Sequence record: PZ452606.1
DNA from: a phage
Length of the DNA stretch: 64,000 nt
Reading direction: 5' to 3' (one strand)
The position numbers and the translations under genes were made by a program. Positions 1-64,000 of this stretch are shown in pieces; within the stretch, counting starts at the first letter, position 1; each line of letters begins with the position of its first letter. The notes under the pieces were generated by a model. That model ran no database searches, had not been told where the DNA came from, and saw nothing but the letters and a program-made list of their open reading frames with translations.

Positions 1-32
1 AATATATTAAAGCATATTAAAGAGGATTAAAA

Positions 33-2012
33 ATGACTTTATTATCTCCGGGCATTGAGCTCAAAGAAACTACGGTTCAAAGCACCGTGGTTAATAACTC
101 TACTGGTACAGCAGCTTTGGCCGGTAAATTCCAGTGGGGTCCTGCTTTTCAGATTAAACAGGTTACAAATGAAGTAGATTTAGTTAATACTTTTGGTCAA
201 CCAACAGCTGAAACTGCTGACTATTTTATGTCTGCGATGAATTTCTTACAGTACGGAAATGACTTACGAGTAGTTCGTGCTGTTGATAGAGATACCGCTA
301 AAAACTCATCTCCGATTGCTGGTAATATTGAATACACAATTTCTACCCCAGGTAGTAACTATGCAGTTGGAGATAAAATCACGGTCAAATATGTTTCAGA
401 TGATATTGAAACTGAAGGTAAAATTACTGAAGTAGACGCAGATGGAAAAATCAAGAAAATTAATATTCCTACTGCAAAAATTATCGCTAAAGCGAAAGAA
501 GTCGGTGAATATCCAACACTAGGTTCTAACTGGACTGCGGAAATTTCTTCATCTTCCTCTGGTTTAGCTGCAGTAATAACTCTTGGAAAAATTATTACTG
601 ATTCTGGTATTTTATTAGCTGAAATTGAAAATGCTGAAGCTGCTATGACAGCGGTTGACTTTCAAGCAAATCTCGAAAAATACGGAATTCCAGGAGTAGT
701 AGCTCTTTATCCAGGCGAATTAGGCGATAAAATTGAAATTGAAATCGTATCTAAAGCTGACTATGCAAAAGGAGCTTCTGCATTACTCCCAATTTATCCA
801 GGTGGTGGTACTCGTGCATCTACTGCTAAAGCAGTGTTTGGATATGGACCACAAACTGATTCACAGTACGCTATTATAGTTCGTCGTAATGATGCTATTG
901 TTCAAAGCGTTGTTCTTTCAACTAAGCGTGGTGAAAAAGATATTTACGATAGTAACATCTATATCGATGACTTTTTCGCAAAAGGTGGTTCAGAATATAT
1001 TTTTGCAACTGCACAAAACTGGCCAGAAGGCTTCTCTGGAATTTTAACTCTGTCTGGTGGATTATCATCAAATGCTGAAGTAACAGCAGGAGATTTGATG
1101 GAAGCTTGGGACTTCTTTGCTGACCGCGAATCTGTTGACGTTCAACTGTTTATTGCGGGTTCTTGTGCCGGTGAATCTTTAGAAACAGCATCTACTGTCC
1201 AAAAACACGTCGTTTCAATTGGGGATGCTCGTCAAGATTGCTTAGTATTGTGCTCACCACCACGTGAAACTGTAGTTGGAATTCCTGTAACTCGTGCTGT
1301 TGATAACTTAGTCAATTGGAGAACTGCAGCAGGTTCATACACTGATAATAACTTTAATATCAGTTCAACCTATGCAGCAATCGATGGCAACTACAAATAT
1401 CAGTATGACAAATATAATGATGTGAATCGTTGGGTTCCATTAGCAGCTGATATTGCTGGTTTATGCGCAAGAACTGATAACGTATCTCAGACTTGGATGT
1501 CTCCAGCTGGTTATAATCGTGGCCAGATTCTTAACGTTATTAAACTTGCTATTGAAACTCGCCAGGCTCAGCGCGACCGTTTATACCAAGAAGCTATCAA
1601 CCCGGTAACTGGTACAGGCGGTGATGGTTACGTATTGTATGGTGATAAAACAGCTACTTCTGTTCCTTCTCCATTTGATCGTATTAACGTTCGTCGTCTG
1701 TTTAATATGTTGAAAACGAATATCGGACGTAGTTCAAAATATCGTTTGTTCGAATTAAACAATGCGTTTACTCGTTCATCATTCCGCACAGAAACTGCCC
1801 AGTACTTACAGGGAATTAAAGCTCTCGGTGGAATTTATGAATATCGTGTAGTTTGCGATACAACAAATAACACTCCGTCAGTAATTGATAGAAATGAGTT
1901 TGTTGCAACATTCTACATCCAACCTGCGCGCAGTATAAATTATATTACTTTGAATTTCGTAGCAACTGCTACCGGTGCAGATTTCGATGAGTTAACTGGT
2001 CTTGCAGGTTAA
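33..2012 (+). CDS. 18: tail sheath protein gp18
   Basis: 659-aa ORF; length and N-terminus (MTLLSPGIELKETT...) match T4 gp18 as I recall it; AGAGG RBS upstream; followed by genes 19-24 in canonical order. Confidence 0.93.
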   Translation: MTLLSPGIELKETTVQSTVVNNSTGTAALAGKFQWGPAFQIKQVTNEVDLVNTFGQPTAETADYFMSAMNFLQYGNDLRVVRAVDRDTAKNSSPIAGNIEYTISTPGSNYAVGDKITVKYVSDDIETEGKITEVDADGKIKKINIPTAKIIAKAKEVGEYPTLGSNWTAEISSSSSGLAAVITLGKIITDSGILLAEIENAEAAMTAVDFQANLEKYGIPGVVALYPGELGDKIEIEIVSKADYAKGASALLPIYPGGGTRASTAKAVFGYGPQTDSQYAIIVRRNDAIVQSVVLSTKRGEKDIYDSNIYIDDFFAKGGSEYIFATAQNWPEGFSGILTLSGGLSSNAEVTAGDLMEAWDFFADRESVDVQLFIAGSCAGESLETASTVQKHVVSIGDARQDCLVLCSPPRETVVGIPVTRAVDNLVNWRTAAGSYTDNNFNISSTYAAIDGNYKYQYDKYNDVNRWVPLAADIAGLCARTDNVSQTWMSPAGYNRGQILNVIKLAIETRQAQRDRLYQEAINPVTGTGGDGYVLYGDKTATSVPSPFDRINVRRLFNMLKTNIGRSSKYRLFELNNAFTRSSFRTETAQYLQGIKALGGIYEYRVVCDTTNNTPSVIDRNEFVATFYIQPARSINYITLNFVATATGADFDELTGLAG

Positions 2013-2028
2013 TACGATGCATTCTAAA

Positions 2029-2046
2029 GGCCTGTTTCGGCAGGCC
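2029..2046 (+). terminator. stem-loop after gene 18 (possible attenuator / stability element)
   Basis: GGCCTG-loop-CAGGCC; no U-run, so probably not a full terminator. Confidence 0.3.
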
Positions 2047-2047
2047 A

Positions 2048-2055
2048 TATAAATA
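2048..2055 (+). promoter_or_regulatory. T4-type late promoter (TATAAATA) upstream of gene 19, copy 1
   Basis: Exact TATAAATA octamer in the 18-19 intergenic region. Confidence 0.6.
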
Positions 2056-2106
2056 CACTATATCCTTAATTCTTTAATTCTATATGCCCTAGGTTAAACA
2101 TAGGGA

Positions 2107-2114
2107 TATAAATA
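2107..2114 (+). promoter_or_regulatory. T4-type late promoter upstream of gene 19, copy 2
   Basis: Exact TATAAATA 15 nt upstream of the gene 19 ATG. Confidence 0.65.
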
Positions 2115-2128
2115 CTACAGAGGCTAAT

Positions 2129-2620
2129 ATGTTTGTAGATGATGTAACACGAGCGTTTGAATCTGGTGATTTTGCTCGACCTAACTTATTCCAAGTAGAA
2201 ATTTCTTATCTTGGACAAAATTTTACGTTCCAATGTAAAGCTACTGCTCTACCAGCTGGTATTGTAGAAAAAATTCCAGTCGGATTTATGAACCGTAAAA
2301 TTAACGTAGCAGGCGATCGTACATTCGATGACTGGACTGTTACAGTAATGAACGATGAAGCTCATGATGCTCGCCAGAAGTTCGTTGATTGGCAAAGCAT
2401 TGCTGCAGGACAAGGAAACGAAATTACTGGTGGAAAACCTGCAGAGTATAAAAAGAGCGCTATCGTTCGTCAATATGCTCGTGACGCTAAAACAGTAACA
2501 AAAGAAATTGAAATTAAAGGTCTGTGGCCTACTAACGTGGGTGAACTTCAATTAGATTGGGATTCAAACAATGAAATCCAAACCTTTGAAGTAACTCTTG
2601 CTCTCGATTATTGGGAATAA
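2129..2620 (+). CDS. 19: tail tube protein gp19
   Basis: 163-aa ORF directly after gene 18; size and position match T4 gp19; two TATAAATA late-promoter motifs upstream. Confidence 0.92.
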   Translation: MFVDDVTRAFESGDFARPNLFQVEISYLGQNFTFQCKATALPAGIVEKIPVGFMNRKINVAGDRTFDDWTVTVMNDEAHDARQKFVDWQSIAAGQGNEITGGKPAEYKKSAIVRQYARDAKTVTKEIEIKGLWPTNVGELQLDWDSNNEIQTFEVTLALDYWE

Positions 2621-2625
2621 AATGA

Positions 2626-2643
2626 ATGGGGAGAAATCCCCAT
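2626..2643 (+). terminator. stem-loop with GAAA tetraloop after gene 19
   Basis: ATGGGGA-GAAA-TCCCCAT, 7-bp stem; no U-run. Confidence 0.35.
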
Positions 2644-2652
2644 CCTGCTTAA

Positions 2653-4277
<1,625 letters not shown>

Positions 4278-4278
<1 letters not shown>

Positions 4279-4517
4279 TGGAAGGTTTAATTGAAGCTAT
4301 TAAATCAAACGACCTCGTAGCCGCTCGTAAATTATTTGCTGAAGCCATGGCTGCAAGAACGACTGATTTAATCAAAGAAGAAAAAATCGCTATCGCTCGT
4401 AATTTCTTAATCGAAGGTGAAGAACCTGAAGACGAGGATGAAGATGATGACGAAGATAGTGATGATAAAGACGACAAAAAAGACAAAGACTCTGACGAAG
4501 ACGAGGATGATGAATAA
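4278..4517 (+). CDS. 67: prohead core protein gp67 (acidic C-terminal tract)
   Basis: 79-aa ORF, stop/start overlap with gene 20 (TAATG); poly-Asp/Glu tail; position between 20 and 68 as in T4. Confidence 0.85.
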
Positions 4518-4942
4518 TGATTCTAATCCCTGAAACTCATGAATTAGTTCTCGAGAATGTCGAAGCACTTATTCCTGAAGCACAGGGTCGCTTTGACGAG
4601 TTGTCTTCTGCTTTAAATAAAGACGATATAAATAAAATTATCGAGAATATGCTTGATGATGAAACTGATTTAGCGGTTGCATTAGCTTCTATTAATGAAA
4701 ATATGCCGTTAAATGAATTTATCGTTAAACATGTTTCTGCCCGTGGTGAAATTACTCGCACTAAAGATCGCAAAACCCGCGAACGTAATGCATTTCAAAC
4801 TACCGGGTTGTCTAAAGCAAAACGTAGACAAATTGCTCGTAAAGCTACCAAAACGAAGATTGCCAATCCAGCAGGTCAATCTCGTGCTCAGCGTAAGCGT
4901 AAAAAAGCTCTTAAACGCCGTAAAGCATTAGGATTAAGCTAA
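4517..4942 (+). CDS. 68: prohead core protein gp68
   Basis: 141-aa ORF, basic C-terminus, ATGA overlap with gene 67; position matches T4 gene 68. Confidence 0.85.
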
Positions 4943-5580
4943 TGAATGAACCCCAATTGCTAATTGAAACTTGGGGTCAACCTGGCGAAATTATTGATGG
5001 CGTGCCAATGCTTGAATCCCATGATGGGAAAGACTTAGGTTTAAAACCTGGTTTATACATCGAAGGAATATTCATGCAAGCAGAAGTCGTCAATAGAAAT
5101 AAACGTCTTTATCCAAAACGTATATTAGAAAAAGCGGTAAAAGACTATATTAATGAGCAAGTTTTAACTAAACAAGCTCTCGGAGAATTAAATCATCCTC
5201 CACGCGCTAATGTTGACCCGATGCAAGCCGCTATCATTATAGAAGATATGTGGTGGAAAGGAAATGACGTATACGGACGAGCTCGTGTTATTGAAGGTGA
5301 CCATGGTCCTGGAGATAAATTAGCAGCTAATATTCGTGCCGGATGGATTCCAGGAGTTTCTTCTCGTGGATTAGGTTCATTGACTGACACAAATAAAGGT
5401 TATCGTATCGTAAACGAAGGATTCAAATTAACTGTAGGTGTTGATGCAGTATGGGGTCCAAGTGCTCCAGATGCATGGGTAACTCCTAAGGAAATTACAG
5501 AATCACAGACGGCGGAAGCCGATACAAGTGCCGATGACGCCTATATGGCTCTCGCAGAGGCCATGAAAAAAGCGTTATAA
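4942..5580 (+). CDS. 21: prohead core protease gp21
   Basis: 212-aa ORF, sequence [17 protein letters not shown]... and length match T4 gp21. Confidence 0.93.
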   Translation: MNEPQLLIETWGQPGEIIDGVPMLESHDGKDLGLKPGLYIEGIFMQAEVVNRNKRLYPKRILEKAVKDYINEQVLTKQALGELNHPPRANVDPMQAAIIIEDMWWKGNDVYGRARVIEGDHGPGDKLAANIRAGWIPGVSSRGLGSLTDTNKGYRIVNEGFKLTVGVDAVWGPSAPDAWVTPKEITESQTAEADTSADDAYMALAEAMKKAL

Positions 5581-5583
5581 ATA
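5576..5583 (+). promoter_or_regulatory. T4-type late promoter upstream of gene 22
   Basis: Exact TATAAATA overlapping the gene 21 stop codon. Confidence 0.6.
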
Positions 5584-5610
5584 TTATTATCTAAACAACA
5601 GGACTACAAA

Positions 5611-6420
5611 ATGCTTAAAGAACAACTGATTGCCGAAGCGCAGAAAATTGATGCTTCCGTTGCTCTTGATAGTATTTTCGAATCAGTTAATATTTCTCCG
5701 GAAGCAAAAGAAACTTTCGGCACTGTATTCGAAGCTACCGTCAAGCAGCACGCCGTTAAATTAGCTGAATCTCATATCGCTAAAATTGCTGAAAAAGCAG
5801 AAGAAGAAGTAGAAAAAAATAAAGAAGAAGCAGAAGAAAAAGCTGAGAAGAAAATCGCTGAGCAAGCTTCTAAATTCCTTGACCATCTTGCAAAAGAATG
5901 GCTCACTGAAAATAAATTAGCAGTAGATAAAGGCATCAAAGCCGAACTGTTTGAATCCATGCTTGGTGGATTGAAAGAGCTCTTCGTTGAACACAACGTT
6001 GTTGTTCCAGAAGAATCAGTTGATGTTGTAGCTGAAATGGAAGAAGAACTGCAAGAACACAAAGAAGAATCAGCTCGTCTGTTCGAAGAACTCAATAAGC
6101 GTGACGCATATATCAATTATGTGCAGCGTGAAGTGGCATTGAGCGAAAGTACTAAAGATCTGACTGAGTCTCAAAAAGAAAAAGTCTCTGCTCTGGTCGA
6201 AGGTATTGATTATTCAGATGCATTCTCAAGCAAATTGAGTGCCATCGTAGAAATGGTGAAGAAATCTAATAAAGATGAAAGCACTATTACTGAGAGTATA
6301 AATACTCCTGATACTGAAGCAGCCGGACTGAATTTCGTCACTGAAGCTGTAGAAGATAAATCTGCACAAGGTGCAGAAGATATTGTAAGTGTATATGCGA
6401 AAGTCGCATCTCGTTTCTAA
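5611..6420 (+). CDS. 22: prohead core scaffold protein gp22
   Basis: 269-aa ORF, Glu/Lys-rich coiled-coil composition, position between 21 and 23. Confidence 0.9.
   Translation: MLKEQLIAEAQKIDASVALDSIFESVNISPEAKETFGTVFEATVKQHAVKLAESHIAKIAEKAEEEVEKNKEEAEEKAEKKIAEQASKFLDHLAKEWLTENKLAVDKGIKAELFESMLGGLKELFVEHNVVVPEESVDVVAEMEEELQEHKEESARLFEELNKRDAYINYVQREVALSESTKDLTESQKEKVSALVEGIDYSDAFSSKLSAIVEMVKKSNKDESTITESINTPDTEAAGLNFVTEAVEDKSAQGAEDIVSVYAKVASRF
6297..6304 (+). promoter_or_regulatory. T4-type late promoter for gene 23 (inside 3' end of gene 22)
   Basis: Exact TATAAATA ~135 nt upstream of the gene 23 ATG. Confidence 0.6.
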
Positions 6421-6438
6421 TTTTAAAGGTTAACACAA

Positions 6439-8004
6439 ATGACTATCAAAACTAAAGCTGAACTTTTGAACAAATGGAAGCCATTACTGGAAGGTGAAGG
6501 TTTACCGGAAATTGCTAATAGCAAACAAGCGATTATCGCTAAAATCTTTGAAAACCAGGAAAAAGATTTCCAGACAGCTCCGGAATATAAAGACGAAAAA
6601 ATTGCTCAGGCATTCGGTTCTTTCTTAACAGAAGCTGAAATCGGTGGTGACCACGGTTACAATGCTACCAACATCGCTGCAGGTCAGACTTCTGGCGCAG
6701 TAACTCAGATTGGCCCAGCTGTTATGGGTATGGTACGTCGTGCTATTCCTAACCTGATTGCTTTCGATATTTGCGGTGTTCAGCCGATGAACAGCCCGAC
6801 TGGTCAGGTATTCGCACTTCGTGCGGTATATGGTAAAGACCCAATCGCTTCCGGCGCTAAAGAAGCATTCCACCCAATGTATGGTCCAGATGCAATGTTC
6901 TCTGGTCAGGGTGCTGCTAAGAAATTCCCAGCTCTGGCTGCTAGTACTGAAACTGTTGTAGGTGATATCTATACTCACTTCTTCCAGGAAACCGGTACTG
7001 TATATCTGCAAGCTTCAGCTGTTGTGACAATTGATTCTAGTGCAAATGATGCAGCTAAATTAGATGCTGAAATTAAGAAACAAATGGAAGCAGGTGTACT
7101 GGTAGAAATCGCTGAAGGTATGGCTACTTCTATCGCTGAACTCCAGGAAGGTTTTAACGGTTCTACCGATAACCCATGGAATGAAATGGGCTTCCGTATC
7201 GATAAGCAAGTTATCGAAGCTAAATCTCGTCAGCTGAAAGCTGCTTACTCTATTGAATTAGCACAAGACCTCCGTGCTGTTCACGGTATGGATGCTGATG
7301 CTGAACTGTCTGGTATTCTGGCTACCGAAATTATGCTGGAAATCAACCGCGAAGTTGTTGATTGGATTAACTACTCAGCGCAGGTTGGTAAATCTGGTAT
7401 GACCCTGACTCCGGGTTCTAAAGCTGGTGTATTTGACTTCCAGGACCCAATCGATATTCGTGGTGCTCGCTGGGCGGGTGAATCCTTTAAAGCTCTGTTG
7501 TTCCAGATTGACAAAGAAGCAGTTGAAATTGCTCGTCAGACCGGTCGTGGTGAAGGTAACTTCATTATCGCTTCCCGTAACGTAGTTAACGTTCTGGCTT
7601 CAGTTGATACTGGCATTTCTTATGCTGCACAAGGTCTGGCTACCGGCTTTAACACTGATACTACCAAGTCAGTATTTGCTGGTGTTCTGGGTGGTAAATA
7701 CCGCGTATATATCGACCAGTATGCTAAACAGGATTATTTCACTGTAGGTTATAAAGGTCCGAACGAAATGGATGCTGGTATTTACTATGCTCCATATGTA
7801 GCTCTGACTCCGCTGCGTGGTTCCGATCCGAAGAACTTCCAACCGGTAATGGGGTTCAAAACTCGTTACGGTATCGGTATCAACCCATTTGCAGAATCCG
7901 CTGCTCAGGCTCCGGCTTCTCGCATCCAGAGCGGTATGCCTTCTATTCTGAATAGCCTTGGTAAAAACGCTTACTTCCGCCGTGTATATGTTAAAGGTAT
8001 CTAA
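6439..8004 (+). CDS. 23: major capsid protein gp23
   Basis: 521-aa ORF; N-terminus MTIKTKAELLNKWKPLLEGEGLPEIANSKQ... recognised as T4 gp23; strong terminator hairpin downstream. Confidence 0.97.
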   Translation: MTIKTKAELLNKWKPLLEGEGLPEIANSKQAIIAKIFENQEKDFQTAPEYKDEKIAQAFGSFLTEAEIGGDHGYNATNIAAGQTSGAVTQIGPAVMGMVRRAIPNLIAFDICGVQPMNSPTGQVFALRAVYGKDPIASGAKEAFHPMYGPDAMFSGQGAAKKFPALAASTETVVGDIYTHFFQETGTVYLQASAVVTIDSSANDAAKLDAEIKKQMEAGVLVEIAEGMATSIAELQEGFNGSTDNPWNEMGFRIDKQVIEAKSRQLKAAYSIELAQDLRAVHGMDADAELSGILATEIMLEINREVVDWINYSAQVGKSGMTLTPGSKAGVFDFQDPIDIRGARWAGESFKALLFQIDKEAVEIARQTGRGEGNFIIASRNVVNVLASVDTGISYAAQGLATGFNTDTTKSVFAGVLGGKYRVYIDQYAKQDYFTVGYKGPNEMDAGIYYAPYVALTPLRGSDPKNFQPVMGFKTRYGIGINPFAESAAQAPASRIQSGMPSILNSLGKNAYFRRVYVKGI

Positions 8005-8017
8005 TCTTTGACGATTT

Positions 8018-8037
8018 AAGGGACCTTCGGGTCCCTT
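8018..8037 (+). terminator. rho-independent terminator after gene 23 (UUCG tetraloop)
   Basis: AAGGGACC-TTCG-GGTCCCTT followed by a T-rich run. Confidence 0.8.
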
Positions 8038-8052
8038 TAGTTGTTTTTATGG

Positions 8053-8060
8053 TATAAATA
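8053..8060 (+). promoter_or_regulatory. T4-type late promoter for gene 24
   Basis: Exact TATAAATA directly after the gene 23 terminator. Confidence 0.7.
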
Positions 8061-8087
8061 AATCATATAAACCAAAAGGAAAGCGCA

Positions 8088-9371
8088 ATGGCTAAAATCA
8101 ACGAACTTCTGCGCGAATCAACCACAACGAATAGCAACTCAATCGGTCGCCCAAATCTCGTTGCTTTGACTCGCGCTACCACTAAATTAATATATTCTGA
8201 CATTGTAGCAACGCAAAGAACTAATCAACCTGTTGCTGCTTTTTATGGTATCAAATACCTTAACCCAGACAACGAATTTACATTTAAAACTGGTGCTACT
8301 TATGCTGGCGAAGCTGGATATGTAGACCGAGAACAAATCACAGAATTAACAGAAGAGTCCAAATTAACTCTCAATAAAGGCGATTTATTCAAATATAATA
8401 ACATCGTTTATAAAGTATTAGAAGATACACCATTTGCTGATATTGAAGAAAGCGACTTAGAGTTAGCTCTTCAGATTGCAATCGTTCTTTTAAAGGTTCG
8501 TCTATTTTCTGATGCAGCATCAACAAGCAAATTTGAAAGCTCTGATAGCGAAATTGCAGATGCTAGATTCCAGATTAATAAATGGCAAACCGCCGTTAAA
8601 TCTCGTAAACTTAAAACTGGTATCACAGTTGAATTAGCACAAGATTTAGAAGCAAATGGATTCGATGCTCCTAATTTCTTGGAAGATTTGCTTGCAACTG
8701 AAATGGCAGATGAAATCAATAAAGATATTCTGCAGTCTTTGATTACAGTATCAAAACGTTATAAAGTTACAGGAATTACTGATACTGGATTCATTGATTT
8801 GAGTTATGCATCTGCACCTGAAGCTGGTCGTTCATTATACCGAATGGTATGTGAAATGGTTTCGCATATCCAAAAAGAATCAACTTATACAGCAACGTTT
8901 TGTGTTGCTTCAGCTCGTGCCGCTGCGATTCTTGCTGCATCAGGTTGGTTAAAACATAAACCAGAAGATGATAAATATCTTTCACAAAATGCCTACGGGT
9001 TCTTAGCTAATGGTTTACCGCTTTATTGCGATACTAACAGCCCATTAGATTATGTAATCGTTGGCGTAGTAGAAAATATCGGTGAAAAAGAAATTGTTGG
9101 ATCAATTTTCTATGCTCCGTATACAGAAGGTCTCGACTTAGATGACCCTGAACATGTAGGTGCATTTAAAGTTGTTGTTGATCCAGAAAGCTTGCAACCG
9201 TCTATCGGTTTATTAGTTAGATATGCTTTATCTGCAAATCCTTACACCGTAGCAAAAGATGAAAAAGAAGCAAGAGTAATTGATGGTGGAGACATGGATA
9301 AAATGGCGGGTCGTTCAGATTTGTCTGTTTTATTAGGTGTTAAGCTACCAAAAATTATCATTGATGAATAA
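8088..9371 (+). CDS. 24: capsid vertex protein gp24
   Basis: 427-aa ORF following gene 23; size matches T4 gp24 (gp23 paralogue). Confidence 0.93.
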   Translation: MAKINELLRESTTTNSNSIGRPNLVALTRATTKLIYSDIVATQRTNQPVAAFYGIKYLNPDNEFTFKTGATYAGEAGYVDREQITELTEESKLTLNKGDLFKYNNIVYKVLEDTPFADIEESDLELALQIAIVLLKVRLFSDAASTSKFESSDSEIADARFQINKWQTAVKSRKLKTGITVELAQDLEANGFDAPNFLEDLLATEMADEINKDILQSLITVSKRYKVTGITDTGFIDLSYASAPEAGRSLYRMVCEMVSHIQKESTYTATFCVASARAAAILAASGWLKHKPEDDKYLSQNAYGFLANGLPLYCDTNSPLDYVIVGVVENIGEKEIVGSIFYAPYTEGLDLDDPEHVGAFKVVVDPESLQPSIGLLVRYALSANPYTVAKDEKEARVIDGGDMDKMAGRSDLSVLLGVKLPKIIIDE

Positions 9372-9374
9372 AAC

Positions 9375-9396
9375 AAAGGGACCTTTCGGTCCCTTT
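9375..9396. terminator. bidirectional terminator between gene 24 (+) and rnlB (-)
   Basis: AAAGGGACC-TTTC-GGTCCCTTT, 9-bp stem flanked by A-run and T-run, between convergent genes. Confidence 0.8.
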
Positions 9397-9400
9397 TTAT

Positions 9401-10405
9401 TTAGCTCACCAATTCAATCCAAGCCGGACGAAGTACATCTTGTACCATTTTAACTAATTCCTTTTTAATCAAAGAAGGATTATCCGCTTGAGTTAGAGTA
9501 ATACCTTCACGAGAAGTTTCTTCCAAAATATCTTGAACAGTTAGTCCCATCACCTTTCCAAAATCTTTTGGACCAATTTCGCCAATTTTAGAAATAACGT
9601 TATTTACTCGGTTTAGTGTAACGTAACAAGCTAAAATTCCTACCAATTTGTTATCAGCTTCTGACAGTTCAACTTTAGCTTTAATAGGCTTATCAGACTT
9701 TTTCTTTTCACTAAATTTAGAATTCTTGCATTTGATAGCTACACGATTGCGATTAGGCAGCCAAGAAGGATAACAAGGTTTCAATACATATCCTTCAGCG
9801 GTAAATACTTCGCCTTTGGCTTCAGCTTTCCAAACACATTTGTTAGCGTCAATTAAACCTGCATTATCTACGGTAAAATTATAAGACGGAACAACAGAAT
9901 CCAAATCATTTGGAAGTTTAATAAGATCTTCAAATTTACCACGACCCAAAAGTGGAGCGATTTTAAACCCAAATGAATTACAAAACGATTCCATCATGTA
10001 ATCATCAACATAAGTTACATCGCCACTTTCTGTAGTGACAATAATGTCAAATACATAAAAATCTTTATCGCCATAATCAACATTCTTCTGAATGCCAGGT
10101 CCAGCGAATTCGCCAAAGACTTGATAAGATACAACCGCTGAGGTTTCCATAATATCTTGTACTGCTTTAATGGAATCAGCGTAATTCTTTAAAATAATTT
10201 CATACCCAAAGAAATCTTCAGCAGGAAGAATAGGACCAGTACGTTTAGCGCAAGTTACTTTATCACGCTCAATAATCAACGAAAAGTTTGTTCCATGAAT
10301 CTTTTCACGAGCTACCCATTCGCCGCCAGTCAATCCCAGGCTATAAAGTTTTTCAATAAATTTAGAGTTGTAATGATTTTCAAGACTGCTATACTTTTTA
10401 AACAT
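9401..10405 (-). CDS. rnlB: RNA ligase 2 (Rnl2)
   Basis: 334-aa ORF; nucleotidyltransferase lysine motif KIHGTNFS near N-terminus; size and position (after gene 24) as T4 rnlB. Confidence 0.9.
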
Positions 10406-10414
10406 AATTAATCC

Positions 10415-10693
10415 TCAAAATGTAATTTCTAACCAATCACCATCACGCTGATCACTATTGACTTTAAAGCTGAATCCTTCTTTTCTCAGCCAATCACCAA
10501 TTTCTTCAGTAATCAATTTATCACGAGCAATACAATAATAACTAAAATGTGTTTTACCTTGTTCAGCTGCTTTATTAGCAAGTTCCGAAAAATCTTTAAT
10601 AAAACACTCTAGCTTAAACTGTTTACTTTTAAGTGCTTTTTCGCGCAATTGATTAGCAAAAGATTCATTTTCATAAAGATCATACTGTTCCAT
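10415..10693 (-). CDS. hypothetical protein (T4 24.2 position)
   Basis: 92-aa ORF between rnlB and hoc; no recognisable motif. Confidence 0.55.
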   Translation of the reverse strand: MEQYDLYENESFANQLREKALKSKQFKLECFIKDFSELANKAAEQGKTHFSYYCIARDKLITEEIGDWLRKEGFSFKVNSDQRDGDWLEITF

Positions 10694-10895
10694 TTTTCAC
10701 CTTTTTATTGATATGTCTTTTTCTATAGACAACTTTTTCTCGAGTTTCAAATTTATTCTTAGCAGTCATAGCTCGAGCCCATAATACAGCCACTTCTTTT
10801 GCCTGTAAGTTTAATTCACGAGCAATTTCAATGAATGACTTTCCAGACTCATGAAGAGTAAACACCACAACCTCAGTTCTCATAATCAATCTCAT
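10680..10895 (-). CDS. hypothetical small protein with putative helix-turn-helix (T4 24.3 position)
   Basis: 71-aa ORF; segment ESGKSFIEIARELNLQAKEVAVLW resembles an HTH; overlaps downstream ORF by 14 nt. Confidence 0.5.
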   Translation of the reverse strand: MRLIMRTEVVVFTLHESGKSFIEIARELNLQAKEVAVLWARAMTAKNKFETREKVVYRKRHINKKVKNGTV

Positions 10896-10963
10896 GTTAT
10901 CGAGTTGGTGCCATTATATACATCATTTTCTGATTGTGTTTTGTGTGCTTTCAAAATGAAGAA

Positions 10964-10979
10964 AGGGGCCGAAGCCCCT
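10964..10979 (-). terminator. stem-loop downstream of hoc (CGAA loop)
   Basis: AGGGGC-CGAA-GCCCCT, 6 nt after the hoc stop on the - strand. Confidence 0.5.
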
Positions 10980-10984
10980 TATGA

Positions 10985-12115
10985 TTATGGATAGGTATAG
11001 ATGATACCAGTTTCTAAAGCAGTTTTATGAATGATGTATCCATTACGCGATTCTTGGACATCAACTTCTGGATAGTCTTTCATCATCTTCTGAAGAGTGT
11101 AACGATGCAGGTAGTATTTACTATCTGGATCTTCAGTTTTCCAATCTTTACCTTCTTCAGTCATTTTTTGAATTTCATCCATAACCCACCAACCGCACCA
11201 GATGTAAGCTGAAGTACGATGTGGAAGAGGATGAACATAAGGTAATTCACCTTCTGGTTCTGGAGCAACTTTATCAGTTACCTGAACTTGACCTTCTGTT
11301 GTAATAGTTTTGCTATCATAATCAGTAGCAGTAACAATTGCAGTAACTTCAATAGTTTGACTTCCAATAGATGAGGTATCAACGGTATATACATTAGTTG
11401 ACCCTTCTACAGGAGAAGAATCTTTCTTCCATGAATACGCAATTTGCGCTTCTTCTGGGGCATCAGTGACATTAGCGGTAAATGTAGCCGAAGCATCTTG
11501 TTGAACGTTAATAGAAGGAGGAGTCAATGTAACCTGCGGATTCATTGTCTTCTTATTAACCGTTAATGACACTTCATTAGAAGTAACTTCTTTTGCATCA
11601 TAATCTGTCGCGGTTACTTGAGCCACACACTTAATTGTTTTAACTCCGCTTGTGGTAGGAGTGTAATTGAATGTAGCAGAAGTTGCTTCGCCTACAGGAG
11701 AACCGTCAACGTGCCATTGATACGTAGCAGATGCTCCTGATGGCTGCGAAGCTAAAGTAGCGGTAAATTCAACAGCTGTTCCGATTACTCCAGCAGCGGG
11801 GCTATCAGGAGTTACTGCCAAGGTAGTTGTCTGTGTCTTGTTTTGAACTGTAATAGTTGTACTAATTTCAGCTGTTTCAGCTTCAGAATCAGGAATAGTA
11901 TTTGTTGCAACTACCTTAATAGTCTTTTGACCGGCAGGTCCTTTTAATACATAATCAAAAGTTGCTGCTGATCCTTCTTGGGGAGCATCATCTACACTCC
12001 AAGCATAGGTAATAGTTCCACCTCCAGTTTCACCACTGGGTGTAGCAGTAAACTGCTTGGTTTCATCAATAACCCCTGTTGGTGTTTTAGGAGTTATATC
12101 AACTGTAAAAGCCAT
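10985..12115 (-). CDS. hoc: Hoc, highly immunogenic outer capsid protein (Ig-like repeats)
   Basis: 376-aa ORF, Thr/Val-rich tandem Ig-like domain pattern; size and position match T4 Hoc. Confidence 0.9.
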   Translation of the reverse strand: MAFTVDITPKTPTGVIDETKQFTATPSGETGGGTITYAWSVDDAPQEGSAATFDYVLKGPAGQKTIKVVATNTIPDSEAETAEISTTITVQNKTQTTTLAVTPDSPAAGVIGTAVEFTATLASQPSGASATYQWHVDGSPVGEATSATFNYTPTTSGVKTIKCVAQVTATDYDAKEVTSNEVSLTVNKKTMNPQVTLTPPSINVQQDASATFTANVTDAPEEAQIAYSWKKDSSPVEGSTNVYTVDTSSIGSQTIEVTAIVTATDYDSKTITTEGQVQVTDKVAPEPEGELPYVHPLPHRTSAYIWCGWWVMDEIQKMTEEGKDWKTEDPDSKYYLHRYTLQKMMKDYPEVDVQESRNGYIIHKTALETGIIYTYP

Positions 12116-12124
12116 AAGTTATCC

Positions 12125-12805
12125 TTATTTTAATGTTACGAAAGAAGAATTGCGTGTTTCACGAATTAGAACTGATCCGTCGCGGTTAATGTAATAAATT
12201 AAGCTAAATAAAGTTTGGTGTGCTGACGCATGTTCAAAACTAGTTGGGTGAGATTTCCAATCAGGAGTTTCAGCAATCCATTGATAAATCCACCAAGGAA
12301 CAGTGCAGAATCCTGGATTTTTTCCAATCAGCTGAAGATTCGGGCTAAAGTTTTCCGGAAGAGTAAATACAGACGGCTTTTCAGATTCAATAATCTCAGC
12401 TACAGCTTGTTCGAATTTTTCTTCAACAAAAGGAGTGTCTTCAATCAAAACATCAGTATTTTCAGGAATTTTATCCGTTTCTACTACTTCAATTTTAATG
12501 TCAGATTTAACTGGAGAATCAATCAGAAGTGCTGCTTCTGGATTGACTTCTTCATCGTCATATTTTAATCCCTCTGCGGCATCAGCAGCATCAATTAAGT
12601 CTTTAATAGATAACCCATCAGTCTCTGGCATAGGTTCACTAGCGAGCTTCTGGAGGGCTTCTTCAATATCAACAACGATATTATCAAAAGATTTATTCTT
12701 TTTGACCTTTATACCAAACTGTTCAGCATATTCAGCTAATTTAGCTTTAGCTTCTTTATTATCATCAAGAGCCTTCAGCTCTGCAATATAATCTTTATCT
12801 ATCAT
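12125..12805 (-). CDS. inh: Inh, inhibitor of prohead protease
   Basis: 226-aa ORF immediately upstream of hoc on the - strand; size and position match T4 inh. Confidence 0.8.
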   Translation of the reverse strand: MIDKDYIAELKALDDNKEAKAKLAEYAEQFGIKVKKNKSFDNIVVDIEEALQKLASEPMPETDGLSIKDLIDAADAAEGLKYDDEEVNPEAALLIDSPVKSDIKIEVVETDKIPENTDVLIEDTPFVEEKFEQAVAEIIESEKPSVFTLPENFSPNLQLIGKNPGFCTVPWWIYQWIAETPDWKSHPTSFEHASAHQTLFSLIYYINRDGSVLIRETRNSSFVTLK

Positions 12806-12818
12806 AATATTTCCTCAG

Positions 12819-12826
12819 TATAAATA
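12819..12826 (+). promoter_or_regulatory. T4-type late promoter for uvsW
   Basis: Exact TATAAATA 30 nt upstream of the uvsW ATG. Confidence 0.6.
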
Positions 12827-12855
12827 TAGATATATTTATTACATGGTATTTAGAC

Positions 12856-14367
12856 ATGACTGACATTAAAGTACATTTTTATGATTTTAGTCACGTGAGA
12901 ATTGATTGTGAAGAAAGTACATTTCATGAACTCCGTGATTTCTTTAGCTTTGAAGCTGATGGGTATCGTTTTAATCCGAAGTACAAATATGGCAACTGGG
13001 ATGGACGAATCCGTCTTTTAGATTATAATCGTCTTCTTCCATTCGGCTTAGTCGGGCAAATTAAAAAGTTCTGTGATAACTTTGGCTATAAAGCCTGGAT
13101 TGACCCGCAAATTAACGAAAAAGAAGAATTATCAAGAAAAGATTTTGATGAATGGCTTTCTAAATTAGAAATCTATTCAGGAAATAAAAGAATTGAACCA
13201 CACTGGTATCAAAAAGATGCAGTGTTCGAAGGATTAGTTAATCGTCGTAGAATTCTTAATCTTCCAACATCTGCAGGTAAATCTTTAATTCAAGCTTTGC
13301 TTGCGCGATATTATTTGGAAAATTATGAAGGTAAAATTCTTATCATTGTTCCAACAACTGCTCTGACAACTCAGATGGCTGATGACTTCGTTGACTATCG
13401 TTTATTCAGTCATGCAATGATAAAGAAAATTGGTGGCGGAGCATCAAAAGATGATAAATATAAAAATGATGCACCAGTCGTTGTTGGTACATGGCAAACT
13501 GTAGTAAAACAACCAAAAGAATGGTTCTCACAGTTTGGAATGATGATGAATGATGAATGCCATCTTGCTACAGGAAAAAGTATTTCATCTATCATATCAG
13601 GTTTAAATAACTGCATGTTCAAATTTGGTCTATCTGGTTCATTACGTGATGGCAAAGCCAATATCATGCAGTATGTTGGAATGTTTGGTGAAATATTTAA
13701 GCCAGTAACGACTTCTAAGTTAATGGAAGATGGACAAGTAACTGAGCTAAAAATTAATAGTATTTTTCTTCGCTATCCTGATGAGTTCACTACTAAATTA
13801 AAGGGAAAAACTTATCAAGAAGAAATAAAAATTATTACGGGGCTTAGTAAAAGAAATAAATGGATCGCTAAATTAGCTATTAAGCTTGCGCAAAAAGATG
13901 AAAACGCTTTTGTCATGTTTAAACATGTATCACATGGTAAAGCTATTTTCGATTTAATTAAAAATGAATACGATAAAGTTTATTACGTATCAGGGGAAGT
14001 TGATACCGAAACCCGCAATATAATGAAAACCTTAGCTGAAAATGGTAAAGGAATAATTATAGTAGCTAGTTATGGTGTATTTTCTACTGGTATTTCAGTT
14101 AAAAATCTGCATCACGTTGTTTTAGCGCACGGTGTTAAATCAAAAATCATTGTATTACAAACAATCGGTCGTGTATTACGTAAGCATGGTTCTAAGACAA
14201 TAGCAACAGTCTGGGACCTCATAGATGATTGTGGTGTTAAGCCAAAATCTGCTAATACGAAAAAGAAATATGTTCATTTGAACTATCTTTTAAAACACGG
14301 CATTGATCGTATTCAGCGCTACGCAGATGAAAAATTCAATTACGTAATGAAAACAGTTAATTTATAA
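12856..14367 (+). CDS. uvsW: UvsW DNA/RNA helicase (SF2)
   Basis: 503-aa ORF; Walker A-like LPTSAGKS and DEAH-box-like MNDECH motifs; TATAAATA late promoter at 12819. Confidence 0.92.
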   Translation: MTDIKVHFYDFSHVRIDCEESTFHELRDFFSFEADGYRFNPKYKYGNWDGRIRLLDYNRLLPFGLVGQIKKFCDNFGYKAWIDPQINEKEELSRKDFDEWLSKLEIYSGNKRIEPHWYQKDAVFEGLVNRRRILNLPTSAGKSLIQALLARYYLENYEGKILIIVPTTALTTQMADDFVDYRLFSHAMIKKIGGGASKDDKYKNDAPVVVGTWQTVVKQPKEWFSQFGMMMNDECHLATGKSISSIISGLNNCMFKFGLSGSLRDGKANIMQYVGMFGEIFKPVTTSKLMEDGQVTELKINSIFLRYPDEFTTKLKGKTYQEEIKIITGLSKRNKWIAKLAIKLAQKDENAFVMFKHVSHGKAIFDLIKNEYDKVYYVSGEVDTETRNIMKTLAENGKGIIIVASYGVFSTGISVKNLHHVVLAHGVKSKIIVLQTIGRVLRKHGSKTIATVWDLIDDCGVKPKSANTKKKYVHLNYLLKHGIDRIQRYADEKFNYVMKTVNL

Positions 14368-14381
14368 GGGCTTCGGCCCTT
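14366..14381 (+). terminator. stem-loop between uvsW and uvsW.1 (UUCG loop)
   Basis: AAGGGC-TTCG-GCCCTT overlapping the uvsW stop. Confidence 0.45.
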
Positions 14382-14392
14382 TGGAGAAAAAG

Positions 14393-14623
14393 ATGTTACT
14401 AGAATTTAAACAATTTCTTTATGAAGCTTCTATTGATGAATTTATGGGTAAAATTGCCTCTTGTCAAACATTAGAAGGTTTAGAAGAACTTGAAGCTTAT
14501 TATAAGAAAAGAGTTAAAGAAACTGAATTAAAAGATACTGATGACATCTCTGTGAGAGATGCTTTGGCAGGAAAAAGAGCTGAATTAGAAGATTCAGACG
14601 ATGAAGTAGAAGAAAGCTTTTAA
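14393..14623 (+). CDS. uvsW.1: UvsW.1 small acidic protein
   Basis: Track ORF begins at a TTG; ATG at 14393 preceded by GGAG gives a 76-aa product (MLLEFKQFLYEAS...). Confidence 0.7.
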   Translation: MLLEFKQFLYEASIDEFMGKIASCQTLEGLEELEAYYKKRVKETELKDTDDISVRDALAGKRAELEDSDDEVEESF

Positions 14624-14678
14624 ATTAAAAAAGGCCCAACCAAAAAGGAAGGGCCAAAACTATAGACTAAAGGTCACA

Positions 14679-14846
14679 CTATAGCAAAAGTTGTGTTTCA
14701 TTTAATTGTTCTTCCGAACTTTCTGAAACTGGTAGTTCTTTAATGTAATTATAGCAAGGCCCAGGATGTACAGGACCTTTGTCTGTTTCAACAACCAATG
14801 CAGAATCGATTGGAGTTTTACAGACAACACAAATCTTATCTGACAT
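14679..14846 (-). CDS. small hypothetical protein (55 aa, CxxC), uvsY.-2 position
   Basis: Hand-translated ORF below track threshold: MSDKICVVCKTPIDSALVVETDKGPVHPGPCYNYIK...; minus-strand TATAAATA 27 nt upstream. Confidence 0.45.
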   Translation of the reverse strand: MSDKICVVCKTPIDSALVVETDKGPVHPGPCYNYIKELPVSESSEEQLNETQLLL

Positions 14847-14872
14847 GATTGTCTCCTCTGAATTATATATCT

Positions 14873-14880
14873 ATTTATAC
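14873..14880 (-). promoter_or_regulatory. T4-type late promoter (minus strand) upstream of the 55-aa ORF
   Basis: Reverse-complement TATAAATA (TATTTATA on +). Confidence 0.45.
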
Positions 14881-15099
14881 AACTCTCATATGCATATCAA
14901 TGCCCATATCTTTAGAATAAAAATATTCATCAAGATATCCGGCAAATTTTCCTTTAATATAAAGGACATCTTCACCACACGGGTGGTCGGCCAGGATACG
15001 AATATCCTGACGCTTAAGATTATGCTTTTTCATTAAGAATTGAATTTCCGTTTCAAATTCTTCTTCATAATTAAAAGCATCATCAATGCTATATCTCAT
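14875..15099 (-). CDS. hypothetical protein (uvsY.-1 position)
   Basis: 74-aa ORF abutting the uvsY stop (ATGA-type overlap). Confidence 0.6.
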   Translation of the reverse strand: MRYSIDDAFNYEEEFETEIQFLMKKHNLKRQDIRILADHPCGEDVLYIKGKFAGYLDEYFYSKDMGIDMHMRVV

Positions 15100-15512
15100 T
15101 ATTTTCCAGCCTCAAATGCTCGCATGTCTTGAATATGCTTAATAGCAAATCCGCGTGATTTAATAGCATCAAGAGCTCCGCTACAGAAATCCAATAAAAT
15201 TCCCCAATATTGCAATGAAGTATCAACTTTTAAAACATCCTTATCAGCTGATAGAACTGTCTTCATTTCTGATTTCTCATAACGGTCCATACTAAATTCA
15301 TCACCATCTCCTCGTCCCGAGTAGTAGTCTAATTTAGCTTTAAGAGCAACTTTTTTCTGTGCATCAATTCTAAGCATTTCCTTTTTAATACTTGAATGCT
15401 TATTGAGCCATTTACTATATAACATCACATTATTAGCTGCTTCATACTGTAATTTAGTCGAATCTATAAACACATCTTTCTTCAATTCTTCTTGAAGATC
15501 TTCTAATTTCAT
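15099..15512 (-). CDS. uvsY: UvsY recombination mediator
   Basis: 137-aa ORF (MKLEDLQEELKKDVFIDSTKLQYEAANN...) matching T4 UvsY in length and sequence as recalled; MotA-type middle promoter upstream. Confidence 0.93.
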   Translation of the reverse strand: MKLEDLQEELKKDVFIDSTKLQYEAANNVMLYSKWLNKHSSIKKEMLRIDAQKKVALKAKLDYYSGRGDGDEFSMDRYEKSEMKTVLSADKDVLKVDTSLQYWGILLDFCSGALDAIKSRGFAIKHIQDMRAFEAGK

Positions 15513-15553
15513 ATTGTTCTCTATTCAATTGTTATTGGATGGACTTAGATTCA

Positions 15554-15579
15554 TTATACCACGTTTATACGTGAAGCAT
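15554..15579 (-). promoter_or_regulatory. MotA-dependent middle promoter candidate for uvsY
   Basis: Minus strand reads ATGCTTCAC (MotA-box-like TGCTTCA) then 13 nt then TATAAT, ~40 nt upstream of uvsY. Confidence 0.5.
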
Positions 15580-15977
15580 TATACTCTGTTACTGGAAGCC
15601 AGTTGTAGTTTTATCTGCTCAATATCATCAGGGTTATCGATGACTGAAAAGCGTATTTCTACTATCAGAGTATAATCATCATAAACTGGTATTACATTAA
15701 CTGCTAATTTATCAATACGTGGCTCGTAGTTTCTTACTGCGCTTTCAATGTTACGCTCAACAGTATCAGCAGTAAGAGGAGTCATATTCTCAAAAAGCTG
15801 ATCAGATAAATCGCATCCAAACTCTGGGTCAAATGGCCTTGACCCTTTCCTGGTTGTAATAATTCCTAAAAGGCTATTTTTAATTGACCTTAATCCAAGA
15901 GATCTGGAAACGTCTTTGTCCCAATCCATTTTCATTTCTGGGTCAATGTCAGAATAAAGCTTATTAATATTTGCCAT
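15579..15977 (-). CDS. 25: baseplate wedge protein gp25
   Basis: 132-aa ORF; size and position match T4 gp25. Confidence 0.9.
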   Translation of the reverse strand: MANINKLYSDIDPEMKMDWDKDVSRSLGLRSIKNSLLGIITTRKGSRPFDPEFGCDLSDQLFENMTPLTADTVERNIESAVRNYEPRIDKLAVNVIPVYDDYTLIVEIRFSVIDNPDDIEQIKLQLASSNRV

Positions 15978-16603
15978 TACAATAGCTCAAAGAATTCTTT
16001 GAGTCCTCTTATTACATGAGCGTGAGTTTTTCCACACTCTGGACACTTAATTGGAACAGCCAAATAAACAGTAGGCTTTAAAAGCATATCTTTTATAGCT
16101 ACAATATCTGACTCTGTGATGATAGAGTATAAATCTTCCAGTTCTTTTTCATTTAAATCTTCAACTGGAATGCTTTCGCCGTTAGCATGAATCGTTTTTA
16201 TACATGATACTATCATGTGGGCTATATTTTTATCATCAAAAATTTTAGGGTAATGGAACTTAATTTTAATGTCACCCAGTGTATACCAGAGGTCTTCTGG
16301 TGCATCTATTTGTGTATGTAATAGATTTATATGGGTTGGTATTTCAGTTCCACAGGTGCACTTCCAGGAGTTTTCGTGATTAACTTCTCCAAGAGAATGC
16401 GCCCATAAATGAATCAGCAGTAGTTCTGATTCTTGGCGGTTTAAATCTTTTGCATTTGTGCAGTCTTTAATTAGCTTTTTAACGATCTCTTCTACTGAAC
16501 CGTTCTTTTTAGCAGTAATAAGTTCTAGATATTCTTTAAGAGTAAATGCGCGACAGTTGATTATTTTAGAACCAACTCTCACATCAAATTTGTATTCATA
16601 CAT
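15977..16603 (-). CDS. 26: baseplate hub protein gp26
   Basis: 208-aa ORF, Cys/His-containing; divergent from gene 51 with shared late-promoter region. Confidence 0.88.
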
Positions 16604-16624
16604 ATTTAGCTCCTTTATTTATCA

Positions 16625-16636
16625 TATTTATAAATA
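16625..16636. promoter_or_regulatory. overlapping divergent late promoters for genes 26 (-) and 51 (+)
   Basis: TATTTATAAATA contains TATAAATA on both strands between the divergent 26 and 51 starts. Confidence 0.65.
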
Positions 16637-16653
16637 GAATAAAAGGAGCATCT

Positions 16654-17403
16654 ATGGCAAACATTATTCGTTGTAAATTACCAGATGGTGTTCATCGTTT
16701 TAAACCATTTACGGTAGAAGATTATCGAGATTTTTTGTTAGTTCGAAACGATATAGAACATCGGTCACCACAAGAACAAAAAGAAATAATTACTGATTTA
16801 ATTGATGATTATTTTGGAGACTATCCGAAGACTTGGCAACCATTTATATTTTTGCAGGTATTTGTAGGGTCAATAGGTAAAACTAAAGTACCGGTCACAT
16901 TTGTATGTCCAAAATGTAAAAAAGAAAAGACAGTTCCATTTGAAATATATCAAAAAGAATTAAAGGAACCTGTTTTTGATGTAGCTAATGTTAAAATTAA
17001 ATTAAAGTTTCCTTCTGAGTTTTATGAAAATAAAGCAAAGATGATTACTGAAAATATTCATTCTGTTCAAGTAGATGAAACATGGTATGATTGGAAGGAA
17101 ATTAGCGAATCAAGTCAAATAGAACTTGTTGATGCCATCGAGATAGAAACATTAGAAAAAATTCTCGATGCAATGAATCCTATTAATTTAACATTGCATA
17201 TGTCATGCTGTAATAAGTATGTAAAAAAATACACTGATATAGTAGATGTGTTTAAGCTATTAGTTAACCCAGATGAAATATTTACTTTTTATCAAATCAA
17301 TCACACGCTCGTAAAAAGTAATTATAGCTTAAATTCAATAATGAAAATGATTCCTGCCGAGCGCGGATTCGTATTAAAACTGATTGAGAAGGATAAACAA
17401 TAA
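16654..17403 (+). CDS. 51: baseplate hub assembly protein gp51
   Basis: 249-aa ORF; TATAAATA at 16629; position before gene 27. Confidence 0.88.
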
Positions 17404-18578
17404 TGAGTATGTTGCAACGCCCAGGATATCCAAATCTCAGCGTTAAATTATTTGATAGCTACGACGCTTGGAGTAATAATAGATTTGTTGAATTAGCTGC
17501 TACTATTACCACATTAACTATGCGGGATTCTCTTTATGGCCGAAATGAAGGAATGCTGCAGTTTTATGATTCTAAAAATATCCATACAAAAATGGATGGA
17601 AATGAAATAATTCAGATTTCTGTAGCTAATGCAAACGATATTAATAATGTTAAAACACGAATTTATGGATGTAAGCATTTTTCTGTATCTGTAGATTCAA
17701 AAGGTGATAACATCATTGCTATTGAATTAGGAACTATTCATTCTATAGAAAATCTTAAATTTGGCAGACCGTTTTTCTCTGATGCAGGTGAATCTATAAA
17801 GGAAATGCTTGGTGTCATTTATCAGGATCGCACGTTATTAACTCCAGCAATAAATGCTATAAATGCTTATGTTCCTGATATTCCATGGACTAGCACATTT
17901 GAAAACTATTTGTCGTATGTTAGAGAAGTTGCTCTAGCTGTAGGAAGTGACAAATTTGTATTTGTGTGGCAAGACATCATGGGAGTTAACATGATGGACT
18001 ATGATATGATGATAAATCAAGAACCGTATCCAATGATTGTCGGTGAGCCATCTTTAATAGGTCAATTCATCCAAGAATTAAAATATCCATTAGCATATGA
18101 TTTCGTTTGGTTGACTAAATCGAATCCTCATAAACGCGACCCAATGAAAAACGCTACTATCTATGCTCATTCATTTTTAGATTCTTCATTGCCAATGATT
18201 ACTACAGGAAAGGGAGAAAACTCTATTGTAGTGTCAAGGTCAGGTGCTTATTCTGAAATGACTTATAGGAATGGATATGAAGAAGCTATTCGTCTTCAAA
18301 CTATGGCACAATACGATGGCTATGCTAAATGTTCTACTGCCGGTAATTTTAACTTGACTCCTGGCGTTAAAATTATTTTTAATGATAGTAAAAACCAATT
18401 TAAAACAGAATTTTACGTTGATGAAGTTATCCACGAATTATCTAATAATAATTCAGTAACTCATCTATATATGTTCACTAATGCAACGAAACTGGAAACA
18501 ATAGACCCAGTTAAGGTTAAAAATGAATTTAAATCTGATACTACCACTGAAGAAAGTAGTTCTTCCAATAAGCAATAA
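17403..18578 (+). CDS. 27: baseplate hub protein gp27
   Basis: 391-aa ORF, ATGA overlap with gene 51; size matches T4 gp27. Confidence 0.92.
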
Positions 18579-19056
18579 AGAAGTTTCTATTCCTAAAATG
18601 GGTCTTAAACATTATAACATTTTAAAAGATGTTAAAGGTCCTGATGAAAATTTAAAACTTCTTATTGATTCTATTTGCCCGAATTTATCACCAGCAGAAG
18701 TTGATTTCGTTTCCATTCATTTATTGGAATTTAATGGAAAGATTAAATCTCGTAAAGAAATAGATGGTTATACTTATGACATTAATGATGTTTATGTATG
18801 CCAAAGATTAGAATTTCAATACCAAGGAAATACATTTTATTTTAGACCTCCTGGAAAATTTGAACAATTTTTAACGGTGAGCGATATGTTATCCAAATGC
18901 TTGCTTAAGGTCAATGATGAAGTTAAAGAAATTAATTTTCTTGAGATGCCAGCATTCGTTTTAAAATGGGCAAATGATATTTTTACAACTTTAGCAATTC
19001 CTGGCCCTAATGGTCCAATAACTGGAATTGGCAATATTATTGGATTATTTGAATGA
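18523..19056 (+). CDS. 28: baseplate hub distal subunit gp28
   Basis: 177-aa ORF overlapping the 3' end of gene 27 by 56 nt; size matches T4 gp28. Confidence 0.85.
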
Positions 19057-20825
19057 AAAAGCCACAAGAAATGCAAACGATGCGTAGAAAAGTTATTTCA
19101 GATAATAAACCAACACAGGAAGCGGCTAAATCCGCTTCCAATACTTTATCTGGACTTAACGATATATCTACGAAATTGGATGATGCTCAAGCTGCTTCTG
19201 AATTAATTGCTCAAACTGTCGAAGAAAAATCGAATGAAATAATTGGAGCAATTGACAATGTAGAAAGCGCAGTGAGTGATACTACTGCTGGTTCTGAGTT
19301 AATTGCTGAAACTGTCGAAATTGGCAACAATATTAATAAAGAAATCGGTGAATCGCTCGGAAGTAAATTAGATAAATTAACAAGTTTACTAGAGCAAAAA
19401 ATCCAGACAGCTGGAATTCAACAAACAGGAACTAGTTTAGCCACGGTTGAAAGCGCTATTCCTGTTAAAGTTGTTGAGGACGATACAGCTGAATCTGTGG
19501 GTCCTTTATTACCGGCTCCTGAAGCAGTTAATAATGATCCTGATGCTGATTTTTTCCCTACCCCTCAACCAGTTGAACCCAAACAAGAATCGCCAGAAGA
19601 AAAACAGAAAAAAGAAGCATTTAACTTAAAATTATCTCAAGCTTTAGATAAATTAACAAAGACTGTTGATTTCGGATTTAAGAAATCCATTTCAATTACT
19701 GATAAAATATCAAGCATGCTATTTAAGTATACCGTTAGTGCTGCTATTGAAGCTGCTAAAATGACTGCAATGATATTGGCTGTTGTTGTTGGAATAGACC
19801 TGTTGATGGTTCATTTCAAATATTGGTCAGATAAATTTTCACAGGCATGGGATTTATTTAGTACAGACTTTACTAAATTCTCTAGTGAAACGGGAACATG
19901 GGGTCCTTTATTACAGAGCATCTTTAGTTCTATCGATGAAATTAAAAAATTCTGGGAAGCGGGAGACTGGGGTGGTTTGACGGTAGCTATTGTAGAAGGG
20001 CTTGGAAAGGTTCTTTATAATTTAGGAGAACTTATTCAGCTTGGAATGGCTAAATTATCAGCAGCAATTCTTCGAGTTATTCCTGGTATGAAGGATACCG
20101 CTGATGAAGTAGAAGGAAGAGCGCTGGAAAATTTCCAAAATTCTACTGGAGCATCTCTCAATAAAGAAGACCAAGAAAAAGTAGCAAATTATCAAGATAA
20201 ACGAATGAATGACGATCTTGGTCCAATAGCAAAAGGATTAGATAAAATTGCTAATTGGAAAACCCGTGCATCTAACTGGATTCGTGGTGTTGATAATAAA
20301 GAAGCATTGACAACCGATGAAGAACGCGCAGCAGAAGAAGAAAAATTAAAGCAACTTTCACCTGAAGAAAGAAAAAATGCTTTAATGAAAGCTAATGAAG
20401 CTCGTGCCGCGATGATTCGTTTTGAAAAATACGCCGATTCGGCTGATATGAGTAAAGACTCAACGGTTAAATCAGTTGAAGCTGCCTATGAAGACCTTAA
20501 AAAACGAATGGATGACCCGGATTTAAATAATTCACCGGCAGTTAAAAAAGAACTTGCTGCTAGATTTTCTAAAATTGATGCTACTTATCAAGAGCTCAAG
20601 AAAAATCAGCCTAATGCCAAACCTGAAACTTCTGCTAAATCGCCAGAAGCAAAACAAGTCCAGGTAATAGAAAAGAACAAAGCACAGCAAGCTCCTGTTC
20701 AACAAGCATCTCCTTCAATCAATAATACTAATAATGTTATTAAGAAAAATACTGTCGTTCATAATATGACACCCGTAACGAGCACGACTGCTCCTGGTGT
20801 ATTTGATGCGACTGGAGTTAATTAA
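19053..20825 (+). CDS. 29: baseplate hub / tail length tape-measure protein gp29
   Basis: 590-aa ORF, long helical/Ala-rich composition with hydrophobic central segment; size matches T4 gp29. Confidence 0.9.
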   Translation: MKKPQEMQTMRRKVISDNKPTQEAAKSASNTLSGLNDISTKLDDAQAASELIAQTVEEKSNEIIGAIDNVESAVSDTTAGSELIAETVEIGNNINKEIGESLGSKLDKLTSLLEQKIQTAGIQQTGTSLATVESAIPVKVVEDDTAESVGPLLPAPEAVNNDPDADFFPTPQPVEPKQESPEEKQKKEAFNLKLSQALDKLTKTVDFGFKKSISITDKISSMLFKYTVSAAIEAAKMTAMILAVVVGIDLLMVHFKYWSDKFSQAWDLFSTDFTKFSSETGTWGPLLQSIFSSIDEIKKFWEAGDWGGLTVAIVEGLGKVLYNLGELIQLGMAKLSAAILRVIPGMKDTADEVEGRALENFQNSTGASLNKEDQEKVANYQDKRMNDDLGPIAKGLDKIANWKTRASNWIRGVDNKEALTTDEERAAEEEKLKQLSPEERKNALMKANEARAAMIRFEKYADSADMSKDSTVKSVEAAYEDLKKRMDDPDLNNSPAVKKELAARFSKIDATYQELKKNQPNAKPETSAKSPEAKQVQVIEKNKAQQAPVQQASPSINNTNNVIKKNTVVHNMTPVTSTTAPGVFDATGVN

Positions 20826-20833
20826 GGAATAAT

Positions 20834-21928
20834 ATGGCAATTGTTAAAGAAATAACTGCTGATTTAATTAAAAAGTCCGGTGAGAAAATTTCAGCCGGAC
20901 AGAGTACTAAATCAGAAGTAGTAACTAAAACATACACTGCCCAGTTTCCAACTGGGCGTGCTAGTGGTAATGACACCACAGGGGACTTCCAGGTAACAGA
21001 TCTATATAAGAATGGATTATTATTTACTGCATACAATATGTCATCTAGGGATTCTGGAAGTCTTAGATCGATGAGATCTAACTACTCTTCTTCATCTTCG
21101 AGTATTTTAAGTACAGCTAGAAACACTATTAGTAGTACAGTATCAAAACTATCAAATGGATTAATATCAAATAATAATTCAGGAACAATAAGTAAAGCTC
21201 CTGTCGCAAACATTCTTTTACCGAGATCTAAATCTGACGTTGATACGTCATCACATAGATTTAACGATGTTCAAGAAAGTCTTATCAGCAGAGGTGGAGG
21301 TACTGCTACTGGTGTGTTAAGTAATATTGCTTCAACTGCAGTGTTTGGGGCACTGGAAAGTATAACACAAGGTATAATGGCTGATAATAATGAACAGATT
21401 TATACGACAGCCAGAAGTATGTATGGTGGTGCTGAGAATAGAACTAAAGTGTTTACATGGGATTTGACTCCACGTTCAACAGAAGATTTGATGGCTATTA
21501 TCAATATCTATCAATATTTTAACTATTTTTCTTATGGTGAAACGGGCAAATCTCAATATGCTGCTGAAATAAAGGGGTATTTGGATGATTGGTATCGTTC
21601 TACGTTAATTGAACCTTTATCTCCGGAAGACGCAGCTAAAAATAAAACACTATTTGAGAAAATGACATCGAGCTTAACTAACGTTCTAGTAGTTTCAAAC
21701 CCGACAATTTGGATGGTGAAAAACTTTGGTGCAACATCTAAGTTTGATGGAAAAACGGAAATATTTGGTCCATGCCAAATACAGAGCATCAGATTTGATA
21801 AAACACCTAATGGTAACTTTAACGGATTAGCTATTGCTCCAAACCTCCCTAGTACATTTACTCTTGAGATTACTATGAGAGAAATTATCACGTTAAACCG
21901 TGCTTCTTTATATGCGGGGACTTTTTAA
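20834..21928 (+). CDS. 48: baseplate tail-tube junction protein gp48
   Basis: 364-aa ORF between 29 and 54. Confidence 0.9.
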   Translation: MAIVKEITADLIKKSGEKISAGQSTKSEVVTKTYTAQFPTGRASGNDTTGDFQVTDLYKNGLLFTAYNMSSRDSGSLRSMRSNYSSSSSSILSTARNTISSTVSKLSNGLISNNNSGTISKAPVANILLPRSKSDVDTSSHRFNDVQESLISRGGGTATGVLSNIASTAVFGALESITQGIMADNNEQIYTTARSMYGGAENRTKVFTWDLTPRSTEDLMAIINIYQYFNYFSYGETGKSQYAAEIKGYLDDWYRSTLIEPLSPEDAAKNKTLFEKMTSSLTNVLVVSNPTIWMVKNFGATSKFDGKTEIFGPCQIQSIRFDKTPNGNFNGLAIAPNLPSTFTLEITMREIITLNRASLYAGTF

Positions 21929-22893
21929 TGTATTCTTTAGAGGAATTTAATAATCAAGCAATAAACGCAGATTTCCAACGTAATAATATGTTTAGCTGCG
22001 TTTTTGCGACAACTCCATCAACTAAAAGCTCTTCGTTGATAAGTTCAATTAGCAACTTTTCTTATAATAACTTGGGTCTAAATTCAGACTGGTTAGGATT
22101 GTCTCAAGGCGATATTAATCAGGGAATTACCACGCTAATTACTGCTGGCACACAAAAACTGATAAGAAAATCAGGGGTTAGTAAATATCTTATTGGTGCC
22201 ATGAGTCAACGTACAGTTCAAAGTTTATTGGGCTCATTTACAGTTGGTACATATTTAATTGACTTCTTTAATATGGCATATAATTCATCTGGATTGATGA
22301 TATACTCTGTAAAAATGCCAGAGAATAGATTATCCTATGAAACTGACTGGAATTATAACTCTCCTAATATTCGTATAACTGGGAGAGAATTGGACCCTTT
22401 GGTTATTTCATTTAGAATGGATTCAGAAGCTTGTAACTATCGTGCGATGCAAGACTGGGTTAACGCTGTTCAAGACCCAGTAACTGGACTGCGTGCTTTG
22501 CCACAGGATGTCGAGGCAGATATTCAGGTTAATCTTCATGCTCGTAATGGATTACCTCATACTGCGGTGATGTTCACCGGATGCATTCCAGTGTCAGTGA
22601 GCGCTCCTGAGTTATCATATGATGGAGATAACCAAATAACTACATTTGATGTTACTTTTGCGTATAGAGTCATGCAGGCTGGGTCGGTTGATAGACAAGC
22701 TGCGCTTGAGTGGCTTGAATCTGCTGCTATAAATGGCATTCAAAGTGTTCTCGGAAATAGTGGAGGTGTTACTGGATTATCTAATTCGCTTTCACGACTT
22801 AGTAGATTAGGAGGAACTGCTGGAAGCATTTCAAACATTAATACTATGACGGGAATTGTCAACTCGCAAAGTAAAATATTAGGAGCAATATAA
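21928..22893 (+). CDS. 54: baseplate tail-tube initiator gp54
   Basis: 321-aa ORF, ATGA-type overlap with gene 48; bidirectional terminator hairpin downstream. Confidence 0.9.
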   Translation: MYSLEEFNNQAINADFQRNNMFSCVFATTPSTKSSSLISSISNFSYNNLGLNSDWLGLSQGDINQGITTLITAGTQKLIRKSGVSKYLIGAMSQRTVQSLLGSFTVGTYLIDFFNMAYNSSGLMIYSVKMPENRLSYETDWNYNSPNIRITGRELDPLVISFRMDSEACNYRAMQDWVNAVQDPVTGLRALPQDVEADIQVNLHARNGLPHTAVMFTGCIPVSVSAPELSYDGDNQITTFDVTFAYRVMQAGSVDRQAALEWLESAAINGIQSVLGNSGGVTGLSNSLSRLSRLGGTAGSISNINTMTGIVNSQSKILGAI

Positions 22894-22895
22894 CA

Positions 22896-22917
22896 ATGGG
22901 GACCGAAAGGTCCCCAT
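22896..22917. terminator. bidirectional terminator between gene 54 (+) and the alt region (-)
   Basis: ATGGGGACC-GAAA-GGTCCCCAT, 9-bp stem, followed by ATTTTTATTT. Confidence 0.75.
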
Positions 22918-22921
22918 ATTT

Positions 22922-23212
22922 TTATTTACGGAATGAAATAAAAGCAGCAACTGAAGCAACTAAACTGTCTTCAATATAAACTTCAATTTTTACCGGAGCT
23001 TCTGACTCAAATTTACCTGTTACTACACCTTGGAAAATGCTTTCAGTCTGCTGTGGCTTTGAAAAATTTTCAGAAGGAAAAATTCCGAACTTTTTATCTG
23101 TTCCAAAAATTTTGATAAATTCATCATAAACTGCTTCATTAAAAGCGTTATCAGCAGGAATAACGCCTTCAACTACAAGTTCTTGACCTAAAAAGCGTAA
23201 AGAAGATTTCAT
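22922..23212 (-). CDS. hypothetical protein (alt.-3 position)
   Basis: 96-aa ORF; preceded on the - strand by a GTTTAC...TAnnnT promoter-like element and GAGG RBS. Confidence 0.6.
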   Translation of the reverse strand: MKSSLRFLGQELVVEGVIPADNAFNEAVYDEFIKIFGTDKKFGIFPSENFSKPQQTESIFQGVVTGKFESEAPVKIEVYIEDSLVASVAAFISFRK

Positions 23213-23220
23213 TTTGTGTT

Positions 23221-23273
23221 CCTCATGTTATGTCAGTAAGATTACTGTAACACAACACGAGGGACTTGTAAAC
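23221..23273 (-). repeat. 53-bp intergenic repeat, copy A (second copy at 38546-38598, 52/53 identical)
   Basis: CCTCATGTTATGTCAGTAAGA[T/C]TACTGTAACACAACACGAGGGACTTGTAAAC present at both loci immediately 5' of minus-strand genes. Confidence 0.9.
23238..23273 (-). promoter_or_regulatory. T4 early-type promoter candidate (GTTTAC -35-like, TGnTACAGT -10-like) within 53-bp repeat, copy A
   Basis: Minus strand GTTTAC-17 nt-TTACAGT followed by GAGG RBS and the alt.-3-position ORF. Confidence 0.45.
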
Positions 23274-25330
23274 TACATCTTGAACTTTTTAGACATTCCG
23301 TTGATGCTAACCAAAGAAGCCAAGATTTGAGAAACTTCGTTTTCCTCTTCTTTTGATTCTTCTACAAGGAATTGATTAAACCCAGCCATTGGACGAACTT
23401 CACCAGTTTCCATTAGATGATCGCCATCATATACCGATTCTTCTAATTGTTCAGAAGGAGGAACGATTGTGCCTTCGATTAGATACTTGTTATAAGCAGT
23501 TTCTTTCATCATGTACGTGCTTACTTTATTAATCTTCAACAAAATTCCACGCGGTAGAATAACTTCAGCTTCTGATGGAAATCCTGATAAATGACCTGGA
23601 ACGATAACTTTGATTCGTTCAGCCCCTTTAATTACCATACCTACGCTAGTTTCAGCATCTTCATTAGCATATGTAGAATGACTACCCATATGCATCAAAT
23701 CTTCTGCATCAACGGAACCTTCTCCTTCACCAGAAAATACTGCGCCGGAATCATCTAGAGCCATATAGTTTTTACCATGCTCACCGAAGATATTTGGTTT
23801 AAGCGATGTGGATACGAAGTTCTTGAAATAGAACATTTTATTTTCAATATTATGACGTAAAGTTTTAAAGGTAACTTCTTGTCCGCGATAAAGCGTAGTT
23901 CCTGGAGGAAGAACTGAACCTTTAGCAAATGCAGAATCCAACGTCTCGATGTGCTTAATAGCTCGTTCCATATATTCTTCACGGGTAGAATCTGGTTTAC
24001 CCAAGAGGAACGAGTTCATTTCAACATATGAATCTGCACAATAATCTTCAATTACATCAGACTCAGCCTGAGTTAATCCTTTTGGAGTTACTTCGGTGCT
24101 TGCGTATTCATATGCCTGAGCAGCAGATTCATTAATCAATTTATAAATGCTATTCATGACAAATTGAATAATAGCTACTTTTTCGTCTGGCGTGGCTTTA
24201 GAACCTTTAACTAAATCATTGATAATTTTCTTAATAACATCAAAGCTATTAGAAATATTAATGTCAGCTAGATCGCTCAAAATTTTATCGGTTTTATAAT
24301 CAAAAAATTCTTTATTCTTTAAATATTCTTGAGAACCTTGATGTGTTATATCGCTCTGCAGTCTGATAGACGGATCACGTAAACGTGCATGGGCCAATGC
24401 AATATGATTTCGGAAGCTTTCTAGTTCATAATCGTTAGATTTAAAACGAGAAGCACTTCTCATACCACCGATAGCTCCTTTGCCGAAGTTGGAACCAATC
24501 TGAATAACGCCAGAGTTCATTGGTCCTTCTGCTTTATATACCGGAACTTTAGATTCAAACTCTTGATATTTCTTAGCGGCGAAGCTATCGCCCTGGAGTG
24601 AGGCATCGACAGTAGAATATTGAGCTTGCGCTGCTAATCGACGACTAATTTTAGTTTTCTGAATAACAGCTTGATCAGTGCGCTTATCATTTTCTAAAGC
24701 AATAGAAGCAGCAACAGCGACAGCTTTAGGAACAGCATTACCTGTTTTAACGTCTACATAAACATCACCAACCTTTGATTCAACTTTTGTGAATAACTCA
24801 GTTGAAATAGGAGGTACACCTGGAATGTCTTCTAAATTGGCATTTTTACGGTAAACCATAATATATGCGTACTTTTTATCATAGTCCCAGATTTCCTTTA
24901 AAAGAACATATCGACCTGCTCCTTTAGTACGTACTAAACGGTCAGCAATAACTTGCATTTGACGAGCTGCGCCATTTGTTTTACTCTTTAGTACGCGGAA
25001 TAGGCATGCGTCGATTTTATACTGCTTCATTGTTTGAAGAGCAGTATCAAAAACAGCATTAATGACGCCAATTGGATTTCCACCCAAGTTTCTAAGCTTA
25101 ACCAGCGATAATTTCTCGTTGACACCTATCATTACGATATGCATCATTTTATCGCCTGGCTTAACGTTTTTATTCGTATCACCACCAGAGGTGTATGTAC
25201 AAAATCTAAATCCAGGAAGCACGCTTTCTTCGCCGGCTTGAATAGCAAAAATTTGTGGTATTTTATGCTTAGGATTTAAGTTAACAACCGGCGCCGAAGC
25301 GCCGTCAAATAATTCTGTAATAAGTTCCAT
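23273..25330 (-). CDS. Alt-like ADP-ribosyltransferase paralogue (685 aa)
   Basis: N-terminal third near-identical in pattern to the adjacent 698-aa ORF; C-terminal ART R/S/E triad candidates: YRGQ, FVSTSL, PSEAEVILPRG. Confidence 0.8.
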   Translation of the reverse strand: MELITELFDGASAPVVNLNPKHKIPQIFAIQAGEESVLPGFRFCTYTSGGDTNKNVKPGDKMMHIVMIGVNEKLSLVKLRNLGGNPIGVINAVFDTALQTMKQYKIDACLFRVLKSKTNGAARQMQVIADRLVRTKGAGRYVLLKEIWDYDKKYAYIMVYRKNANLEDIPGVPPISTELFTKVESKVGDVYVDVKTGNAVPKAVAVAASIALENDKRTDQAVIQKTKISRRLAAQAQYSTVDASLQGDSFAAKKYQEFESKVPVYKAEGPMNSGVIQIGSNFGKGAIGGMRSASRFKSNDYELESFRNHIALAHARLRDPSIRLQSDITHQGSQEYLKNKEFFDYKTDKILSDLADINISNSFDVIKKIINDLVKGSKATPDEKVAIIQFVMNSIYKLINESAAQAYEYASTEVTPKGLTQAESDVIEDYCADSYVEMNSFLLGKPDSTREEYMERAIKHIETLDSAFAKGSVLPPGTTLYRGQEVTFKTLRHNIENKMFYFKNFVSTSLKPNIFGEHGKNYMALDDSGAVFSGEGEGSVDAEDLMHMGSHSTYANEDAETSVGMVIKGAERIKVIVPGHLSGFPSEAEVILPRGILLKINKVSTYMMKETAYNKYLIEGTIVPPSEQLEESVYDGDHLMETGEVRPMAGFNQFLVEESKEEENEVSQILASLVSINGMSKKFKM

Positions 25331-25333
25331 GAT

Positions 25334-27430
25334 TTATCCTTGAACGAACTTGTAAGGCATGTTTGTAATATCTATGCAAGACGCAATAATTCCAAGAGAT
25401 GATTCTACTTTCTGTTTAACATTTGATGAAACAAATGATGCAAAGTCAACTCTGTCTTCTATTTCAATATCACCTGTCATTGCAACTACTTCGCCAGTTT
25501 CCATTAAACGGTCACCGTCATAAATTACCGATTCGGTGAGTTCTTCGGTGGTCATAACTTCAGCTTGAATGAGTTTTGTATTATTAGACGTGGTTCCGTC
25601 ATTATTAGAAGCATCAGTTATTTTATTAACTTTGACCATCAATCCGCGCGGTAGAATAACTTCGGCTTCTGTTGCTATTCCGAGACTTCCTGGATATACA
25701 ACATTAACTTTATGAGCTCCATCAATTGCCCATCCTATTTGAACTTTAACGTATTCAGGATTTTCTTTATACGCTCTTATTTCGTTTGGATTAATAGTTA
25801 TTCCTTCTTCATTTTTATCAACTGTTAATTCGTTACGAGCTTCTGGTTCTAAAAGACCAATACCAGCATGTGTAATTCCAAAACGTCCAAAAATGATAGG
25901 AGTTAAAGAAGTAGATACAAAATTTCTGAAATAGAACACTTTATTTTTAACTAACGCTTCATATATAGGAGCAGTCATACTTTGAGCACGATAAACTGTA
26001 ATGCCTTCTGGTATACGGTCACCATTTTCAAAAGCTGAATCTAAGTTATTTATAGCAGATTCAATTTCTTTTTCGCTCATTACATCGTATCGTTCTGGAT
26101 TGTAACGACCTAAAAGAAGATTATTAATGTCTGTATATCCTGAACCGCAATATTCTCTAATGCCACGCTTTTGTGATGGAGTATATTTAGAACCATCGCG
26201 GGCAATAGTAATATCAATCATTGGACCGGCACCAATTCCAGAAAAACTGTAAATCATTCGTTTGAGGAATTTAGTTTTTGCTGCGTTCCAGGAATTTTTA
26301 GTTATTTCTTCCCAGACTTCATCTGGTTGCCCTTTACGAGTTTTATTATGTTTATCAAGCCAATTATCTTTATATTCTTCAAAGAATTTATTAACAGCTG
26401 CTGCGTATTTCTCTAAACATTTTATTGAAGTAGTTGGTTCATTTTTGATTGCGTTAAAAATTACATCTTTAATTTTTTCGGAAACTTCATCAACCTCACT
26501 TTTTGAAAAGAATTTATAGTCATAGTGAAGTTCATTCGCAGTTCCTTCGGCAATAATTTTTGCTGCCTTAGTTTTAGAAGCTAATGAATTAATTCCAAGC
26601 TTCATTTCTTCTGCTTCGGGAATTAAAGGAGCGGTAGCAGGTTTATTGAAATTAGCTGCGGTAGATTCATACTTCTGGAATAATTCACTTTCAAATCTAG
26701 AAGATTCCAATGATTGACTTTGCGCAATTGCTCTACGGGAAATTTTAACTTTAACGATTACAGCTTGGTCAGAACGTTTATCATTTTCCTGCGCAATAGA
26801 TGCTGCAATTGCCTCATTTTTAGTTACTTGGGCTCCAGTATCTTTATTGATATAAACATCACCGACTTTCGATTCAACTTTAGTAAAGAGCTCGGTACTA
26901 ATTTCTGGAACTCCCGGAATGTCTTCTAGTGATACATTTTTGCGATGTATAAGAATATATGCATACTTTTTATCATAATCCCAGAGTTCCTTAAGAAGGA
27001 CGTATCTGCCACCTGAACGACTACGGATAAGTCTATCAGCAATAACTTGAATTTGTCGAGCTTGACCAGCGGTTTTAGACTTAAGAATACGAAGCATACA
27101 AGCATCAATTTTATACTGACGCATTGTTTGCATTGCAACAGTAAAAACTGAATTGATATAATTAATTGGGCTTGGACCAAGACCTTTTAATTTAGCAATT
27201 GAACCTTTAGCAGTTAATGTAAAAGGAACAATATGCATCATTTTATCGCCCATCTTTAAATCGCGATTAGTATCACCTCCAGATGTATAGGTACATAAAC
27301 GAAAGCCTGGCTGTTCAATTGCATCATCAACGTGAACTGAAAAAATTTGCGGTATTTTCTTCTTTGGATTTAAGTTTGTAATCGGAAGAGTAGTATCTTC
27401 GTCAAATAATTCTGTAATAAGTTCCATCAT
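25334..27430 (-). CDS. alt: Alt-like ADP-ribosyltransferase (698 aa; probable alt)
   Basis: Position next to gene 30; ART motifs YRAQ, FVSTSL, ATEAEVILPRG; N-terminus MMELITELFDE; minus-strand TATAAATA late promoter upstream; which paralogue corresponds to T4 alt is uncertain. Confidence 0.8.
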   Translation of the reverse strand: MMELITELFDEDTTLPITNLNPKKKIPQIFSVHVDDAIEQPGFRLCTYTSGGDTNRDLKMGDKMMHIVPFTLTAKGSIAKLKGLGPSPINYINSVFTVAMQTMRQYKIDACMLRILKSKTAGQARQIQVIADRLIRSRSGGRYVLLKELWDYDKKYAYILIHRKNVSLEDIPGVPEISTELFTKVESKVGDVYINKDTGAQVTKNEAIAASIAQENDKRSDQAVIVKVKISRRAIAQSQSLESSRFESELFQKYESTAANFNKPATAPLIPEAEEMKLGINSLASKTKAAKIIAEGTANELHYDYKFFSKSEVDEVSEKIKDVIFNAIKNEPTTSIKCLEKYAAAVNKFFEEYKDNWLDKHNKTRKGQPDEVWEEITKNSWNAAKTKFLKRMIYSFSGIGAGPMIDITIARDGSKYTPSQKRGIREYCGSGYTDINNLLLGRYNPERYDVMSEKEIESAINNLDSAFENGDRIPEGITVYRAQSMTAPIYEALVKNKVFYFRNFVSTSLTPIIFGRFGITHAGIGLLEPEARNELTVDKNEEGITINPNEIRAYKENPEYVKVQIGWAIDGAHKVNVVYPGSLGIATEAEVILPRGLMVKVNKITDASNNDGTTSNNTKLIQAEVMTTEELTESVIYDGDRLMETGEVVAMTGDIEIEDRVDFASFVSSNVKQKVESSLGIIASCIDITNMPYKFVQG

Positions 27431-27450
27431 AGCCTCTCTAGTGTTTATTC

Positions 27451-27458
27451 TATTTATA
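27451..27458 (-). promoter_or_regulatory. T4-type late promoter (minus strand) upstream of alt
   Basis: Reverse-complement TATAAATA between a terminator hairpin and the Alt start; consistent with Alt being a packaged head protein. Confidence 0.6.
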
Positions 27459-27463
27459 AAATT

Positions 27464-27481
27464 AAAGGCCCGAAGGCCTTT
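27464..27481 (-). terminator. stem-loop after the gene 30 cluster, before the alt late promoter
   Basis: AAAGGCC-CGAA-GGCCTTT. Confidence 0.55.
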
Positions 27482-27668
27482 AGTAATCTAGTGGTAAGAG
27501 AGTACGATATATTTCAAACTTTGGTCCTTTTTCATAGGCATCAAATGTTTCTGTAAATTTATTATAAGCGTATGCATCTACAAATTCGAGAATGACTTGT
27601 GATACAGAAGTAGAAACATCTCCACCTTCTTTTTGAGCAATGACAATTGTTTCTAAGTAAGCTTTCAT
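27480..27668 (-). CDS. hypothetical small protein
   Basis: 62-aa ORF overlapping the 3' end of gene 30 by 4 nt. Confidence 0.5.
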   Translation of the reverse strand: MKAYLETIVIAQKEGGDVSTSVSQVILEFVDAYAYNKFTETFDAYEKGPKFEIYRTLLPLDY

Positions 27669-29128
27669 AAACCAGTTACCTCATGAAAATCGCCAAATAC
27701 ATCTTCGAACGTATTAGCTTTAGTTTTATCTTCACGTAAACGAATCGCAATCGGAAGAAATAATTTAACGTAATCAGTGCGGCCATCAGATTTTAACCAA
27801 CCGTTGCATTCGCACTCTAGAATTTTTCCAATATAATAATTTTGGTTTTCCATAATGCGAGTACGGTCAAGTTCATGCGATTTTACACCGGCTTTATCTT
27901 TTAAGCCTGAACCAGCATTTACTTTAATTTTTCCACACTCTGACTCAAGAATAAATCCACCTGCTTTAGTAGGGTCTTTACGGTGAGGATAAATTCCTAC
28001 AATTTTTAAATCAACATCAATTACTTCTTTAAATTTATAGAGATTTTTTGAACGAGCATTTTCCCATAATCCATCGATATTTTTGAGAATAATACCTTCA
28101 AGACCTTGGTCAATATACTTTTTATAAATTACCTTAGCTTCATCTAGGTTATTTACTACCTGGTTTTCAATTAAAATTACTTTATCATAGCCTGATGTCA
28201 TTTGTTCTAGTTTAGAAAAACGTACATCATATTTTAAACGAAATGCTGGAAGACCGTATATTTCTACTAATGGAACATAATCCCAGACTTGAAACTTCAT
28301 GCATTGAGCTTCTTTTTCTGAAATAGTTCCCTTTAAAGATTTATTAGCGATTCCATTAGAAGCAGTACGTGATTCAGCTACTTCGGCGAATTCTTTAGCT
28401 TTACTAATTTCAGGATAAGCATCAAAAAGAAAATCTAGGCCTTCTGGTTCCTTTTTAACTTGCTCATGGTATACCAATTCGCCATCAATTAACACACCTT
28501 CTGGATGAATCTGGCGGGCTTCAGCGGTCATTTTGATTAACTCTTCCTTAAGAAGATCTAATCCTAGATATTCATTACCGGCTCGTGATAAAAGACGAAC
28601 ATCATCTAATTCATCACCTCTGACTTCAGCAAAGCACCGAGCTCCATCAGCTTTTAATTGGGCAAAGGCTGGAAATTTGATATTCTTATTAATGCCTTTT
28701 TCATCATAAGAACTTGCCAGCATTTGAGGTTGTTCAGGAATTAAACCTGGCCAAACTTTATTTGCAATAGATACTGATGCACCGCATTCAAGGTCTCGCA
28801 TCATCACCCGACGCAAAACTTCAACATCATCTTTTTTACCGTCAGTAATATATCCAGTTAATTCCTCAATTGCCGCATTTCCAGTCAATTTCCGAGTAGC
28901 TAACGTGAATTCAATGAAGTCAAGCATATCGGTAAGAGTCAACATTCCAAAACTCTGGGTAGCAATACCCGGTTTAGGCCATTTCTTGATATAATACTGT
29001 AACCCACGAGAATAAGTCAGACGATATACTCGTTTAAGCAATTCATTATCTTTATTCTTTTCAAGAATTGCTTGCTTCTGCTTAGTTGAACCAATAGATG
29101 CTATTTCGTTCAGAATTTTAAGAATCAT
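27665..29128 (-). CDS. 30: ATP-dependent DNA ligase gp30
   Basis: 487-aa ORF; adenylation lysine motif K-A-D-G (FAQLKADGARCFAE); length matches T4 DNA ligase. Confidence 0.95.
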   Translation of the reverse strand: MILKILNEIASIGSTKQKQAILEKNKDNELLKRVYRLTYSRGLQYYIKKWPKPGIATQSFGMLTLTDMLDFIEFTLATRKLTGNAAIEELTGYITDGKKDDVEVLRRVMMRDLECGASVSIANKVWPGLIPEQPQMLASSYDEKGINKNIKFPAFAQLKADGARCFAEVRGDELDDVRLLSRAGNEYLGLDLLKEELIKMTAEARQIHPEGVLIDGELVYHEQVKKEPEGLDFLFDAYPEISKAKEFAEVAESRTASNGIANKSLKGTISEKEAQCMKFQVWDYVPLVEIYGLPAFRLKYDVRFSKLEQMTSGYDKVILIENQVVNNLDEAKVIYKKYIDQGLEGIILKNIDGLWENARSKNLYKFKEVIDVDLKIVGIYPHRKDPTKAGGFILESECGKIKVNAGSGLKDKAGVKSHELDRTRIMENQNYYIGKILECECNGWLKSDGRTDYVKLFLPIAIRLREDKTKANTFEDVFGDFHEVTGL

Positions 29129-29394
29129 TGTTCATCCTTTAGAGTTTGGTTTACAGCTCTATTATAAATCAATTCATCATTAAGCTCAGTCAAAGACCTG
29201 TGGTACGTGGTTCTAACTTTATTTCCTTGCATCCAGTGCTTGACGTAAATGAAACCTTGCTCTACACATTTTTTAAAAATTCGTTCGTCTTTTTGAGCTC
29301 GGAATTCTGGATTGCATCTAAAAAATTGATTTACGTGACCGTAATCACGTGTAGTATTACCTTCATTTTCATAAATAGTGTGAACGACAAACAT
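29125..29394 (-). CDS. hypothetical protein (30.1 position)
   Basis: 89-aa ORF, translationally coupled to gene 30. Confidence 0.55.
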   Translation of the reverse strand: MFVVHTIYENEGNTTRDYGHVNQFFRCNPEFRAQKDERIFKKCVEQGFIYVKHWMQGNKVRTTYHRSLTELNDELIYNRAVNQTLKDEQ

Positions 29395-30230
29395 TAGAAT
29401 GCTCCTTGGAAAATATTATCACCACTAGTAGGTCTATTATACAAATACTCTATGCCACCGGGTTTAATATAGTTCCATGTCTGAAACGGATGCGTCTGAT
29501 ATGGATGATATGGATTATAAGGATTAAACCCAGGAGTTCTCCAGGTAGTGTTCCAAGGAAAAGAATCGTTTTTGATCATCTTCTCAATTACATCTTTTAT
29601 AGCTTTTTCACGATCAAAACTTTCTTTAATTTCCTTCGATGGAAAAAGCTTATTCTCGACATCATTCCATGTATAAACTCGCTGTGCAGTTTTTGGAATA
29701 CTGTCACGCTCTCCTCGAGCCATCCAATAAACAGGAACATTTAATATTTCACTCGCGTGATCGCAGTGGTGAGCGAGATCGTCAATATAACAAATTACGT
29801 TATATTTTTCTTTTGCCTTTTTGAACAGCTCTTCTTTTGAAGAATCATGACTACACATCAGTACTTCTGAGAAGGCACCAGGAAAAAGAGCATTCAAATT
29901 AAATTGACGATTCAGCAGAGCGTCAATAGAATCACCCAATGCTGTAACAGCTACAAAATTATAATCTTCTTTTAATTTGTTAATTACACACAGGGCATCT
30001 TTATATGGAGACAAGTAACGAATAAAATCTGAACGATTATATTTTTCAATTAACTTGACACCAAGTTCTTCATCACAATTAAAGAGTTTACCAGGAGAAA
30101 TAAATTTCTCATCTTGGATCATTTTTAAAATATGTTCTAACGGAAGATTATATTTCTGAGCAAAATAAGGAAGGCCTGATTGCCAGCTTAAACATACTCC
30201 ATCAATATCAGTTAAAATAGTAGGCTTCAT
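29394..30230 (-). CDS. HAD-superfamily-like hydrolase candidate (30.2 position)
   Basis: 278-aa ORF; N-terminal ILTDIDGV (HAD motif I DxDG[TV]), later FVAVTAL, KAKEKY and CYIDD match HAD motifs II-IV. Confidence 0.6.
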   Translation of the reverse strand: MKPTILTDIDGVCLSWQSGLPYFAQKYNLPLEHILKMIQDEKFISPGKLFNCDEELGVKLIEKYNRSDFIRYLSPYKDALCVINKLKEDYNFVAVTALGDSIDALLNRQFNLNALFPGAFSEVLMCSHDSSKEELFKKAKEKYNVICYIDDLAHHCDHASEILNVPVYWMARGERDSIPKTAQRVYTWNDVENKLFPSKEIKESFDREKAIKDVIEKMIKNDSFPWNTTWRTPGFNPYNPYHPYQTHPFQTWNYIKPGGIEYLYNRPTSGDNIFQGAF

Positions 30231-30691
30231 AGAGAGTCTCTTAATAGGTTTAACACATCAATAAATTCAGCTTCGGTTAGTATTGTATCATCTTTTGTTA
30301 GACCACTAGCCATGCTGTGCTTCAAAACTTTTCCTTTCGAGGCTAGTAATGCATCACGAAAGCCCTTGTTTTGAATCGCTGCTTCAAAATATGCATTTGT
30401 GTATAATTCTTTCCACGCCGGGGAGTATCTTGAAAACGGAACTCCAAGCCAGAAGAGGGTCCCACGGTCCTGAGCTCTAGCATAAGACCTTCCAGCTTGT
30501 TGGGCGGCAAGCCCGGATAACCCAAATATACGACGTTGTTGTTCAACATTTTTCACCTTGCATCCTTGGAGGAATCCTTCAAGACCTCCAAATTGAATAC
30601 CATCCATAACGAAAGGCCATTGGGCGAAATTACTTAATGCACATGATGGCCACCTAAAATTACTTCTAATCTCTAACTCAGACATTTTCAA
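30227..30691 (-). CDS. NADAR/YbiA-like domain protein candidate (30.3 position)
   Basis: 154-aa ORF; LSNFAQWPFVMDGIQFGGLEGFLQGCK matches the SNFAAWP..DG....SEHYFQAQK signature of E. coli YbiA as I recall it. Confidence 0.6.
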   Translation of the reverse strand: MKMSELEIRSNFRWPSCALSNFAQWPFVMDGIQFGGLEGFLQGCKVKNVEQQRRIFGLSGLAAQQAGRSYARAQDRGTLFWLGVPFSRYSPAWKELYTNAYFEAAIQNKGFRDALLASKGKVLKHSMASGLTKDDTILTEAEFIDVLNLLRDSL

Positions 30692-30884
30692 TGCTTATAA
30701 TTTCAACATCAGCCCAATGACCATAGCAAGGAAGACGAAATTCAACTGGCCAGTTAGGGTCCTTTTCTAATATAATAGACTCAACTCGTGGTTCTTCATG
30801 TTCATCAGTATATGGATTTTTATCTGTTACTTTATATGTGACCTTAATGTACTGAATTCCAAAAATCTTATTAATTATATTCAT
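30678..30884 (-). CDS. hypothetical protein (30.4 position)
   Basis: 68-aa ORF in the coupled 30.x array. Confidence 0.5.
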   Translation of the reverse strand: MNIINKIFGIQYIKVTYKVTDKNPYTDEHEEPRVESIILEKDPNWPVEFRLPCYGHWADVEIISIENV

Positions 30885-31078
30885 ACTAATTCCTTTAATC
30901 CGTAAATAGGAGATAATTCATCACCCATGCGAAGGTCTTCATTTCCATCTACCCAGGAAACAATATAAGCCTCTTTTATTTGAATACCACTCCATTTAAA
31001 TGGAGGTAGAACCTTAGAAATTAATCCAGGTATACCAACTCCCTTTAATTCAACAGTTTGACCTAAAAAGAATTTCAT
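30881..31078 (-). CDS. hypothetical protein (30.5 position)
   Basis: 65-aa ORF, 4-nt overlap with neighbours. Confidence 0.5.
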   Translation of the reverse strand: MKFFLGQTVELKGVGIPGLISKVLPPFKWSGIQIKEAYIVSWVDGNEDLRMGDELSPIYGLKELV

Positions 31079-31365
31079 TAGAACCTCATCTGAAAACCGT
31101 GCGATTTAACATTACCGCCGCCAATATCAGAAATGTTAATTTCACGCGCAATTGAAGGGTCAATGTCAATTTCACGATTGAGTTTAGTGATAGCTAAAGT
31201 ATCGCGCCCATTTACAGTACGAAACTCTAAAGGACAAACCACATCAACATAGTTTTTAATCGATTCGCTAGTAGGTTGCAAATGTGCAGGAAGGTCTTTA
31301 GGCGCCTTTGAGAAAACTACTTCGCAGAAGTTTTTACGGGTATCAAAATAAGTGGTCATAAACAT
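31078..31365 (-). CDS. hypothetical protein (30.6 position)
   Basis: 95-aa ORF. Confidence 0.55.
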   Translation of the reverse strand: MFMTTYFDTRKNFCEVVFSKAPKDLPAHLQPTSESIKNYVDVVCPLEFRTVNGRDTLAITKLNREIDIDPSIAREINISDIGGGNVKSHGFQMRF

Positions 31366-31406
31366 AATAATTTCCTCAGTAAGGGGCTGAAGCCCCTCAT
31401 TTTATT

Positions 31407-31784
31407 TTAAATATCAAATTCGTTAAGAACTACATCAAAGATTGCTTCCAAGTGCTCAGGTTTAGCTTTGTTACTCAGAATATGACGAATCCAAGTTTTA
31501 ACCAAAAGCTTGCGATTAACGCCATTCCAGCAAGGATGAGTCCCTAAATCACGTTGACGGAAATCATCATCCAGAGCGATTTTAAAGTTGGAACCTTCCA
31601 TTGTGATTGAAACCGTGATACCGTTTTCAAATCGCATATAAACGTAATTAGGAGTCATATACTGTTCAATTTCGCATACTGAACCATTTTGATGTTTCCA
31701 GAGGCAAATAGTATCAATAGAACCTGCAATACCATTAGAAACATATTTACGTTCAAAGTTAATGTAGTTCATTTTATTCTCCAA
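31407..31784 (-). CDS. hypothetical protein (30.7 position)
   Basis: 125-aa ORF; GTTTAC-17-TATTAT promoter-like element upstream. Confidence 0.6.
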   Translation of the reverse strand: MENKMNYINFERKYVSNGIAGSIDTICLWKHQNGSVCEIEQYMTPNYVYMRFENGITVSITMEGSNFKIALDDDFRQRDLGTHPCWNGVNRKLLVKTWIRHILSNKAKPEHLEAIFDVVLNEFDI

Positions 31785-31797
31785 GATGTTTAATTGC

Positions 31798-31838
31798 GGT
31801 ACAGGTATATAATATCATATCCTGTACCAAAGTAAACA
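31798..31838 (-). promoter_or_regulatory. early-type promoter candidate with flanking 8-bp inverted repeat
   Basis: Minus strand GTTTAC-17-TATTAT; GGTACAGG/CCTGTACC inverted repeat brackets the -10. Confidence 0.4.
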
Positions 31839-31839
31839 A

Positions 31840-32172
31840 TTATTTTACTACTTTCCAGTGCTTCATGTCAAGTTTACCAACTTTTTTCATCTTCTCAATT
31901 AAGCGTTCGGCACGTTGGCGAGCTGTAACATAATACCATTCACCTAATTCATTTTGTTCAATTTTTCCAACGATTACTGTATTCAATTCATAAATCCAAC
32001 CAGTAAAGAAATTATGAACTTGAATTGTAAAGGTGAAATCTGTTCCCATACCTTCTGTTGTTTCTACTTCAATAATATCACCTTCAACTGCCATTAAGAA
32101 CCACATAGTTTCATCATATTTACCATTGAAGCATTTAGTTTTAACTGCAGCGTTCAGATTAATCGTTTTCAT
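31840..32172 (-). CDS. hypothetical protein (30.8 position)
   Basis: 110-aa ORF. Confidence 0.6.
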   Translation of the reverse strand: MKTINLNAAVKTKCFNGKYDETMWFLMAVEGDIIEVETTEGMGTDFTFTIQVHNFFTGWIYELNTVIVGKIEQNELGEWYYVTARQRAERLIEKMKKVGKLDMKHWKVVK

Positions 32173-32258
32173 TTTATTCTCCTTTGTTTGTGTAAGATAA
32201 TACTATCACAAAGGAGCTATACTGTAAACAACTTTGTGCAATCTTTGGAAAATAAAAA

Positions 32259-32278
32259 AGGACTCCCGAAGGAGTCCT
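32259..32278 (-). terminator. rho-independent terminator after the 58-aa basic protein gene
   Basis: AGGACTCC-CGAA-GGAGTCCT, followed on the - strand by TTTTTTATTTT. Confidence 0.75.
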
Positions 32279-32282
32279 CAAC

Positions 32283-32459
32283 TTATGCTTTCTGCTTACC
32301 AAAACGAGAAGCATCATCTCGAAGAACCGCACGTGCTCGGCGCATGATCTTCTCAACAGTTTGATTGATACGAGAGTTCGACCCACGCTTGTAACCAGCG
32401 CGTTTAGAATCACCAACTTTCTTTTCAACTGCTTTCTTTGCTTTAACTTGTTTTGCCAT
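32283..32459 (-). CDS. small basic protein (58 aa; 30.9 position)
   Basis: Track ORF 32283-32501; ATG at 32459 gives MAKQVKAKKAVEKKVGDSKRAGYKRG..., Lys/Arg-rich; strong terminator (hairpin + T-run) just downstream. Confidence 0.5.
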   Translation of the reverse strand: MAKQVKAKKAVEKKVGDSKRAGYKRGSNSRINQTVEKIMRRARAVLRDDASRFGKQKA

Positions 32460-32747
32460 TATAAATTCTCTTTTAAACGAAAATGCAGGACTTATTGGCA
32501 TTGCCTGCGAAAGCCCTCAAAGGGGTACTTAGGTTTTGAATATTTACCGACAGGATAACCATAAACCCGTCATCATACCACCAAGACTTACACAGATAAC
32601 ACTTTTCTGACGCATGATAGTAACATTCAAGAGGTACACCGTAAAACTGCCGGGGTCTTAAAACTATAATGATTCGCAAATCATTAATCAGACAGTTCGA
32701 CGGCTCCTCGATTTTAGCTCACACTAAGGCAGTGAATCTCCAATAAA

Positions 32748-32996
32748 TTACTTCAGTGTTACCACAAAGTGACGAACTGCTTTTCGTGCAGCAGAAGCCA
32801 GAGGCTTAGCATATTTAAGTTCATCTTTTTCCTGAAGCTCAGCAGCTAATGCAGTTTGAGCAGGATTCAGATGTTTGAAATAACGCAGGATTTCAAGAGC
32901 TTCGGCTTCAACATCAATAGATGCGCCATAGTTTTCGTGACCATTATTCCATGCGTTTCGTTGCAGTTCAAGAGCGTGTTGTAATTGTTTAATCAT
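32748..32996 (-). CDS. rIII: rIII lysis-inhibition accessory protein
   Basis: 82-aa ORF MIKQLQHALELQRNAWNNGHENYG...; size and position (upstream of gene 31) match T4 rIII. Confidence 0.88.
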   Translation of the reverse strand: MIKQLQHALELQRNAWNNGHENYGASIDVEAEALEILRYFKHLNPAQTALAAELQEKDELKYAKPLASAARKAVRHFVVTLK

Positions 32997-33135
32997 TTAA
33001 AAATTCTCGTTAGAGATTAAAACTCGGTAGTCACGTTCTTCTGAATTTCATCTTCTTTCGACAGATCTCTCAGTTGTAGACTACCACATAGAATTGTTCG
33101 GTTAACTTATTATTCCGACACCCAATTCATATTAT

Positions 33136-33143
33136 TATTTATA
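33136..33143 (-). promoter_or_regulatory. T4-type late promoter candidate (minus strand) between gene 31 and rIII
   Basis: Reverse-complement TATAAATA immediately downstream of the gene 31 stop. Confidence 0.45.
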
Positions 33144-33479
33144 TCACTTATAAAGACACGGAATAGCTTTATAATGACAGGTAACGAATTTTTGTTTAAT
33201 TTCTTTTGGCTGCTTAAGACCCAGAGCTACAAAAGGATGCGGAACATTTCGAATTTGACCAACTGGAAGAGAAGTCAAATCACCAACTTCGCAGAAACCT
33301 TCAGGAACATCAGGACCGACAGAGTGAACTACACACAGTTCAGGAACTTCACCTTGAACACGTTTACCGATGATAAGTCCTGATTCTGTAACTTCTTCAT
33401 CACCGGCTTGTGCAGGTTCAGAAACTAAAATAACATATTCACCGACAGCACGAATTGGTAGCTGTTGTACTTCAGACAT
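33144..33479 (-). CDS. 31: co-chaperonin gp31 (GroES-like)
   Basis: 111-aa [25 protein letters not shown]...; matches T4 gp31 length and sequence as recalled. Confidence 0.93.
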
Positions 33480-33535
33480 CGTTTTTCCTTTTTGTTAACA
33501 GATGAATTAATAATAACAAATAATTCTTAAAGCAT

Positions 33536-33844
33536 TTATTTACCAATAAATTGGAGTAAATGCTCAACTTTCATACCATTAACAGAAATCAATTTGTCAA
33601 TAGAAAAACCTCGCCATGCACCAAGCTCAACATCAAATACTGGAATCATGTCAGTAGATTCTTTCCGAGTAGATTCAGTCAATTTACCAGTTTGCATGGT
33701 TGGCATAAAGTCTGCATCACGAGTACCTTTCATAGTACGAATAGTACCATCAGACTTTTCAAAAACTACGTTTGAAACACCCATGGACAATTTAGTTTTC
33801 AAAATTTCACGAATTGCTACTTTCTGCTCAGTTGTCAGTTTCAT
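33536..33844 (-). CDS. hypothetical protein (31.1 position)
   Basis: 102-aa ORF. Confidence 0.55.
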   Translation of the reverse strand: MKLTTEQKVAIREILKTKLSMGVSNVVFEKSDGTIRTMKGTRDADFMPTMQTGKLTESTRKESTDMIPVFDVELGAWRGFSIDKLISVNGMKVEHLLQFIGK

Positions 33845-34081
33845 TTATTTACCTATTACAGTTTTAATATGAGTTGTTCCACGTTCTTTAAGGGTGGAAA
33901 GTAATTTTTGGCATTTTTCTAAATCAGATTTCCAACTATATGGTCTATCAATACTAGTCCAATCAGTTTTATAATACTGTTTCCATTTAGAGAAAAAATA
34001 TTTCTTATACTCTACAGCAAATGAGATGTTCTCGTTAGAATAAGAACTAATTGCTGTGAGCTTTACCAAACGAAATTTCAT
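33845..34081 (-). CDS. hypothetical protein (31.2 position)
   Basis: 78-aa ORF. Confidence 0.5.
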   Translation of the reverse strand: MKFRLVKLTAISSYSNENISFAVEYKKYFFSKWKQYYKTDWTSIDRPYSWKSDLEKCQKLLSTLKERGTTHIKTVIGK

Positions 34082-34662
34082 TATTCACCACAGAATTCGT
34101 TGATATTTTCCCAGTTTAACTTATTCAAGTTTTTCTTAGGAACATTAAACACTTCAATACCTGCATTTCGCAGAATATCATCCCAGCCAGGTTTATTTTT
34201 ATCGTATGTTTCACAATAAACCAGCTTTTTAATACCAGATTGAGCTATCGCTTTTGCACAATCTGGGCAAGGAGAAAGTGTTACATACATAGTAGCACCT
34301 TCAATAGAAGAACCATTTCGTGCAGCAAACAAAATTGCATTTAGTTCAGCATGAATTTCATTTTTAGACGACCATTCAGAGTGAGCGCTACGGTGTTCTT
34401 TCGCCAAAACAAAACGATCAGTTGAACCAAATGATACGCATTCAGGCTTATGGCCTTGAATGATAGTATGTTTAGGCTTATTCAGCAACCAACCTTGCTC
34501 AGCAGCATAATCACAACAGTTCACACCACCTGCGGGTGAACCATTATACCCAGTAGAAATAATACGTCCATTCTTTTCAATTACTGCTCCTACCTTCCAG
34601 GAGCAACATTTTGATTCCTGCGATACTAAATATGCAATTTGAAGTACTGTACTCGCTTTCAT
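34081..34662 (-). CDS. cd: dCMP deaminase
   Basis: 193-aa ORF; zinc-deaminase motifs HAELNA and PCPDCAKAI; length matches T4 Cd. Confidence 0.92.
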   Translation of the reverse strand: MKASTVLQIAYLVSQESKCCSWKVGAVIEKNGRIISTGYNGSPAGGVNCCDYAAEQGWLLNKPKHTIIQGHKPECVSFGSTDRFVLAKEHRSAHSEWSSKNEIHAELNAILFAARNGSSIEGATMYVTLSPCPDCAKAIAQSGIKKLVYCETYDKNKPGWDDILRNAGIEVFNVPKKNLNKLNWENINEFCGE

Positions 34663-34997
34663 TTCATAATCACCAGATAAGCAGATTTAGCAGTTTCAAC
34701 ACGATAAATTTCGTGACGAAGTTTAGTTATACTTTTAATAACAGAACTAATTATATTCTGCCCATCTTTAAAGCGGTTTTTCTTATCAATAAAAACTGCG
34801 CCAACCATCTTTTTGTGAAGCTCAACTGGATACTTCGTCACAATAATAGCATCATACACAGAAGGATGAATACTATTCACCAGAGTATCATTCATTAAAG
34901 TTATTCTAATGAACTGTGTTGTTTCAGAATCAAGCGCTCTATGATCGCCAGTATCATTTTCAAGACAATTATCAATTATATCAGTTAAATTCATCAT
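34659..34997 (-). CDS. hypothetical protein (cd.1 position)
   Basis: 112-aa ORF, 4-nt overlap with cd. Confidence 0.55.
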   Translation of the reverse strand: MMNLTDIIDNCLENDTGDHRALDSETTQFIRITLMNDTLVNSIHPSVYDAIIVTKYPVELHKKMVGAVFIDKKNRFKDGQNIISSVIKSITKLRHEIYRVETAKSAYLVIMK

Positions 34998-35233
34998 AGT
35001 ACGCCATACACCCTTTGTGCTTCAACTAATCCATCAAAATCCAGTTTAAGATGCGATATTTGATCGCCATCACCTGGATTCACAATTACTAATACTGAAC
35101 GAGGAGTTTCGGTAATAACACGAACCGATGTTTCAGGAAATCGTTCAGAAACCTTATTTACCAATTCCTGCGCAAATAGCTTAACTTTTTCTTGGAATTC
35201 TTTAACAGTAATCGGTTTTTCACTTAGCAGCAT
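34994..35233 (-). CDS. hypothetical protein (cd.2 position)
   Basis: 79-aa ORF. Confidence 0.55.
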   Translation of the reverse strand: MLLSEKPITVKEFQEKVKLFAQELVNKVSERFPETSVRVITETPRSVLVIVNPGDGDQISHLKLDFDGLVEAQRVYGVL

Positions 35234-35294
35234 TTTGTTTTCCTCATTTGTTTGGTAGAGCTATAATATCACAACTCTACCGTAAAGTAAACTA

Positions 35295-35570
35295 TTAAAT
35301 TGCTTTGAATTCTGCTGTCTGCGATTCAAAACGAATATCGCCTTTGATAACTAGCTCAGCATCAAGACCGAATACAACAATGATATGCGCGGAACCTGGA
35401 TACAGCGTAATGGCAACAGAATCCACCTGGTCTGGAAGCAAAGTATTCAATACATGAGTCACTTGAGCATGAATTCGAAGCTCAGCTGCGTTATCAAGTT
35501 TTTCAAACATATTATTAGCGATAATTTGGCTAAACACTACTTCTACGATTTTAGAGTAAGTCGGAAACAT
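35295..35570 (-). CDS. hypothetical protein (cd.3 position)
   Basis: 91-aa ORF. Confidence 0.55.
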   Translation of the reverse strand: MFPTYSKIVEVVFSQIIANNMFEKLDNAAELRIHAQVTHVLNTLLPDQVDSVAITLYPGSAHIIVVFGLDAELVIKGDIRFESQTAEFKAI

Positions 35571-35572
35571 AT

Positions 35573-35773
35573 TTACCTCGCATAATTTTCTTCAAGCCAA
35601 TCAATAACATCCAACGCATTATCAAAAGTTGAACCATCTACTCTGTCTTCTGTTTCATAATCAAGAACATCTAAGCCTACTCTTCCGTCAACAATAGGCC
35701 ATAGACAGAATAGGTATTTCTTTTCTTTTTCAATTTTATCACAAAGACGATAAATCTTTTCTATGTTATTCAT
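35573..35773 (-). CDS. hypothetical protein (cd.4 position)
   Basis: 66-aa ORF. Confidence 0.5.
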   Translation of the reverse strand: MNNIEKIYRLCDKIEKEKKYLFCLWPIVDGRVGLDVLDYETEDRVDGSTFDNALDVIDWLEENYAR

Positions 35774-35962
35774 AAGTTTTCCATGGTAAAGGCAGTTTAG
35801 TTTTCTTTACTGTTAGTTCAACATCAGGATTCTTTTCTCTTAATTTAAGGCATTCCTCCCAAGCTCTGATTTCACTAGCGAATACACAAAATTGCCCATT
35901 ACTAGTACCGACTAAACCGCTATTTACAATAATAATAGCCCAAGTTTCATGATGCCACGCCA

Positions 35963-35963
<1 letters not shown>
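35766..35963 (-). CDS. hypothetical protein (cd.5 position)
   Basis: 65-aa ORF. Confidence 0.5.
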
Positions 35964-37166
<1,203 letters not shown>

Positions 37167-37170
<4 letters not shown>

Positions 37171-37397
37171 TTATTTTTCTCAACCAATGATTGAATATAA
37201 TCATGCAGGTCTTTAGATGCTTTACCCCACTTATTTTGATATTCATTTTTAAGATTAGCCCGAGATTGAGCTAATAAAACATCATTAGTTGGAGGTAAAG
37301 ATTCTAATCGTTGAATCTGACGTCCATAAATCATTGCAGCCATCTCAGATTCATAAATCAATCCTTTGAGATGTTCAAATTGATGCCATGAAATCAT
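37167..37397 (-). CDS. hypothetical protein
   Basis: 76-aa ORF. Confidence 0.5.
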
Positions 37398-37693
37398 TTA
37401 CATTTATCCTCTTTTAGCTCTTGACGATAATAGCATATCATAGTTTTTTGGTCATGTACATATCGTTTTACATCATTAAGCCAAATACGAAATTCCTGGG
37501 AATCTTCAAATGGCATACCGACCCAAGCTTTACCATCAATAACTTTAACTTGCCAAGATAGTTTAGCTTCATCATATGACTTTATTTGTACAGGCCAATT
37601 AGGATGAACTGTTTCTTTCTTTACTTCTAGAGGCTTTGTAGAACAACCAACTAGAAGACCAATAGATAATATTACTGCTGATAGTTTAATCAT
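37394..37693 (-). CDS. o-spanin (outer-membrane lipoprotein, Rz1-like; T4 pseT.2 equivalent)
   Basis: 99-aa ORF with lipoprotein signal MIKLSAVILSIGLLVGC (lipobox LVGC); 4-nt overlap with the upstream i-spanin candidate. Confidence 0.7.
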   Translation of the reverse strand: MIKLSAVILSIGLLVGCSTKPLEVKKETVHPNWPVQIKSYDEAKLSWQVKVIDGKAWVGMPFEDSQEFRIWLNDVKRYVHDQKTMICYYRQELKEDKCK

Positions 37694-38043
37694 TTAGAAA
37701 GGTCCTGGATGTCTTCTGCGAACTTGTTGAAGGAGTTGTTGATTTGTTTTTCAACCAATCCTGGCTTATGAGCCACCACATCCGCCTTCTTTGCGTCTTT
37801 GCGCAGTTTTTCATTTTCACGCTCAATAGCAGCAATTGCCTCACGATTTTTATTATTCATCGCATCAATATAATTATACTGAATTCGCAAATTATTTAAT
37901 GCTAAGGCGTTTTCATTGGCCGTTTTTGTAATTTCTACAACAGACGTTTCTAATCTTTCAATTTTATTTTTTAAAATTAAAGAAGTTCCGCCTAATGCAA
38001 TTACAATTAATAGCAAACCTGCTGTCGTATTACTTAATTGCAT
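37690..38043 (-). CDS. i-spanin (inner-membrane, Rz-like; T4 pseT.3 equivalent)
   Basis: 117-aa ORF; N-terminal TM helix (AGLLLIVIALGGTSLIL) then coiled-coil-like Lys/Glu-rich periplasmic domain. Confidence 0.7.
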   Translation of the reverse strand: MQLSNTTAGLLLIVIALGGTSLILKNKIERLETSVVEITKTANENALALNNLRIQYNYIDAMNNKNREAIAAIERENEKLRKDAKKADVVAHKPGLVEKQINNSFNKFAEDIQDLSK

Positions 38044-38540
38044 AAAGTTTTAATAACCTCTATAATATCGTCTTGAGAAAGACCGTTAATTAAAATATGA
38101 TGTTCAGCTGGAGATTTAGAAATTTTAAAGCATGCCTCAACATCTTCTGCCATATCCGATGCACTACGATTTGGATTACTAATACCAAGGCGGTGTTTTC
38201 CCGTCAAAGGATTAACGATGATATAGCATTTGCAGCTATTGATATGAACATTGGGTTGAGTCTGATTAATGAACACTTCACAATCATACTTAGCGAGTTG
38301 ATTTTCTAAAAAGACTTTCATCTCTTCAACCGCATCAGGAAGCATATCACGGGCTTGCTCAAGACGACGATTTCGATATTCTTTAATGGTCGTTTTCCGC
38401 TTGACTTGCTTAGCTAAATCTTTCTTAAGATCGGTGATATATCCAACTCGACGATTTCCTTTGAATACAGAAATCCCATCTGTAGTATCACCGTATGCTT
38501 CAACGACCATTTCAGTAGTAATAAGTTGTAAATCCATCAT
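38034..38540 (-). CDS. alc: Alc, inhibitor of host transcription
   Basis: 168-aa ORF (T4 Alc ~167 aa); position between spanins and rnlA; preceded by the 53-bp repeated promoter element. Confidence 0.82.
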   Translation of the reverse strand: MMDLQLITTEMVVEAYGDTTDGISVFKGNRRVGYITDLKKDLAKQVKRKTTIKEYRNRRLEQARDMLPDAVEEMKVFLENQLAKYDCEVFINQTQPNVHINSCKCYIIVNPLTGKHRLGISNPNRSASDMAEDVEACFKISKSPAEHHILINGLSQDDIIEVIKTLCN

Positions 38541-38545
38541 AAAGT

Positions 38546-38598
38546 CCTCATGTTATGTCAGTAAGACTACTGTAACACAACACGAGGGACTTGTAAAC
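38546..38598 (-). repeat. 53-bp intergenic repeat, copy B
   Basis: See copy A; single T/C difference. Confidence 0.9.
38563..38598 (-). promoter_or_regulatory. T4 early-type promoter candidate within 53-bp repeat, copy B (upstream of alc)
   Basis: Same element as 23238-23273 with one mismatch. Confidence 0.45.
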
Positions 38599-38601
38599 AG
38601 C

Positions 38602-40189
<1,588 letters not shown>

Positions 40190-40196
40190 AATAAAA

Positions 40197-40212
40197 TGGG
40201 CCTTGCGGCCCA
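40197..40212 (-). terminator. stem-loop between nrdB and denA
   Basis: TGGGCC-TTGC-GGCCCA immediately upstream of the denA ATG. Confidence 0.45.
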
Positions 40213-40216
40213 CTCC

Positions 40217-41395
40217 TTAAAAATATTTTTTAAAACTCATCATAACTTTATCATCAACATCATTATCAATCTGTGCTACAAGGTAAGATGACAGTTCTAC
40301 TTCTTGCGGTGCAGATTGAACATTATCAGAATTAAGATATTCACGAATCCAAGGATATGGATGTTTAACCGGAGCATCGGTAATTGGGCATGGAAGACCG
40401 CACTGTTTCATACGAGATACAGTTAAGTAATCAATAAAGCTCCACATGCTATTTGTATTTAATCCAGGAACATCGCCATCTTTAAATAAATGAACTGCCC
40501 AATCTTTTTCTTGGCGGTTAACTTCCATGAAAATATCAACTGCTTCTTGTTCACACTCTTGAGCAATTTTAACCCATTGATCGCCATCAGTACCAGATTG
40601 AAGTTGACGAATAATATATTGTGTACCTTTAAGATGAAGCTGCTCATCACGTGCAATGAACTTCATAATCTTGGCATTACCTTCCATGATTTCCATGTTC
40701 TTATGGAAGTTAAAGGTACATGCGAAAGATACATAAAAACGAATAGCTTCCAATGCGTTGATTACATGCAAACAGAGGTAAAGAGATTTCATTAGCTCAC
40801 GCTTCCAATATGTCTCATGCTCAATAGCATCTTCAATAACGTCTTCGTCTGCATTAATTTCTTTTTGGTATTCGATATCAGCTTTAGCGTTTTCCCAATA
40901 ACGAGTTTTAATCAGAACATCATCATAATAACGTCCAATGGATTCAGCACGTTTCATAATAGCTTCATCTAATACAATTTCATCAAATACCTTCGATGGA
41001 TCAGTATAAAGATTTCGCATGATATGAGTATATGAACGACTGTGAATAGTTTCACTAAAAGTCCATGTAGCAACCCATGTATCAAGGCTTGGGTCTGAAA
41101 TTAATGACATAAGTACAGCAGATGGCGCGCGACCCTGAATGCTATCTAAAAGTGATTGATACTTCAAGTTGTTAGTAAAAATATTTTGCTGATACTGAGG
41201 AAGCTTATTAAACTGTGCAGCATCCATCATCAAGTTTACTTCTTCAGGACGCCAGAAAAATGATAAAGATTTCTCAATAAGTTCTTCAAATACTCTATGC
41301 CGTTGAATATCATATCGAGCTAAACCCAATCCAGAACCAAAAAACATCGGCTCAGTCAAAATATTAACAGGGGATGTATTAAAAACTGTACTCAT
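40217..41395 (-). CDS. nrdB: ribonucleotide reductase small subunit (uninterrupted)
   Basis: 392-aa continuous ORF with di-iron ligand-like E/H-rich helices; no intron interruption. Confidence 0.92.
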   Translation of the reverse strand: MSTVFNTSPVNILTEPMFFGSGLGLARYDIQRHRVFEELIEKSLSFFWRPEEVNLMMDAAQFNKLPQYQQNIFTNNLKYQSLLDSIQGRAPSAVLMSLISDPSLDTWVATWTFSETIHSRSYTHIMRNLYTDPSKVFDEIVLDEAIMKRAESIGRYYDDVLIKTRYWENAKADIEYQKEINADEDVIEDAIEHETYWKRELMKSLYLCLHVINALEAIRFYVSFACTFNFHKNMEIMEGNAKIMKFIARDEQLHLKGTQYIIRQLQSGTDGDQWVKIAQECEQEAVDIFMEVNRQEKDWAVHLFKDGDVPGLNTNSMWSFIDYLTVSRMKQCGLPCPITDAPVKHPYPWIREYLNSDNVQSAPQEVELSSYLVAQIDNDVDDKVMMSFKKYF

Positions 41396-42033
41396 TTAGA
41401 ATCCTTAAATTTACATTTATCATAATGCCATCTTAGAGCATTGCCTTTATTAACCTTCTTGCCACAATGCGGACAAGGCGGATACTCTATACTTTGCTTA
41501 GTTCTCAAAGAAATCAAATCACGAGTTTCTTTAGTATGAGGAACATCTCTTGTCGGAGAGATTGTACCATACATCGGATTAAGCACGCCGACTTTAGCAG
41601 CAGCTATATTCTTTTTAGCTTCTTCGGTTTTAGGTTTTCTCATGCGAGCTAAATGCTCTTTGGTAAATTTCCTTCCTTTAAGAGCTCTACTTATCTTTTC
41701 CCTGGTTTCTATAGAAACTTCACGTCCTATAGCAGCTTCAGATAAACGTCGTCTACCTAATTCGTATAGTTGAGAAGAAATTTTATATGAGCGATTTTTA
41801 CCAGTCAAGCACATTAAACCAAAAGCTTTCTTTAATCCTGGGGTGTCATATATTTTGCATAAAAGCCAATGAGCTATAAAATGCTCTCTACCTGTTAATT
41901 CAACTAAATTTTCTTTATCATCAGAACCTCCCATACATCTAGGGATTATATGATGAGTCTCTTTATATTCAGATAAAGGTTCCCGAGCCTGAGCTCGGGA
42001 AATTAGGTCATTATAGATTTTTTGATAATTCAT
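41392..42033 (-). CDS. mobE: free-standing HNH homing endonuclease (mobE-like)
   Basis: 213-aa ORF between nrdA and nrdB; HNH core HHIIPRCMGGSDDKENLVELTGREHFIAHW; C-terminal CPHCGKK...H..C zinc-finger-like; ATGA overlaps at both ends. Confidence 0.8.
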   Translation of the reverse strand: MNYQKIYNDLISRAQAREPLSEYKETHHIIPRCMGGSDDKENLVELTGREHFIAHWLLCKIYDTPGLKKAFGLMCLTGKNRSYKISSQLYELGRRRLSEAAIGREVSIETREKISRALKGRKFTKEHLARMRKPKTEEAKKNIAAAKVGVLNPMYGTISPTRDVPHTKETRDLISLRTKQSIEYPPCPHCGKKVNKGNALRWHYDKCKFKDSK

Positions 42034-44297
42034 TACAATTTACACGCTGCACAATCGTCGGCTTTTGGAGTTTCTATTTCATAATCATCAGTACCAGAAC
42101 CATCACGGGTATTATGATAATAGAAATTTTTTCCGCCAAAATACCAAAAATACAAAAGGTCATCAATCATTATTGACATTGGAACCTTTCCTTTTGGAAA
42201 AATCTGTGGGTCATAATATGTATTCGCCGAAGCTGATTGACAAACCCATTTCAGCATAATAGCTACCTGCGTAAGATAAGGTTTATTACCTTTCTTAGCT
42301 AATTTCCATGTATAGTCGTAAAGGTCTATGTTATGCTCAATATTGGGCACGACTTGATTAAAGGAGCCCTCTTTTGATTCTTTAACAGAGACTGGTCCAC
42401 GTGGAGGCTCGATACCGTTTGTACTGTTAGAAACTTGGGAAGATGACTCACATGGCATAAGTGCTGATAATGTGCTATTACGGATGCCAAAGAGCTTAAG
42501 GTCTTCCCGCAGCGACGACCAGTCACAAACGTATTTTGGAGCTGCGATTTGGTCAATCTTTTTATTGTACCAGTCGATAGGTAATTCGCCTCGAGACCAA
42601 CGAGTGTCTGAATAATATTCGCAAGGTCCTTTTTCTTTGGCGAGCTTAATGGATGCTTTAATGAGTCCATACTGTAATCTCTCAAATAGTTCATGTGTTA
42701 AATCGTTAGCATCTTCATAAGAAGCAAAGTTACTTGCCAGCCAAGCTGCATAGTTGGTAACACCCACACCGAGGTTACGGCGCTTTTTAGCTTTTTCTGC
42801 TTCAGGAACTGGATATCCTTGGTAATCCAAAAGATTATCAAGAGCACGAACTTGGACTTCTGCCAATTCATTAATTTTATCTTGGTCTTGCCAATCGAAG
42901 TTATCCAGCACAAATGCAGATAACGTGCACAATCCAATTTCAGCATCGGGGCTATTCACATCATTTGTTGGAATAGCAATTTCACAGCACAAGTTACTCT
43001 GACGAATAGGTGCCTTTTCACGAATAAATGGAGTATAGTTATTCGTATTATCAATGAACTGCACATAAATCCTTGCTGTTCCTGAGCGTTCAGTCATGAG
43101 CAATTCAAATAGTTCACGGGCTTTAATGCGCTTTTTACGAATATTAGGGTCTTTTTCTGCTGCTTCGTATAATTCACGGAAACGGTCTTGGTCTTTAAAA
43201 TAAGAATAATAAAGCTCGCCACCCATTTCATGCGGACTGAACAAAGTAATGTAGTCGTTCTTTCCAAAACGTTCCATCATTAGATCATTCAGTTGAACAC
43301 CATAATCCATATGACGAATGCGGTTTTCTTCTACGCCTTTGTTATTTTTCAAAACGAGAAGATTTTCAACTTCCAAATGCCAAATAGGATAATAAGCAGT
43401 AGCAGCGCCGCCACGAATTCCACCCTGTGAGCATGATTTAACTGCAGTCTGAAAATGTTTCCAAAAAGGAATAACACCGGTATGGCGTACTTCACCCATG
43501 CCAATCTTAGAACCTTCGGCACGAATCATACCAACGTTAATACCAATTCCAGCGCGTTTAGAGATATATTCAACAATTGAAGCGGAAGCCTTATTGATAG
43601 ACTTCAGCGAATCACCTGCCTCAATAACAACACATGAACTAAACTGTCGAGTCGGAGTACGACAACCAGCCATAATAGGAGTTGGCAGTGAAATCTGTCG
43701 AGTAGATACTGCTTCATAAAAACGGATAACATGTTTTAGTCTATCAACAGGTTCATCTTGATGCAGTGCCATTCCAATAGCCATAAATGCAAACTGTGGA
43801 GTTTCATAAATTTGACCAGTGGTTTTATCTTTAACTAGATATTTTTCTTTTAATTGCATCGCCCCGGAATAAGTAAATTCCATATCCCGCTCGTGCTTAA
43901 TTTTTGATTCTAAAAATGTAATTTCTTCTGCTGAATATTTTGACAATAATTCAGGGTCATATTTACCTGCATTTACACAATAAGAAATATGGTCAATAAA
44001 TGAACGCGGTTCATACTGCCCATAAACATGCTTACGAAGAGCAAACATTAAACAACGTGCAGCTACATATTGGTAATCAGGCTCTTCAACCGAAATAGAA
44101 TTCGCAGCGGCCTTAATGACAATAGTCTGAATATCATCAGTTGTCATTCCATCACGGAGATAAGATTTAATATTTTCATATAATTCATAAGGATCTACTG
44201 ATGTTCCTTCAGCTGCCCAAGATAAAACTTTAATAATTTTTTGTGGGTCAAAGCTCTGAGAAACACCACTACTTTTGATAACATTAATTAATTGCAT
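42033..44297 (-). CDS. nrdA: ribonucleotide reductase large subunit
   Basis: 754-aa ORF; size matches T4 NrdA; class I RNR active-site Cys-containing motifs. Confidence 0.95.
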   Translation of the reverse strand: MQLINVIKSSGVSQSFDPQKIIKVLSWAAEGTSVDPYELYENIKSYLRDGMTTDDIQTIVIKAAANSISVEEPDYQYVAARCLMFALRKHVYGQYEPRSFIDHISYCVNAGKYDPELLSKYSAEEITFLESKIKHERDMEFTYSGAMQLKEKYLVKDKTTGQIYETPQFAFMAIGMALHQDEPVDRLKHVIRFYEAVSTRQISLPTPIMAGCRTPTRQFSSCVVIEAGDSLKSINKASASIVEYISKRAGIGINVGMIRAEGSKIGMGEVRHTGVIPFWKHFQTAVKSCSQGGIRGGAATAYYPIWHLEVENLLVLKNNKGVEENRIRHMDYGVQLNDLMMERFGKNDYITLFSPHEMGGELYYSYFKDQDRFRELYEAAEKDPNIRKKRIKARELFELLMTERSGTARIYVQFIDNTNNYTPFIREKAPIRQSNLCCEIAIPTNDVNSPDAEIGLCTLSAFVLDNFDWQDQDKINELAEVQVRALDNLLDYQGYPVPEAEKAKKRRNLGVGVTNYAAWLASNFASYEDANDLTHELFERLQYGLIKASIKLAKEKGPCEYYSDTRWSRGELPIDWYNKKIDQIAAPKYVCDWSSLREDLKLFGIRNSTLSALMPCESSSQVSNSTNGIEPPRGPVSVKESKEGSFNQVVPNIEHNIDLYDYTWKLAKKGNKPYLTQVAIMLKWVCQSASANTYYDPQIFPKGKVPMSIMIDDLLYFWYFGGKNFYYHNTRDGSGTDDYEIETPKADDCAACKL

Positions 44298-44614
44298 AAG
44301 TCCTCAACTTGAAAATCGTCTTTAAACAATCGGTTAACTATATGAGCTATTATATCACCATGACACGGCTTTGGTTTACATGTGCATCCTAGCCTCATTC
44401 CACGTAAAGGCTCTAAATGTGCTTTAGTTATTTCTCCGGATTTAATTCGACGTATAAAATCTTTTTTGAATAATTCAATGGCAGCCTCCCGGCTGCCAGC
44501 ATCTTTACCGACGTAATTTCCCCAAAATGTACCGCGGTGAATATTAACATCAAAGTCGGATTTATATTTATTCACTACTCGGCATAGACGGCCCACGCTG
44601 GAATAATTCGTCAT
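44288..44614 (-). CDS. hypothetical Cys/His-motif protein (nrdA.1 position)
   Basis: 108-aa ORF; [13 protein letters not shown] motif suggests metal binding; overlaps upstream ORF by 47 nt (start may be later). Confidence 0.5.
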
Positions 44615-44843
44615 ATTGTTTTTCCGTTAATACAGTAATATCATAGTAACAATCGGAAGAAGTTTTAACTGTGGAAATTTTATTATCAAAATACTCACGA
44701 GTCATTTTATGAGTATAGTATTTTTTACCATAAATGGTAATAGGCTGTTCTGGTCCTGGAACTTCTAACTCGCTTGGGTTAGGAAGTGTAAAAAGAACAA
44801 CGCCAGAAGTATCTTTAAATCGTAAAATCATACATCCTCGCAA
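44568..44843 (-). CDS. hypothetical protein (nrdA.2 position)
   Basis: 91-aa ORF. Confidence 0.5.
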
Positions 44844-44851
44844 TAATAAAA

Positions 44852-45712
44852 TTACACCGCCATTTTTCCTTTAATTGGCAGATGAGATACATAGTTGTTA
44901 AGAACAAAATTATGAGGCTTTGCAAATTGACTCAACCAAAATACCTGCGATTCTGTGTCCCATTCATCAAATTCATCTGGAAATTTTAATTGTAATTCGC
45001 ATAAATCCATAGGTTCACGACGTAAAATTTCTTTACATTGTTCTACGTGATTCATATAGATATGAGTATTACCACCAGAAAATATCAAATCTCCAGGAAT
45101 AAGATTACACATTTTAGCTACAATATGAACTAACGTAGCATATGATGCAATATTAAATGGAAGACCGAGGAAAACATCTACCGAACGTTGATACCACTGC
45201 AAATCTAAATAGCCATTACGCACATTAAACTGATAGAACATATGACAAGGCGGTAATGCCATATATTTAAGTTCAGCTGGATTCCACGCAGAAACAATTT
45301 GACGCCTATCATTTGGCAGTTTTTTAATACGATCAACAACTTCTATAATTTGGTCTACACCGCCAAAATCACGCCACTGTTTTCCATAAATTGGACCAAG
45401 TTCACCGCTATGATATCCTAAATCTTTTGCCTGATTTTCGTAATTTTCATCCCAGACTGTTTTGCCTTGGATTAACGAATCGTGTTGAATTAATCGTAAA
45501 TCATTGACATTTGTGCTTCCTGATAAAAACCATATTAGCTCAGCAATGCATGCATTCCAGGCGAGCTTTTTAGTTGTTACTGCAGGAAAGCCTTTAGTTA
45601 AATCCCAACGCAATTTAGTACCGAACAGAGCAATTGTTCCTGTGCCTGTGCGATCATCGGTTTCATAGCCATTTTCAAAAATGTCTTTAATTAAATCTTG
45701 GTATTGTTTCAT
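44852..45712 (-). CDS. td: thymidylate synthase (uninterrupted)
   Basis: 286-aa continuous ORF; TS motifs (PPCH active-site Cys region [11 protein letters not shown]); no group I intron. Confidence 0.95.
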
Positions 45713-45757
45713 TTAGTACCTTATATAAATTATAATACATTTTATGAAGCTAAATAA

Positions 45758-46105
45758 TCAATACGGTTTAGCATCAAATTTTCTCTCAATTTCAGGTGTG
45801 AAATATAATTCTTTACCGCGTTTGGAAAAGCGACCAATAATATGATAATTATTCTCATCAAACGTAATATTACCAATATCCATAGCTTTCAACCAAATAT
45901 CGATATTTCTATCCAGCTTTATGTCAAAATTCCAATACGGAGAACTATTACCAAAAATACTACAAGCGGATTCAGTGAAACAGCTACTATAAATCTTGTC
46001 TTTAGGAACTACTAATTGATAGACACCTTTAATAAACTGAGGACCTTGCCATTTTGGCTGTTTCGCGTCTTTTTCTAATAGAATAGGATAATAATTAAAA
46101 TTCAT
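45758..46105 (-). CDS. hypothetical protein inserted between frd and td
   Basis: Track ORF 45758-46117 begins at GTG; first ATG at 46105 gives 115 aa (MNFNYYPILLEKDAKQPKWQG...); no recognisable motif. Confidence 0.5.
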   Translation of the reverse strand: MNFNYYPILLEKDAKQPKWQGPQFIKGVYQLVVPKDKIYSSCFTESACSIFGNSSPYWNFDIKLDRNIDIWLKAMDIGNITFDENNYHIIGRFSKRGKELYFTPEIERKFDAKPY

Positions 46106-46125
46106 ATTTTCCGCCACGCGTTATT

Positions 46126-46952
<827 letters not shown>

Positions 46953-46963
46953 ATTATCTCCTA

Positions 46964-47296
46964 TTAAAAAGGATCAGGAACATATCCGCTAGCTTTAATC
47001 ATTTTAATTAACGTTAACATTCCTTTGTTAACTGCTCGTGAGATTTCATCAAAAACTTCATCACTAAAAAGTTCTAACACGCCCTTCTGAACTTTTAATT
47101 TACAGCCAACAATTTCTTCATCGCCTATAGTAAATTCATTACCACCAATTCCACCGAAAAACTTAATTACACCAGTTAACTGTCTTCCACGAGAATATGG
47201 GTCGTGTGATAAAGTAATATGAGTCACCCCGGGTACAGTTTTAAATTGGCAGCGAATATTTACTTGTGAAATTCCAGTTACATGAATGTCAGACAT
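46964..47296 (-). CDS. hypothetical protein (frd.2 position)
   Basis: 110-aa ORF. Confidence 0.55.
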   Translation of the reverse strand: MSDIHVTGISQVNIRCQFKTVPGVTHITLSHDPYSRGRQLTGVIKFFGGIGGNEFTIGDEEIVGCKLKVQKGVLELFSDEVFDEISRAVNKGMLTLIKMIKASGYVPDPF

Positions 47297-47306
47297 AATA
47301 TTTTCC

Positions 47307-47549
47307 TCAAATAGACTTTTTCACAATTTTCCAATCAGCTTTAAACTGATCGACGTCAGAGTGATAAATCCAAAATCCTGCGCTTTCACCGTCTTCATAA
47401 AGCGGACACTCATCACATTCATCTTCCCATCCCATGCCACGTAAAAGGTGTTCAGCTTTTTCAACAAGTTCAGGATCTTTACCGATGATATTAAAATACC
47501 ATTTACCTCTAACTTCTGAATCTTTGATGCTCTGGCGTTGTAATCTCAT
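47307..47549 (-). CDS. hypothetical protein (frd.3 position)
   Basis: 80-aa ORF with CDEC motif. Confidence 0.55.
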   Translation of the reverse strand: MRLQRQSIKDSEVRGKWYFNIIGKDPELVEKAEHLLRGMGWEDECDECPLYEDGESAGFWIYHSDVDQFKADWKIVKKSI

Positions 47550-47645
47550 TTTATTCTCCTTAGCAAGCTTTAATCAAAAGATATAAACAGACCAACATAA
47601 CTGCTGCCATAATATAAGGTGCGAACATTTTCTTTTCTCCATTAG

Positions 47646-47688
47646 TTTTGATAGGGTAATAGTATCACACTACTACCCTTCTGTAAAC
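47646..47688 (-). promoter_or_regulatory. early-type promoter candidate overlapping an 11-bp inverted repeat
   Basis: Minus strand GTTTAC-17-ATACTAT; inverted repeat AGGGTAGTAGT/ACTATTACCCT (10/11) with 5-nt loop. Confidence 0.35.
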
Positions 47689-48068
47689 TACTTTTTGAAA
47701 GTTTTTCGCAAAAGTTCAATAATTTCGTCTGCATTGTTTTCGTCAACAATGCAGTGAATTTTTGCTACGCCAGAAACCTTGTCTTTGACTTCATCTTTTT
47801 CAGAAGTCGGTTCTTTATACTCACGAAAACAATGAAATTCGTCTTCGCAAATTTCTAAAAGTCTATCTTTGAGGTAAAAATGCTTTCCATTTGCGCATTC
47901 AATGTGTTTTACTGCTTTATATCCATTAGCGACGGAAACTTCTTTAACTTCAAACCATCCGCCATTATCTCGAATCGCTTTAACTATTGATGAATTAGAA
48001 CGTGGGCTATAATTAATAAATGTATCAATAAGTCTTGGAACAAGCTCATACTTTTTACCGGTATACAT
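47688..48068 (-). CDS. hypothetical protein
   Basis: 126-aa ORF between frd.x block and gene 32. Confidence 0.55.
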   Translation of the reverse strand: MYTGKKYELVPRLIDTFINYSPRSNSSIVKAIRDNGGWFEVKEVSVANGYKAVKHIECANGKHFYLKDRLLEICEDEFHCFREYKEPTSEKDEVKDKVSGVAKIHCIVDENNADEIIELLRKTFKK

Positions 48069-48113
48069 TACGTTTTCCTCATTTTAATAGGGGCTGTAAT
48101 AGCCCCTCGATAA

Positions 48114-48342
48114 TTATTGTTCAATCAGTCCCATGTAAAATTCTGCGTCTTCAGAATCCATGCCATCACAGTATTCATTAGCCATAAAGCGGGTGAGATC
48201 TTCAAGAGGACCTTCAATAACGATTTGAATACTCCAAAACTTAGAATCTTGCACGCTTGTGATACTAAGTTCAGGATAACGATTACGAATAATCTCTTCA
48301 ATATATTCAAAATCAACGATGTCAATATCAACTTTAGCCATA
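48114..48342 (-). CDS. hypothetical small acidic protein
   Basis: Track ORF 48114-48467; internal ATG at 48342 preceded by GAGG RBS gives 75 aa ([16 protein letters not shown]...); the upstream part of the track ORF looks non-coding. Confidence 0.45.
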
Positions 48343-48446
48343 TTATTTTCCTCTTTAATCATCAGCAGTATTGCCGATAGTTGTATAGTACCATAGAAGG
48401 ACAAGGATGTAAACCGTTTTGTGAAAAAAATTTTTGAAATAAAAAA

Positions 48447-48465
48447 GGGGACCTCTAGGGTCCCC
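48447..48465 (-). terminator. rho-independent terminator after gene 32
   Basis: GGGGACC-TCTA-GG(G)TCCCC, followed on the - strand by TTTTTTATTTC. Confidence 0.75.
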
Positions 48466-48487
48466 AATTAATTAGTAATATAATCTA

Positions 48488-49396
48488 TTAAAGGTCATTC
48501 AAAAGGTCATCCAGGTCCGTGTCATCAGCACTAGATGAACTGCCAGAGCTTGAGCTCATAAAATCATCTTCAGTTTTTGTATTGAAGTCATCAACATTGA
48601 ATGCATCCAAATCATCAGCAACTTTATCAGCTTTCTTAGCAGCAGTTGCAGCGGCACCGCCCATCACAGCAGTTCCCATAACTTGACTGAATTTAGTATT
48701 CAGTTCTTCAAACGATTTGAATTTATCTTTAGAAGTCATTTCAGAAAGGTCAACCATTTGTTCGAACAGTTCTTTCTGGAAAGATTCATCGTCAATGTTT
48801 GGAATCGCAGATTGATTCAGGAATTTAGATTCGTCGTAGTTACTAAATCCAGAAACCTGTTTAACTTTCAGTACAAAGTTAGCACCTTCCCACGGACAAG
48901 TTACATCAACCGGAGTTTCACCCATTTCAACATCAACCGCAATCATCGCGTTGATTTTATCCCAGATTTTCTTACCGAAACGATATTTAAATACTTTACC
49001 TTCGTTTTCTGGAGCAGCTGGGTCTTTTACAACAAGAATGTTAGCCCAGTAAGAAGTTTTACGTTTAACAAGACTGTACTCTTTATTATCAGTGTTGTAC
49101 AGATCATTTTTACTGATGTATTGACATACTGGGCAAGAATCGTAATCACCGTGGGTAGATGAACAGTTTTCAATATACCATTTACCATTTTTCTTGAAAC
49201 CGTGATTTACAAGAATTGCGAATGGTGCTTGTTCATCATTTTTAGACGGAAGAAAACGAATTACTGCTTGACCGTTACCCGCATTGTCGAGTTTCAGTTT
49301 CCACTCGCCTTTATCTTCAGAAGAAAAACCACCTTTATTTCCAGCCAGTTTAGCCATTTGCGCAGCGAGTTCAGCAGTAGATTTACGTTTAAACAT
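48488..49396 (-). CDS. 32: single-stranded DNA-binding protein gp32
   Basis: 302-aa [40 protein letters not shown]..., acidic Ser/Asp-rich C-terminus; matches T4 gp32; AU-rich operator-like leader upstream. Confidence 0.95.
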
Positions 49397-49470
49397 TTTT
49401 ATTTCCTTTTTAATTTAATTAACAGTTGGTGCTATGACGATGTATGACCTCATAGCTGGTCAGTGAGATA
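49397..49470 (-). promoter_or_regulatory. gene 32 autoregulatory translational operator (AU-rich leader)
   Basis: mRNA leader ...AAUUAAAUUAAAAAGGAAAUAAAAAUG with repeated UUAAA-type elements, preceded by a GC-containing structured segment. Confidence 0.55.
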
Positions 49471-49479
49471 ATTATAATC

Positions 49480-49487
49480 TATTTATA
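49480..49487 (-). promoter_or_regulatory. T4-type late promoter (minus strand) upstream of gene 32
   Basis: Reverse-complement TATAAATA ~85 nt upstream of the gene 32 ATG. Confidence 0.55.
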
Positions 49488-49495
49488 ATAAGCAA

Positions 49496-50149
49496 TTAAT
49501 ACTTGCAAGATTTCACAGTTTCAATAAAAACACTTTTAGCTTTCTGTGAATCAATATTTAAAATTTTTCTATAAGCCTTTAACTTTATAGAATAATTATT
49601 CCAGACTAAATTATCAGTCTGTTCATCATGTTTATCAATTATATTTAAAAACGAATCAAGCAAGATAAACGTCTCAAACGAAATTATGTTCGATTGCAGA
49701 AGTTTAAAAATATAACTTGACTGAACCTTTGGATTATATTCAAAGATTTCTTTAAAAGCAGAAACTTCAACTTTTTTACTAAAATAGTAAATATTGCGAA
49801 TATCTTCTTCAAACTTAAATTTAATTTGCTTTAAGCGTCCGATATATTCACGATAAAACACAAGTGCATCAGCGTCAGAGATGTCACCAATCCAAGCATC
49901 TTGGTTAGCAACCAAATTGCTTATAAAGATTAAAGCAAGTTCCTTTAATTTATATTTTTCTGATAACTTCTGGAAAAAATACTTATCCCTTCGCTTTTGA
50001 TAAGCGGCATCAGACACCCGCATGCACCAATTATACTTAATAACATCATACTTTCCATTCATATGCTGTTTTATCATTAAGTATAATTTATAAACTGATT
50101 TACCATCAATGTATCTTTCACCACCAGCAGGCATGCGGAGTTTAATCAT
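49496..50149 (-). CDS. 59: helicase loader gp59
   Basis: 217-aa ORF directly upstream of gene 32; size matches T4 gp59. Confidence 0.92.
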   Translation of the reverse strand: MIKLRMPAGGERYIDGKSVYKLYLMIKQHMNGKYDVIKYNWCMRVSDAAYQKRRDKYFFQKLSEKYKLKELALIFISNLVANQDAWIGDISDADALVFYREYIGRLKQIKFKFEEDIRNIYYFSKKVEVSAFKEIFEYNPKVQSSYIFKLLQSNIISFETFILLDSFLNIIDKHDEQTDNLVWNNYSIKLKAYRKILNIDSQKAKSVFIETVKSCKY

Positions 50150-50484
50150 AGCAGAAAATCTAATGTATTAGTTTTTTCACAACGAACAACAGAAGGACGC
50201 AAAAGATTTTCGTCAATAGCTTCTGACTGAATTTTTTCAATTATACCCGAAGGAATAAATTTAGCAAATTGAGTTTCAGGAATAGAGTTTTCTTCCAAGA
50301 ATGCTGTCGTAGCTTCAAGATAACTCATTCCAAACTCTTCTACCATTTTTTCAATGATAAATCCATTTTCTTGACGATCAAGAAGCTTTGCAATTTCATC
50401 CTTTTCTTTCTTAAGGGAAAGTTCTTTTTCTGAAAGACCGGTCTCATCGACCGGACGAATATCATTTAGAGAAAACTGTGTCAT
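50146..50484 (-). CDS. 33: late transcription co-activator gp33
   Basis: Track ORF 50146-50493; start placed at MTQFSLNDIRPVDETGLSEKE... (112 aa) as T4 gp33. Confidence 0.88.
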   Translation of the reverse strand: MTQFSLNDIRPVDETGLSEKELSLKKEKDEIAKLLDRQENGFIIEKMVEEFGMSYLEATTAFLEENSIPETQFAKFIPSGIIEKIQSEAIDENLLRPSVVRCEKTNTLDFLL

Positions 50485-50731
50485 AAAGTTCAACTACCTC
50501 TTCAGTTTCAGCTTCAAACACATCACGGTTATCTTTATGATACAAAGCTAACAGACGATTAAACATCTTGCCATCAACACCAAGTTCATCTTTGGCACGA
50601 ATTCGAATATCTTTAATCAGTTCATTATAACCGGAAATTTTCAGTTTATGATCAGATGCTTCTTTAATAAATTTAGCCAAGTCTTCGCCATGGATAGCTT
50701 CATCAAATTCAACCATTTCTTTTTTAGCCAT
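50462..50731 (-). CDS. dsbA: double-stranded DNA-binding protein DsbA
   Basis: 89-aa ORF overlapping the gp33 start; size and position match T4 dsbA. Confidence 0.85.
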   Translation of the reverse strand: MAKKEMVEFDEAIHGEDLAKFIKEASDHKLKISGYNELIKDIRIRAKDELGVDGKMFNRLLALYHKDNRDVFEAETEEVVELYDTVFSK

Positions 50732-50739
50732 TATTCACC

Positions 50740-51657
50740 TCAAAATTCATTAATGCTATTAGTTAATTTAGAAAGACCCGCTTTTACAAAATATGAATAA
50801 ATTTTGCCACGCGGTGGTAATTTATATGAATTATAGTAATTCACAATGTTTGAAGCAATATTATCAGGAATATAATCAAAATCAATTAGAACTAAATTTT
50901 CTTTATAACGATTATATTCAGATTCTGTGAGAAGCACCTTAGCTTGCTCACGGTCATTAGCAATAGCTTCAACGATTGAAGTTTTCATTGAAGGAGTTCG
51001 TTCACCTTCAACTTTGGTAAACCAAAAGTCAGATCGTACTTTAACTGAAGCAACGTTATCCTTTTTGTCGCCTTTAAGGATTTTAGTCATGCAATCAATT
51101 TCAGCAGAACCGCTTTTAATTTTAACCCATTTCTTATGCATCGGTGACCATTGCTTAACATTTGGGTATTTGTGAAGCTGTGTAAAGTCACCATCCGACG
51201 AAATGATTAAAATCTTATGTCCTTCTAAAGAGAACTTTTTAACAAGAACAGCAATATGGTCATCTGCTTCATACTTATCAATATCCATAACAATGTATGG
51301 CATATAAGCTTTCAATTCATCTATAACTTTATGGCTGGATTCAAAATAACCTTCCCAGTCCCAAGTAGATTCTTCTCGTGCTTTTCCACGGTTTTTCTTG
51401 TAATAATACGCAAAATCACGACGCCAGTATCCAGATTTCGCGTTATCAATACACAGTACAATTTTAGTGTATCCAAGCGTTTTTGCTTTTTTGACATTAA
51501 ACTTAATTGAGTTCAATATCAAATGACGAACCATTGATAAATTAATTTTTTCTTTATCTGGGAAGTTTACTAAAGCAGTTGAAAGCGCAATTTGACTAAA
51601 GTCAATAAAGCAAATTCCTTCTTTGTAATCTTCATCCAACATCATTTCTAAATCCAT
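50740..51657 (-). CDS. rnh: RNase H (5'-3' exonuclease, FEN-1 family)
   Basis: Track ORF 50740-51672; start placed at MDLEMMLDEDYKEG... giving 305 aa as T4 RNase H. Confidence 0.92.
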   Translation of the reverse strand: MDLEMMLDEDYKEGICFIDFSQIALSTALVNFPDKEKINLSMVRHLILNSIKFNVKKAKTLGYTKIVLCIDNAKSGYWRRDFAYYYKKNRGKAREESTWDWEGYFESSHKVIDELKAYMPYIVMDIDKYEADDHIAVLVKKFSLEGHKILIISSDGDFTQLHKYPNVKQWSPMHKKWVKIKSGSAEIDCMTKILKGDKKDNVASVKVRSDFWFTKVEGERTPSMKTSIVEAIANDREQAKVLLTESEYNRYKENLVLIDFDYIPDNIASNIVNYYNSYKLPPRGKIYSYFVKAGLSKLTNSINEF

Positions 51658-51719
51658 ATGAACCTCGTTCAATTAGTGAGATTTCTATTATATACCATCC
51701 AAATCTTAAAGTAAACAAG

Positions 51720-51727
51720 TATAAATA
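51720..51727 (+). promoter_or_regulatory. T4-type late promoter for gene 34
   Basis: Exact TATAAATA 35 nt upstream of the gene 34 ATG. Confidence 0.7.
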
Positions 51728-51761
51728 CTTATTATTGAAAACACAATAGGAGCCCGGGAGA

Positions 51762-54700
51762 ATGGCCGAGATTAAAAGAAAGTTCAGAGCAGAAGATGGT
51801 CTGGACGCAGGTGGTGATAAAATAATCAACGTAGCTTTAGCTGATCGTGCCGTAGGAACTGACGGTGTTAACGTTGATTACTTAATTCAAGAAAACACAG
51901 TTCAACAATACGATCCAACTCGTGGATATTTAAAAGATTTTGTAATCATTTATGATAACCGCTTTTGGGCTGCTATAAATGATATTCCAAAACCGGCAGG
52001 AGCTTTTAATAGCGGACGCTGGAGAGCATTACGTACCGATGCTAACTGGATTACGGTTTCATCTGGTTCATATCAATTAAAATCTGGTGAAGCTATTTCG
52101 GTTAACACCGCAGCTGGTAATGATATTACATTTACTTTACCATCTACCCCAATTGACGGTGATACTATCGTTCTCCAAGATATTGGAGGAAAACCTGGAG
52201 TTAACCAAGTTTTAATTGTAGCTCCAGTGCAAAGTATTGTAAACTTCAGAGGTCAACAAGTACGTTCAGTACTAATGACTCATCCAAAATCGCAGATAGT
52301 TTTAATTTTTAGTAATCGTCTGTGGCAAATGTATGTTGCCGATTATAGTAGAGAAGCTGTCGTTGTAACACCAGCAAGTCTCTATCAGGCGCAATCTAAT
52401 GATTTTATCGTACGTAGATTTACTTCTGCTGCACCAATTAATGTTAAACTTCCAAGATTTGCTAATCATGGCGATATTATTAATTTCGTTGATTTAGATA
52501 AACTGAATCCACTTTATCATACAATTGTTACTACATACGATGAAACGACTTCAGTACAAGAAGTTGGAACTCATTCCATTGAAGGCCGTACATCAATTGA
52601 CGGTTTCTTGATGTTTGATGATAATGAGAAATTGTGGAGATTGTTTGACGGGGATAGTAAAGCACGTTTACGCATTATAACGACTAATTCTAATATTCGT
52701 CCAAACGAAGAAGTCATGGTATTTGGTGCGAATAACGGAACAACTCAAACAATTGAACTTCAGCTTCCAACTAATATTTCTGTTGGTGATACTGTTAAAA
52801 TTTCCATGAATTACATGAGAAAAGGACAAACAGTTAAAATCAAAGCTGCCGGTGAAGATAAAATTGCTTCTTCGGTTCAATTGTTGCAATTCCCAAAACG
52901 CTCAGAATATCCGCCTGAAGCTGAATGGGTTACAGTCCAAGAATTAGTTTTTAACGGTGAAACTAATTATGTTCCAGTTTTGCAACTTGCTTACATAGAA
53001 GATTCTGATGGAAAATATTGGGTTGTACAGCAAAACGTTCCAACTGTAGAAAGAGTAGACTCTTTAAATGATTCCACTAGAGCAAGATTAGGCGTAATTG
53101 CTTTAGCTACACAAGCTCAAGCTAACGTCGATTTAGAAAATTCTCCACAAAAAGAATTAGCAATTACTCCAGAAACATTAGCTAACCGTACTGCTACAGA
53201 AACTCGTAGAGGTATCGCAAGAATAGCAACTACTGCTCAAGTGAATCAGAACACCACATTCTCTTTTGCTGATGATATTATCATCACTCCTAAAAAGCTG
53301 AATGAAAGAACTGCTACAGAAACTCGCAGAGGTGTTGCAGAAATTGCTACTCAGCAAGAAACAAACGCAGGAACAGATGATACTACAATCATTACTCCTA
53401 AAAAGCTTCAAGCTCGTCAAGGTTCTGAATCATTATCCGGTATTGTAACTTTTGTATCTACTGCAAGTGCTACTCCAGCTTCTAGCCGTGAATTAAATGG
53501 TACGAATGTTTATAATAAAAACACTAATAATTTAGTTGTTTCACCTAAAGCTTTGGATCAGTATAAAGCTACTCCAACGCAGCAAGGTGCAGTAATTTTA
53601 GCAGTTGAAAGTGAAGTAATTGCTGGACAAAGTCAGGAAGGATGGGCAAATGCTGTTGTAACGCCAGAAACGTTACATAAAAAGACATCAACTGATGGAA
53701 GAATTGGTTTAATTGAAATTGCTACGCAAAGTGAAGTTAATACAGGAACTGATTATACTCGTGCAGTCACTCCTAAAACTTTAAATGACCGTAGAGCAAC
53801 TGAAAGTTTAAGTGGTATAGCTGAAATTGCTACACAAGTTGAATTCGACGCAGGCGTCGACGATACTCGTATCTCTACACCATTAAAAATTAAAACCAGA
53901 TTTAATAGTACTGATCGTACTTCTGTTGTTGCTCTATCTGGATTAGTTGAATCAGGAACTCTCTGGGACCATTATACCCTTAATATTCTTGAAGCAAATG
54001 AGACACAGCGTGGTACACTTCGTGTAGCTACACAGGTCGAAGCTGCTGCAGGAACATTAGATAATGTTTTAATAACTCCTAAAAAGCTTTTAGGTACTAA
54101 ATCTACCGAAGCACAAGAAGGTGTTATTAAAGTTGCAACCCAGTCTGAAACCGTAGCTGGAACATCAGCAAATACTGCTGTATCTCCAAAAAATTTAAAA
54201 TGGATTGTGCAGAGTGAACCTACTTGGGCAGCTACTACTGCAATAAGAGGTTTTGTTAAAACTTCATCTGGTTCAATTACATTCGTTGGTAATGATACAG
54301 TCGGTTCTACCCAAGATTTAGAACTATATGAGAAAAATAGCTATGCAGTATCACCATATGAATTAAACCGTGTATTAGCAAATTATTTGCCGTTAAAAGC
54401 AAAAGCTGCTGATACAAATTTATTGGATGGTCTAGATTCATCTCAGTTCATTCGTAGGGATATTGCACAGACGGTTAATGGTTCACTAACCTTAACCCAA
54501 CAAACGAATCTGAGTGCCCCTCTTGTATCATCTAGTACTGCTACGTTTGGTGGTTCAGTTTCGGCAAATAGTACATTAACTATTTCTAATACTGGAACGG
54601 CAACTCGTCTGATTTTTGAGAAAGGACCTCAAACTGGAACTAACCCAGCACAGACGATGACTATCAGAGTTTGGGGAAATCAGTTTGGTGGTGGATCAGA

Positions 54701-55631
54701 TACAACACGTTCTACTGTATTTGAAGTTGGTGATGAAACATCTAATCACTTTTATTCTCAACGTAATAAAGCTGGTAATATTACGTTTAGCATTAATGGT
54801 ACTGTGATGCCAATAAATGTTAACGCTTCCGGTTCATTGAATGCGAATGGCGTAGCAACATTTGGTAGTTCAGTTACAGCCAATGGTGAATTCATTAGCA
54901 AGTCTGCAAATGCTTTCAGAGCAATAAACGGTGATTATGGATTCTTTATCAGGAATGATGGCGGCAGCACATATTTTATGCTCACTGCATCCGGTGATCA
55001 GACTGGCGGATTTAATGGATTACGTCCTTTAGCTATTAATAATGCATCTGGCCAAGTAACGATTGGTGAAAGCTTAATCATTGCCAAAGGTGCTACTATA
55101 AATTCAGGTGGTTTGACTGTTAACTCGAGAATTCGTTCTCAGGGTACTAAAACATCTGATTTATATACCCGTGCGCCAACATCTGATACTGTAGGATTCT
55201 GGTCAATCGATATTAACGATTCAGCCACTTATAACCAGTTCCCAGGTTATTTTAAAATGGTTGAAAAAACTAATGAAGTGACTGGACTTCCATACTTAGA
55301 ACGTGGCGAAGAAGTTAAATCTCCTGGTACACTGACACAGTTTGGTAACACACTTGATTCGCTTTACCAAGATTGGATTACTTATCCAACGACACCAGAA
55401 GCGCGTACCACTCGCTGGACACGTACATGGCAGAAAACCAAAAACTCTTGGTCAAGTTTTGTTCAGGTATTTGACGGAGGTAACCCTCCTCAGCCGTCTG
55501 ATATCGGTGCTTTACCGTCTGATAATGCTACAATGGGAAATCTTACTATTCGTGATTTCTTACGAATTGGTAATGTTCGCATTATTCCTGACCCAGCGAA
55601 TAAAACGGTTAAATTTGAATGGGTTGAATAA
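51762..55631 (+). CDS. 34: long tail fibre proximal subunit gp34
   Basis: 1289-aa ORF (T4 gp34 length); TATAAATA at 51720; internal ~40-aa repeats of the ETRRG.A.IAT type. Confidence 0.95.
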   Translation: MAEIKRKFRAEDGLDAGGDKIINVALADRAVGTDGVNVDYLIQENTVQQYDPTRGYLKDFVIIYDNRFWAAINDIPKPAGAFNSGRWRALRTDANWITVSSGSYQLKSGEAISVNTAAGNDITFTLPSTPIDGDTIVLQDIGGKPGVNQVLIVAPVQSIVNFRGQQVRSVLMTHPKSQIVLIFSNRLWQMYVADYSREAVVVTPASLYQAQSNDFIVRRFTSAAPINVKLPRFANHGDIINFVDLDKLNPLYHTIVTTYDETTSVQEVGTHSIEGRTSIDGFLMFDDNEKLWRLFDGDSKARLRIITTNSNIRPNEEVMVFGANNGTTQTIELQLPTNISVGDTVKISMNYMRKGQTVKIKAAGEDKIASSVQLLQFPKRSEYPPEAEWVTVQELVFNGETNYVPVLQLAYIEDSDGKYWVVQQNVPTVERVDSLNDSTRARLGVIALATQAQANVDLENSPQKELAITPETLANRTATETRRGIARIATTAQVNQNTTFSFADDIIITPKKLNERTATETRRGVAEIATQQETNAGTDDTTIITPKKLQARQGSESLSGIVTFVSTASATPASSRELNGTNVYNKNTNNLVVSPKALDQYKATPTQQGAVILAVESEVIAGQSQEGWANAVVTPETLHKKTSTDGRIGLIEIATQSEVNTGTDYTRAVTPKTLNDRRATESLSGIAEIATQVEFDAGVDDTRISTPLKIKTRFNSTDRTSVVALSGLVESGTLWDHYTLNILEANETQRGTLRVATQVEAAAGTLDNVLITPKKLLGTKSTEAQEGVIKVATQSETVAGTSANTAVSPKNLKWIVQSEPTWAATTAIRGFVKTSSGSITFVGNDTVGSTQDLELYEKNSYAVSPYELNRVLANYLPLKAKAADTNLLDGLDSSQFIRRDIAQTVNGSLTLTQQTNLSAPLVSSSTATFGGSVSANSTLTISNTGTATRLIFEKGPQTGTNPAQTMTIRVWGNQFGGGSDTTRSTVFEVGDETSNHFYSQRNKAGNITFSINGTVMPINVNASGSLNANGVATFGSSVTANGEFISKSANAFRAINGDYGFFIRNDGGSTYFMLTASGDQTGGFNGLRPLAINNASGQVTIGESLIIAKGATINSGGLTVNSRIRSQGTKTSDLYTRAPTSDTVGFWSIDINDSATYNQFPGYFKMVEKTNEVTGLPYLERGEEVKSPGTLTQFGNTLDSLYQDWITYPTTPEARTTRWTRTWQKTKNSWSSFVQVFDGGNPPQPSDIGALPSDNATMGNLTIRDFLRIGNVRIIPDPANKTVKFEWVE

Positions 55632-55639
55632 GAGGTATT

Positions 55640-56755
55640 ATGGAAAAATTTATGGCAGAGTTTGGACAAGGATATGTCCAAACGCCATTTTTATCGGAAA
55701 GTAATTCAGTAAGATACAAAATAAGTATAGCGGGTTCTTGCCCGCTTTCTACTGCAGGACCATATGTTAAATTTCAAGATAATCCCGTAGGAAGTCAAAC
55801 ATTTAGCGCAGGCCTTCATTTAAGAGTTTTTGACCCTTCCACCGGAGCATTAGTTGATAGTAAGTCATATGCTTTTTCGACTTCAAATGATACTACATCA
55901 GCTGCTTTTGTTAGTTTCATGAATTCTTTGACGAATAATCGAATTGTTGCTATATTAACTAGTGGAAAGGTTAATTTTCCTCCTGAAGTAGTATCTTGGT
56001 TAAGAACCGCCGGAACGTCTGCCTTTCCATCTGACTCTATATTGTCAAGATTTGACGTATCATATGCTGCTTTTTATACTTCTTCTAAAAGAGCTATCGC
56101 ATTAGAGCATGTTAAACTGAGTAATAGAAAAAGCACAGATGATTATCAAACTATTTTAGATGTTGTATTTGACAGTTTAGAAGACGTAGGAGCTACCGGG
56201 TTTCCAAGAAGAACGTATGAAAGTGTTGAGCAATTTATGTCGGCAGTCGGTGGAACTAATAACGAAATTGCGCGTCTACCAACTTCAGCTGCTATAAGTA
56301 AATTATCTGATTATAATTTAATTCCTGGAGATGTTCTTTATCTTAAAGCCCAGTTATATGCTGATGCTGATTTACTTGCTCTTGGAACTACAAATATATC
56401 TATCCGTTTTTATAATGCATCTAATGGATATATTTCCTCGACACAAGCTGAATTTACTGGGCAAGCTGGGTCATGGGAATTAAAGGAAGATTATGTAGTT
56501 GTTCCAGAAAATGCAGTAGGATTTACGATATATGCACAGAGAACTGCTCAAGCGGGACAAGGCGGTATGCGAAATTTAAGCTTTTCTGAAGTATCAAGAA
56601 ACGGCGGCATTTCAAAACCTGCTGAATTTGGCGTCAATGGTATTCGTGTTAATTATATTTGTGAATCTGCTTCACCTCCGGATATAATGGTACTTCCTAC
56701 GCAAGCATCGTCTAAAACTGGTAAAGTGTTTGGGCAAGAATTTAGAGAAGTATAA
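55640..56755 (+). CDS. 35: long tail fibre hinge protein gp35
   Basis: 371-aa ORF after gene 34; terminator hairpin and late promoter downstream. Confidence 0.9.
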   Translation: MEKFMAEFGQGYVQTPFLSESNSVRYKISIAGSCPLSTAGPYVKFQDNPVGSQTFSAGLHLRVFDPSTGALVDSKSYAFSTSNDTTSAAFVSFMNSLTNNRIVAILTSGKVNFPPEVVSWLRTAGTSAFPSDSILSRFDVSYAAFYTSSKRAIALEHVKLSNRKSTDDYQTILDVVFDSLEDVGATGFPRRTYESVEQFMSAVGGTNNEIARLPTSAAISKLSDYNLIPGDVLYLKAQLYADADLLALGTTNISIRFYNASNGYISSTQAEFTGQAGSWELKEDYVVVPENAVGFTIYAQRTAQAGQGGMRNLSFSEVSRNGGISKPAEFGVNGIRVNYICESASPPDIMVLPTQASSKTGKVFGQEFREV

Positions 56756-56760
56756 ATTGA

Positions 56761-56779
56761 GGGAGCCTTCGGGTTCCCT
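56761..56779 (+). terminator. rho-independent terminator after gene 35 (UUCG loop)
   Basis: GGGAGCC-TTCG-GGTTCCC followed by TTTTTCTTT. Confidence 0.7.
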
Positions 56780-56786
56780 TTTTCTT

Positions 56787-56794
56787 TATAAATA
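56787..56794 (+). promoter_or_regulatory. T4-type late promoter for gene 36
   Basis: Exact TATAAATA after the gene 35 terminator. Confidence 0.7.
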
Positions 56795-56817
56795 CTATTA
56801 AAATAAAGGGGCATACA

Positions 56818-57480
56818 ATGGCTGATTTAAAAGTAGGTTCAACAACCGGAGGCTCTGTCATTTGGCATCAAGGAAATTTTCCATTGAATCCAGCCGGTGA
56901 CGATGTACTCTATAAATCATTTAAAATATATTCAGAATATAATAAACCGCAGGCAGCTGATAACGATTTCGTTTCTAAAGCTAATGGTGGTACTTACGCC
57001 GCGACTGTTCGATTTAATGGAGGAGTACATGTTCCTACTATAGGTAGTAGTCAACAGTGCGGTGTTTATCCAGGTAACGGTGATGCAGCTACCTTTGCTA
57101 TGGCAAATATTGACATCGTTTCGTGGAATGGTATTGGTTTTAAATCATCACAAGGTTCAGCAGACCGAACTGTTGTAATTAATGCACGTAATGGTGATAT
57201 TAGTACAAAAGGCGTTATGACAGCAGTAGGTCAAATAAGAAGTAATGCAGTTGCTCCTGTAGCAGCAAATGACCTTACTCGAAAAGATTATGTTGATGGA
57301 GCAATAAATACTGTTACGGCAAATGCGGATTCTAGAGTTTTCCGTAAAGGAGACACTATGACTGGAAACTTAACCGCACCAAACTTTTTCTCACAGAATC
57401 CCGCATCTCAACCTTCACATGTTCCACGATTTGACCAAATCGTAATTAAGGATTCTGTTCAAGATTTCGGCTATTATTAA
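56818..57480 (+). CDS. 36: long tail fibre distal connector gp36
   Basis: 220-aa ORF; TATAAATA at 56787; precedes gene 37. Confidence 0.9.
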   Translation: MADLKVGSTTGGSVIWHQGNFPLNPAGDDVLYKSFKIYSEYNKPQAADNDFVSKANGGTYAATVRFNGGVHVPTIGSSQQCGVYPGNGDAATFAMANIDIVSWNGIGFKSSQGSADRTVVINARNGDISTKGVMTAVGQIRSNAVAPVAANDLTRKDYVDGAINTVTANADSRVFRKGDTMTGNLTAPNFFSQNPASQPSHVPRFDQIVIKDSVQDFGYY

Positions 57481-57488
57481 GAGGACTT

Positions 57489-60400
57489 ATGGCTACTTTA
57501 AAACAAATACAATTTAAAAGAAGCAAAACCGCAGGTGCACGTCCTGCTGCTTCAGTATTAGCCGAAGGTGAATTGGCTATAAACTTAAAAGATAGAACAA
57601 TTTTTACTAAAGATGATTCAGGAAATATCATTGATCTAGGTATTGCTAAAGGCGGTCAAATTGATGGAAATGTAACTATTGATGGAACTTTACGCGTCAA
57701 TGGACCAATAAACAACTTTGGAAATTTTTCTACAAGTGGTACTATTACGGCAAGTAATATTGTTTCTGCTACAGTATTCAGATCAACATCCGGTTCATTT
57801 TATACAAGAGCAATAAATGATACTGCAAATGCCCATCTTTGGTTTGAAAATACAAATGGCTCAGAACGTGGCGTTTTATATTCAAAACCGCAGTCTGAAA
57901 ATGAAGGCGTAATTACAATGCGTGTTCGTCAAGGAACCGCTGCGGGAGCTCAAAATTCAGAATTTCATTTCATTTCTACTGATGGCGGTATCTTCCAGGC
58001 ACGTAAGTTAACTGCTTTAACTTCTATTAGTACACCAACTATTAGTGTTAATTTAATTAATCATGATTCTAAATCATTTGGACAATACGATTCACAATCT
58101 TTGGTTAACTATGTTTATCCTGGAACCGGTGAAACAAATGGTGTAAACTATCTTCGTAAAGTTCGAGCTAAATCAGGTGGAACTATTTACCATGAAATTT
58201 GTACAGCTCAGACTGGGCTAGCTGATGAAGTTTCTTGGTGGACTGGTAATATACCGTTATTTAAACTATACGGTATTCGTAACGACGGTAGAATGATTAT
58301 CCGCAATAGCTTGGCCATTGGTACTGTGACTGAAGGATACCCGTCAAGCGATTATGGAAATACCGGGGTAATGGGAGATAGGTATTTAGCTCTTGGCGAT
58401 AATGCTTCTGGACTTAAATGGGTTCGTACTGGCGTTATTGACTTAATGGCTAACGGTATTTCTGCGGCGACTATTATTAATAATGGTATTAATAGTACTA
58501 AAAAATTGATGGTTGGTTATAGTCGAGATTCTGGTTCTACTTGGGATTTCCCAAATAACAACCAAGCAATGTTTACTGCGCGTACCGATGTTGATGGTAA
58601 TAATAACGGTGATGGTCAAACTCATATCGGTTATAGCAGTAATTCTAAAATGTATCACTATTTCCGTGGTACAGGTCGTATGTCCGTTAGTATGGGCGAT
58701 GGACTTCTTGTTGAGCCTGGCATTTTAGATATTAAAACTGGTTCAAATTCATTAAATTTGCGTGCTGATGGTACTGTTGCATCTACTCAAGAAGTTAAGC
58801 TTAATAATGGGTTATTCTTTAATAGTAGTTCTTCTAACGCCGGTCTTAAATTTGGCGCTTCTTCTTCTATAAATGGAACTAAGACAATACAATGGAACGC
58901 AGGCACCCGCCCGGGTCAGAACAAAAGCTATGTGACCATGAAAGCATGGGGCAATGCATTTGAGGATAACACTAATAAAAACAGAGAAACTGTATTTGAA
59001 TTAGGCGATGGACAGGGTTGGCATTTTTATTCACAACGCGTTGCTCCTGTAGCAGGTTCTACTGTCGGTTCTGTTGAATTTGCGATGGCCGGTAGTTTAT
59101 TAACTTCTGGTTCTATTACAACAAGATCTTCCCTGAATGCTGATAATGGATTGTCTGTAAATGGACAAGCTAAATTTGGTGGAACGGCAGATGCATTAAG
59201 AATTTGGAATGCTGAATACGGTGCTATTTTCCGTCGCTCAGAAAGTAATCTTTATATTATACCGACTCCTAAAGATGCTGGAGAATCGGGCGGTATAAGT
59301 AATCTTAGACCATTGATAATAGAACTGAACACTGGCACAGTTAAAATGTCGCATGATGTTCATTTAGGAGATTCTGGATCTGGTACAGGACTTTTACAAG
59401 TAAGTAATAGTCTTAAAACTATTAAAATGATATGTCCAGTAACTATTAATGAACGCAATGCAGCGCTTACCCTGGATTCTCCTTCATCTTCTTCTGCTAA
59501 TTATTTACAGGGTTCTAAAGCTGGAACTAGATCATGGTACGTTGGTCTTGGCGGCGCTGGAAATGATTTATCTCTTTATAGCCAATCTTATGGACATGGT
59601 CTTGTTATAAGCGATAATTTCGTGTCAATCAGTAAACCTCTTAAAGTTGGAAATGCCCAACTAGGAACTGATGGTAATATTACTAGCGGTTCAGGAAACT
59701 TTGCCAACTTGAACACCACACTAAACCGTAAAGTTAATTCTGGATTTATTACTTATGGAGCAACCGCTGGATGGTATAAGTTTGCAACAGTAACAATGCC
59801 ACAATCCACTTCGACGGTCTTCTTTAAAATAGTTGGAGGTTCTGGATTTAATAGCGGATTATTCACACAATGTAATATTGCTGAAATTGTTTTACGTACT
59901 AGTAATGAAAGACCTGCTGACTTAAATGCTGCATTATACACAAGAACAATTGGAGCTGCATTTAAAGATATTGCAGTTAATAACGTCTCTGGAGATACAT
60001 ATGACATTTATGTTTCTGCTGGAACATATTGTAATCAATTAGCTTGTGAGTGGTCATGTACCGAAAATGCTACTGTTAGTGTTATTGGTATTAACTCATC
60101 TACACAATCACCTGTAGATGCTCTTCCAGATACAGCAGTTAATGGTCAAGTTGCTAATGTTCTTAATAACTTGGTTGATCGCGGTAAAGTTAAGCGTTAT
60201 GAAGCCGATTCTGAAATAGCTATTAATAGCCAAACCGGTATTCGTATCAGAAGCAATGCCGATAAAACTGGTTCTGTGGCTACAATGTTACGAAATGATG
60301 GTGGTAGTTTTTATATTCTGTTTACAGATAAAAATGCCACTGATGGCGCAGCAACTGTTAACGGCGATTGGAATAGTAAACGTCCTTTCGCAATTAACTT

Positions 60401-61169
60401 AACAACCGGCGAAGTGATGATGAATAACGGCATAGCTGTTCGCAGCGCTGCTTTATTCTATAATAGCATAAACGTCAAAGATAATGGTTCTATTAACTTT
60501 GATAAGTCCGGCGCTAACCCGAGAAACATGCGTATATTCCATGCAGGTGATGGCACTCGTGGTAATCGCATTGAAATTGCTGATGAAACAAACTATATTG
60601 CTTACTTCCAAAAATTACCTGGTGGTCAAAATCAGGTTTCATTCAATAGTGCTACACTTTCTGGATTAACACAGTGTAATCAATTTGGTGTTAACACAAC
60701 AAACGCACTTGGTGGAAACAGTATAACATTTGGTGATACTGATACTGGTATTAAGCAAAATGGCGATGGATTATTAGACATATATGCGAACAACGTGCAA
60801 GTGTTCCGTTTCCAAAATGGTGATTTGTACTCATATAAAAATATAAATGCTCCAAACGTTTATATTCGTTCTGATATTCGTTTAAAATCTAACTTCAAAC
60901 CTATCGAAAATGCACTTGATAAAGTTGAAAAACTCAATGGTGTCATTTATGATAAAGCTGAATACATCGGTGGAGAGGCAATTGAAACTGAAGCGGGTAT
61001 TGTAGCTCAAACGTTACAAGACGTTTTACCAGAAGCCGTCCGTGAAACAGAAGACAGCAAGGGTAATAAAATACTCACTGTTTCTTCTCAAGCCCAGATT
61101 GCTCTTCTGGTTGAAGCTGTGAAAACACTTTCTGCTCGTGTAAAAGAACTTGAATCTAAACTTTTGTAA
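57489..61169 (+). CDS. 37: long tail fibre distal subunit gp37 (T2/T6-type, with C-terminal intramolecular chaperone domain)
   Basis: 1226-aa ORF, longer than T4 gp37 as I recall; C-terminal ~100 aa (from SDIRLKSNF...GIVAQTLQDVLPEAV) resemble S74-peptidase-type self-cleaving chaperone domains. Confidence 0.9.
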   Translation: MATLKQIQFKRSKTAGARPAASVLAEGELAINLKDRTIFTKDDSGNIIDLGIAKGGQIDGNVTIDGTLRVNGPINNFGNFSTSGTITASNIVSATVFRSTSGSFYTRAINDTANAHLWFENTNGSERGVLYSKPQSENEGVITMRVRQGTAAGAQNSEFHFISTDGGIFQARKLTALTSISTPTISVNLINHDSKSFGQYDSQSLVNYVYPGTGETNGVNYLRKVRAKSGGTIYHEICTAQTGLADEVSWWTGNIPLFKLYGIRNDGRMIIRNSLAIGTVTEGYPSSDYGNTGVMGDRYLALGDNASGLKWVRTGVIDLMANGISAATIINNGINSTKKLMVGYSRDSGSTWDFPNNNQAMFTARTDVDGNNNGDGQTHIGYSSNSKMYHYFRGTGRMSVSMGDGLLVEPGILDIKTGSNSLNLRADGTVASTQEVKLNNGLFFNSSSSNAGLKFGASSSINGTKTIQWNAGTRPGQNKSYVTMKAWGNAFEDNTNKNRETVFELGDGQGWHFYSQRVAPVAGSTVGSVEFAMAGSLLTSGSITTRSSLNADNGLSVNGQAKFGGTADALRIWNAEYGAIFRRSESNLYIIPTPKDAGESGGISNLRPLIIELNTGTVKMSHDVHLGDSGSGTGLLQVSNSLKTIKMICPVTINERNAALTLDSPSSSSANYLQGSKAGTRSWYVGLGGAGNDLSLYSQSYGHGLVISDNFVSISKPLKVGNAQLGTDGNITSGSGNFANLNTTLNRKVNSGFITYGATAGWYKFATVTMPQSTSTVFFKIVGGSGFNSGLFTQCNIAEIVLRTSNERPADLNAALYTRTIGAAFKDIAVNNVSGDTYDIYVSAGTYCNQLACEWSCTENATVSVIGINSSTQSPVDALPDTAVNGQVANVLNNLVDRGKVKRYEADSEIAINSQTGIRIRSNADKTGSVATMLRNDGGSFYILFTDKNATDGAATVNGDWNSKRPFAINLTTGEVMMNNGIAVRSAALFYNSINVKDNGSINFDKSGANPRNMRIFHAGDGTRGNRIEIADETNYIAYFQKLPGGQNQVSFNSATLSGLTQCNQFGVNTTNALGGNSITFGDTDTGIKQNGDGLLDIYANNVQVFRFQNGDLYSYKNINAPNVYIRSDIRLKSNFKPIENALDKVEKLNGVIYDKAEYIGGEAIETEAGIVAQTLQDVLPEAVRETEDSKGNKILTVSSQAQIALLVEAVKTLSARVKELESKLL

Positions 61170-61170
61170 A

Positions 61171-61188
61171 AGAGGGCTTCGGCCCTCT
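61171..61188 (+). terminator. stem-loop between genes 37 and 38 (UUCG loop)
   Basis: AGAGGGC-TTCG-GCCCTCT, then AAGGATTTTTAATG. Confidence 0.5.
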
Positions 61189-61199
61189 AAGGATTTTTA

Positions 61200-61985
61200 A
61201 TGGCAATTGTAGGTGTTCCTGGCTGGATTGGTGAATCTGCCGTGAATGAAACTGGACAACGCTGGATGGATGCTGCGATGAGAGCAGTTCGTGTTTCAGT
61301 TCCTGGTTGGATGAGTTCAATGGCTGGGCAATCTAAAGAAGTATATTATAGCATTGGTGCTAGCAATTCTTACAATAAAGACACACTAATAAATTGGATA
61401 AAAGCCCAAGGAAGTACTCCTGTTGTTATTACAATTACAGGCAATATCGTTTCTTCATCGACAGGTCAACCATGCTTAGATTTTCCTAGCTCATTAACTA
61501 ATGCATACGTGACACTTAATATCAATTCAGGCGTGCATGTTTGGGGGCGCGGCGGGAATGGCGGAAATAACTCTGCTGGCGGAGCAGGAGGAACTGCAAT
61601 AAATAACGGAATTGGAACTAGATTACGTATTAACAACAATGGTGTTATCGCAGGCGGCGGTGGCGGCGGTGGCGGCGGGTATTATTCTCCTTTTTCACAA
61701 ATGAGATTAACCTTTGGCGGTGGTGGTGGGCGTCCGTTTGGTGCTGCCGGTGGGTCTGCTAATATGGAACAGGGTGCTACTGCTGGTACTATTTCTGCGC
61801 CAGGTAAAGGGTCTGTCAACGGTATCTATAATGGCGGGAATGGTGGTGATGCCGGAGCCGCAGGAGGTAAATGTAATATTCGCGGTCAAGGATCAGAATA
61901 TAACGGCGGTGCTGCGGGTAAAGCTGTTACTGGTAATGCTCCAACTTGGACTAAAGTTGGTACAATATACGGTTCAAGAGTATAA
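61200..61985 (+). CDS. 38: gp38 receptor-recognising adhesin (T2/T6-type, glycine-rich motifs)
   Basis: 261-aa ORF; conserved N-terminal region then Gly-rich motifs (GRGGNGGNNSAGGAGG, GGGGGGGGG, FGGGGGRPFGAAGG, NGGNGGDAGAAGG) separated by short variable segments; differs from the T4-type gp38 chaperone. Confidence 0.85.
   Translation: MAIVGVPGWIGESAVNETGQRWMDAAMRAVRVSVPGWMSSMAGQSKEVYYSIGASNSYNKDTLINWIKAQGSTPVVITITGNIVSSSTGQPCLDFPSSLTNAYVTLNINSGVHVWGRGGNGGNNSAGGAGGTAINNGIGTRLRINNNGVIAGGGGGGGGGYYSPFSQMRLTFGGGGGRPFGAAGGSANMEQGATAGTISAPGKGSVNGIYNGGNGGDAGAAGGKCNIRGQGSEYNGGAAGKAVTGNAPTWTKVGTIYGSRV
61653..61679 (+). repeat. (GGCGGCGGT)x3 codon microsatellite encoding Gly9 in gp38
   Basis: ggcggcggt ggcggcggt ggcggcggg read directly in-frame in gene 38. 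Confidence 0.9.
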
Positions 61986-62015
61986 TTTGAATAAATATCC
62001 TTAAAAGGAGGGTCT

Positions 62016-62672
62016 ATGGCAGCACCTAGAATATCATTTTCGCCCTCTGATATTCTGTTTGGTGTTCTAGATCGCTTGTTCAAAGATAACGCTACCGGGA
62101 AAGTTCTTGCTTCCCGGGTAGCTGTCGTAATTCTTTTATTTATGATGGCGATTGTTTGGTATAGGGGAGATAGTTTCTTTGAGTACTATAAGCAATCAAA
62201 GTATGAAACATACAGTGAAATTATTGAAAAGGAAAGAAATGCACGCTTTGAATCTGTCGCCCTGGAACAACTCCAGATAGTTCATATATCATCTGAGGCA
62301 GACTTTAGTGCGGTGTATTCTTTCCGCCCTAAAAACTTAAACTATTTTGTTGATATTATAGCATACGAAGGAAAATTACCTTCAACAATAAGTGAAAAAT
62401 CACTTGGAGGATATCCTGTTGATAAAACTATGGATGAATATACAGTTCATTTAAATGGACGTCATTATTATTCCAACTCAAAATTTGCTTTTTTACCAAC
62501 TAAAAAGCCTACTCCCGAAATAAACTACATGTACAGTTGTCCATATTTTAATTTGGATAATATCTATGCTGGAACGATAACCATGTACTGGTATAGAAAT
62601 GATCATATAAGTAATGACCGCCTTGAATCAATATGTGCTCAGGCGGCCAGAATATTAGGAAGGGCTAAATAA
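62016..62672 (+). CDS. t: holin T
   Basis: 218-aa ORF; single N-terminal TM segment (VAVVILLFMMAIVWY) with large periplasmic domain; matches T4 holin in length and sequence as recalled. Confidence 0.93.
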   Translation: MAAPRISFSPSDILFGVLDRLFKDNATGKVLASRVAVVILLFMMAIVWYRGDSFFEYYKQSKYETYSEIIEKERNARFESVALEQLQIVHISSEADFSAVYSFRPKNLNYFVDIIAYEGKLPSTISEKSLGGYPVDKTMDEYTVHLNGRHYYSNSKFAFLPTKKPTPEINYMYSCPYFNLDNIYAGTITMYWYRNDHISNDRLESICAQAARILGRAK

Positions 62673-62945
62673 TTATTTGTTCGTATACATCTCTAGATAT
62701 CGATATACACCCTCAAAACCCTCGTTGAATTCGTTGATGAGGGTTTTCTTATCTTCTTGAGTTAATTCAGAAACAATTTTACGGAATGAATTCTGATTTA
62801 ATTTTCTACCTTCATGCGTTACTCCAATCTCATTCAGAAATGCAATAAAATTAGCACGATTCTCAACAATATCTTCTCTGGAAAATTTAATCAAAATAGA
62901 CGCAACAGTAATAATTTCACGAACTGTATCAATGTTTTTATTCAT
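62673..62945 (-). CDS. asiA: anti-sigma-70 factor AsiA
   Basis: 90-aa ORF MNKNIDTVREIITVASILIKFSREDIVENRANFIAFLNEIG... recognised as T4 AsiA; stop codon abuts the holin stop (convergent). Confidence 0.93.
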   Translation of the reverse strand: MNKNIDTVREIITVASILIKFSREDIVENRANFIAFLNEIGVTHEGRKLNQNSFRKIVSELTQEDKKTLINEFNEGFEGVYRYLEMYTNK

Positions 62946-62957
62946 TAACTATACCAC

Positions 62958-63110
62958 TCAATTAGTTGACTTTATTATAATATCATCAGACGCTTGATTT
63001 GTAAACTGGTCTGTGTTATTTTCTTCAAAAATTTTTTCTACGAATTCCTTGAACGACTCACGTTCCTGAGCTACATTATGCTCGATTACCTTTTCAAGAT
63101 TATGACTCAT
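62958..63110 (-). CDS. small acidic hypothetical protein (50 aa)
   Basis: Hand-translated ORF below track threshold (MSHNLEKVIEHNVAQERESFKEF...); start overlaps the arn stop (ATGA). Confidence 0.35.
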   Translation of the reverse strand: MSHNLEKVIEHNVAQERESFKEFVEKIFEENNTDQFTNQASDDIIIKSTN

Positions 63111-63385
63111 TCGAAATAATCTTCAATTTCGTAATCATGGACATAAAACATTATAGTTTTTAATACATCATCAATACTTTTTCCTGGAGCTGGAATTACG
63201 TAGAAATATCCTGCTTTTGAGAGGTCTTTATAAGTTCCAATCAAGAAATCATTGTTTTCAAGATGCAGTTCTTCAACTAATTCATTAACAATTGAGTGGT
63301 ATAAATTTGGTAGAAACTTATATAGCTTTTCTAGAATATCAATTTTGATTGTGTATTGAACCACAGACTGAGAATCAATAATCAT
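63107..63385 (-). CDS. arn: Arn-like anti-restriction (anti-McrBC) protein candidate
   Basis: 92-aa acidic ORF at the T4 arn position (after asiA); size matches; sequence identity not verifiable here. Confidence 0.7.
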   Translation of the reverse strand: MIIDSQSVVQYTIKIDILEKLYKFLPNLYHSIVNELVEELHLENNDFLIGTYKDLSKAGYFYVIPAPGKSIDDVLKTIMFYVHDYEIEDYFE

Positions 63386-63468
63386 AGACCTTCCCCTTAT
63401 GTTTCTGTTTGCGATTAGATTCTTTAAACGCTTTCTTCTTATCTTTATGAACAGAAGCTTTATTAAAA

Positions 63469-63687
63469 TTATGCTTTGCGACTAAATTGTTCATAGTGCT
63501 GAATTACCTCTCTCAAACATTTGCATGTGAATGAAAACTTTTTAGCTACACCACATTCAAATATGTGTTCTCTTAAATCACATGTATCGGTATATCCCAT
63601 CTCAACAATAAAATGCCGTATTAGATTTTTATCTTTATCATTGAGAGAATTAAAATAATCAGATTTTGAATTAATTTCCCTGGCCAA
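63469..63687 (-). CDS. hypothetical Cys-rich small protein
   Basis: 72-aa ORF with C..C...C.C pattern. Confidence 0.5.
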   Translation of the reverse strand: MAREINSKSDYFNSLNDKDKNLIRHFIVEMGYTDTCDLREHIFECGVAKKFSFTCKCLREVIQHYEQFSRKA

Positions 63688-63967
63688 ATTGAATCACCTT
63701 CAGTTGACGTTTTAATTCTTTTATCATTTCTTCGTTCATCGCAATATAAAGATCGCGTAAAGCAGGTTTTAGCATGTCATTTATTATAGAACTAAATGGA
63801 CATACATAATCTTTTCCTACGAGCTTTTTGGTGAATTCCATATCACAGAACTTAAATCCCGGCTCATTGGTATAAATTCCCCAATTAGTTGACATCATTT
63901 TATTGGCATATTCTAGTGCCTGGATTTGATTCATAATTCCATCAATTTGAAACTTTTTAATATTCAT
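63671..63967 (-). CDS. hypothetical protein
   Basis: 98-aa ORF overlapping downstream ORF by 17 nt. Confidence 0.5.
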   Translation of the reverse strand: MNIKKFQIDGIMNQIQALEYANKMMSTNWGIYTNEPGFKFCDMEFTKKLVGKDYVCPFSSIINDMLKPALRDLYIAMNEEMIKELKRQLKVIQFGQGN

Positions 63968-64000
63968 TAGTAAAGGTCCTCAGAGTAAAGTTCTTTTTCA

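Follow-up and report, generated by a model that had tools for sequence, protein, structure and literature searches.

An apparent trace of MobE homing in the intron-free td-nrdB locus of a T4-like phage

The nucleotide-metabolism cluster and its relatives

The locus described here is very probably the standard cluster of a Tequatrovirus other than T4, arranged as frd-td-nrdA.2-nrdA.1-nrdA-mobE-nrdB-denA, with td and nrdB intron-less, as they commonly are, with MobE as the product of the HNH open reading frame (ORF) between nrdA and nrdB, and with an apparent scar of MobE homing. Overall, the finding is an ordinary one that was known already, namely the nucleotide-metabolism cluster of a T4-like phage. 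Gene order in the window (the whole 64-kb stretch of DNA that was analyzed) was colinear with T4 98.5-162.2 kb based on blastn. The nearest relative overall was Sf22 (96.9% over 25 kb), no identical record was found, and the best database identity for mobE and nrdB jointly was 97.7%.

At least 13 of the best 40 database records matched the entire 6.5 kb in a single unbroken piece, a count in which GenBank and RefSeq copies of one phage are tallied separately. The intron-free, mobE-positive layout is common to many sequenced Tequatroviruses, and T4, termed 'an oddity' with its 15 endonucleases (PMC2988022), is the outlier; intron-free td and nrdB with few seg genes is the common state. In T2 and Sf22, as in the window, td (286 aa) and nrdB (392 aa) lack introns, td and frd flank the same extra ORF, and nothing seg-sized is found between genes 32 and 59. 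Unlike the window, both phages have 51 bp of spacer between nrdA and nrdB in place of mobE, and their sequence over nrdB nt 1-129 is different (33 substitutions).

The cluster includes, on the minus strand, homologues of nrdA.2 (44568..44843; DUF5496, Pfam PF17600, E 2e-62; annotated in T4, T6, and vB_Eco_CP) and nrdA.1 (44288..44614; DUF4326, PF14216, E 5.5e-22). The true start of nrdA.2 is probably the ATG at 44831, which matches the annotation of the relatives. The gene nrdA (42033..44297, minus strand) encodes a class Ia ribonucleotide reductase large subunit of 754 aa with the Pfam ATP-cone, lgN, and lgC domains, and most of its 100-nt bins were 95-100% identical to nrdA of T-even phages. 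Next to nrdB lies denA (39779..40213, minus strand), which encodes endonuclease II with 99.3% identity to T4 DenA and a Pfam GIY-YIG match; this GIY-YIG enzyme is not a homing endonuclease.

Empty intron sites and the homing-endonuclease complement

The first-pass annotation had read td and nrdB as single continuous ORFs and held that the group I introns of T4 and their endonucleases were absent, and the alignments agree on both counts. Thymidylate synthase (td, 44852..45712, minus strand, 286 aa) was uninterrupted, colinear with spliced T4 td, and matched Pfam PF00303 (Thymidylat_synt) over its full length (1-266/266, E 1e-92). The ribonucleotide reductase small subunit (nrdB, 40217..41395, minus strand, 392 aa) was likewise a single ORF, although of mosaic origin, with a full-length match to PF00268 (Ribonuc_red_sm), and was aligned with T2, T4, T6, and vB_Eco_CP. 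In td, the 1017-nt intron of T4 and T6 appeared as a single gap at nt 549/550 (45163..45164, minus strand; ...TTCCTCGGT/CTTCCATTT...), and blastn against T4 found 143547-144563, the td intron with I-TevI, missing exactly at window 45163/45164. In nrdB, the T4 intron was also a single gap, at nt 676/677 (40719..40720, minus strand; ...TCTTTCGCAT/GTACCTTTAAC...), where T4 138458-139057 (the intron with I-TevIII) was missing exactly at 40719/40720. An Rfam scan by E-value gave two Intron_gpI (RF00028) matches for T4 as control (E 9e-8 and 2e-6; 40.3 and 35.7 bits) and none at E<=1 in window 39700-46200. With the Rfam gathering threshold (50 bits), matches were zero in the window and the T4 control alike, as T4's own introns score below this cut-off. 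Together with the continuous ORFs, these results reveal no cryptic intron in td or nrdB.

We consider it improbable that introns were once present in td, nrdB, or both and were then precisely lost. Loss is part of the life-cycle models for homing endonucleases, and the gaps are exact at the splice junctions. However, the exon flanks at both sites carry the polymorphisms of intron-less T2, Sf22, and vB_Eco_CP, not those of intron-bearing T4 and T6; because intron gain co-converts the flanks, a phage that once carried the introns should resemble T4 or T6 there. Loss through replacement, by recombination with an intron-less phage, is conceivable.

Both insertion sites are thus present and empty, and they differ in their prospects as homing targets. 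I-TevI requires C1 and G5 of its cleavage motif and cuts at -23/-25 (PMC5009752, PMC2988022). We read CAACG at -27 to -23 from the td insertion site (45186..45190, minus strand), so that the window td has both a 5'-CNNNG-3' motif 23/25 nt upstream and the binding region, with the T4 motif and spacing intact; the intron and I-TevI are absent. In a 20-bp stretch centred on this site, T4 is matched at 16 positions by the window and at 15 by T2, whose td undergoes efficient conversion when T4 and T2 are crossed, and over -27 to +30 the window and T4 differ at seven synonymous positions. It is plausible from this sequence that the window td allele is an I-TevI target. T6, unlike the window, contains the td intron.

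Around the I-TevIII cleavage positions (-14/-16), nrdB of the window and of T4 have the same exon sequence, and the two nrdB sites differ by two synonymous changes, at -2 and -5; here too, intron and endonuclease are absent. T4 I-TevIII is defective, and the nrdB intron is mobile only via MobE nicking of a mobE-less nrdB, at a nick mapped to nrdB nt 122-126 with a polymorphic codon 42 (PMC2790892). At the equivalent position (41270..41274, minus strand), the window has the mobE-linked variant GAG AAA TCT TTA, with AAA (Lys) as codon 42; this variant would presumably shield the genome from its own MobE. Because T4 I-TevIII is defective and the nick site carries mobE-linked sequence, homing of the T4 nrdB intron into this phage is unlikely, and plausibly only an intact I-TevIII, e.g., that of RB3, could target the window nrdB. 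The expectation that both intron-less alleles would be homing targets is therefore supported for td, with CAACG kept and 16/20 bp matched, but not for nrdB as a recipient from T4.

Within the corresponding interval, T4 carries six endonuclease genes (segD, segE, I-TevIII, mobE, I-TevI, and segG), of which the window has only mobE. As the earlier reading stated, no seg-type GIY-YIG ORF lies between inh and uvsW, the T4 segE site (12843..12861; 19 bp unmatched versus T4), or between genes 32 and 59, the segG site (49460..49494; 35 bp unmatched). The segD site between genes 23 and 24 (8016..8075; 60 bp unmatched) is likewise devoid of segD. Using T4 SegD, SegE, SegG, I-TevI, and I-TevIII as tblastn queries, we obtained no significant matches in the 64 kb (E>=1.9 for the Seg proteins, with DenA as the sole GIY-YIG protein found), and a search for further seg- or mob-like genes across the same 64 kb yielded none. 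The complement does differ from that of T4, as had been proposed, although the HNH gene is not part of the difference, since T4 has mobE at the same site. In a mixed infection with T4, the td intron, segD, segE, and segG should be readily acquired, and gain of the nrdB intron through MobE is unlikely.

MobE and its expression signals

Sequence comparison identifies the HNH ORF (41392..42033, minus strand, 213 aa) as MobE, T4's own enzyme at the identical site, in the allele of T6 and KAW1E185 (vB_EcoM_KAW1E185). The ORF matched Pfam HNH (PF01844, E 3.3e-5, 24.4 bits versus a cut-off of 21.4), NUMOD3 (E 1.9e-8, at about 103-121), and phrog_655 'homing endonuclease' (E 1e-66). The HNH residues H27, H28, N42, and H51, located within ETHHIIPRCMGGSDDKENLVELTGREH, have the I-TevIII counterparts H26, H27, N39, and H48. 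The modular DNA-binding region comprises NUMOD3 and a zinc finger of the form CX2CX12HX3C at 187-207 (CPHCGKKVNKGNALRWHYDKC), which fits the CX2CX12-13HX3C pattern of the I-TevIII fingers. In a search of solved structures with MobE, insignificant matches to the HNH motif alone were obtained (E>=0.2).

A tblastn comparison with MobE of resequenced T4 gave 71.1% identity over 232 aa (E 5.6e-105), i.e., full-length homology, which upholds the view of this ORF as a mobile-endonuclease gene and answers the proposed comparison with MobE. Identity is complete over the N-terminal 47 residues, which contain the H-H-N of the HNH motif; H51 is conserved too, and the last 84 residues, including the zinc finger, contain 2 differences. 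In contrast, residues from about 55 to 130 have diverged, and the window protein (213 aa versus 232 aa in T4) lacks one NUMOD3-containing stretch of 17 aa, leaving a shorter linker. Because the linker is unlike that of T4 MobE, target specificity could differ. A split or degraded endonuclease, like the 'mobE + nrdB.1' of the T4 RefSeq record, was considered and rejected, as the RefSeq split stems from two single-base differences, neither of which occurs in three T4 records from resequencing.

The same 642-nt allele occurs in KAW1E185 (DNA 99.8% and protein 100% identical), Lutter (DNA 99.8% identical), T6 (4/213 residues different, about 98% identity), slur02/04, and vB_Eco_CP, several of which also have intron-free td and nrdB. 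That an endonuclease other than MobE, for instance phage U5 Hef or a mob paralogue, occupies the space between nrdA and nrdB is very remote. This gap is a known hotspot in which hef takes the place of mobE in some phages (PMC2988022), and over the central 75 residues the protein has little in common with T4 MobE. Against this stand the full-length match to T4 MobE (71%, E 6e-105), the conserved HNH domain, zinc finger, junctions, and hairpin, and the T6 record, which annotates the ORF as mobE; moreover, Hef, which we compared by description only, is described as a 'unique endonuclease' and not as HNH (PMC2988022).

Identification as MobE extends to the gene's setting, because T4 mobE has the same site between nrdA and nrdB, the same junctions, and the same internal hairpin sequence. 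ATGA overlaps had been reported on both sides of the gene. A genuine 4-nt ATGA overlap joins mobE to nrdB, but the nrdA/mobE junction is TAATGA (GTAATGAAT), in which the TAA stop and the ATG start share 1 nt, and the same UAAUGA junction has been described for T4 nrdA/mobE (PMC2988022). Additionally, the 5' end of mobE contains a hairpin (41980..42001, minus strand) with a 9-bp stem, a 4-nt loop, and a CCUUUAUCU tail, detected in a terminator scan and with an RNA fold of -16.7 kcal/mol (z -3.5). Its sequence is identical in T4, where it is a weak intrinsic terminator (PMC2790892), and termination is predicted for the window as well.

We infer that mobE, placed between nrdA and nrdB with the UAAUGA overlap, is promoterless. 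A sigma-70 promoter scan returned 31 sites, close to the 28 expected by chance. By analogy with T4, mobE would have no promoter of its own and would be read from nrdA transcripts, its translation would be coupled via the UAAUGA junction, and its transcripts would be damped by the 5'-end hairpin. The 3' half of mobE contains a MotA-box-like TGCTTA followed after 13 nt by TACAAT (41561..41585, minus strand), a motif conserved between the window and T4 that is a candidate middle promoter for nrdB.

The mosaic around mobE

The window was KAW1E185-like through mobE and nrdB nt 1-129 and Sf22-like from nrdB nt 183. Within nrdB nt 6-129, all 33 informative sites were of the KAW1E185 (donor) type, and over nt 130-700, 76 of 77 were of the Sf22 (recipient) type, in a comparison of three genomes, which does not show which way or when the exchange took place. 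The first tally was robust (32-33 donor, 0 recipient) to the use of T6 or vB_Eco_CP as the donor reference or T2 as the recipient reference. The second was robust with Sf22 against any donor and depends on the closest mobE-less relative, as the use of T2 as recipient gave 42-54 recipient versus 19-30 donor sites. The downstream breakpoint interval (nrdB nt 130-182; 41213..41267, minus strand) spans the conserved FFWRPEE codons, and the nrdB body beyond it is Sf22-like, unlike that of KAW1E185, Lutter, T6, slur02/04, and vB_Eco_CP.

Informative-site analysis placed the upstream breakpoint in nrdA at nt 1623-1783 (42515..42675, minus strand), and 3' of it all nine informative sites in nrdA were of the mobE-positive (KAW1E185) type. 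The KAW1E185-matching tract thus comprises the last 480-640 nt of nrdA, the whole of mobE, and nrdB nt 1-129, and it ends 4-57 nt beyond the mapped nick (nt 122-126). T4 MobE activity has been mapped in vivo only. In a mixed infection, following the T4 model, MobE would nick nrdB of mobE-less phages at nt 122-126, and repair off the mobE-positive genome would copy mobE and its flanks into the recipient. The window would then be a mobE-less, Sf22-like backbone with a KAW1E185-type tract, the apparent scar of such homing. We lean slightly toward this interpretation of the sequence, in which donor-type DNA extends from the nrdA 3' end across mobE to a point 4-57 nt past the nick as a natural MobE homing footprint.

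The mosaic might instead have arisen when co-infecting T-even phages underwent ordinary homologous recombination, independent of MobE nicking, with FFWRPEE as the longest run of identity; we regard this as possible but rather unlikely. T-even genomes recombine heavily, and the breakpoint falls in FFWRPEE, the most conserved block of 5' nrdB, where ordinary recombination would tend to resolve. Moreover, nrdA upstream of nt 1623, most of the gene, is a patchwork in which Sf22-type and KAW1E185-type sites are interleaved, indicating that recombination is frequent at this locus in any case, and td and the nrdB hypervariable block are mosaic too. Yet the switch in nrdB is abrupt, with 33/33 sites of one type and then 76/77 of the other, and lies no more than about 57 nt from the mapped MobE nick. 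It also agrees with the crossover interval of experimental MobE-dependent recombinants, as the mobE-positive, I-TevIII-negative recombinants obtained in the laboratory had crossed over within nrdB nt 1-189 (PMC2790892).

These results confirm that the intron and seg load of T4 is unusual and that the window phage carries the common, leaner set. Coming from a natural isolate, the sharp donor/recipient switch next to the nick site lends comparative support to the MobE homing model, which has so far rested on T4 x T2 crosses. Experiments to define the target and immunity of MobE have been blocked by failure to clone the protein. If the footprint is true, the 213-aa MobE allele would be active among phages in the wild, conversion tracts could be shorter than 60 nt on the nrdB side, and a comparison of many natural recombinants could establish what MobE targets and what determines immunity to it.

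Organization of the cluster and its relatives

By blastn, the 64-kb window was colinear with positions 98,504-162,205 of T4 (NC_000866), mostly at 91-98% identity. The cluster under study lies on the minus strand and comprises, in gene order, frd (46126-46707), an extra ORF (45758-46117), td (44852-45712; 286 aa), nrdA.2, nrdA.1, nrdA (42033-44297), an HNH ORF (41392-42033), nrdB (40217-41395; 392 aa), and denA (39779-40213). About 500 phage records, nearly all from Escherichia/Shigella Tequatroviruses, matched the 6.5-kb cluster at 90% identity or more; none of them was identical (top identity, 96.8%), and the nearest relative across 25 kb was Shigella phage Sf22 (96.9%). At least 13 of the 40 best-matching records (a phage with both a GenBank and a RefSeq entry counting twice) matched the whole 6.5 kb as a single unbroken piece, including vB_Eco_CP, slur02/04/11/13, FL08, FelixPlatter, AdolfPortmann, KAW1E185, and Ge15. 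Since these phages are likewise intron-free and mobE-positive, the arrangement in the window is ordinary, already known, and common.

Four small minus-strand ORFs had no T4 counterpart (45758-46117 in the td/frd gap, 46707-46952 and 46964-47296 in the frd/frd.1 gap, and 36868-37170 in the pseT/pseT.1 gap); they matched PHROG families of unknown function (phrog_1928, 3183, 3566, and 2364), and T2, T6, and Sf22 have annotated homologues. The ADP-ribosyltransferase gene alt was present as two full-length tandem paralogues (23273-25330 and 25334-27430, both minus strand; 685 and 698 aa), whereas T4 has a single alt and, as the remains of a duplicate copy, the short alt.-1 and alt.-2. The distal tail fibre region (57489-61169 and 61200-61985, plus strand) was not T4-like, and the C-terminal part of gp37 had no close T4 match. 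The gene after gp37 (61200-61985) encodes a glycine-rich protein of 261 aa, which we take to resemble the gp38 adhesin of the T2/T6 type, not the gp38 chaperone of the T4 type.

The HNH ORF is mobE

The HNH ORF between nrdA and nrdB (213 aa), flagged in the first-pass annotation as a free-standing HNH endonuclease to be compared with MobE, is indeed MobE. It matched Pfam HNH and NUMOD3 and the PHROG family 'homing endonuclease' (E 1e-66), was 71% identical to intact T4 MobE (E 6e-105) and 100% identical to the vB_EcoM_KAW1E185 protein, and the equivalent 642-nt ORF of T6 is annotated as mobE. Compared with the intact 232-aa T4 MobE, the first 47 residues are the same, including the HNH residues H27, H28, and N42, and H51 just beyond them is conserved; the middle section is diverged, 19 residues shorter, and without one NUMOD3-containing stretch. 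The last 84 residues differ from T4 at two positions and include a zinc finger, CX2CX12HX3C; I-TevIII has been shown to bind DNA through a finger of this type. The MobE finger (41410-41475, minus strand) was weakly similar to the T4 I-TevIII zinc-finger region (tblastn E 0.024), and both fit CX2CX12-13HX3C, which suggests a common DNA-binding module in these two nrdB-targeting HNH enzymes.

Of the ATGA overlaps proposed for both sides of the gene, the one between mobE and nrdB is genuine, but the nrdA/mobE junction reads TAATGA, a 1-nt overlap; UAAUGA at this junction is a feature of T4 mobE (PMC2988022). The hairpin at the mobE 5' end (9-bp stem, 4-nt loop), also a T4 feature (PMC2790892), is the same in sequence as in T4. 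A MotA-box-like motif in the mobE 3' half, conserved with T4, may be the nrdB middle promoter.

The gene does not distinguish this phage from T4, as had been implied, because T4 also has a mobE overlapping nrdA and nrdB. The T4 RefSeq record shows a 141-aa mobE followed by an 83-aa nrdB.1, a split due to two surplus bases, one A within a run of A and one C, at NC_000866 139716-140416 (6217-6917 of L001, our reference stretch from that record). Three resequenced T4 records (T4T, MT984581, and OL964735) have one mobE of 699 nt (232 aa), with overlaps of 1 nt (nrdA) and 4 nt (nrdB); therefore, nrdB.1 seems to be an artefact of the earlier T4 sequence.

Absent introns, seg genes, and predicted intron acquisition

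Both td and nrdB were uninterrupted, with full-length Pfam matches. In alignments, the 1017-nt td intron of T4 and T6 fell in a single clean gap that follows td nt 549 (45164|45163 in the window), and the T4 nrdB intron in one that follows nrdB nt 676 (40720|40719; aligned with T4 and T6). As a second, independent test, we searched with Rfam for the catalytic core of group I introns. At the gathering score, Intron_gpI was found neither in the window nor in the T4 control; with E-value reporting, it was detected in both T4 genes (E 9e-8 and 2e-6) and not in the corresponding stretch of the window. The clean gaps and this controlled scan bear out the absence of the T4 introns. The T4 introns score 40.3 and 35.7 bits (L001 5009-5249 and 10096-10326), below the gathering score of 50 bits, so a default Rfam scan would miss both classic introns.

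As had been noted, segE is missing between inh and uvsW (19 unmatched bases in its place) and segG between 32 and 59 (35 unmatched bases); segD (genes 23/24), which the first-pass annotation did not mention, is also absent. No T4 SegD, SegE, SegG, I-TevI, or I-TevIII was found by tblastn in the 64-kb window, where DenA (99.3% identical to T4 DenA) was the sole GIY-YIG protein. T4 has 15 homing endonucleases, and no other T-even phage comes near that number (PMC2988022). In the phage collection, at 80% query coverage or more, the T4 td intron occurred in 197 records (many of them T4 laboratory clones), the T4 nrdB intron in 118, and the window mobE allele in 50. Overall, the first-pass observations were confirmed and their interpretation was supported in part.

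The T4 nrdB intron query (L001 4959-5558) also matched 38 Pectobacterium and 17 Klebsiella phage records, indicating that relatives of the nrdB intron or I-TevIII sequence exist beyond Tequatrovirus. A hypervariable nrdB block (window ~40800-40900; nt ~495-600) occurs in at least three allelic forms and shows a length polymorphism (388, 389, or 392 aa); the window form is identical to that of Sf22, 84% identical to T2, and 50-61% identical to T4, T6, vB_Eco_CP, and KAW1E185. A td C-terminal block (44901-45000; aa ~233-265) is 53% identical to T4 and T2 and 97-100% to T6 and vB_Eco_CP; T4 td reads ...KELCELVISGLPYKFRYLSTKEQLKYVLKLRPKD... where the window protein has a different 34-letter stretch.

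Both genes had been predicted as targets for intron homing. The I-TevI cleavage motif CAACG, in which C1 and G5 are critical (PMC5009752), is intact in td at -27 to -23 with the same spacing, and 16 of the 20 bp centered on the insertion site match T4, compared with 15 in T2, which gains the td intron at ~2x input in crosses (PMC2790892). Judged from these sites, td is likely susceptible to I-TevI intron homing. For nrdB, acquisition from T4 is not expected: T4 I-TevIII is defective, its intron spreads only via the MobE nick in mobE-less nrdB (PMC2790892), and the window carries mobE with a linked nick-site variant. Intact I-TevIII, as in RB3, cleaves at -14/-16; since the window is T4-identical there, with just two synonymous changes (-2 and -5), such an enzyme might cut it.

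Recombination footprint around mobE

Sf22 lacks mobE and, as in T2, has an nrdA-nrdB spacer of just 51 bp. At all positions differing between Sf22 and mobE-positive KAW1E185, the window was of KAW1E185 type at 33/33 sites in nrdB nt 6-129 and of Sf22 type at 76/77 sites in nt 130-700. The nt 1-129 tally was stable (32-33 donor type, 0 recipient) when T6 or vB_Eco_CP replaced KAW1E185, and likewise when T2 replaced Sf22. The nt 130-700 tally held for Sf22 against any donor but dropped to 42-54 recipient versus 19-30 donor type with T2, and thus depends on the closest mobE-less relative. In nrdA, the last Sf22-type site was nt 1623, and the final nine informative sites (nt 1783-2264) were of KAW1E185 type.

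The MobE-dependent nick maps to nrdB nt 122-126 of T2, and laboratory recombinants that gained mobE and not the intron had crossovers within nrdB nt 1-189 (Wilson and Edgell, PMC2790892). The downstream breakpoint of the window, nrdB nt 130-182 (41267-41213), begins 4 nt beyond that nick site. The simplest reading of the mosaic, which we favor with modest confidence from these sequence comparisons, is that a mobE-positive, KAW1E185-like phage served as the donor for repair of a nick in an Sf22-like genome; the main alternative is that ordinary recombination was resolved within the conserved FFWRPEE block. The nick-site sequence of the window, GAG AAA TCT TTA, is common to mobE-positive T6, vB_Eco_CP, and KAW1E185 and differs from the T2/Sf22 form, GAA AAG CAG/CAA TTG/TTA. 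AAA at codon 42 is one form found in mobE-containing phages, and nick-site polymorphisms have been proposed to protect the host genome (PMC2790892). A natural conversion tract of MobE type, if nick and repair is the correct reading, would be the sole mildly interesting point of this locus.

What the first reader, a model, noticed from the sequence alone, without database searches (positions are those of the whole stretch)
45713..46125. ORF-bearing insertion between frd and td, which overlap in T4
In T4 the frd stop and td start overlap (established by the original sequencing). Here ~410 bp separate them and contain a 115-119-aa minus-strand ORF with no motif I can recognise, plus promoter-like elements upstream of td (TAGCTTCA MotA-box-like, then TATAAT). 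This looks like a moron-type accessory insertion into an otherwise tightly coupled pair.
Basis: partly seen in the sequence, partly recalled or inferred. Interest (0 to 1): 0.5.

Follow-up and report, generated by a model that had tools for sequence, protein, structure and literature searches.

The report
Small conserved gene between frd and td
The gap between the dihydrofolate-reductase and thymidylate-synthase genes holds a real, strongly conserved small gene of unknown function that most T4-type phages (T2, T6 and hundreds more) carry and T4 lacks, so it is an ordinary, already-annotated gene whose history is interesting.

Summary
In the window 413 nt separate the frd stop from the td start, and they contain a 115-aa minus-strand ORF (45758-46105). 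In T4 the two genes overlap by ATGA.

The ORF is not peculiar to this genome. It is "RB32ORF229c" (phrog_1928), annotated as a hypothetical protein in T2-type, T6, RB32, AR1 and about 360 phage records, roughly 70% of Tequatrovirus.

It is a genuine gene. dN/dS is about 0-0.08 at dS up to 0.33, and AlphaFold gives pLDDT 91. It has no Pfam, NCBIfam, PADLOC or PDB relative, and the "homing endonuclease" label found in a few records has no support.

Homologues, often with a tandem paralogue, occupy the same frd-td slot in at least eight other Tevenvirinae genera, usually with overlapping stop/start codons.

The Tequatrovirus allele nests inside a Kanagawavirus-like clade (bootstrap 296/300 and 291/300). 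This conflicts with Frd and Td, whose nearest relatives (RB69, JS98) lack the ORF. The 417-bp cassette is bounded by a 9-bp perfect (11/12) repeat of the frd-stop/td-start junction.

Best reading: an old lateral (re)acquisition into the slot, with T4 holding the empty or excised site. The invariant 45-nt spacer probably supplies td's ribosome-binding site and perhaps a promoter. Protein function is unknown.

The parts
46126..46707 (-). frd (dihydrofolate reductase, 193 aa). Its TGA stop at 46128-46126 is overlapped by an ATG (ATGA), as in T4.
   Evidence: Pfam PF00186 at 3.4e-19. 98% identical to T4 Frd.
46121..46132 (-). Left copy of the direct repeat, TAAATGAAATAA. It comprises the end of frd plus a dead 2-codon copy of the td start (ATG AAA TAA). 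The 9-mer TAAATGAAA is perfect.
   Evidence: Conserved in all 8 cassette-bearing genomes.
46106..46125 (-). 20-nt leader carrying an SD-like GGCGGA 5-6 nt before the ORF ATG. Non-coding: it has a 1-nt indel polymorphism. Its 3' part resembles the frd tail of L011/L012.
   Evidence: 1 of 20 sites variable, plus the indel.
45758..46105 (-). 115-aa ORF (RB32ORF229c / phrog_1928 family), 13.6 kDa, pI 8.5, soluble.
   Evidence: phrog_1928 at 9.5e-36. dN/dS 0-0.08. AF2 pLDDT 90.7, pTM 0.84. Exact sequence found on 341 public contigs.
45713..45757 (-). Invariant 45-nt spacer. It contains the td Shine-Dalgarno AAGG (45722-45719), TATAAT (45734-45729), a MotA-box-like AGCTTCA (45751-45745) and a sigma70-like TTGATT-N18-TATTAT (45761-45732).
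   Evidence: 0 of 45 variable sites in 8 genomes, against 26 of 116 at ORF third positions..
45704..45715 (-). Right copy of the direct repeat, TAAATGAAACAA, containing the functional td start. It lies 417 nt from the left copy.
44852..45712 (-). td (thymidylate synthase, 286 aa, intronless).
   Evidence: Pfam PF00303 at 1.2e-92.

Best explanation
The interval holds a real small accessory gene. It belongs to an orphan protein family (phrog_1928, 'RB32ORF229c') whose only known home is the variable slot between frd and td of T4-type (Tevenvirinae) phages.

Anatomy in Tequatrovirus. The gene is part of a 417-bp cassette made of three pieces:
- a 20-nt leader with its own Shine-Dalgarno sequence;
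- the 348-nt ORF;
- an invariant 45-nt spacer that gives td its own ribosome-binding site and possibly a promoter, replacing the ATGA stop/start coupling.
The cassette is bounded by a duplicated 9-12-bp copy of the frd-stop/td-start junction.

Most likely history (inferred). The family is old in this slot across the subfamily. It was absent from the immediate ancestor of the T-even group, as in RB69 and JS98. It was then re-acquired early in Tequatrovirus from a Kanagawavirus-like phage. It has since persisted as a presence/absence polymorphism, with about 70% of genomes carrying it. T4 carries the empty site, or one excised by recombination within the 9-bp repeat.

The protein (shown). It is a strongly constrained, confidently folded beta-rich 13.6-kDa soluble protein without detectable enzyme motifs.

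Likely function (inferred, low confidence). It acts by binding a partner as a dispensable accessory factor. It is probably co-expressed with the Frd/Td deoxynucleotide-synthesis module, because in most genera it is stop/start-coupled to both genes.
For: Real gene:
- Codon-position pattern of variable sites is 4/3/26.
- dN/dS is 0-0.08 at dS up to 0.33.
- AF2 gives pLDDT 90.7 with a 45-sequence alignment.
- A profile search of 1.84e9 cluster representatives finds 42 hits, two of them repeat-protein artefacts and two short fragments; the rest are small (95-139 aa) proteins.

Slot-specific:
- In all 30 fetched loci with a family member, it lies directly between frd and td.
- There is a single copy in the 64-kb window.
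- A tandem paralogue is confirmed by hhalign at 99%, E 2e-18.

Cassette and repeat:
- Searches show the 417-bp block and its flanking repeat.

Lateral origin (bootstrap):
- ORF tree: Tequatrovirus+L011/L012/P0005 296/300; adding Kanagawavirus 291/300.
- Frd tree: Tequatrovirus+JS98+RB69 298/300; L011+L012+PEi26 293/300.
- Td tree: L011+PEi26+Entb_45 296/300.
- ORF identity window-L011 is 63%, above Frd at 49%. In every other pair the ORF is less conserved than Frd.
- RB69 has the T4-type junction with the same sequence, and JS98 lacks the ORF.

Old polymorphism of single local origin:
- td nucleotide 45 is C in every cassette-bearing genome examined and T in all 6 empty ones.
- The two types are otherwise intermixed in the flank trees.

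Spacer constraint:
- 0 of 45 variable sites.
Against: Direction of the event within the genus is unresolved:
- A deletion between the 9-bp repeats in a cassette-bearing ancestor would give exactly the T4 junction.
- The ATG that overlaps the frd stop is in frame with the ORF. In addition, the frd frame read through its TGA ends on a second TGA overlapping the ORF's ATG. Both could be relics of an older, vertically inherited coupled arrangement.
- At td nucleotide 45 the nearest outgroups share the state of the cassette-bearing type. Nucleotide 63 points the other way.

Direction of lateral transfer is inferred from nesting and context, not proven. Transfer from Tequatrovirus to the L011 group remains possible.

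The promoter is not demonstrated. The MotA-like box is off-consensus, and promoter-like hits in the region are no more frequent than in shuffles.
Confidence: 0.7

Rival explanations
1. Vertical resident with secondary loss. The ORF was inherited vertically in Tequatrovirus from the Tevenvirinae ancestor. T4-type genomes, and independently RB69, lost it by deletion between short ATGA-containing repeats. There was no insertion event.
For: - The family sits in the same slot in at least 8 other genera.
- It is the majority state in the genus.
- ORF synonymous divergence (dS up to 0.33; nucleotide diversity 0.033) is of the same order as its flanks, so it is as old as the genus at this locus.
- The upstream ATG is in frame, and there is a read-through frd tail ending in ATGA on the ORF start.
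- A 9-bp repeat is a classic substrate for T4 deletions (established knowledge of rII deletion endpoints).
- td nucleotide 45 polarity: RB69 and JS98 share C with the cassette-bearing type.
Against: - Strongly supported incongruence between the ORF tree and the Frd/Td trees.
- The three-point distance argument (window-L011 37%, both to PEi26 57%) would need an implausibly short Tequatrovirus branch.
- The closest genera lack the ORF.
- An 11/12 match of the sequence after the frd stop to the td start is unexplained except by chance.
- Non-coding spacers replace the coupled overlaps seen everywhere else.
Confidence: 0.25
2. Free-standing homing endonuclease gene, as annotated in some BASEL-collection phages. 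It would spread by cleaving cassette-less genomes at the frd/td junction.
For: - Labelled 'putative homing endonuclease' in MZ501106, MZ501052, MZ501089 and MZ501046.
- Presence/absence polymorphism between two conserved genes, next to known homing elements (I-TevI in td, SegG near gene 32).
- The +/- types are intermixed in the flank trees.
Against: - No GIY-YIG, HNH, LAGLIDADG, PD-(D/E)XK or other nuclease family in Pfam, NCBIfam or PHROGs.
- No PDB sequence or fold match.
- Only 115 aa.
- It is always in one slot, and in other genera it is stop/start-coupled to its neighbours, sometimes as tandem paralogues.
- Very strong purifying selection over the whole genus depth, unlike the decay cycle typical of HEGs.
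- Mosaic breakpoints do not coincide with the cassette edges.
- All other sources call it hypothetical.
Confidence: 0.03
3. Non-functional ORF, or one kept only as a spacer. The interval's real role would be regulatory (a promoter or ribosome-binding site for td), and the ORF would be incidental.
For: The 45-nt spacer is more conserved than the ORF. T4 does without the ORF.
Against: - dN/dS 0-0.08, with 17 synonymous and 0 non-synonymous changes between the window and T2.
- Protein homologues at 26-47% identity retain invariant residues (W19, G91, K95, G97).
- The fold is predicted with confidence.
Confidence: 0.02

Closest known systems
RB32ORF229c / PHROG phrog_1928 (hypothetical protein annotated between frd and td in T6, RB32, RB51, RB14, AR1, wV7, PST and others)
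   Same: Same gene. The protein is 97-100% identical and occupies the same position.
   Different: Nothing differs. The family has no assigned function, and the T2 record AY310907 left it unannotated.
PeSL-mediated modular shuffling and 'mini-circles' in T4-type phages (Arbiol et al. 2010, PMC2839356)
   Same: - A single ORFan is present or absent between two conserved genes.
- It is flanked by direct repeats that include the stop codon, promoter-like hexamers, SD and start codon.
- Excision and insertion through the repeat would be reversible, which explains both junction types (against 27, 51).
   Different: - The repeat here is only 9-12 bp (a translation-start junction), not a roughly 100-bp PeSL.
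- There is no G/C-rich stem-loop terminator.
- The locus is in the nucleotide-metabolism cluster, not a classical hyperplastic region.
Morons of lambdoid phages (an extra gene with its own promoter and terminator between genes that are adjacent in relatives)
   Same: An extra, dispensable gene lies between two genes that are adjacent in relatives (T4, RB69).
   Different: - No promoter upstream of the ORF and no terminator downstream.
- GC3 equals that of its neighbours.
- This is a lytic phage.
- The family is native to this slot elsewhere.
Free-standing homing endonuclease genes of T4 (seg and mob genes)
   Same: Intergenic presence/absence polymorphism among close relatives.
   Different: No nuclease motif or fold, a small protein, a single conserved location, and strong purifying selection.
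T4 MotA-dependent middle promoters
   Same: A GCTTCA core lies upstream of a TAnnnT -10 element, in the right place to drive a prereplicative gene.
   Different: The core reads AGCTTCA rather than TGCTTYA. It is 10 nt from TATAAT (12 nt from TAATTT). Four strict-consensus sites exist elsewhere in the window, but this is not one of them.

Membership tests
phrog_1928 / RB32ORF229c family | Significant full-length sequence similarity to the family profile | tested here: met
   hmmscan E 9.5e-36 over residues 8-115. tblastn gives 97-100% identity to T2, T6, RB14, AR1 and others.
phrog_1928 / RB32ORF229c family | Position immediately downstream of frd and upstream of td | tested here: met
   True for the window and for all 30 fetched loci that carry a member.
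Homing endonuclease (free-standing HEG) | Recognisable nuclease domain (GIY-YIG, HNH, LAGLIDADG, PD-(D/E)XK, EDxHD) | tested here: not met
Homing endonuclease (free-standing HEG) | Sporadic distribution with occurrence at different genomic sites | tested here: not met
   It is always in the frd-td slot. One copy per genome (places_in_record = 1 in every listed record).
Homing endonuclease (free-standing HEG) | Site-specific cleavage of the cassette-less allele and biased inheritance | not testable with these tools
   Needs biochemistry or phage crosses.
Moron | The flanking genes are adjacent in related phages | tested here: met
   T4 and RB69 have frd and td overlapping by ATGA.
Moron | Own promoter upstream and own terminator downstream of the extra gene | tested here: not met
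   The scan reports no promoter-like site ending in the 20-nt leader upstream of the ORF. No terminator-like site lies between the ORF and td.
Moron | Base composition distinct from its neighbours | tested here: not met
   GC3 is 25.0%, against 25.1% for td and 26.3% for frd. Overall GC is 31.3%, the 7.8th percentile of same-size windows.
PeSL regulatory cassette (Arbiol et al. 2010) | Strong sigma70-like -35/-10 with an AT-rich upstream region, between stop codon and SD/start | tested here: inconclusive
   TTGATT-N18-TATTAT matches 9 of 12 positions. Such matches are no more frequent in the region than in shuffles (9 found against 12.2 expected).
PeSL regulatory cassette (Arbiol et al. 2010) | Stable stem-loop (often polyG/polyC) acting as a terminator | tested here: not met
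   No terminator-like hairpin. The RNA fold is -10.7 kcal/mol with z = -1.34.
MotA-dependent middle promoter | MotA box (a/t)(a/t)(a/t)TGCTT(t/c)A placed 11-13 bp upstream of a TAnnnT -10 element | tested here: not met
   The site reads ATTTAGCTTCA, then 10 nt, then TATAAT. It is found only with a relaxed pattern (13 minus-strand sites against about 4 expected by shuffling).

The most novel reading that the evidence does not exclude
The family is a dedicated third partner of the phage DHFR-thymidylate synthase module with a previously undescribed fold. It could be an adaptor or regulator that binds Frd/Td or a host nucleotide-pool enzyme or defence protein. It would be kept stop/start-coupled to both genes in most T4-type genera, duplicated in tandem in several, and exchanged laterally as a cassette through the conserved frd-stop/td-start junction. 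T4 would then be a natural knockout.
Probability: 0.2. Interest if true: 0.6.

Novelty: already known. Interest (0 to 1): 0.3.

Why it matters
It corrects a T4-centric view. The textbook frd/td overlap is the minority arrangement in T4's own genus. The slot normally holds one to three small genes.

The gene is one of the many uncharacterised but strongly selected small early genes of T-even phages. T4 versus T2/T6 offers a ready-made natural knockout for testing its role, for example in dNTP supply or host range.

The cassette also gives a clean example of gene gain and loss at a duplicated translation-start junction, with a traceable donor lineage.

None of this changes current understanding in a major way unless a function linked to the Frd/Td module is found.

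Tried and rejected
- Homing endonuclease. Rejected: no motif, no fold match, a fixed location, and strong purifying selection.
- Cassette-edge recombination. I checked whether mosaic breakpoints in L020 (divergent frd) and L017/L018 (divergent td) coincide with the cassette edges. They do not.
- ORF2 remnant. The 'MLNRID' start inside the ORF's 3' end looks like the paralogue's start, but it is forced by the ORF's own conserved C-terminal coding, so it is not independent evidence.
- Mantel/Spearman correlation of ORF distances with Frd/Td distances. Uninformative, because the inter-genus phylogeny is star-like. It was superseded by the bootstrapped clade tests.
- RNA element in the spacer. No Rfam family and no significant structure.
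- Origin of the 45-nt spacer. No second copy in the window or in any non-Tequatrovirus locus.
- P0042 and P0044. These long proteins with multiple matches are repeat-protein artefacts.
- Literature searches by identifier. Nothing found.
- afdb50 fold library. Unavailable.
- Fold search with the better model. Blocked by the cap.
- Polarity of the indel from linked SNPs. Ambiguous.

Full report
**1. The observation**

The window is a Tequatrovirus-type (T-even) genome segment. On the minus strand it carries gene 32, frd.3-frd.1, frd (46126-46707), td (44852-45712, intronless), nrdA.2, nrdA.1 and nrdA.

The flagged interval 45713-46125 is exactly the 413 nt between the td ATG and the frd TGA. It contains a minus-strand ORF of 119 aa from GTG or 115 aa from the ATG at 46105.

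In the T4 reference, frd (145109-145690) and td (ending at 145112) overlap by ATGA with nothing between them. The words TAGCTTCA and TATAAT are present upstream of td.

**2. It is a real gene, and a common one**

Distribution:
- A 901-bp query across the interval matches 552 phage records, and 353 of them cover at least 80% of it. These include T6, RB51, AR1, wV7 and PST. The ORF is annotated as a hypothetical protein, "RB32ORF229c".
- tblastn finds the protein at 90% identity or more in 363 records. T4-type junction flanks match 515 records. So about 70% of the genus carries the ORF.
- T4 strains, RB55/59, HY03, SG1, G28 and FL12/18 do not carry it.
- The exact protein is on 341 public contigs, always labelled hypothetical.
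- The T2 record of 2003 left the ORF unannotated.

Evidence that it codes for a constrained protein:
- Among eight Tequatrovirus genomes the ORF has 33 variable sites, distributed 4/3/26 over codon positions 1/2/3.
- Window versus T2 shows 17 synonymous and 0 non-synonymous differences. dN/dS is 0-0.08 for pairs with dS of at least 0.1, and dS reaches 0.33.
- A 1-nt indel polymorphism in the 20-nt leader shows that the leader is non-coding and that the ATG at 46105 is the start.

**3. What the protein is**

- It matches only phrog_1928, whose function is unknown (E 9.5e-36).
- It has no match in Pfam, NCBIfam, PADLOC or PDB sequences, whether searched alone, as a 45-member profile, or member by member.
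- An exhaustive profile search of 1.84 billion cluster representatives finds only 42 hits. The genuine full-length members are 95-139 aa. The two long hits are repeat-protein artefacts.
- With a 12-sequence alignment AlphaFold gave pLDDT 76. With 45 sequences it gave pLDDT 90.7 and pTM 0.84: eight strands and one helix.
- Conserved residues are W19, G91, K95 and G97 (invariant), plus Q16, G27, Y29, F93 and F102. They form the motifs QKKW ... HG[IV]Y ... GRFxKxGxxxxF.
- The protein is 13.6 kDa with pI 8.5, and it is hydrophilic.
- Nothing supports the "putative homing endonuclease" label carried by four BASEL-collection records.

**4. The slot in other phages**

Homologues at 26-47% identity lie directly after frd and before td in these genera, with Winklervirus added:

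| Genus | Example |
|---|---|
| Jiaodavirus | Mineola |
| Kanagawavirus | PEi26, Entb_45 |
| Roskildevirus | Cronus |
| Gelderlandvirus | STML-198 |
| Moonvirus | Moon |
| Kagamiyamavirus | EcS1 |

The stop and start codons usually overlap. All 18 IMG/VR loci and the two Logan contigs L011 and L012 show the same placement. In 30 of 30 fetched loci with a member, it sits between frd and td.

Several genera carry a second ORF of 113-144 aa in the slot. It is a paralogue by hhalign (99%, E 2e-18). Some also carry a third ORF of about 69 aa. JS98 has that third ORF alone, unannotated. RB69 has a T4-type direct junction of the same sequence, GT(A/G)TATAAATGAAACAATACC. The frd-td slot is therefore a small variable region, and this family is its commonest tenant.

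**5. Anatomy of the Tequatrovirus cassette**

Relative to T4, the window has 417 extra bp. The boundaries are direct repeats:
- the left copy is TAAATGAAATAA (46132-46121);
- the right copy is TAAATGAAACAA (45715-45704);
- nine bases are perfect, and 11 of 12 match.

The left copy is the frd stop plus a dead two-codon copy of the td start (ATG AAA TAA). It is conserved in all eight cassette-bearing genomes.

Inside the cassette are three parts:
- a 20-nt leader with GGCGGA before the ORF ATG;
- the ORF;
- a 45-nt spacer carrying the td SD (AAGG) and promoter-like hexamers.

The spacer has 0 of 45 variable sites, against 26 of 116 at ORF third positions (P about 1e-5 at that rate). It is therefore functionally constrained.

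- The MotA-like box is off-consensus (AGCTTCA, with 10 nt to TATAAT). It is found only with a relaxed pattern, whereas four strict-consensus sites exist elsewhere in the window.
- Sigma70-like matches in the region are no more frequent than in shuffles, and there is no terminator.
- There is no significant RNA structure and no Rfam family.
- GC3 of the ORF equals that of its neighbours.

**6. Insertion or deletion?**

Evidence for lateral acquisition:
- In bootstrapped trees the ORF of Tequatrovirus groups with L011/L012/P0005 (296/300). That group falls inside a Kanagawavirus-like clade (291/300; with P0012, 300/300).
- Frd groups Tequatrovirus with JS98 and RB69 (298/300), and groups L011/L012 with PEi26 (293/300).
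- Td agrees, with L011+PEi26+Entb_45 at 296/300.
- The window-L011 pair is the only pair in which the ORF (63%) is more conserved than Frd (49%).
- L011 is an Enterobacter/Kosakonia-phage-like genome. Its ORF is natively coupled, with frd-ATGA-ORF and a 17-nt overlap with the paralogue. The Tequatrovirus copy instead sits between non-coding spacers.
- The closest genera lack the ORF, and the relic of the td start sits at the left edge.

Together these favour an early lateral (re)acquisition into a T4/RB69-type junction.

Evidence on the other side:
- A deletion between the 9-bp repeats would regenerate the T4 junction exactly.
- The ORF's synonymous divergence is as deep as that of its flanks.
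- The upstream ATG is in frame with the ORF.
- The frd frame read through its TGA ends on a TGA that overlaps the ORF ATG.

Evidence that does not decide the question:
- Cassette-bearing and empty genomes are intermixed in the frd and td trees.
- td nucleotide 45 is perfectly linked to junction type: C in every cassette-bearing genome examined and T in 6 of 6 empty ones. Each type therefore has a single local origin. Polarity from outgroups is ambiguous.

I conclude that lateral origin of the genus's allele is likely, at about 0.7. Whether T4's site is ancestral-empty or secondarily excised remains open. The PeSL mini-circle model of reversible excision and insertion between flanking repeats (PMC2839356) is the nearest published mechanism. 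Here, however, the repeat is only a 9-12-bp start junction, and there is no stem-loop.

**7. Function**

Shown: the gene encodes a strongly constrained, confidently folded, soluble small protein. It is dispensable in nature, since T4, RB69 and about 30% of the genus lack it. In most genera it is co-transcribed and stop/start-coupled with frd and td.

Inferred at low confidence: it is a non-enzymatic binding protein acting with the deoxynucleotide-synthesis module or on a host target. An unrelated host-takeover or anti-defence role is equally possible, although no PADLOC family matches it.

**8. Verdict**

It is wrong in implying something unusual for this genome or a classical moron. The feature is already annotated in hundreds of genomes. 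Interest is modest.

Noticed in passing
window 44852-45712 (-): td is intronless here, whereas T4, T6, HY03, SG1, G28 and FL18 carry the I-TevI intron. FL12 combines an intronless td with the T4-type junction, so the intron and the cassette assort independently.
   Followed up: partly
window 46707-46952 and 46964-47296 (-): Two further small ORFs (81 aa, equal to RB32ORF231c, and 110 aa) lie between frd and frd.1. They are absent from T4 but present in T6 and the BASEL phages. Phages with the T4-type junction (HY03, SG1, G28, FL12, FL18) keep the 81-aa ORF.
   Followed up: partly
L015 (JS98, NC_010105) 6217-6420 (-): An unannotated ORF of about 68 aa fills the 202-bp frd-td gap of JS98. It is 81% identical to the third slot ORF of L011 (3670-3879) and of Entb_45.
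   Followed up: partly
L005 2817-3173; L007 2809-3156; L008 2787-3134; L009 2814-3185; L011 3332-3673; L006 2059-2493: A tandem paralogue of the family (113-144 aa, with an extra 'PTIxxYKR' insert) sits beside the ORF in several genera. In Cronus it lies upstream of the ORF rather than downstream.
   Followed up: yes
window minus strand, 5' ends at 53999, 50860, 33537, 15581: Four strict MotA-box middle-promoter matches (WWWTGCTTYA-N11-13-TANNNT), against 0.23 expected per strand.
   Followed up: no
L019 and L020, about 5 nt before the ORF stop: A 2-nt deletion changes the ORF C-terminus from ...KPY* to ...KPLII*, running into the spacer. The extreme C-terminus is therefore not constrained.
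   Followed up: no
td nucleotide 45 (window 45668): This synonymous site is perfectly linked to junction type: C in every cassette-bearing genome examined and T in 6 of 6 cassette-less Tequatrovirus genomes.
   Followed up: partly
L013 (Entb_45) 2002-2516; L016 (RB49) 2871-4103; L038 (FL18): Annotation oddities. Entb_45 frd is annotated as a split pseudogene. RB49 td is annotated as 410 aa, with only its C-terminal part matching Td. FL18 is labelled Mosigvirus, yet its frd and td are about 96% T4-like.
   Followed up: no

Follow-up and report, generated by a model that had tools for sequence, protein, structure and literature searches.

A T2/T6-type tail-fibre tip module of mosaic origin, with a predicted Tsx adhesin, in a Tequatrovirus genome

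The region from position 57489 to 61985 of the window (the whole 64,000-nucleotide stretch analysed, record PZ452606.1) is best explained as the part of a Tequatrovirus genome that encodes the distal tip of the tail fibre, here of the T2/T6 (S16-like) type, and we regard this explanation as a whole, from predicted self-cleavage of gp37 to predicted recognition of Tsx and a mosaic origin, as highly probable. The genes 34-35-36-37-38-t were identified in the canonical Tequatrovirus order (open reading frames with Pfam and PHROG assignments), with genes 37 and 38 exactly where the initial annotation had placed the module. The tip system is an ordinary and thoroughly characterised one among T-even (T2/T6-like) phages of E. 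coli. What is new is the mosaic alone, in which an NR1/Bas39-type receptor-binding half follows an Sf22-like gp37. The module and its surroundings contain the following.

56787..56794, forward strand: T4-type late promoter box TATAAATA (pattern search), with gene 36 starting 24 nt downstream
56818..57480, forward strand: gp36, the distal hinge connector that carries gp37, 220 aa (PF03903, E 3e-37; phrog_1425)
57489..61169, forward strand: gene 37, precursor of the long tail fibre distal subunit, 1226 aa (open reading frame; phrog_1699, E 0)
61200..61985, forward strand: gene 38, monomeric tail-fibre tip adhesin, 261 aa (open reading frame, PF05268/PF21721, AlphaFold model)
62016..62672, forward strand: holin t (PF11031, E 2e-117), the downstream limit of the module, with synteny confirmed

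For gp38, the initial annotation had described a protein of 261 residues with a conserved N-terminal attachment region followed by alternating glycine-rich and variable segments, and family matches, glycine counts and alignment all bear this out. The protein matches PF05268 (GP38) over its full length (E 2e-71) and PF21721 (Gp38_N) with E 8e-18, and these matches, together with that of gp37 to Peptidase_S74 (3e-15), exceed the curated cut-offs and are thus not due to chance. Glycine accounts for 9% of residues 1-108 and 33% of residues 109-261, with glycine runs alternating with variable segments.

61200..61325, forward strand: gp38 N-terminal attachment domain, aa 1-42, with Trp9, Trp22 and Trp37 (PF21721, E 8e-18)
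61566..61652, forward strand: gp38 variable segment 1, aa 123-151, with boundaries that we drew ourselves from the alignment
61680..61715, forward strand: gp38 variable segment 2, YYSPFSQMRLTF, aa 161-172, the same as in WilhelmHis (Tsx) and 11/12 versus T6
61752..61832, forward strand: gp38 variable segment 3, aa 185-211, the same as in Bas39 (Tsx) and 78% versus T6
61869..61904, forward strand: gp38 variable segment 4, KCNIRGQGSEYN, aa 224-235, the same as in Bas39 and 83-92% versus T6/WilhelmHis

Alignment of these segments to adhesins of known specificity, which had been suggested as a check, gave a clear outcome, the T6/Tsx type. Segments 2-4 are 92-100%, 78-100% and 83-100% identical, respectively, to those of the Tsx phages T6, WilhelmHis and Bas39, as against 0-58% for FadL, OmpF and OmpA adhesins. 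The gp38 of T6 is likewise 261 aa long and has the same loop set, with 78% identity over aa 109-261. Over the whole protein, gp38 is 100% identical to that of phage NR1 (vB_Eco_NR1, LR990704; CAD7712075.1) and 98.9% identical to those of Bas39 (FriedrichMiescher, MZ501066), JK38 and slur02/04/11/13. Tsx dependence is experimental in two of these phages, as Tsx is the primary receptor of Bas39 (PMC8594841 supplement) and RB-TnSeq identified Tsx/Kdo for JK38 (bioRxiv 10.64898/2026.04.02.716166). Three residues distinguish gp38 from its Bas39 counterpart (S86, Q90 and R169), and R169, which sits in variable segment 2, is also found in T6 and WilhelmHis, both of them Tsx phages. Because of the T6-type loops and the near-identity to Tsx-dependent Bas39 and JK38, the predicted receptor is almost certainly the outer-membrane protein Tsx.

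The same architecture directed at a receptor other than Tsx, or at Tsx and a second one (OmpA or LPS) as in PST, seems unlikely. Adhesins of the Tsx type are closely related to those of OmpA 'type 1' (PMC12032242), and point mutations can switch or widen receptor use. Since the OmpA 'type 1' adhesin of PaulHMueller is 86% identical overall to gp38, whole-protein identity alone is misleading, and the Tsx assignment rests on the loop segments. All four are identical or near-identical to those of Tsx-dependent phages, segment 2 has only 17% identity to the OmpA type, and gp38 contains the T6-like Q167, M168 and G208, not the R167, I168 and I208 of PST. Elsewhere among these adhesins, the substitution Q206L in RB68 gp38 changes OmpF to OmpW, so that one loop substitution can alter the receptor, and PST, a few residues apart from T6, uses OmpA too.

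The Tsx-type half of gp38 does not share its affinities with the sequence that precedes it. Judged by sliding 150-nt identity, the locus is a natural mosaic of an Sf22-like gene 37 and 5' part of gene 38, followed by an NR1/Bas39-type receptor-binding half.

61389..61538, forward strand: recombination breakpoint zone, gene 38 aa 64-113 (sliding 150-nt identity)

On the 5' side of this zone the sequence tracks Shigella phage Sf22 (MF158045), and on the 3' side NR1/FriedrichMiescher. Identity to Sf22 along gene 38 is 98% at 61239-61388, then 78, 64, 50 and 71%; identity to NR1 is 95-99% over all of gene 38. In the gp37 shaft (57639-59138), identity is 93-100% to Sf22 versus mostly 41-65% to NR1 and Bas39. 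Sf22 has the closest gp37 (98% aa identity, 1203/1229) and shares the gene order and the first ~60 gp38 residues, but its gp38 variable segments are unrelated (segments 2-4 are 0-23% identical), suggesting that it probably uses a different receptor. Conversely, the NR1/Bas39 group has the same combination of a T2-subtype attachment domain and T6-type loops, and a near-identical gp37 chaperone domain (2/99 residues differ), but its gp37 proteins have different shafts and are longer (1260-1266 aa). The gp37 studied here is, as had been noted, longer than that of T4 (1226 versus 1026 aa), and is inside the usual spread (994 aa in T6, 1341 in T2, 1229 in Sf22 and 1266 in NR1). No copy of the exact gp37 sequence was found in a collection of 15 billion proteins.

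58971..59321, forward strand: Gp34_trimer-like trimerisation domain, gp37 aa 495-611 (PF21446, E 7e-11)
59466..59684, forward strand: gp37_trimer domain, gp37 aa 660-732 (PF20744, E 2e-10)

The first of these domains is also common to the gp34 C-terminal region, and a PDB search matched gp37 aa 426-624 to the T4 gp34 structures 4uxe, 5nxf and 9x3r; the second matches the tail fibre protein structures 4a0t/4a0u (E 4e-6). A slightly less likely alternative than a different receptor is that the Sf22-type variable shaft (~aa 50-560) forms a second host-range determinant, for example through glycan contact, with gene 38 not the sole one. The shaft identities given above favour this, as mosaicism this sharp often signals host-driven selection, and k-mers predicting porin use in Straboviridae lie in Gp37 as well as Gp38 (bioRxiv 10.64898/2026.04.02.716166). 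However, those gp37 k-mers were ascribed to OmpC-binding T4-type tips, and Pfam, PHROG and PDB searches of the shaft detected fibre and trimerisation families only, and no binding domain. Moreover, gp38 swaps by themselves fully switch porin in related phages, and gp38 from HVS2 onwards suffices for the porin switch (bioRxiv 10.64898/2026.04.02.716166).

We identified at the end of gp37 the autoproteolytic chaperone-type segment of about 100 residues that had been proposed (SDIRLKSNFKPIENALDKVEKLNGVIYDK...EAGIVAQTLQDVLPEAV), a Peptidase_S74 domain of 99 aa starting at residue 1128.

60855..60869, forward strand: NVYIR, gp37 aa 1123-1127, predicted final strand of mature gp37 (motif alignment)
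60870..61166, forward strand: C-terminal intramolecular chaperone (Peptidase_S74), aa 1128-1226, 99 aa (PF13884)
60870-60872, forward strand: putative catalytic Ser1128 (aligned motif)
60885-60887, forward strand: putative catalytic Lys1133 (aligned motif)

The PF13884 match spans aa 1128-1185 and profile positions 1-58 of 58 (E 3.4e-15; 56.5 bits, cut-off 22 bits), and 98/99 residues of the domain are identical in T2. In an alignment of 10 T2-type gp37 proteins, every specified residue of the motif VYIR^SDxRxK (V-Y-I-R as well as S, D, R and K) is invariant. A profile of the C-termini matched S16 gp37 (6f45_A, 5.5e-31), the self-cleaving domain of MYRF (7dc3, 8e-9) and another phage fibre (8jov, 2e-6), with the SD-R-K motif aligned in all three (AD-R-K in the MYRF chain). 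The Ser-x4-Lys pair of gp37 lines up with the published cleavage site of S16, whose gp37 cuts off its own last 113 residues at DLNVS^SDRRIKK, exposing the gp38 docking surface (PMC7917993); the NVYIR/SD motif equals DVYIR^SDGRLK as discussed for fPS phages, and aligns with this site. Thus, gp37 probably removes its own folding helper, with a predicted scissile bond at R1127|S1128. The chaperone domain of S16 has 113 aa and is cut after Ser; the one found here has 99 aa and a predicted cut after Arg. In T6, too, the gp37 C-terminus is of the cleavable kind and has an SDxRLK motif; within the T-even group, proteolytic processing of gp37 is cited for T2 and T6.

Residues 1-108 of gp38 are 77-100% identical to T2-subtype proteins versus 45% to T6, and by this comparison the attachment domain is of the T2/Sf22 and not the T6 subtype. 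The subtype of the gp38 N-terminus and that of the gp37 C-terminus vary together (PMC3157838). T6 belongs to the other lock-and-key subtype (attachment domain 45%, gp37 tip/chaperone domain 37% identical), while T2 (FadL/OmpF) has the same attachment subtype (77%) but unrelated variable segments (segments 2-4 are 0-26% identical) and a different receptor. Of the docking tryptophans, W37 shows no variation, conservation of W9/W22 is 90% or higher, and all three are aligned in S16 gp38 (6f45_D, E 5e-49). The AF2 model of gp38 (pLDDT 91.3) has structural matches only to 6f45_D (TM 0.80/0.84) and PP01 gp38 9v85 (TM 0.74/0.87). The S16 gp37(3)-gp38 complex (PDB 6F45) and PP01 gp38 (PDB 9V85) thus have the same fold (TM 0.80-0.87), and these tip systems have in common the polyglycine sandwich, the motif at the autocleavage site of the chaperone and the three Trp used for docking, although sequence identity is only ~43% and both target OmpC. 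Sequence, fold and gene position therefore agree with the earlier assignment of gp38 to the T2/T6-like (S16/T2/T6 family) adhesins.

T4 shares the gene positions and names, and its gp34-36 and gp37 N-terminus are homologous, but its gp37 itself binds the receptor. That gp38 is a T4-style assembly chaperone missing from virions, with the gp37 C-terminus binding the receptor, is highly improbable: several GenBank homologues are still named 'distal long tail fiber assembly catalyst' or 'tail assembly protein', but these labels are inherited from T4 annotation, similarity to the 183-aa T4 chaperone, named beforehand as the refuting outcome, is absent (BLASTP E = 19), the strong sequence and fold matches are to virion-bound adhesins whose structures were determined together with gp37, and the gp37 C-terminus carries a chaperone/protease domain in place of a T4-like needle tip.

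Under the adhesin-capped tip explanation, gp37 would be synthesised as a 1226-aa precursor, whose 99-aa C-terminal chaperone domain would, judging from its family, drive trimerisation of the beta-helical fibre. Autoproteolysis dependent on Ser1128/Lys1133 at R1127|S1128, as suggested by the motif, S16 and T2, would then shed the chaperone and leave the NVYIR tip exposed as the docking face for gp38. A single gp38 copy would dock through W9, W22 and W37 of its N-terminal helical domain, by analogy with S16, and its C-terminal polyglycine sandwich would display the variable loops that bind an outer-membrane protein, here the nucleoside channel Tsx. As the gp38 loops would bind the receptor, host range at reversible adsorption would be governed by gene 38, and not, as it is in T4, by the tip of gp37. 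We found no sequence evidence that contradicts the tip-module explanation. The adhesin-capped tip is the commoner of the two T-even tip types, and hundreds of genomes already carry it under that annotation.

The box TATAAATA is the sole T4-type late promoter box detected by pattern search between gene 35 and gene t, and is thus the likely promoter of a predicted 36-37-38-t transcript; another box was found at 51720, ahead of gene 34. Finally, we identified a hairpin between genes 37 and 38.

61171..61188, forward strand: intergenic hairpin AGAGGGC-UUCG-GCCCUCU, 7 bp, -13.4 kcal/mol

With a z-score of only -1.7, this hairpin is no more than a candidate functional element. It precedes the AAGGA ribosome-binding site of gene 38, and the records of phages NR1 and K3 mark a terminator or stem-loop at the same place.

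We identified the long tail fibre genes of the window in the order 34-35-36-37-38-t, which is the canonical T-even arrangement when compared with the T4 map, and found the open reading frames of genes 37 and 38, encoding respectively the precursor of the distal long tail fibre subunit (gp37) and the tail-fibre tip adhesin (gp38), exactly where the initial annotation had placed them. The two genes are separated by 30 nt, and homologues of asiA and arn lie on the minus strand beyond t. Across a 25-kb region outside this locus, the window shares 96-97% identity with many genomes of Tequatrovirus, among them slur02/04, KarlGJung and T6, indicating that the window is part of a T-even coliphage genome.

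Genes of the tail-fibre locus, with coordinates in the window
51762-55631, gene 34, 1289 aa
55640-56755, gene 35
56818-57480, gene 36
57489-61169, plus strand, gene 37, 1226 aa
61200-61985, plus strand, gene 38, 261 aa
62016-62672, gene t, holin

The gene order, the chaperone domain found in gp37 (PF13884), and the family assignments (PF05268/PF21721) and fold of gp38 together bear out the proposal that this locus encodes a tail-fibre tip module of T2/T6 type. Adhesin-type gp38 tips are the commoner arrangement among T-even phages. As the initial annotation had noted, gp37 is longer than its T4 counterpart (1226 vs 1026 aa); this length is nevertheless unremarkable, as the gp37 proteins of T6, T2, the Shigella phage Sf22 and the Escherichia phage vB_Eco_NR1 (NR1) measure 994, 1341, 1229 and 1266 aa.

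The C-terminus of gp37 had been likened to the Ser-Lys autoproteolytic chaperones, and on profile and motif evidence it is a Peptidase_S74 domain. The Pfam profile PF13884 ("chaperone of endosialidase") matched aa 1128-1185 over its full length (1-58 of 58; 56.5 bits vs a cut-off of 22, E 3.4e-15). The domain opens with SDIRLK, which supplies the putative catalytic S-x4-K pair as Ser1128 and Lys1133, and it occupies the extreme C-terminus of the protein, with the segment from Ser1128 to the stop codon comprising the last 99 of the 1226 residues and the trimerisation domains PF21446 and PF20744 lying upstream. For ten gp37 proteins whose phages carry an adhesin-type gp38 (Sf22, NR1, FriedrichMiescher, TadeuszReichstein, T6, T2, AugustSocin, PaulHMueller, WilhelmHis and the window), we aligned the C-terminal ~190 residues, and the motif V-Y-I-R-S-D-x-R-x-K was invariant in all ten, although the T6-subtype sequences are just 37% identical overall. 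A profile built from these ten C-termini retrieved from the PDB the gp37 of Salmonella phage S16 (6f45_A, E 5.5e-31), human MYRF in its self-cleaving domain (7dc3, E 8e-9) and another phage fibre (8jov, E 2e-6), with the Ser/Asp-Arg-Lys motif in register in each match and Ser1128 and Lys1133 opposite the SDRRIK of S16. The same search with the single gp37 C-terminus had returned mostly spurious matches to influenza haemagglutinin coiled coils (E > 0.01), of which the ten-homologue profile was clean.

In S16, once gp37 has trimerised, it removes its own C-terminal 113 residues at DLNVS^SDRRIKK, exposing the face on which gp38 docks, and the fPS phages, which belong to Tequatrovirus, carry DVYIR^SDGRLKI at the equivalent site (PMC7917993). 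The gp37 proteins of T2 and T6 are likewise stated to be cleaved (PMC3157838). Since the 99-residue chaperone domain is identical to that of T2 at 98 positions, and given the motifs described for S16 and fPS, we predict cleavage at R1127|S1128, which would leave a mature protein of 1127 aa ending in the strand NVYIR. By analogy with S16 and with the cleaved gp37 of T2 and T6, the chaperone would be released autocatalytically once the trimer has folded.

For gp38, profile searches identified an adhesin along the whole protein: Pfam PF21721 (Gp38_N) matched aa 1-42 (E 8e-18), PF05268 (GP38 adhesin) matched aa 47-261 across its full profile (1-218 of 218; E 2e-71), and phrog_2056 ("tail fiber protein; host specificity") was recovered with an E of 2e-104. 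The adhesin of the S16 gp37 complex (6f45_D) aligned over aa 8-259 (E 5e-49), placing Trp9, Trp22 and Trp37, which are conserved across 13 reference adhesins, opposite the three tryptophans that in S16 plug into the gp37 tip. We modelled gp38 with AlphaFold2 from 39 homologues (mean pLDDT 91.3); the model contains helices at 10-18, 23-29 and 38-41, and its predicted fold is that of an attachment domain, a beta-helix and a polyglycine sandwich. A Foldseek search of the PDB with this model returned the gp38 of S16 (6f45_D, E 1e-22, TM 0.80/0.84) and the receptor-binding domain of PP01 gp38 (9v85_C, E 9e-20, TM 0.74/0.87), with all remaining folds at E > 1.

The alternation of glycine-rich and variable segments was equally recognisable. 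Glycine makes up 9% of aa 1-108 and 33% of aa 109-261, and the blocks G116-G121, G153-G157, G173-G177, G213-G216 and G237-G240 are invariant, with variable stretches between them. The G+C content reaches 0.49 at 61500-62083 (GC skew +0.29) against about 0.37 in the surroundings, a rise due to glycine codons clustered in the second half of gene 38; additional open reading frames at 61707-61889 (minus strand), 61714-62004 (plus strand) and 61886-62083 (minus strand) are likely by-products of this glycine-codon composition. By extension from close relatives, gp38 would be carried in virions and bind a receptor in the outer membrane.

It had been recognised that the adhesin reading would fail if gp38 aligned to the assembly chaperone of T4. 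We found no such relationship, with BLASTP against T4 gp38 (NP_049864, 183 aa) giving a best match of 11 bits (E = 19), and we rejected an identity as a T4-type assembly chaperone. Many GenBank homologues of gp38 are still named "distal long tail fiber assembly catalyst" or "tail assembly protein", labels carried over from the T4 protein, to which they are unrelated in sequence.

We aligned gp38 with 12 reference adhesins, for 11 of which the receptor is known by experiment. The receptor is Tsx for T6, WilhelmHis (Bas35), FriedrichMiescher (Bas39) and TadeuszReichstein (Bas43), FadL for T2, OmpF for AugustSocin (Bas38) and AlbertHofmann (Bas47), and OmpA for PaulHMueller (Bas45), M1 and FL18 (PMC8594841 supplement, PMC3157838, PMC12032242). 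Identity over the whole protein was a misleading guide, as the OmpA phage PaulHMueller reaches 86% because of a shared N-terminal domain, more than the Tsx phage TadeuszReichstein (84%). We therefore called the receptor from the identities of individual variable segments, of which segments 2 to 4 (aa 161-172, 185-211 and 224-235) proved to be of the T6/Tsx type when aligned, as the initial annotation had proposed, to adhesins of known specificity.

Identity of gp38 variable segments to reference adhesins
Segment 2: 92-100% to T6, WilhelmHis and Bas39 (Tsx); 0-17% to FadL, OmpF and OmpA types
Segment 3: 78-100% to T6, WilhelmHis and Bas39 (Tsx); 22-58% to FadL, OmpF and OmpA types
Segment 4: 83-100% to T6, WilhelmHis and Bas39 (Tsx); 0-58% to FadL, OmpF and OmpA types

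The protein is identical to the gp38 of NR1 (CAD7712075.1), and 98.9% identical to those of Bas39 and of JK38, the latter assigned to Tsx/Kdo by RB-TnSeq (bioRxiv 10.64898/2026.04.02.716166). Within the loops, gp38 departs from Bas39 only at R169 (lysine in Bas39), a residue that T6 and WilhelmHis also carry. Residues R167, I168 and I208, which confer additional OmpA recognition on phage PST (PMC3157838), are absent from gp38. The predicted receptor is thus very probably Tsx, stated short of certainty because single loop substitutions can retarget adhesins of this kind. That a confident prediction of Tsx was obtained from sequence alone is useful for the design of phage cocktails and for anticipating resistance through loss of tsx.

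The two proteins are matched in subtype at their interface. Residues 1-108 of gp38 are 77-100% identical to the T2/Sf22 subtype, against 45-48% to T6-subtype proteins, and the tip and chaperone region of gp37 shows the same pattern (85-99% against 37-38%); this pairing corresponds to the lock-and-key co-variation of Trojet et al. (PMC3157838). At the DNA level the window tracks Sf22 throughout gene 37 and into gene 38 as far as about 61388, with identities of mostly 93-100% (98% at the amino acid level between the gp37 proteins). Past this point identity to Sf22 drops to 78, 64, 50 and 71% over the remainder of gene 38, and NR1 holds at 95-99%, which places the crossover inside 61389-61538 (gp38 aa 64-113), shortly before the first glycine-rich motif. 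The whole combination of genes 37 and 38 (57489-61985) was absent from the phage records searched, none of which exceeded 90% coverage at high identity (the best being Sf22, at 90%), and the exact gp37 sequence was not found in a collection of 15 billion proteins, in which the exact gp38 was present.

As judged from these comparisons, the module combines an attachment interface of the T2 subtype with loops of the T6 (Tsx) type on a fibre of the Sf22 type, and represents one further natural case of adhesin swapping by recombination within gene 38. A further reading, which as a whole we consider very improbable, holds that natural recombination has recently placed a Tsx-type receptor-binding half of gene 38 on an Sf22 (Shigella-phage) fibre, by a crossover within 61389-61538, and that the Sf22-type gp37 shaft adds a second, undescribed determinant of host range; were this true, the phage would have a combination of specificities absent from either parent lineage. 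The mosaic of interface, loops and fibre is the sole novelty here, and is of a kind already documented for the gene 37-38 locus. The gp37-gp38 tip is a textbook system: structural and genetic work on T2, T6, K3, S16, PP01 and the BASEL phages has already described the chaperone by which gp37 cleaves itself, the monomeric polyglycine cap formed by gp38 and the mapping of loops to receptors, and the module raises no new biological question.

We additionally observed heterogeneity within gene 37. Positions 57639-59138 share 93-100% identity with Sf22 but for the most part 41-65% with NR1 and FriedrichMiescher, and identity to NR1 rises to 84-95% in an island at 58389-58688, indicating that the fibre shaft is itself a fine-grained mosaic. 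A segment of ~200 aa in gp37 (aa 426-624; 58764-59360) has a homologue in the C-terminal trimerisation region of gp34 (aa ~905-1105), as judged from a Pfam Gp34_trimer match and PDB matches to T4 gp34 structures; this repeat, common to the proximal and distal half-fibres, could support recombination.

We identified late promoter boxes of T4 type (TATAAATA) at 51720-51727, before gene 34, and at 56787-56794, before gene 36, among 18 in the window against 9.3 expected by chance. No TATAAATA box was found from gene 36 to the end of gene t, and hence none ahead of gene 38 or t, suggesting a 36-37-38-t late transcript; on this arrangement, expression of the adhesin and of the holin would seem to rely on the box ahead of gene 36. 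A scan for sigma-70 promoters, which are irrelevant for late genes, showed no excess (24 found vs 26.5 expected from shuffles). Between genes 37 and 38, directly 5' of the gene 38 ribosome-binding site, lies a 7-bp UUCG hairpin (61171-61188, -13.4 kcal/mol), whose site is labelled a terminator or stem-loop in the NR1 and K3 records. A second G+C-rich hairpin with a TTCG (UUCG-type) tetraloop follows gene 35 at 56759-56780, shortly before the late promoter of gene 36, and the two may act in RNA stabilisation or attenuation and not as full terminators.

Elsewhere in the window, a 72-aa open reading frame with a TTG start (63469-63687, minus strand) lies between the homologues of arn and arn.2; at the equivalent site a 219-nt gene is annotated in NR1, and only the 132-nt arn.1 in T4, Bas39 and others, a discrepancy that probably reflects a difference in annotation or start codon. 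Finally, aa 58-126 of the hinge protein gp35 (55640-56755) match the Pfam ILEI domain (interleukin-like EMT inducer, PF15711; 36 bits vs a cut-off of 27, E 1e-8), a surprising family name for a phage protein of this kind.
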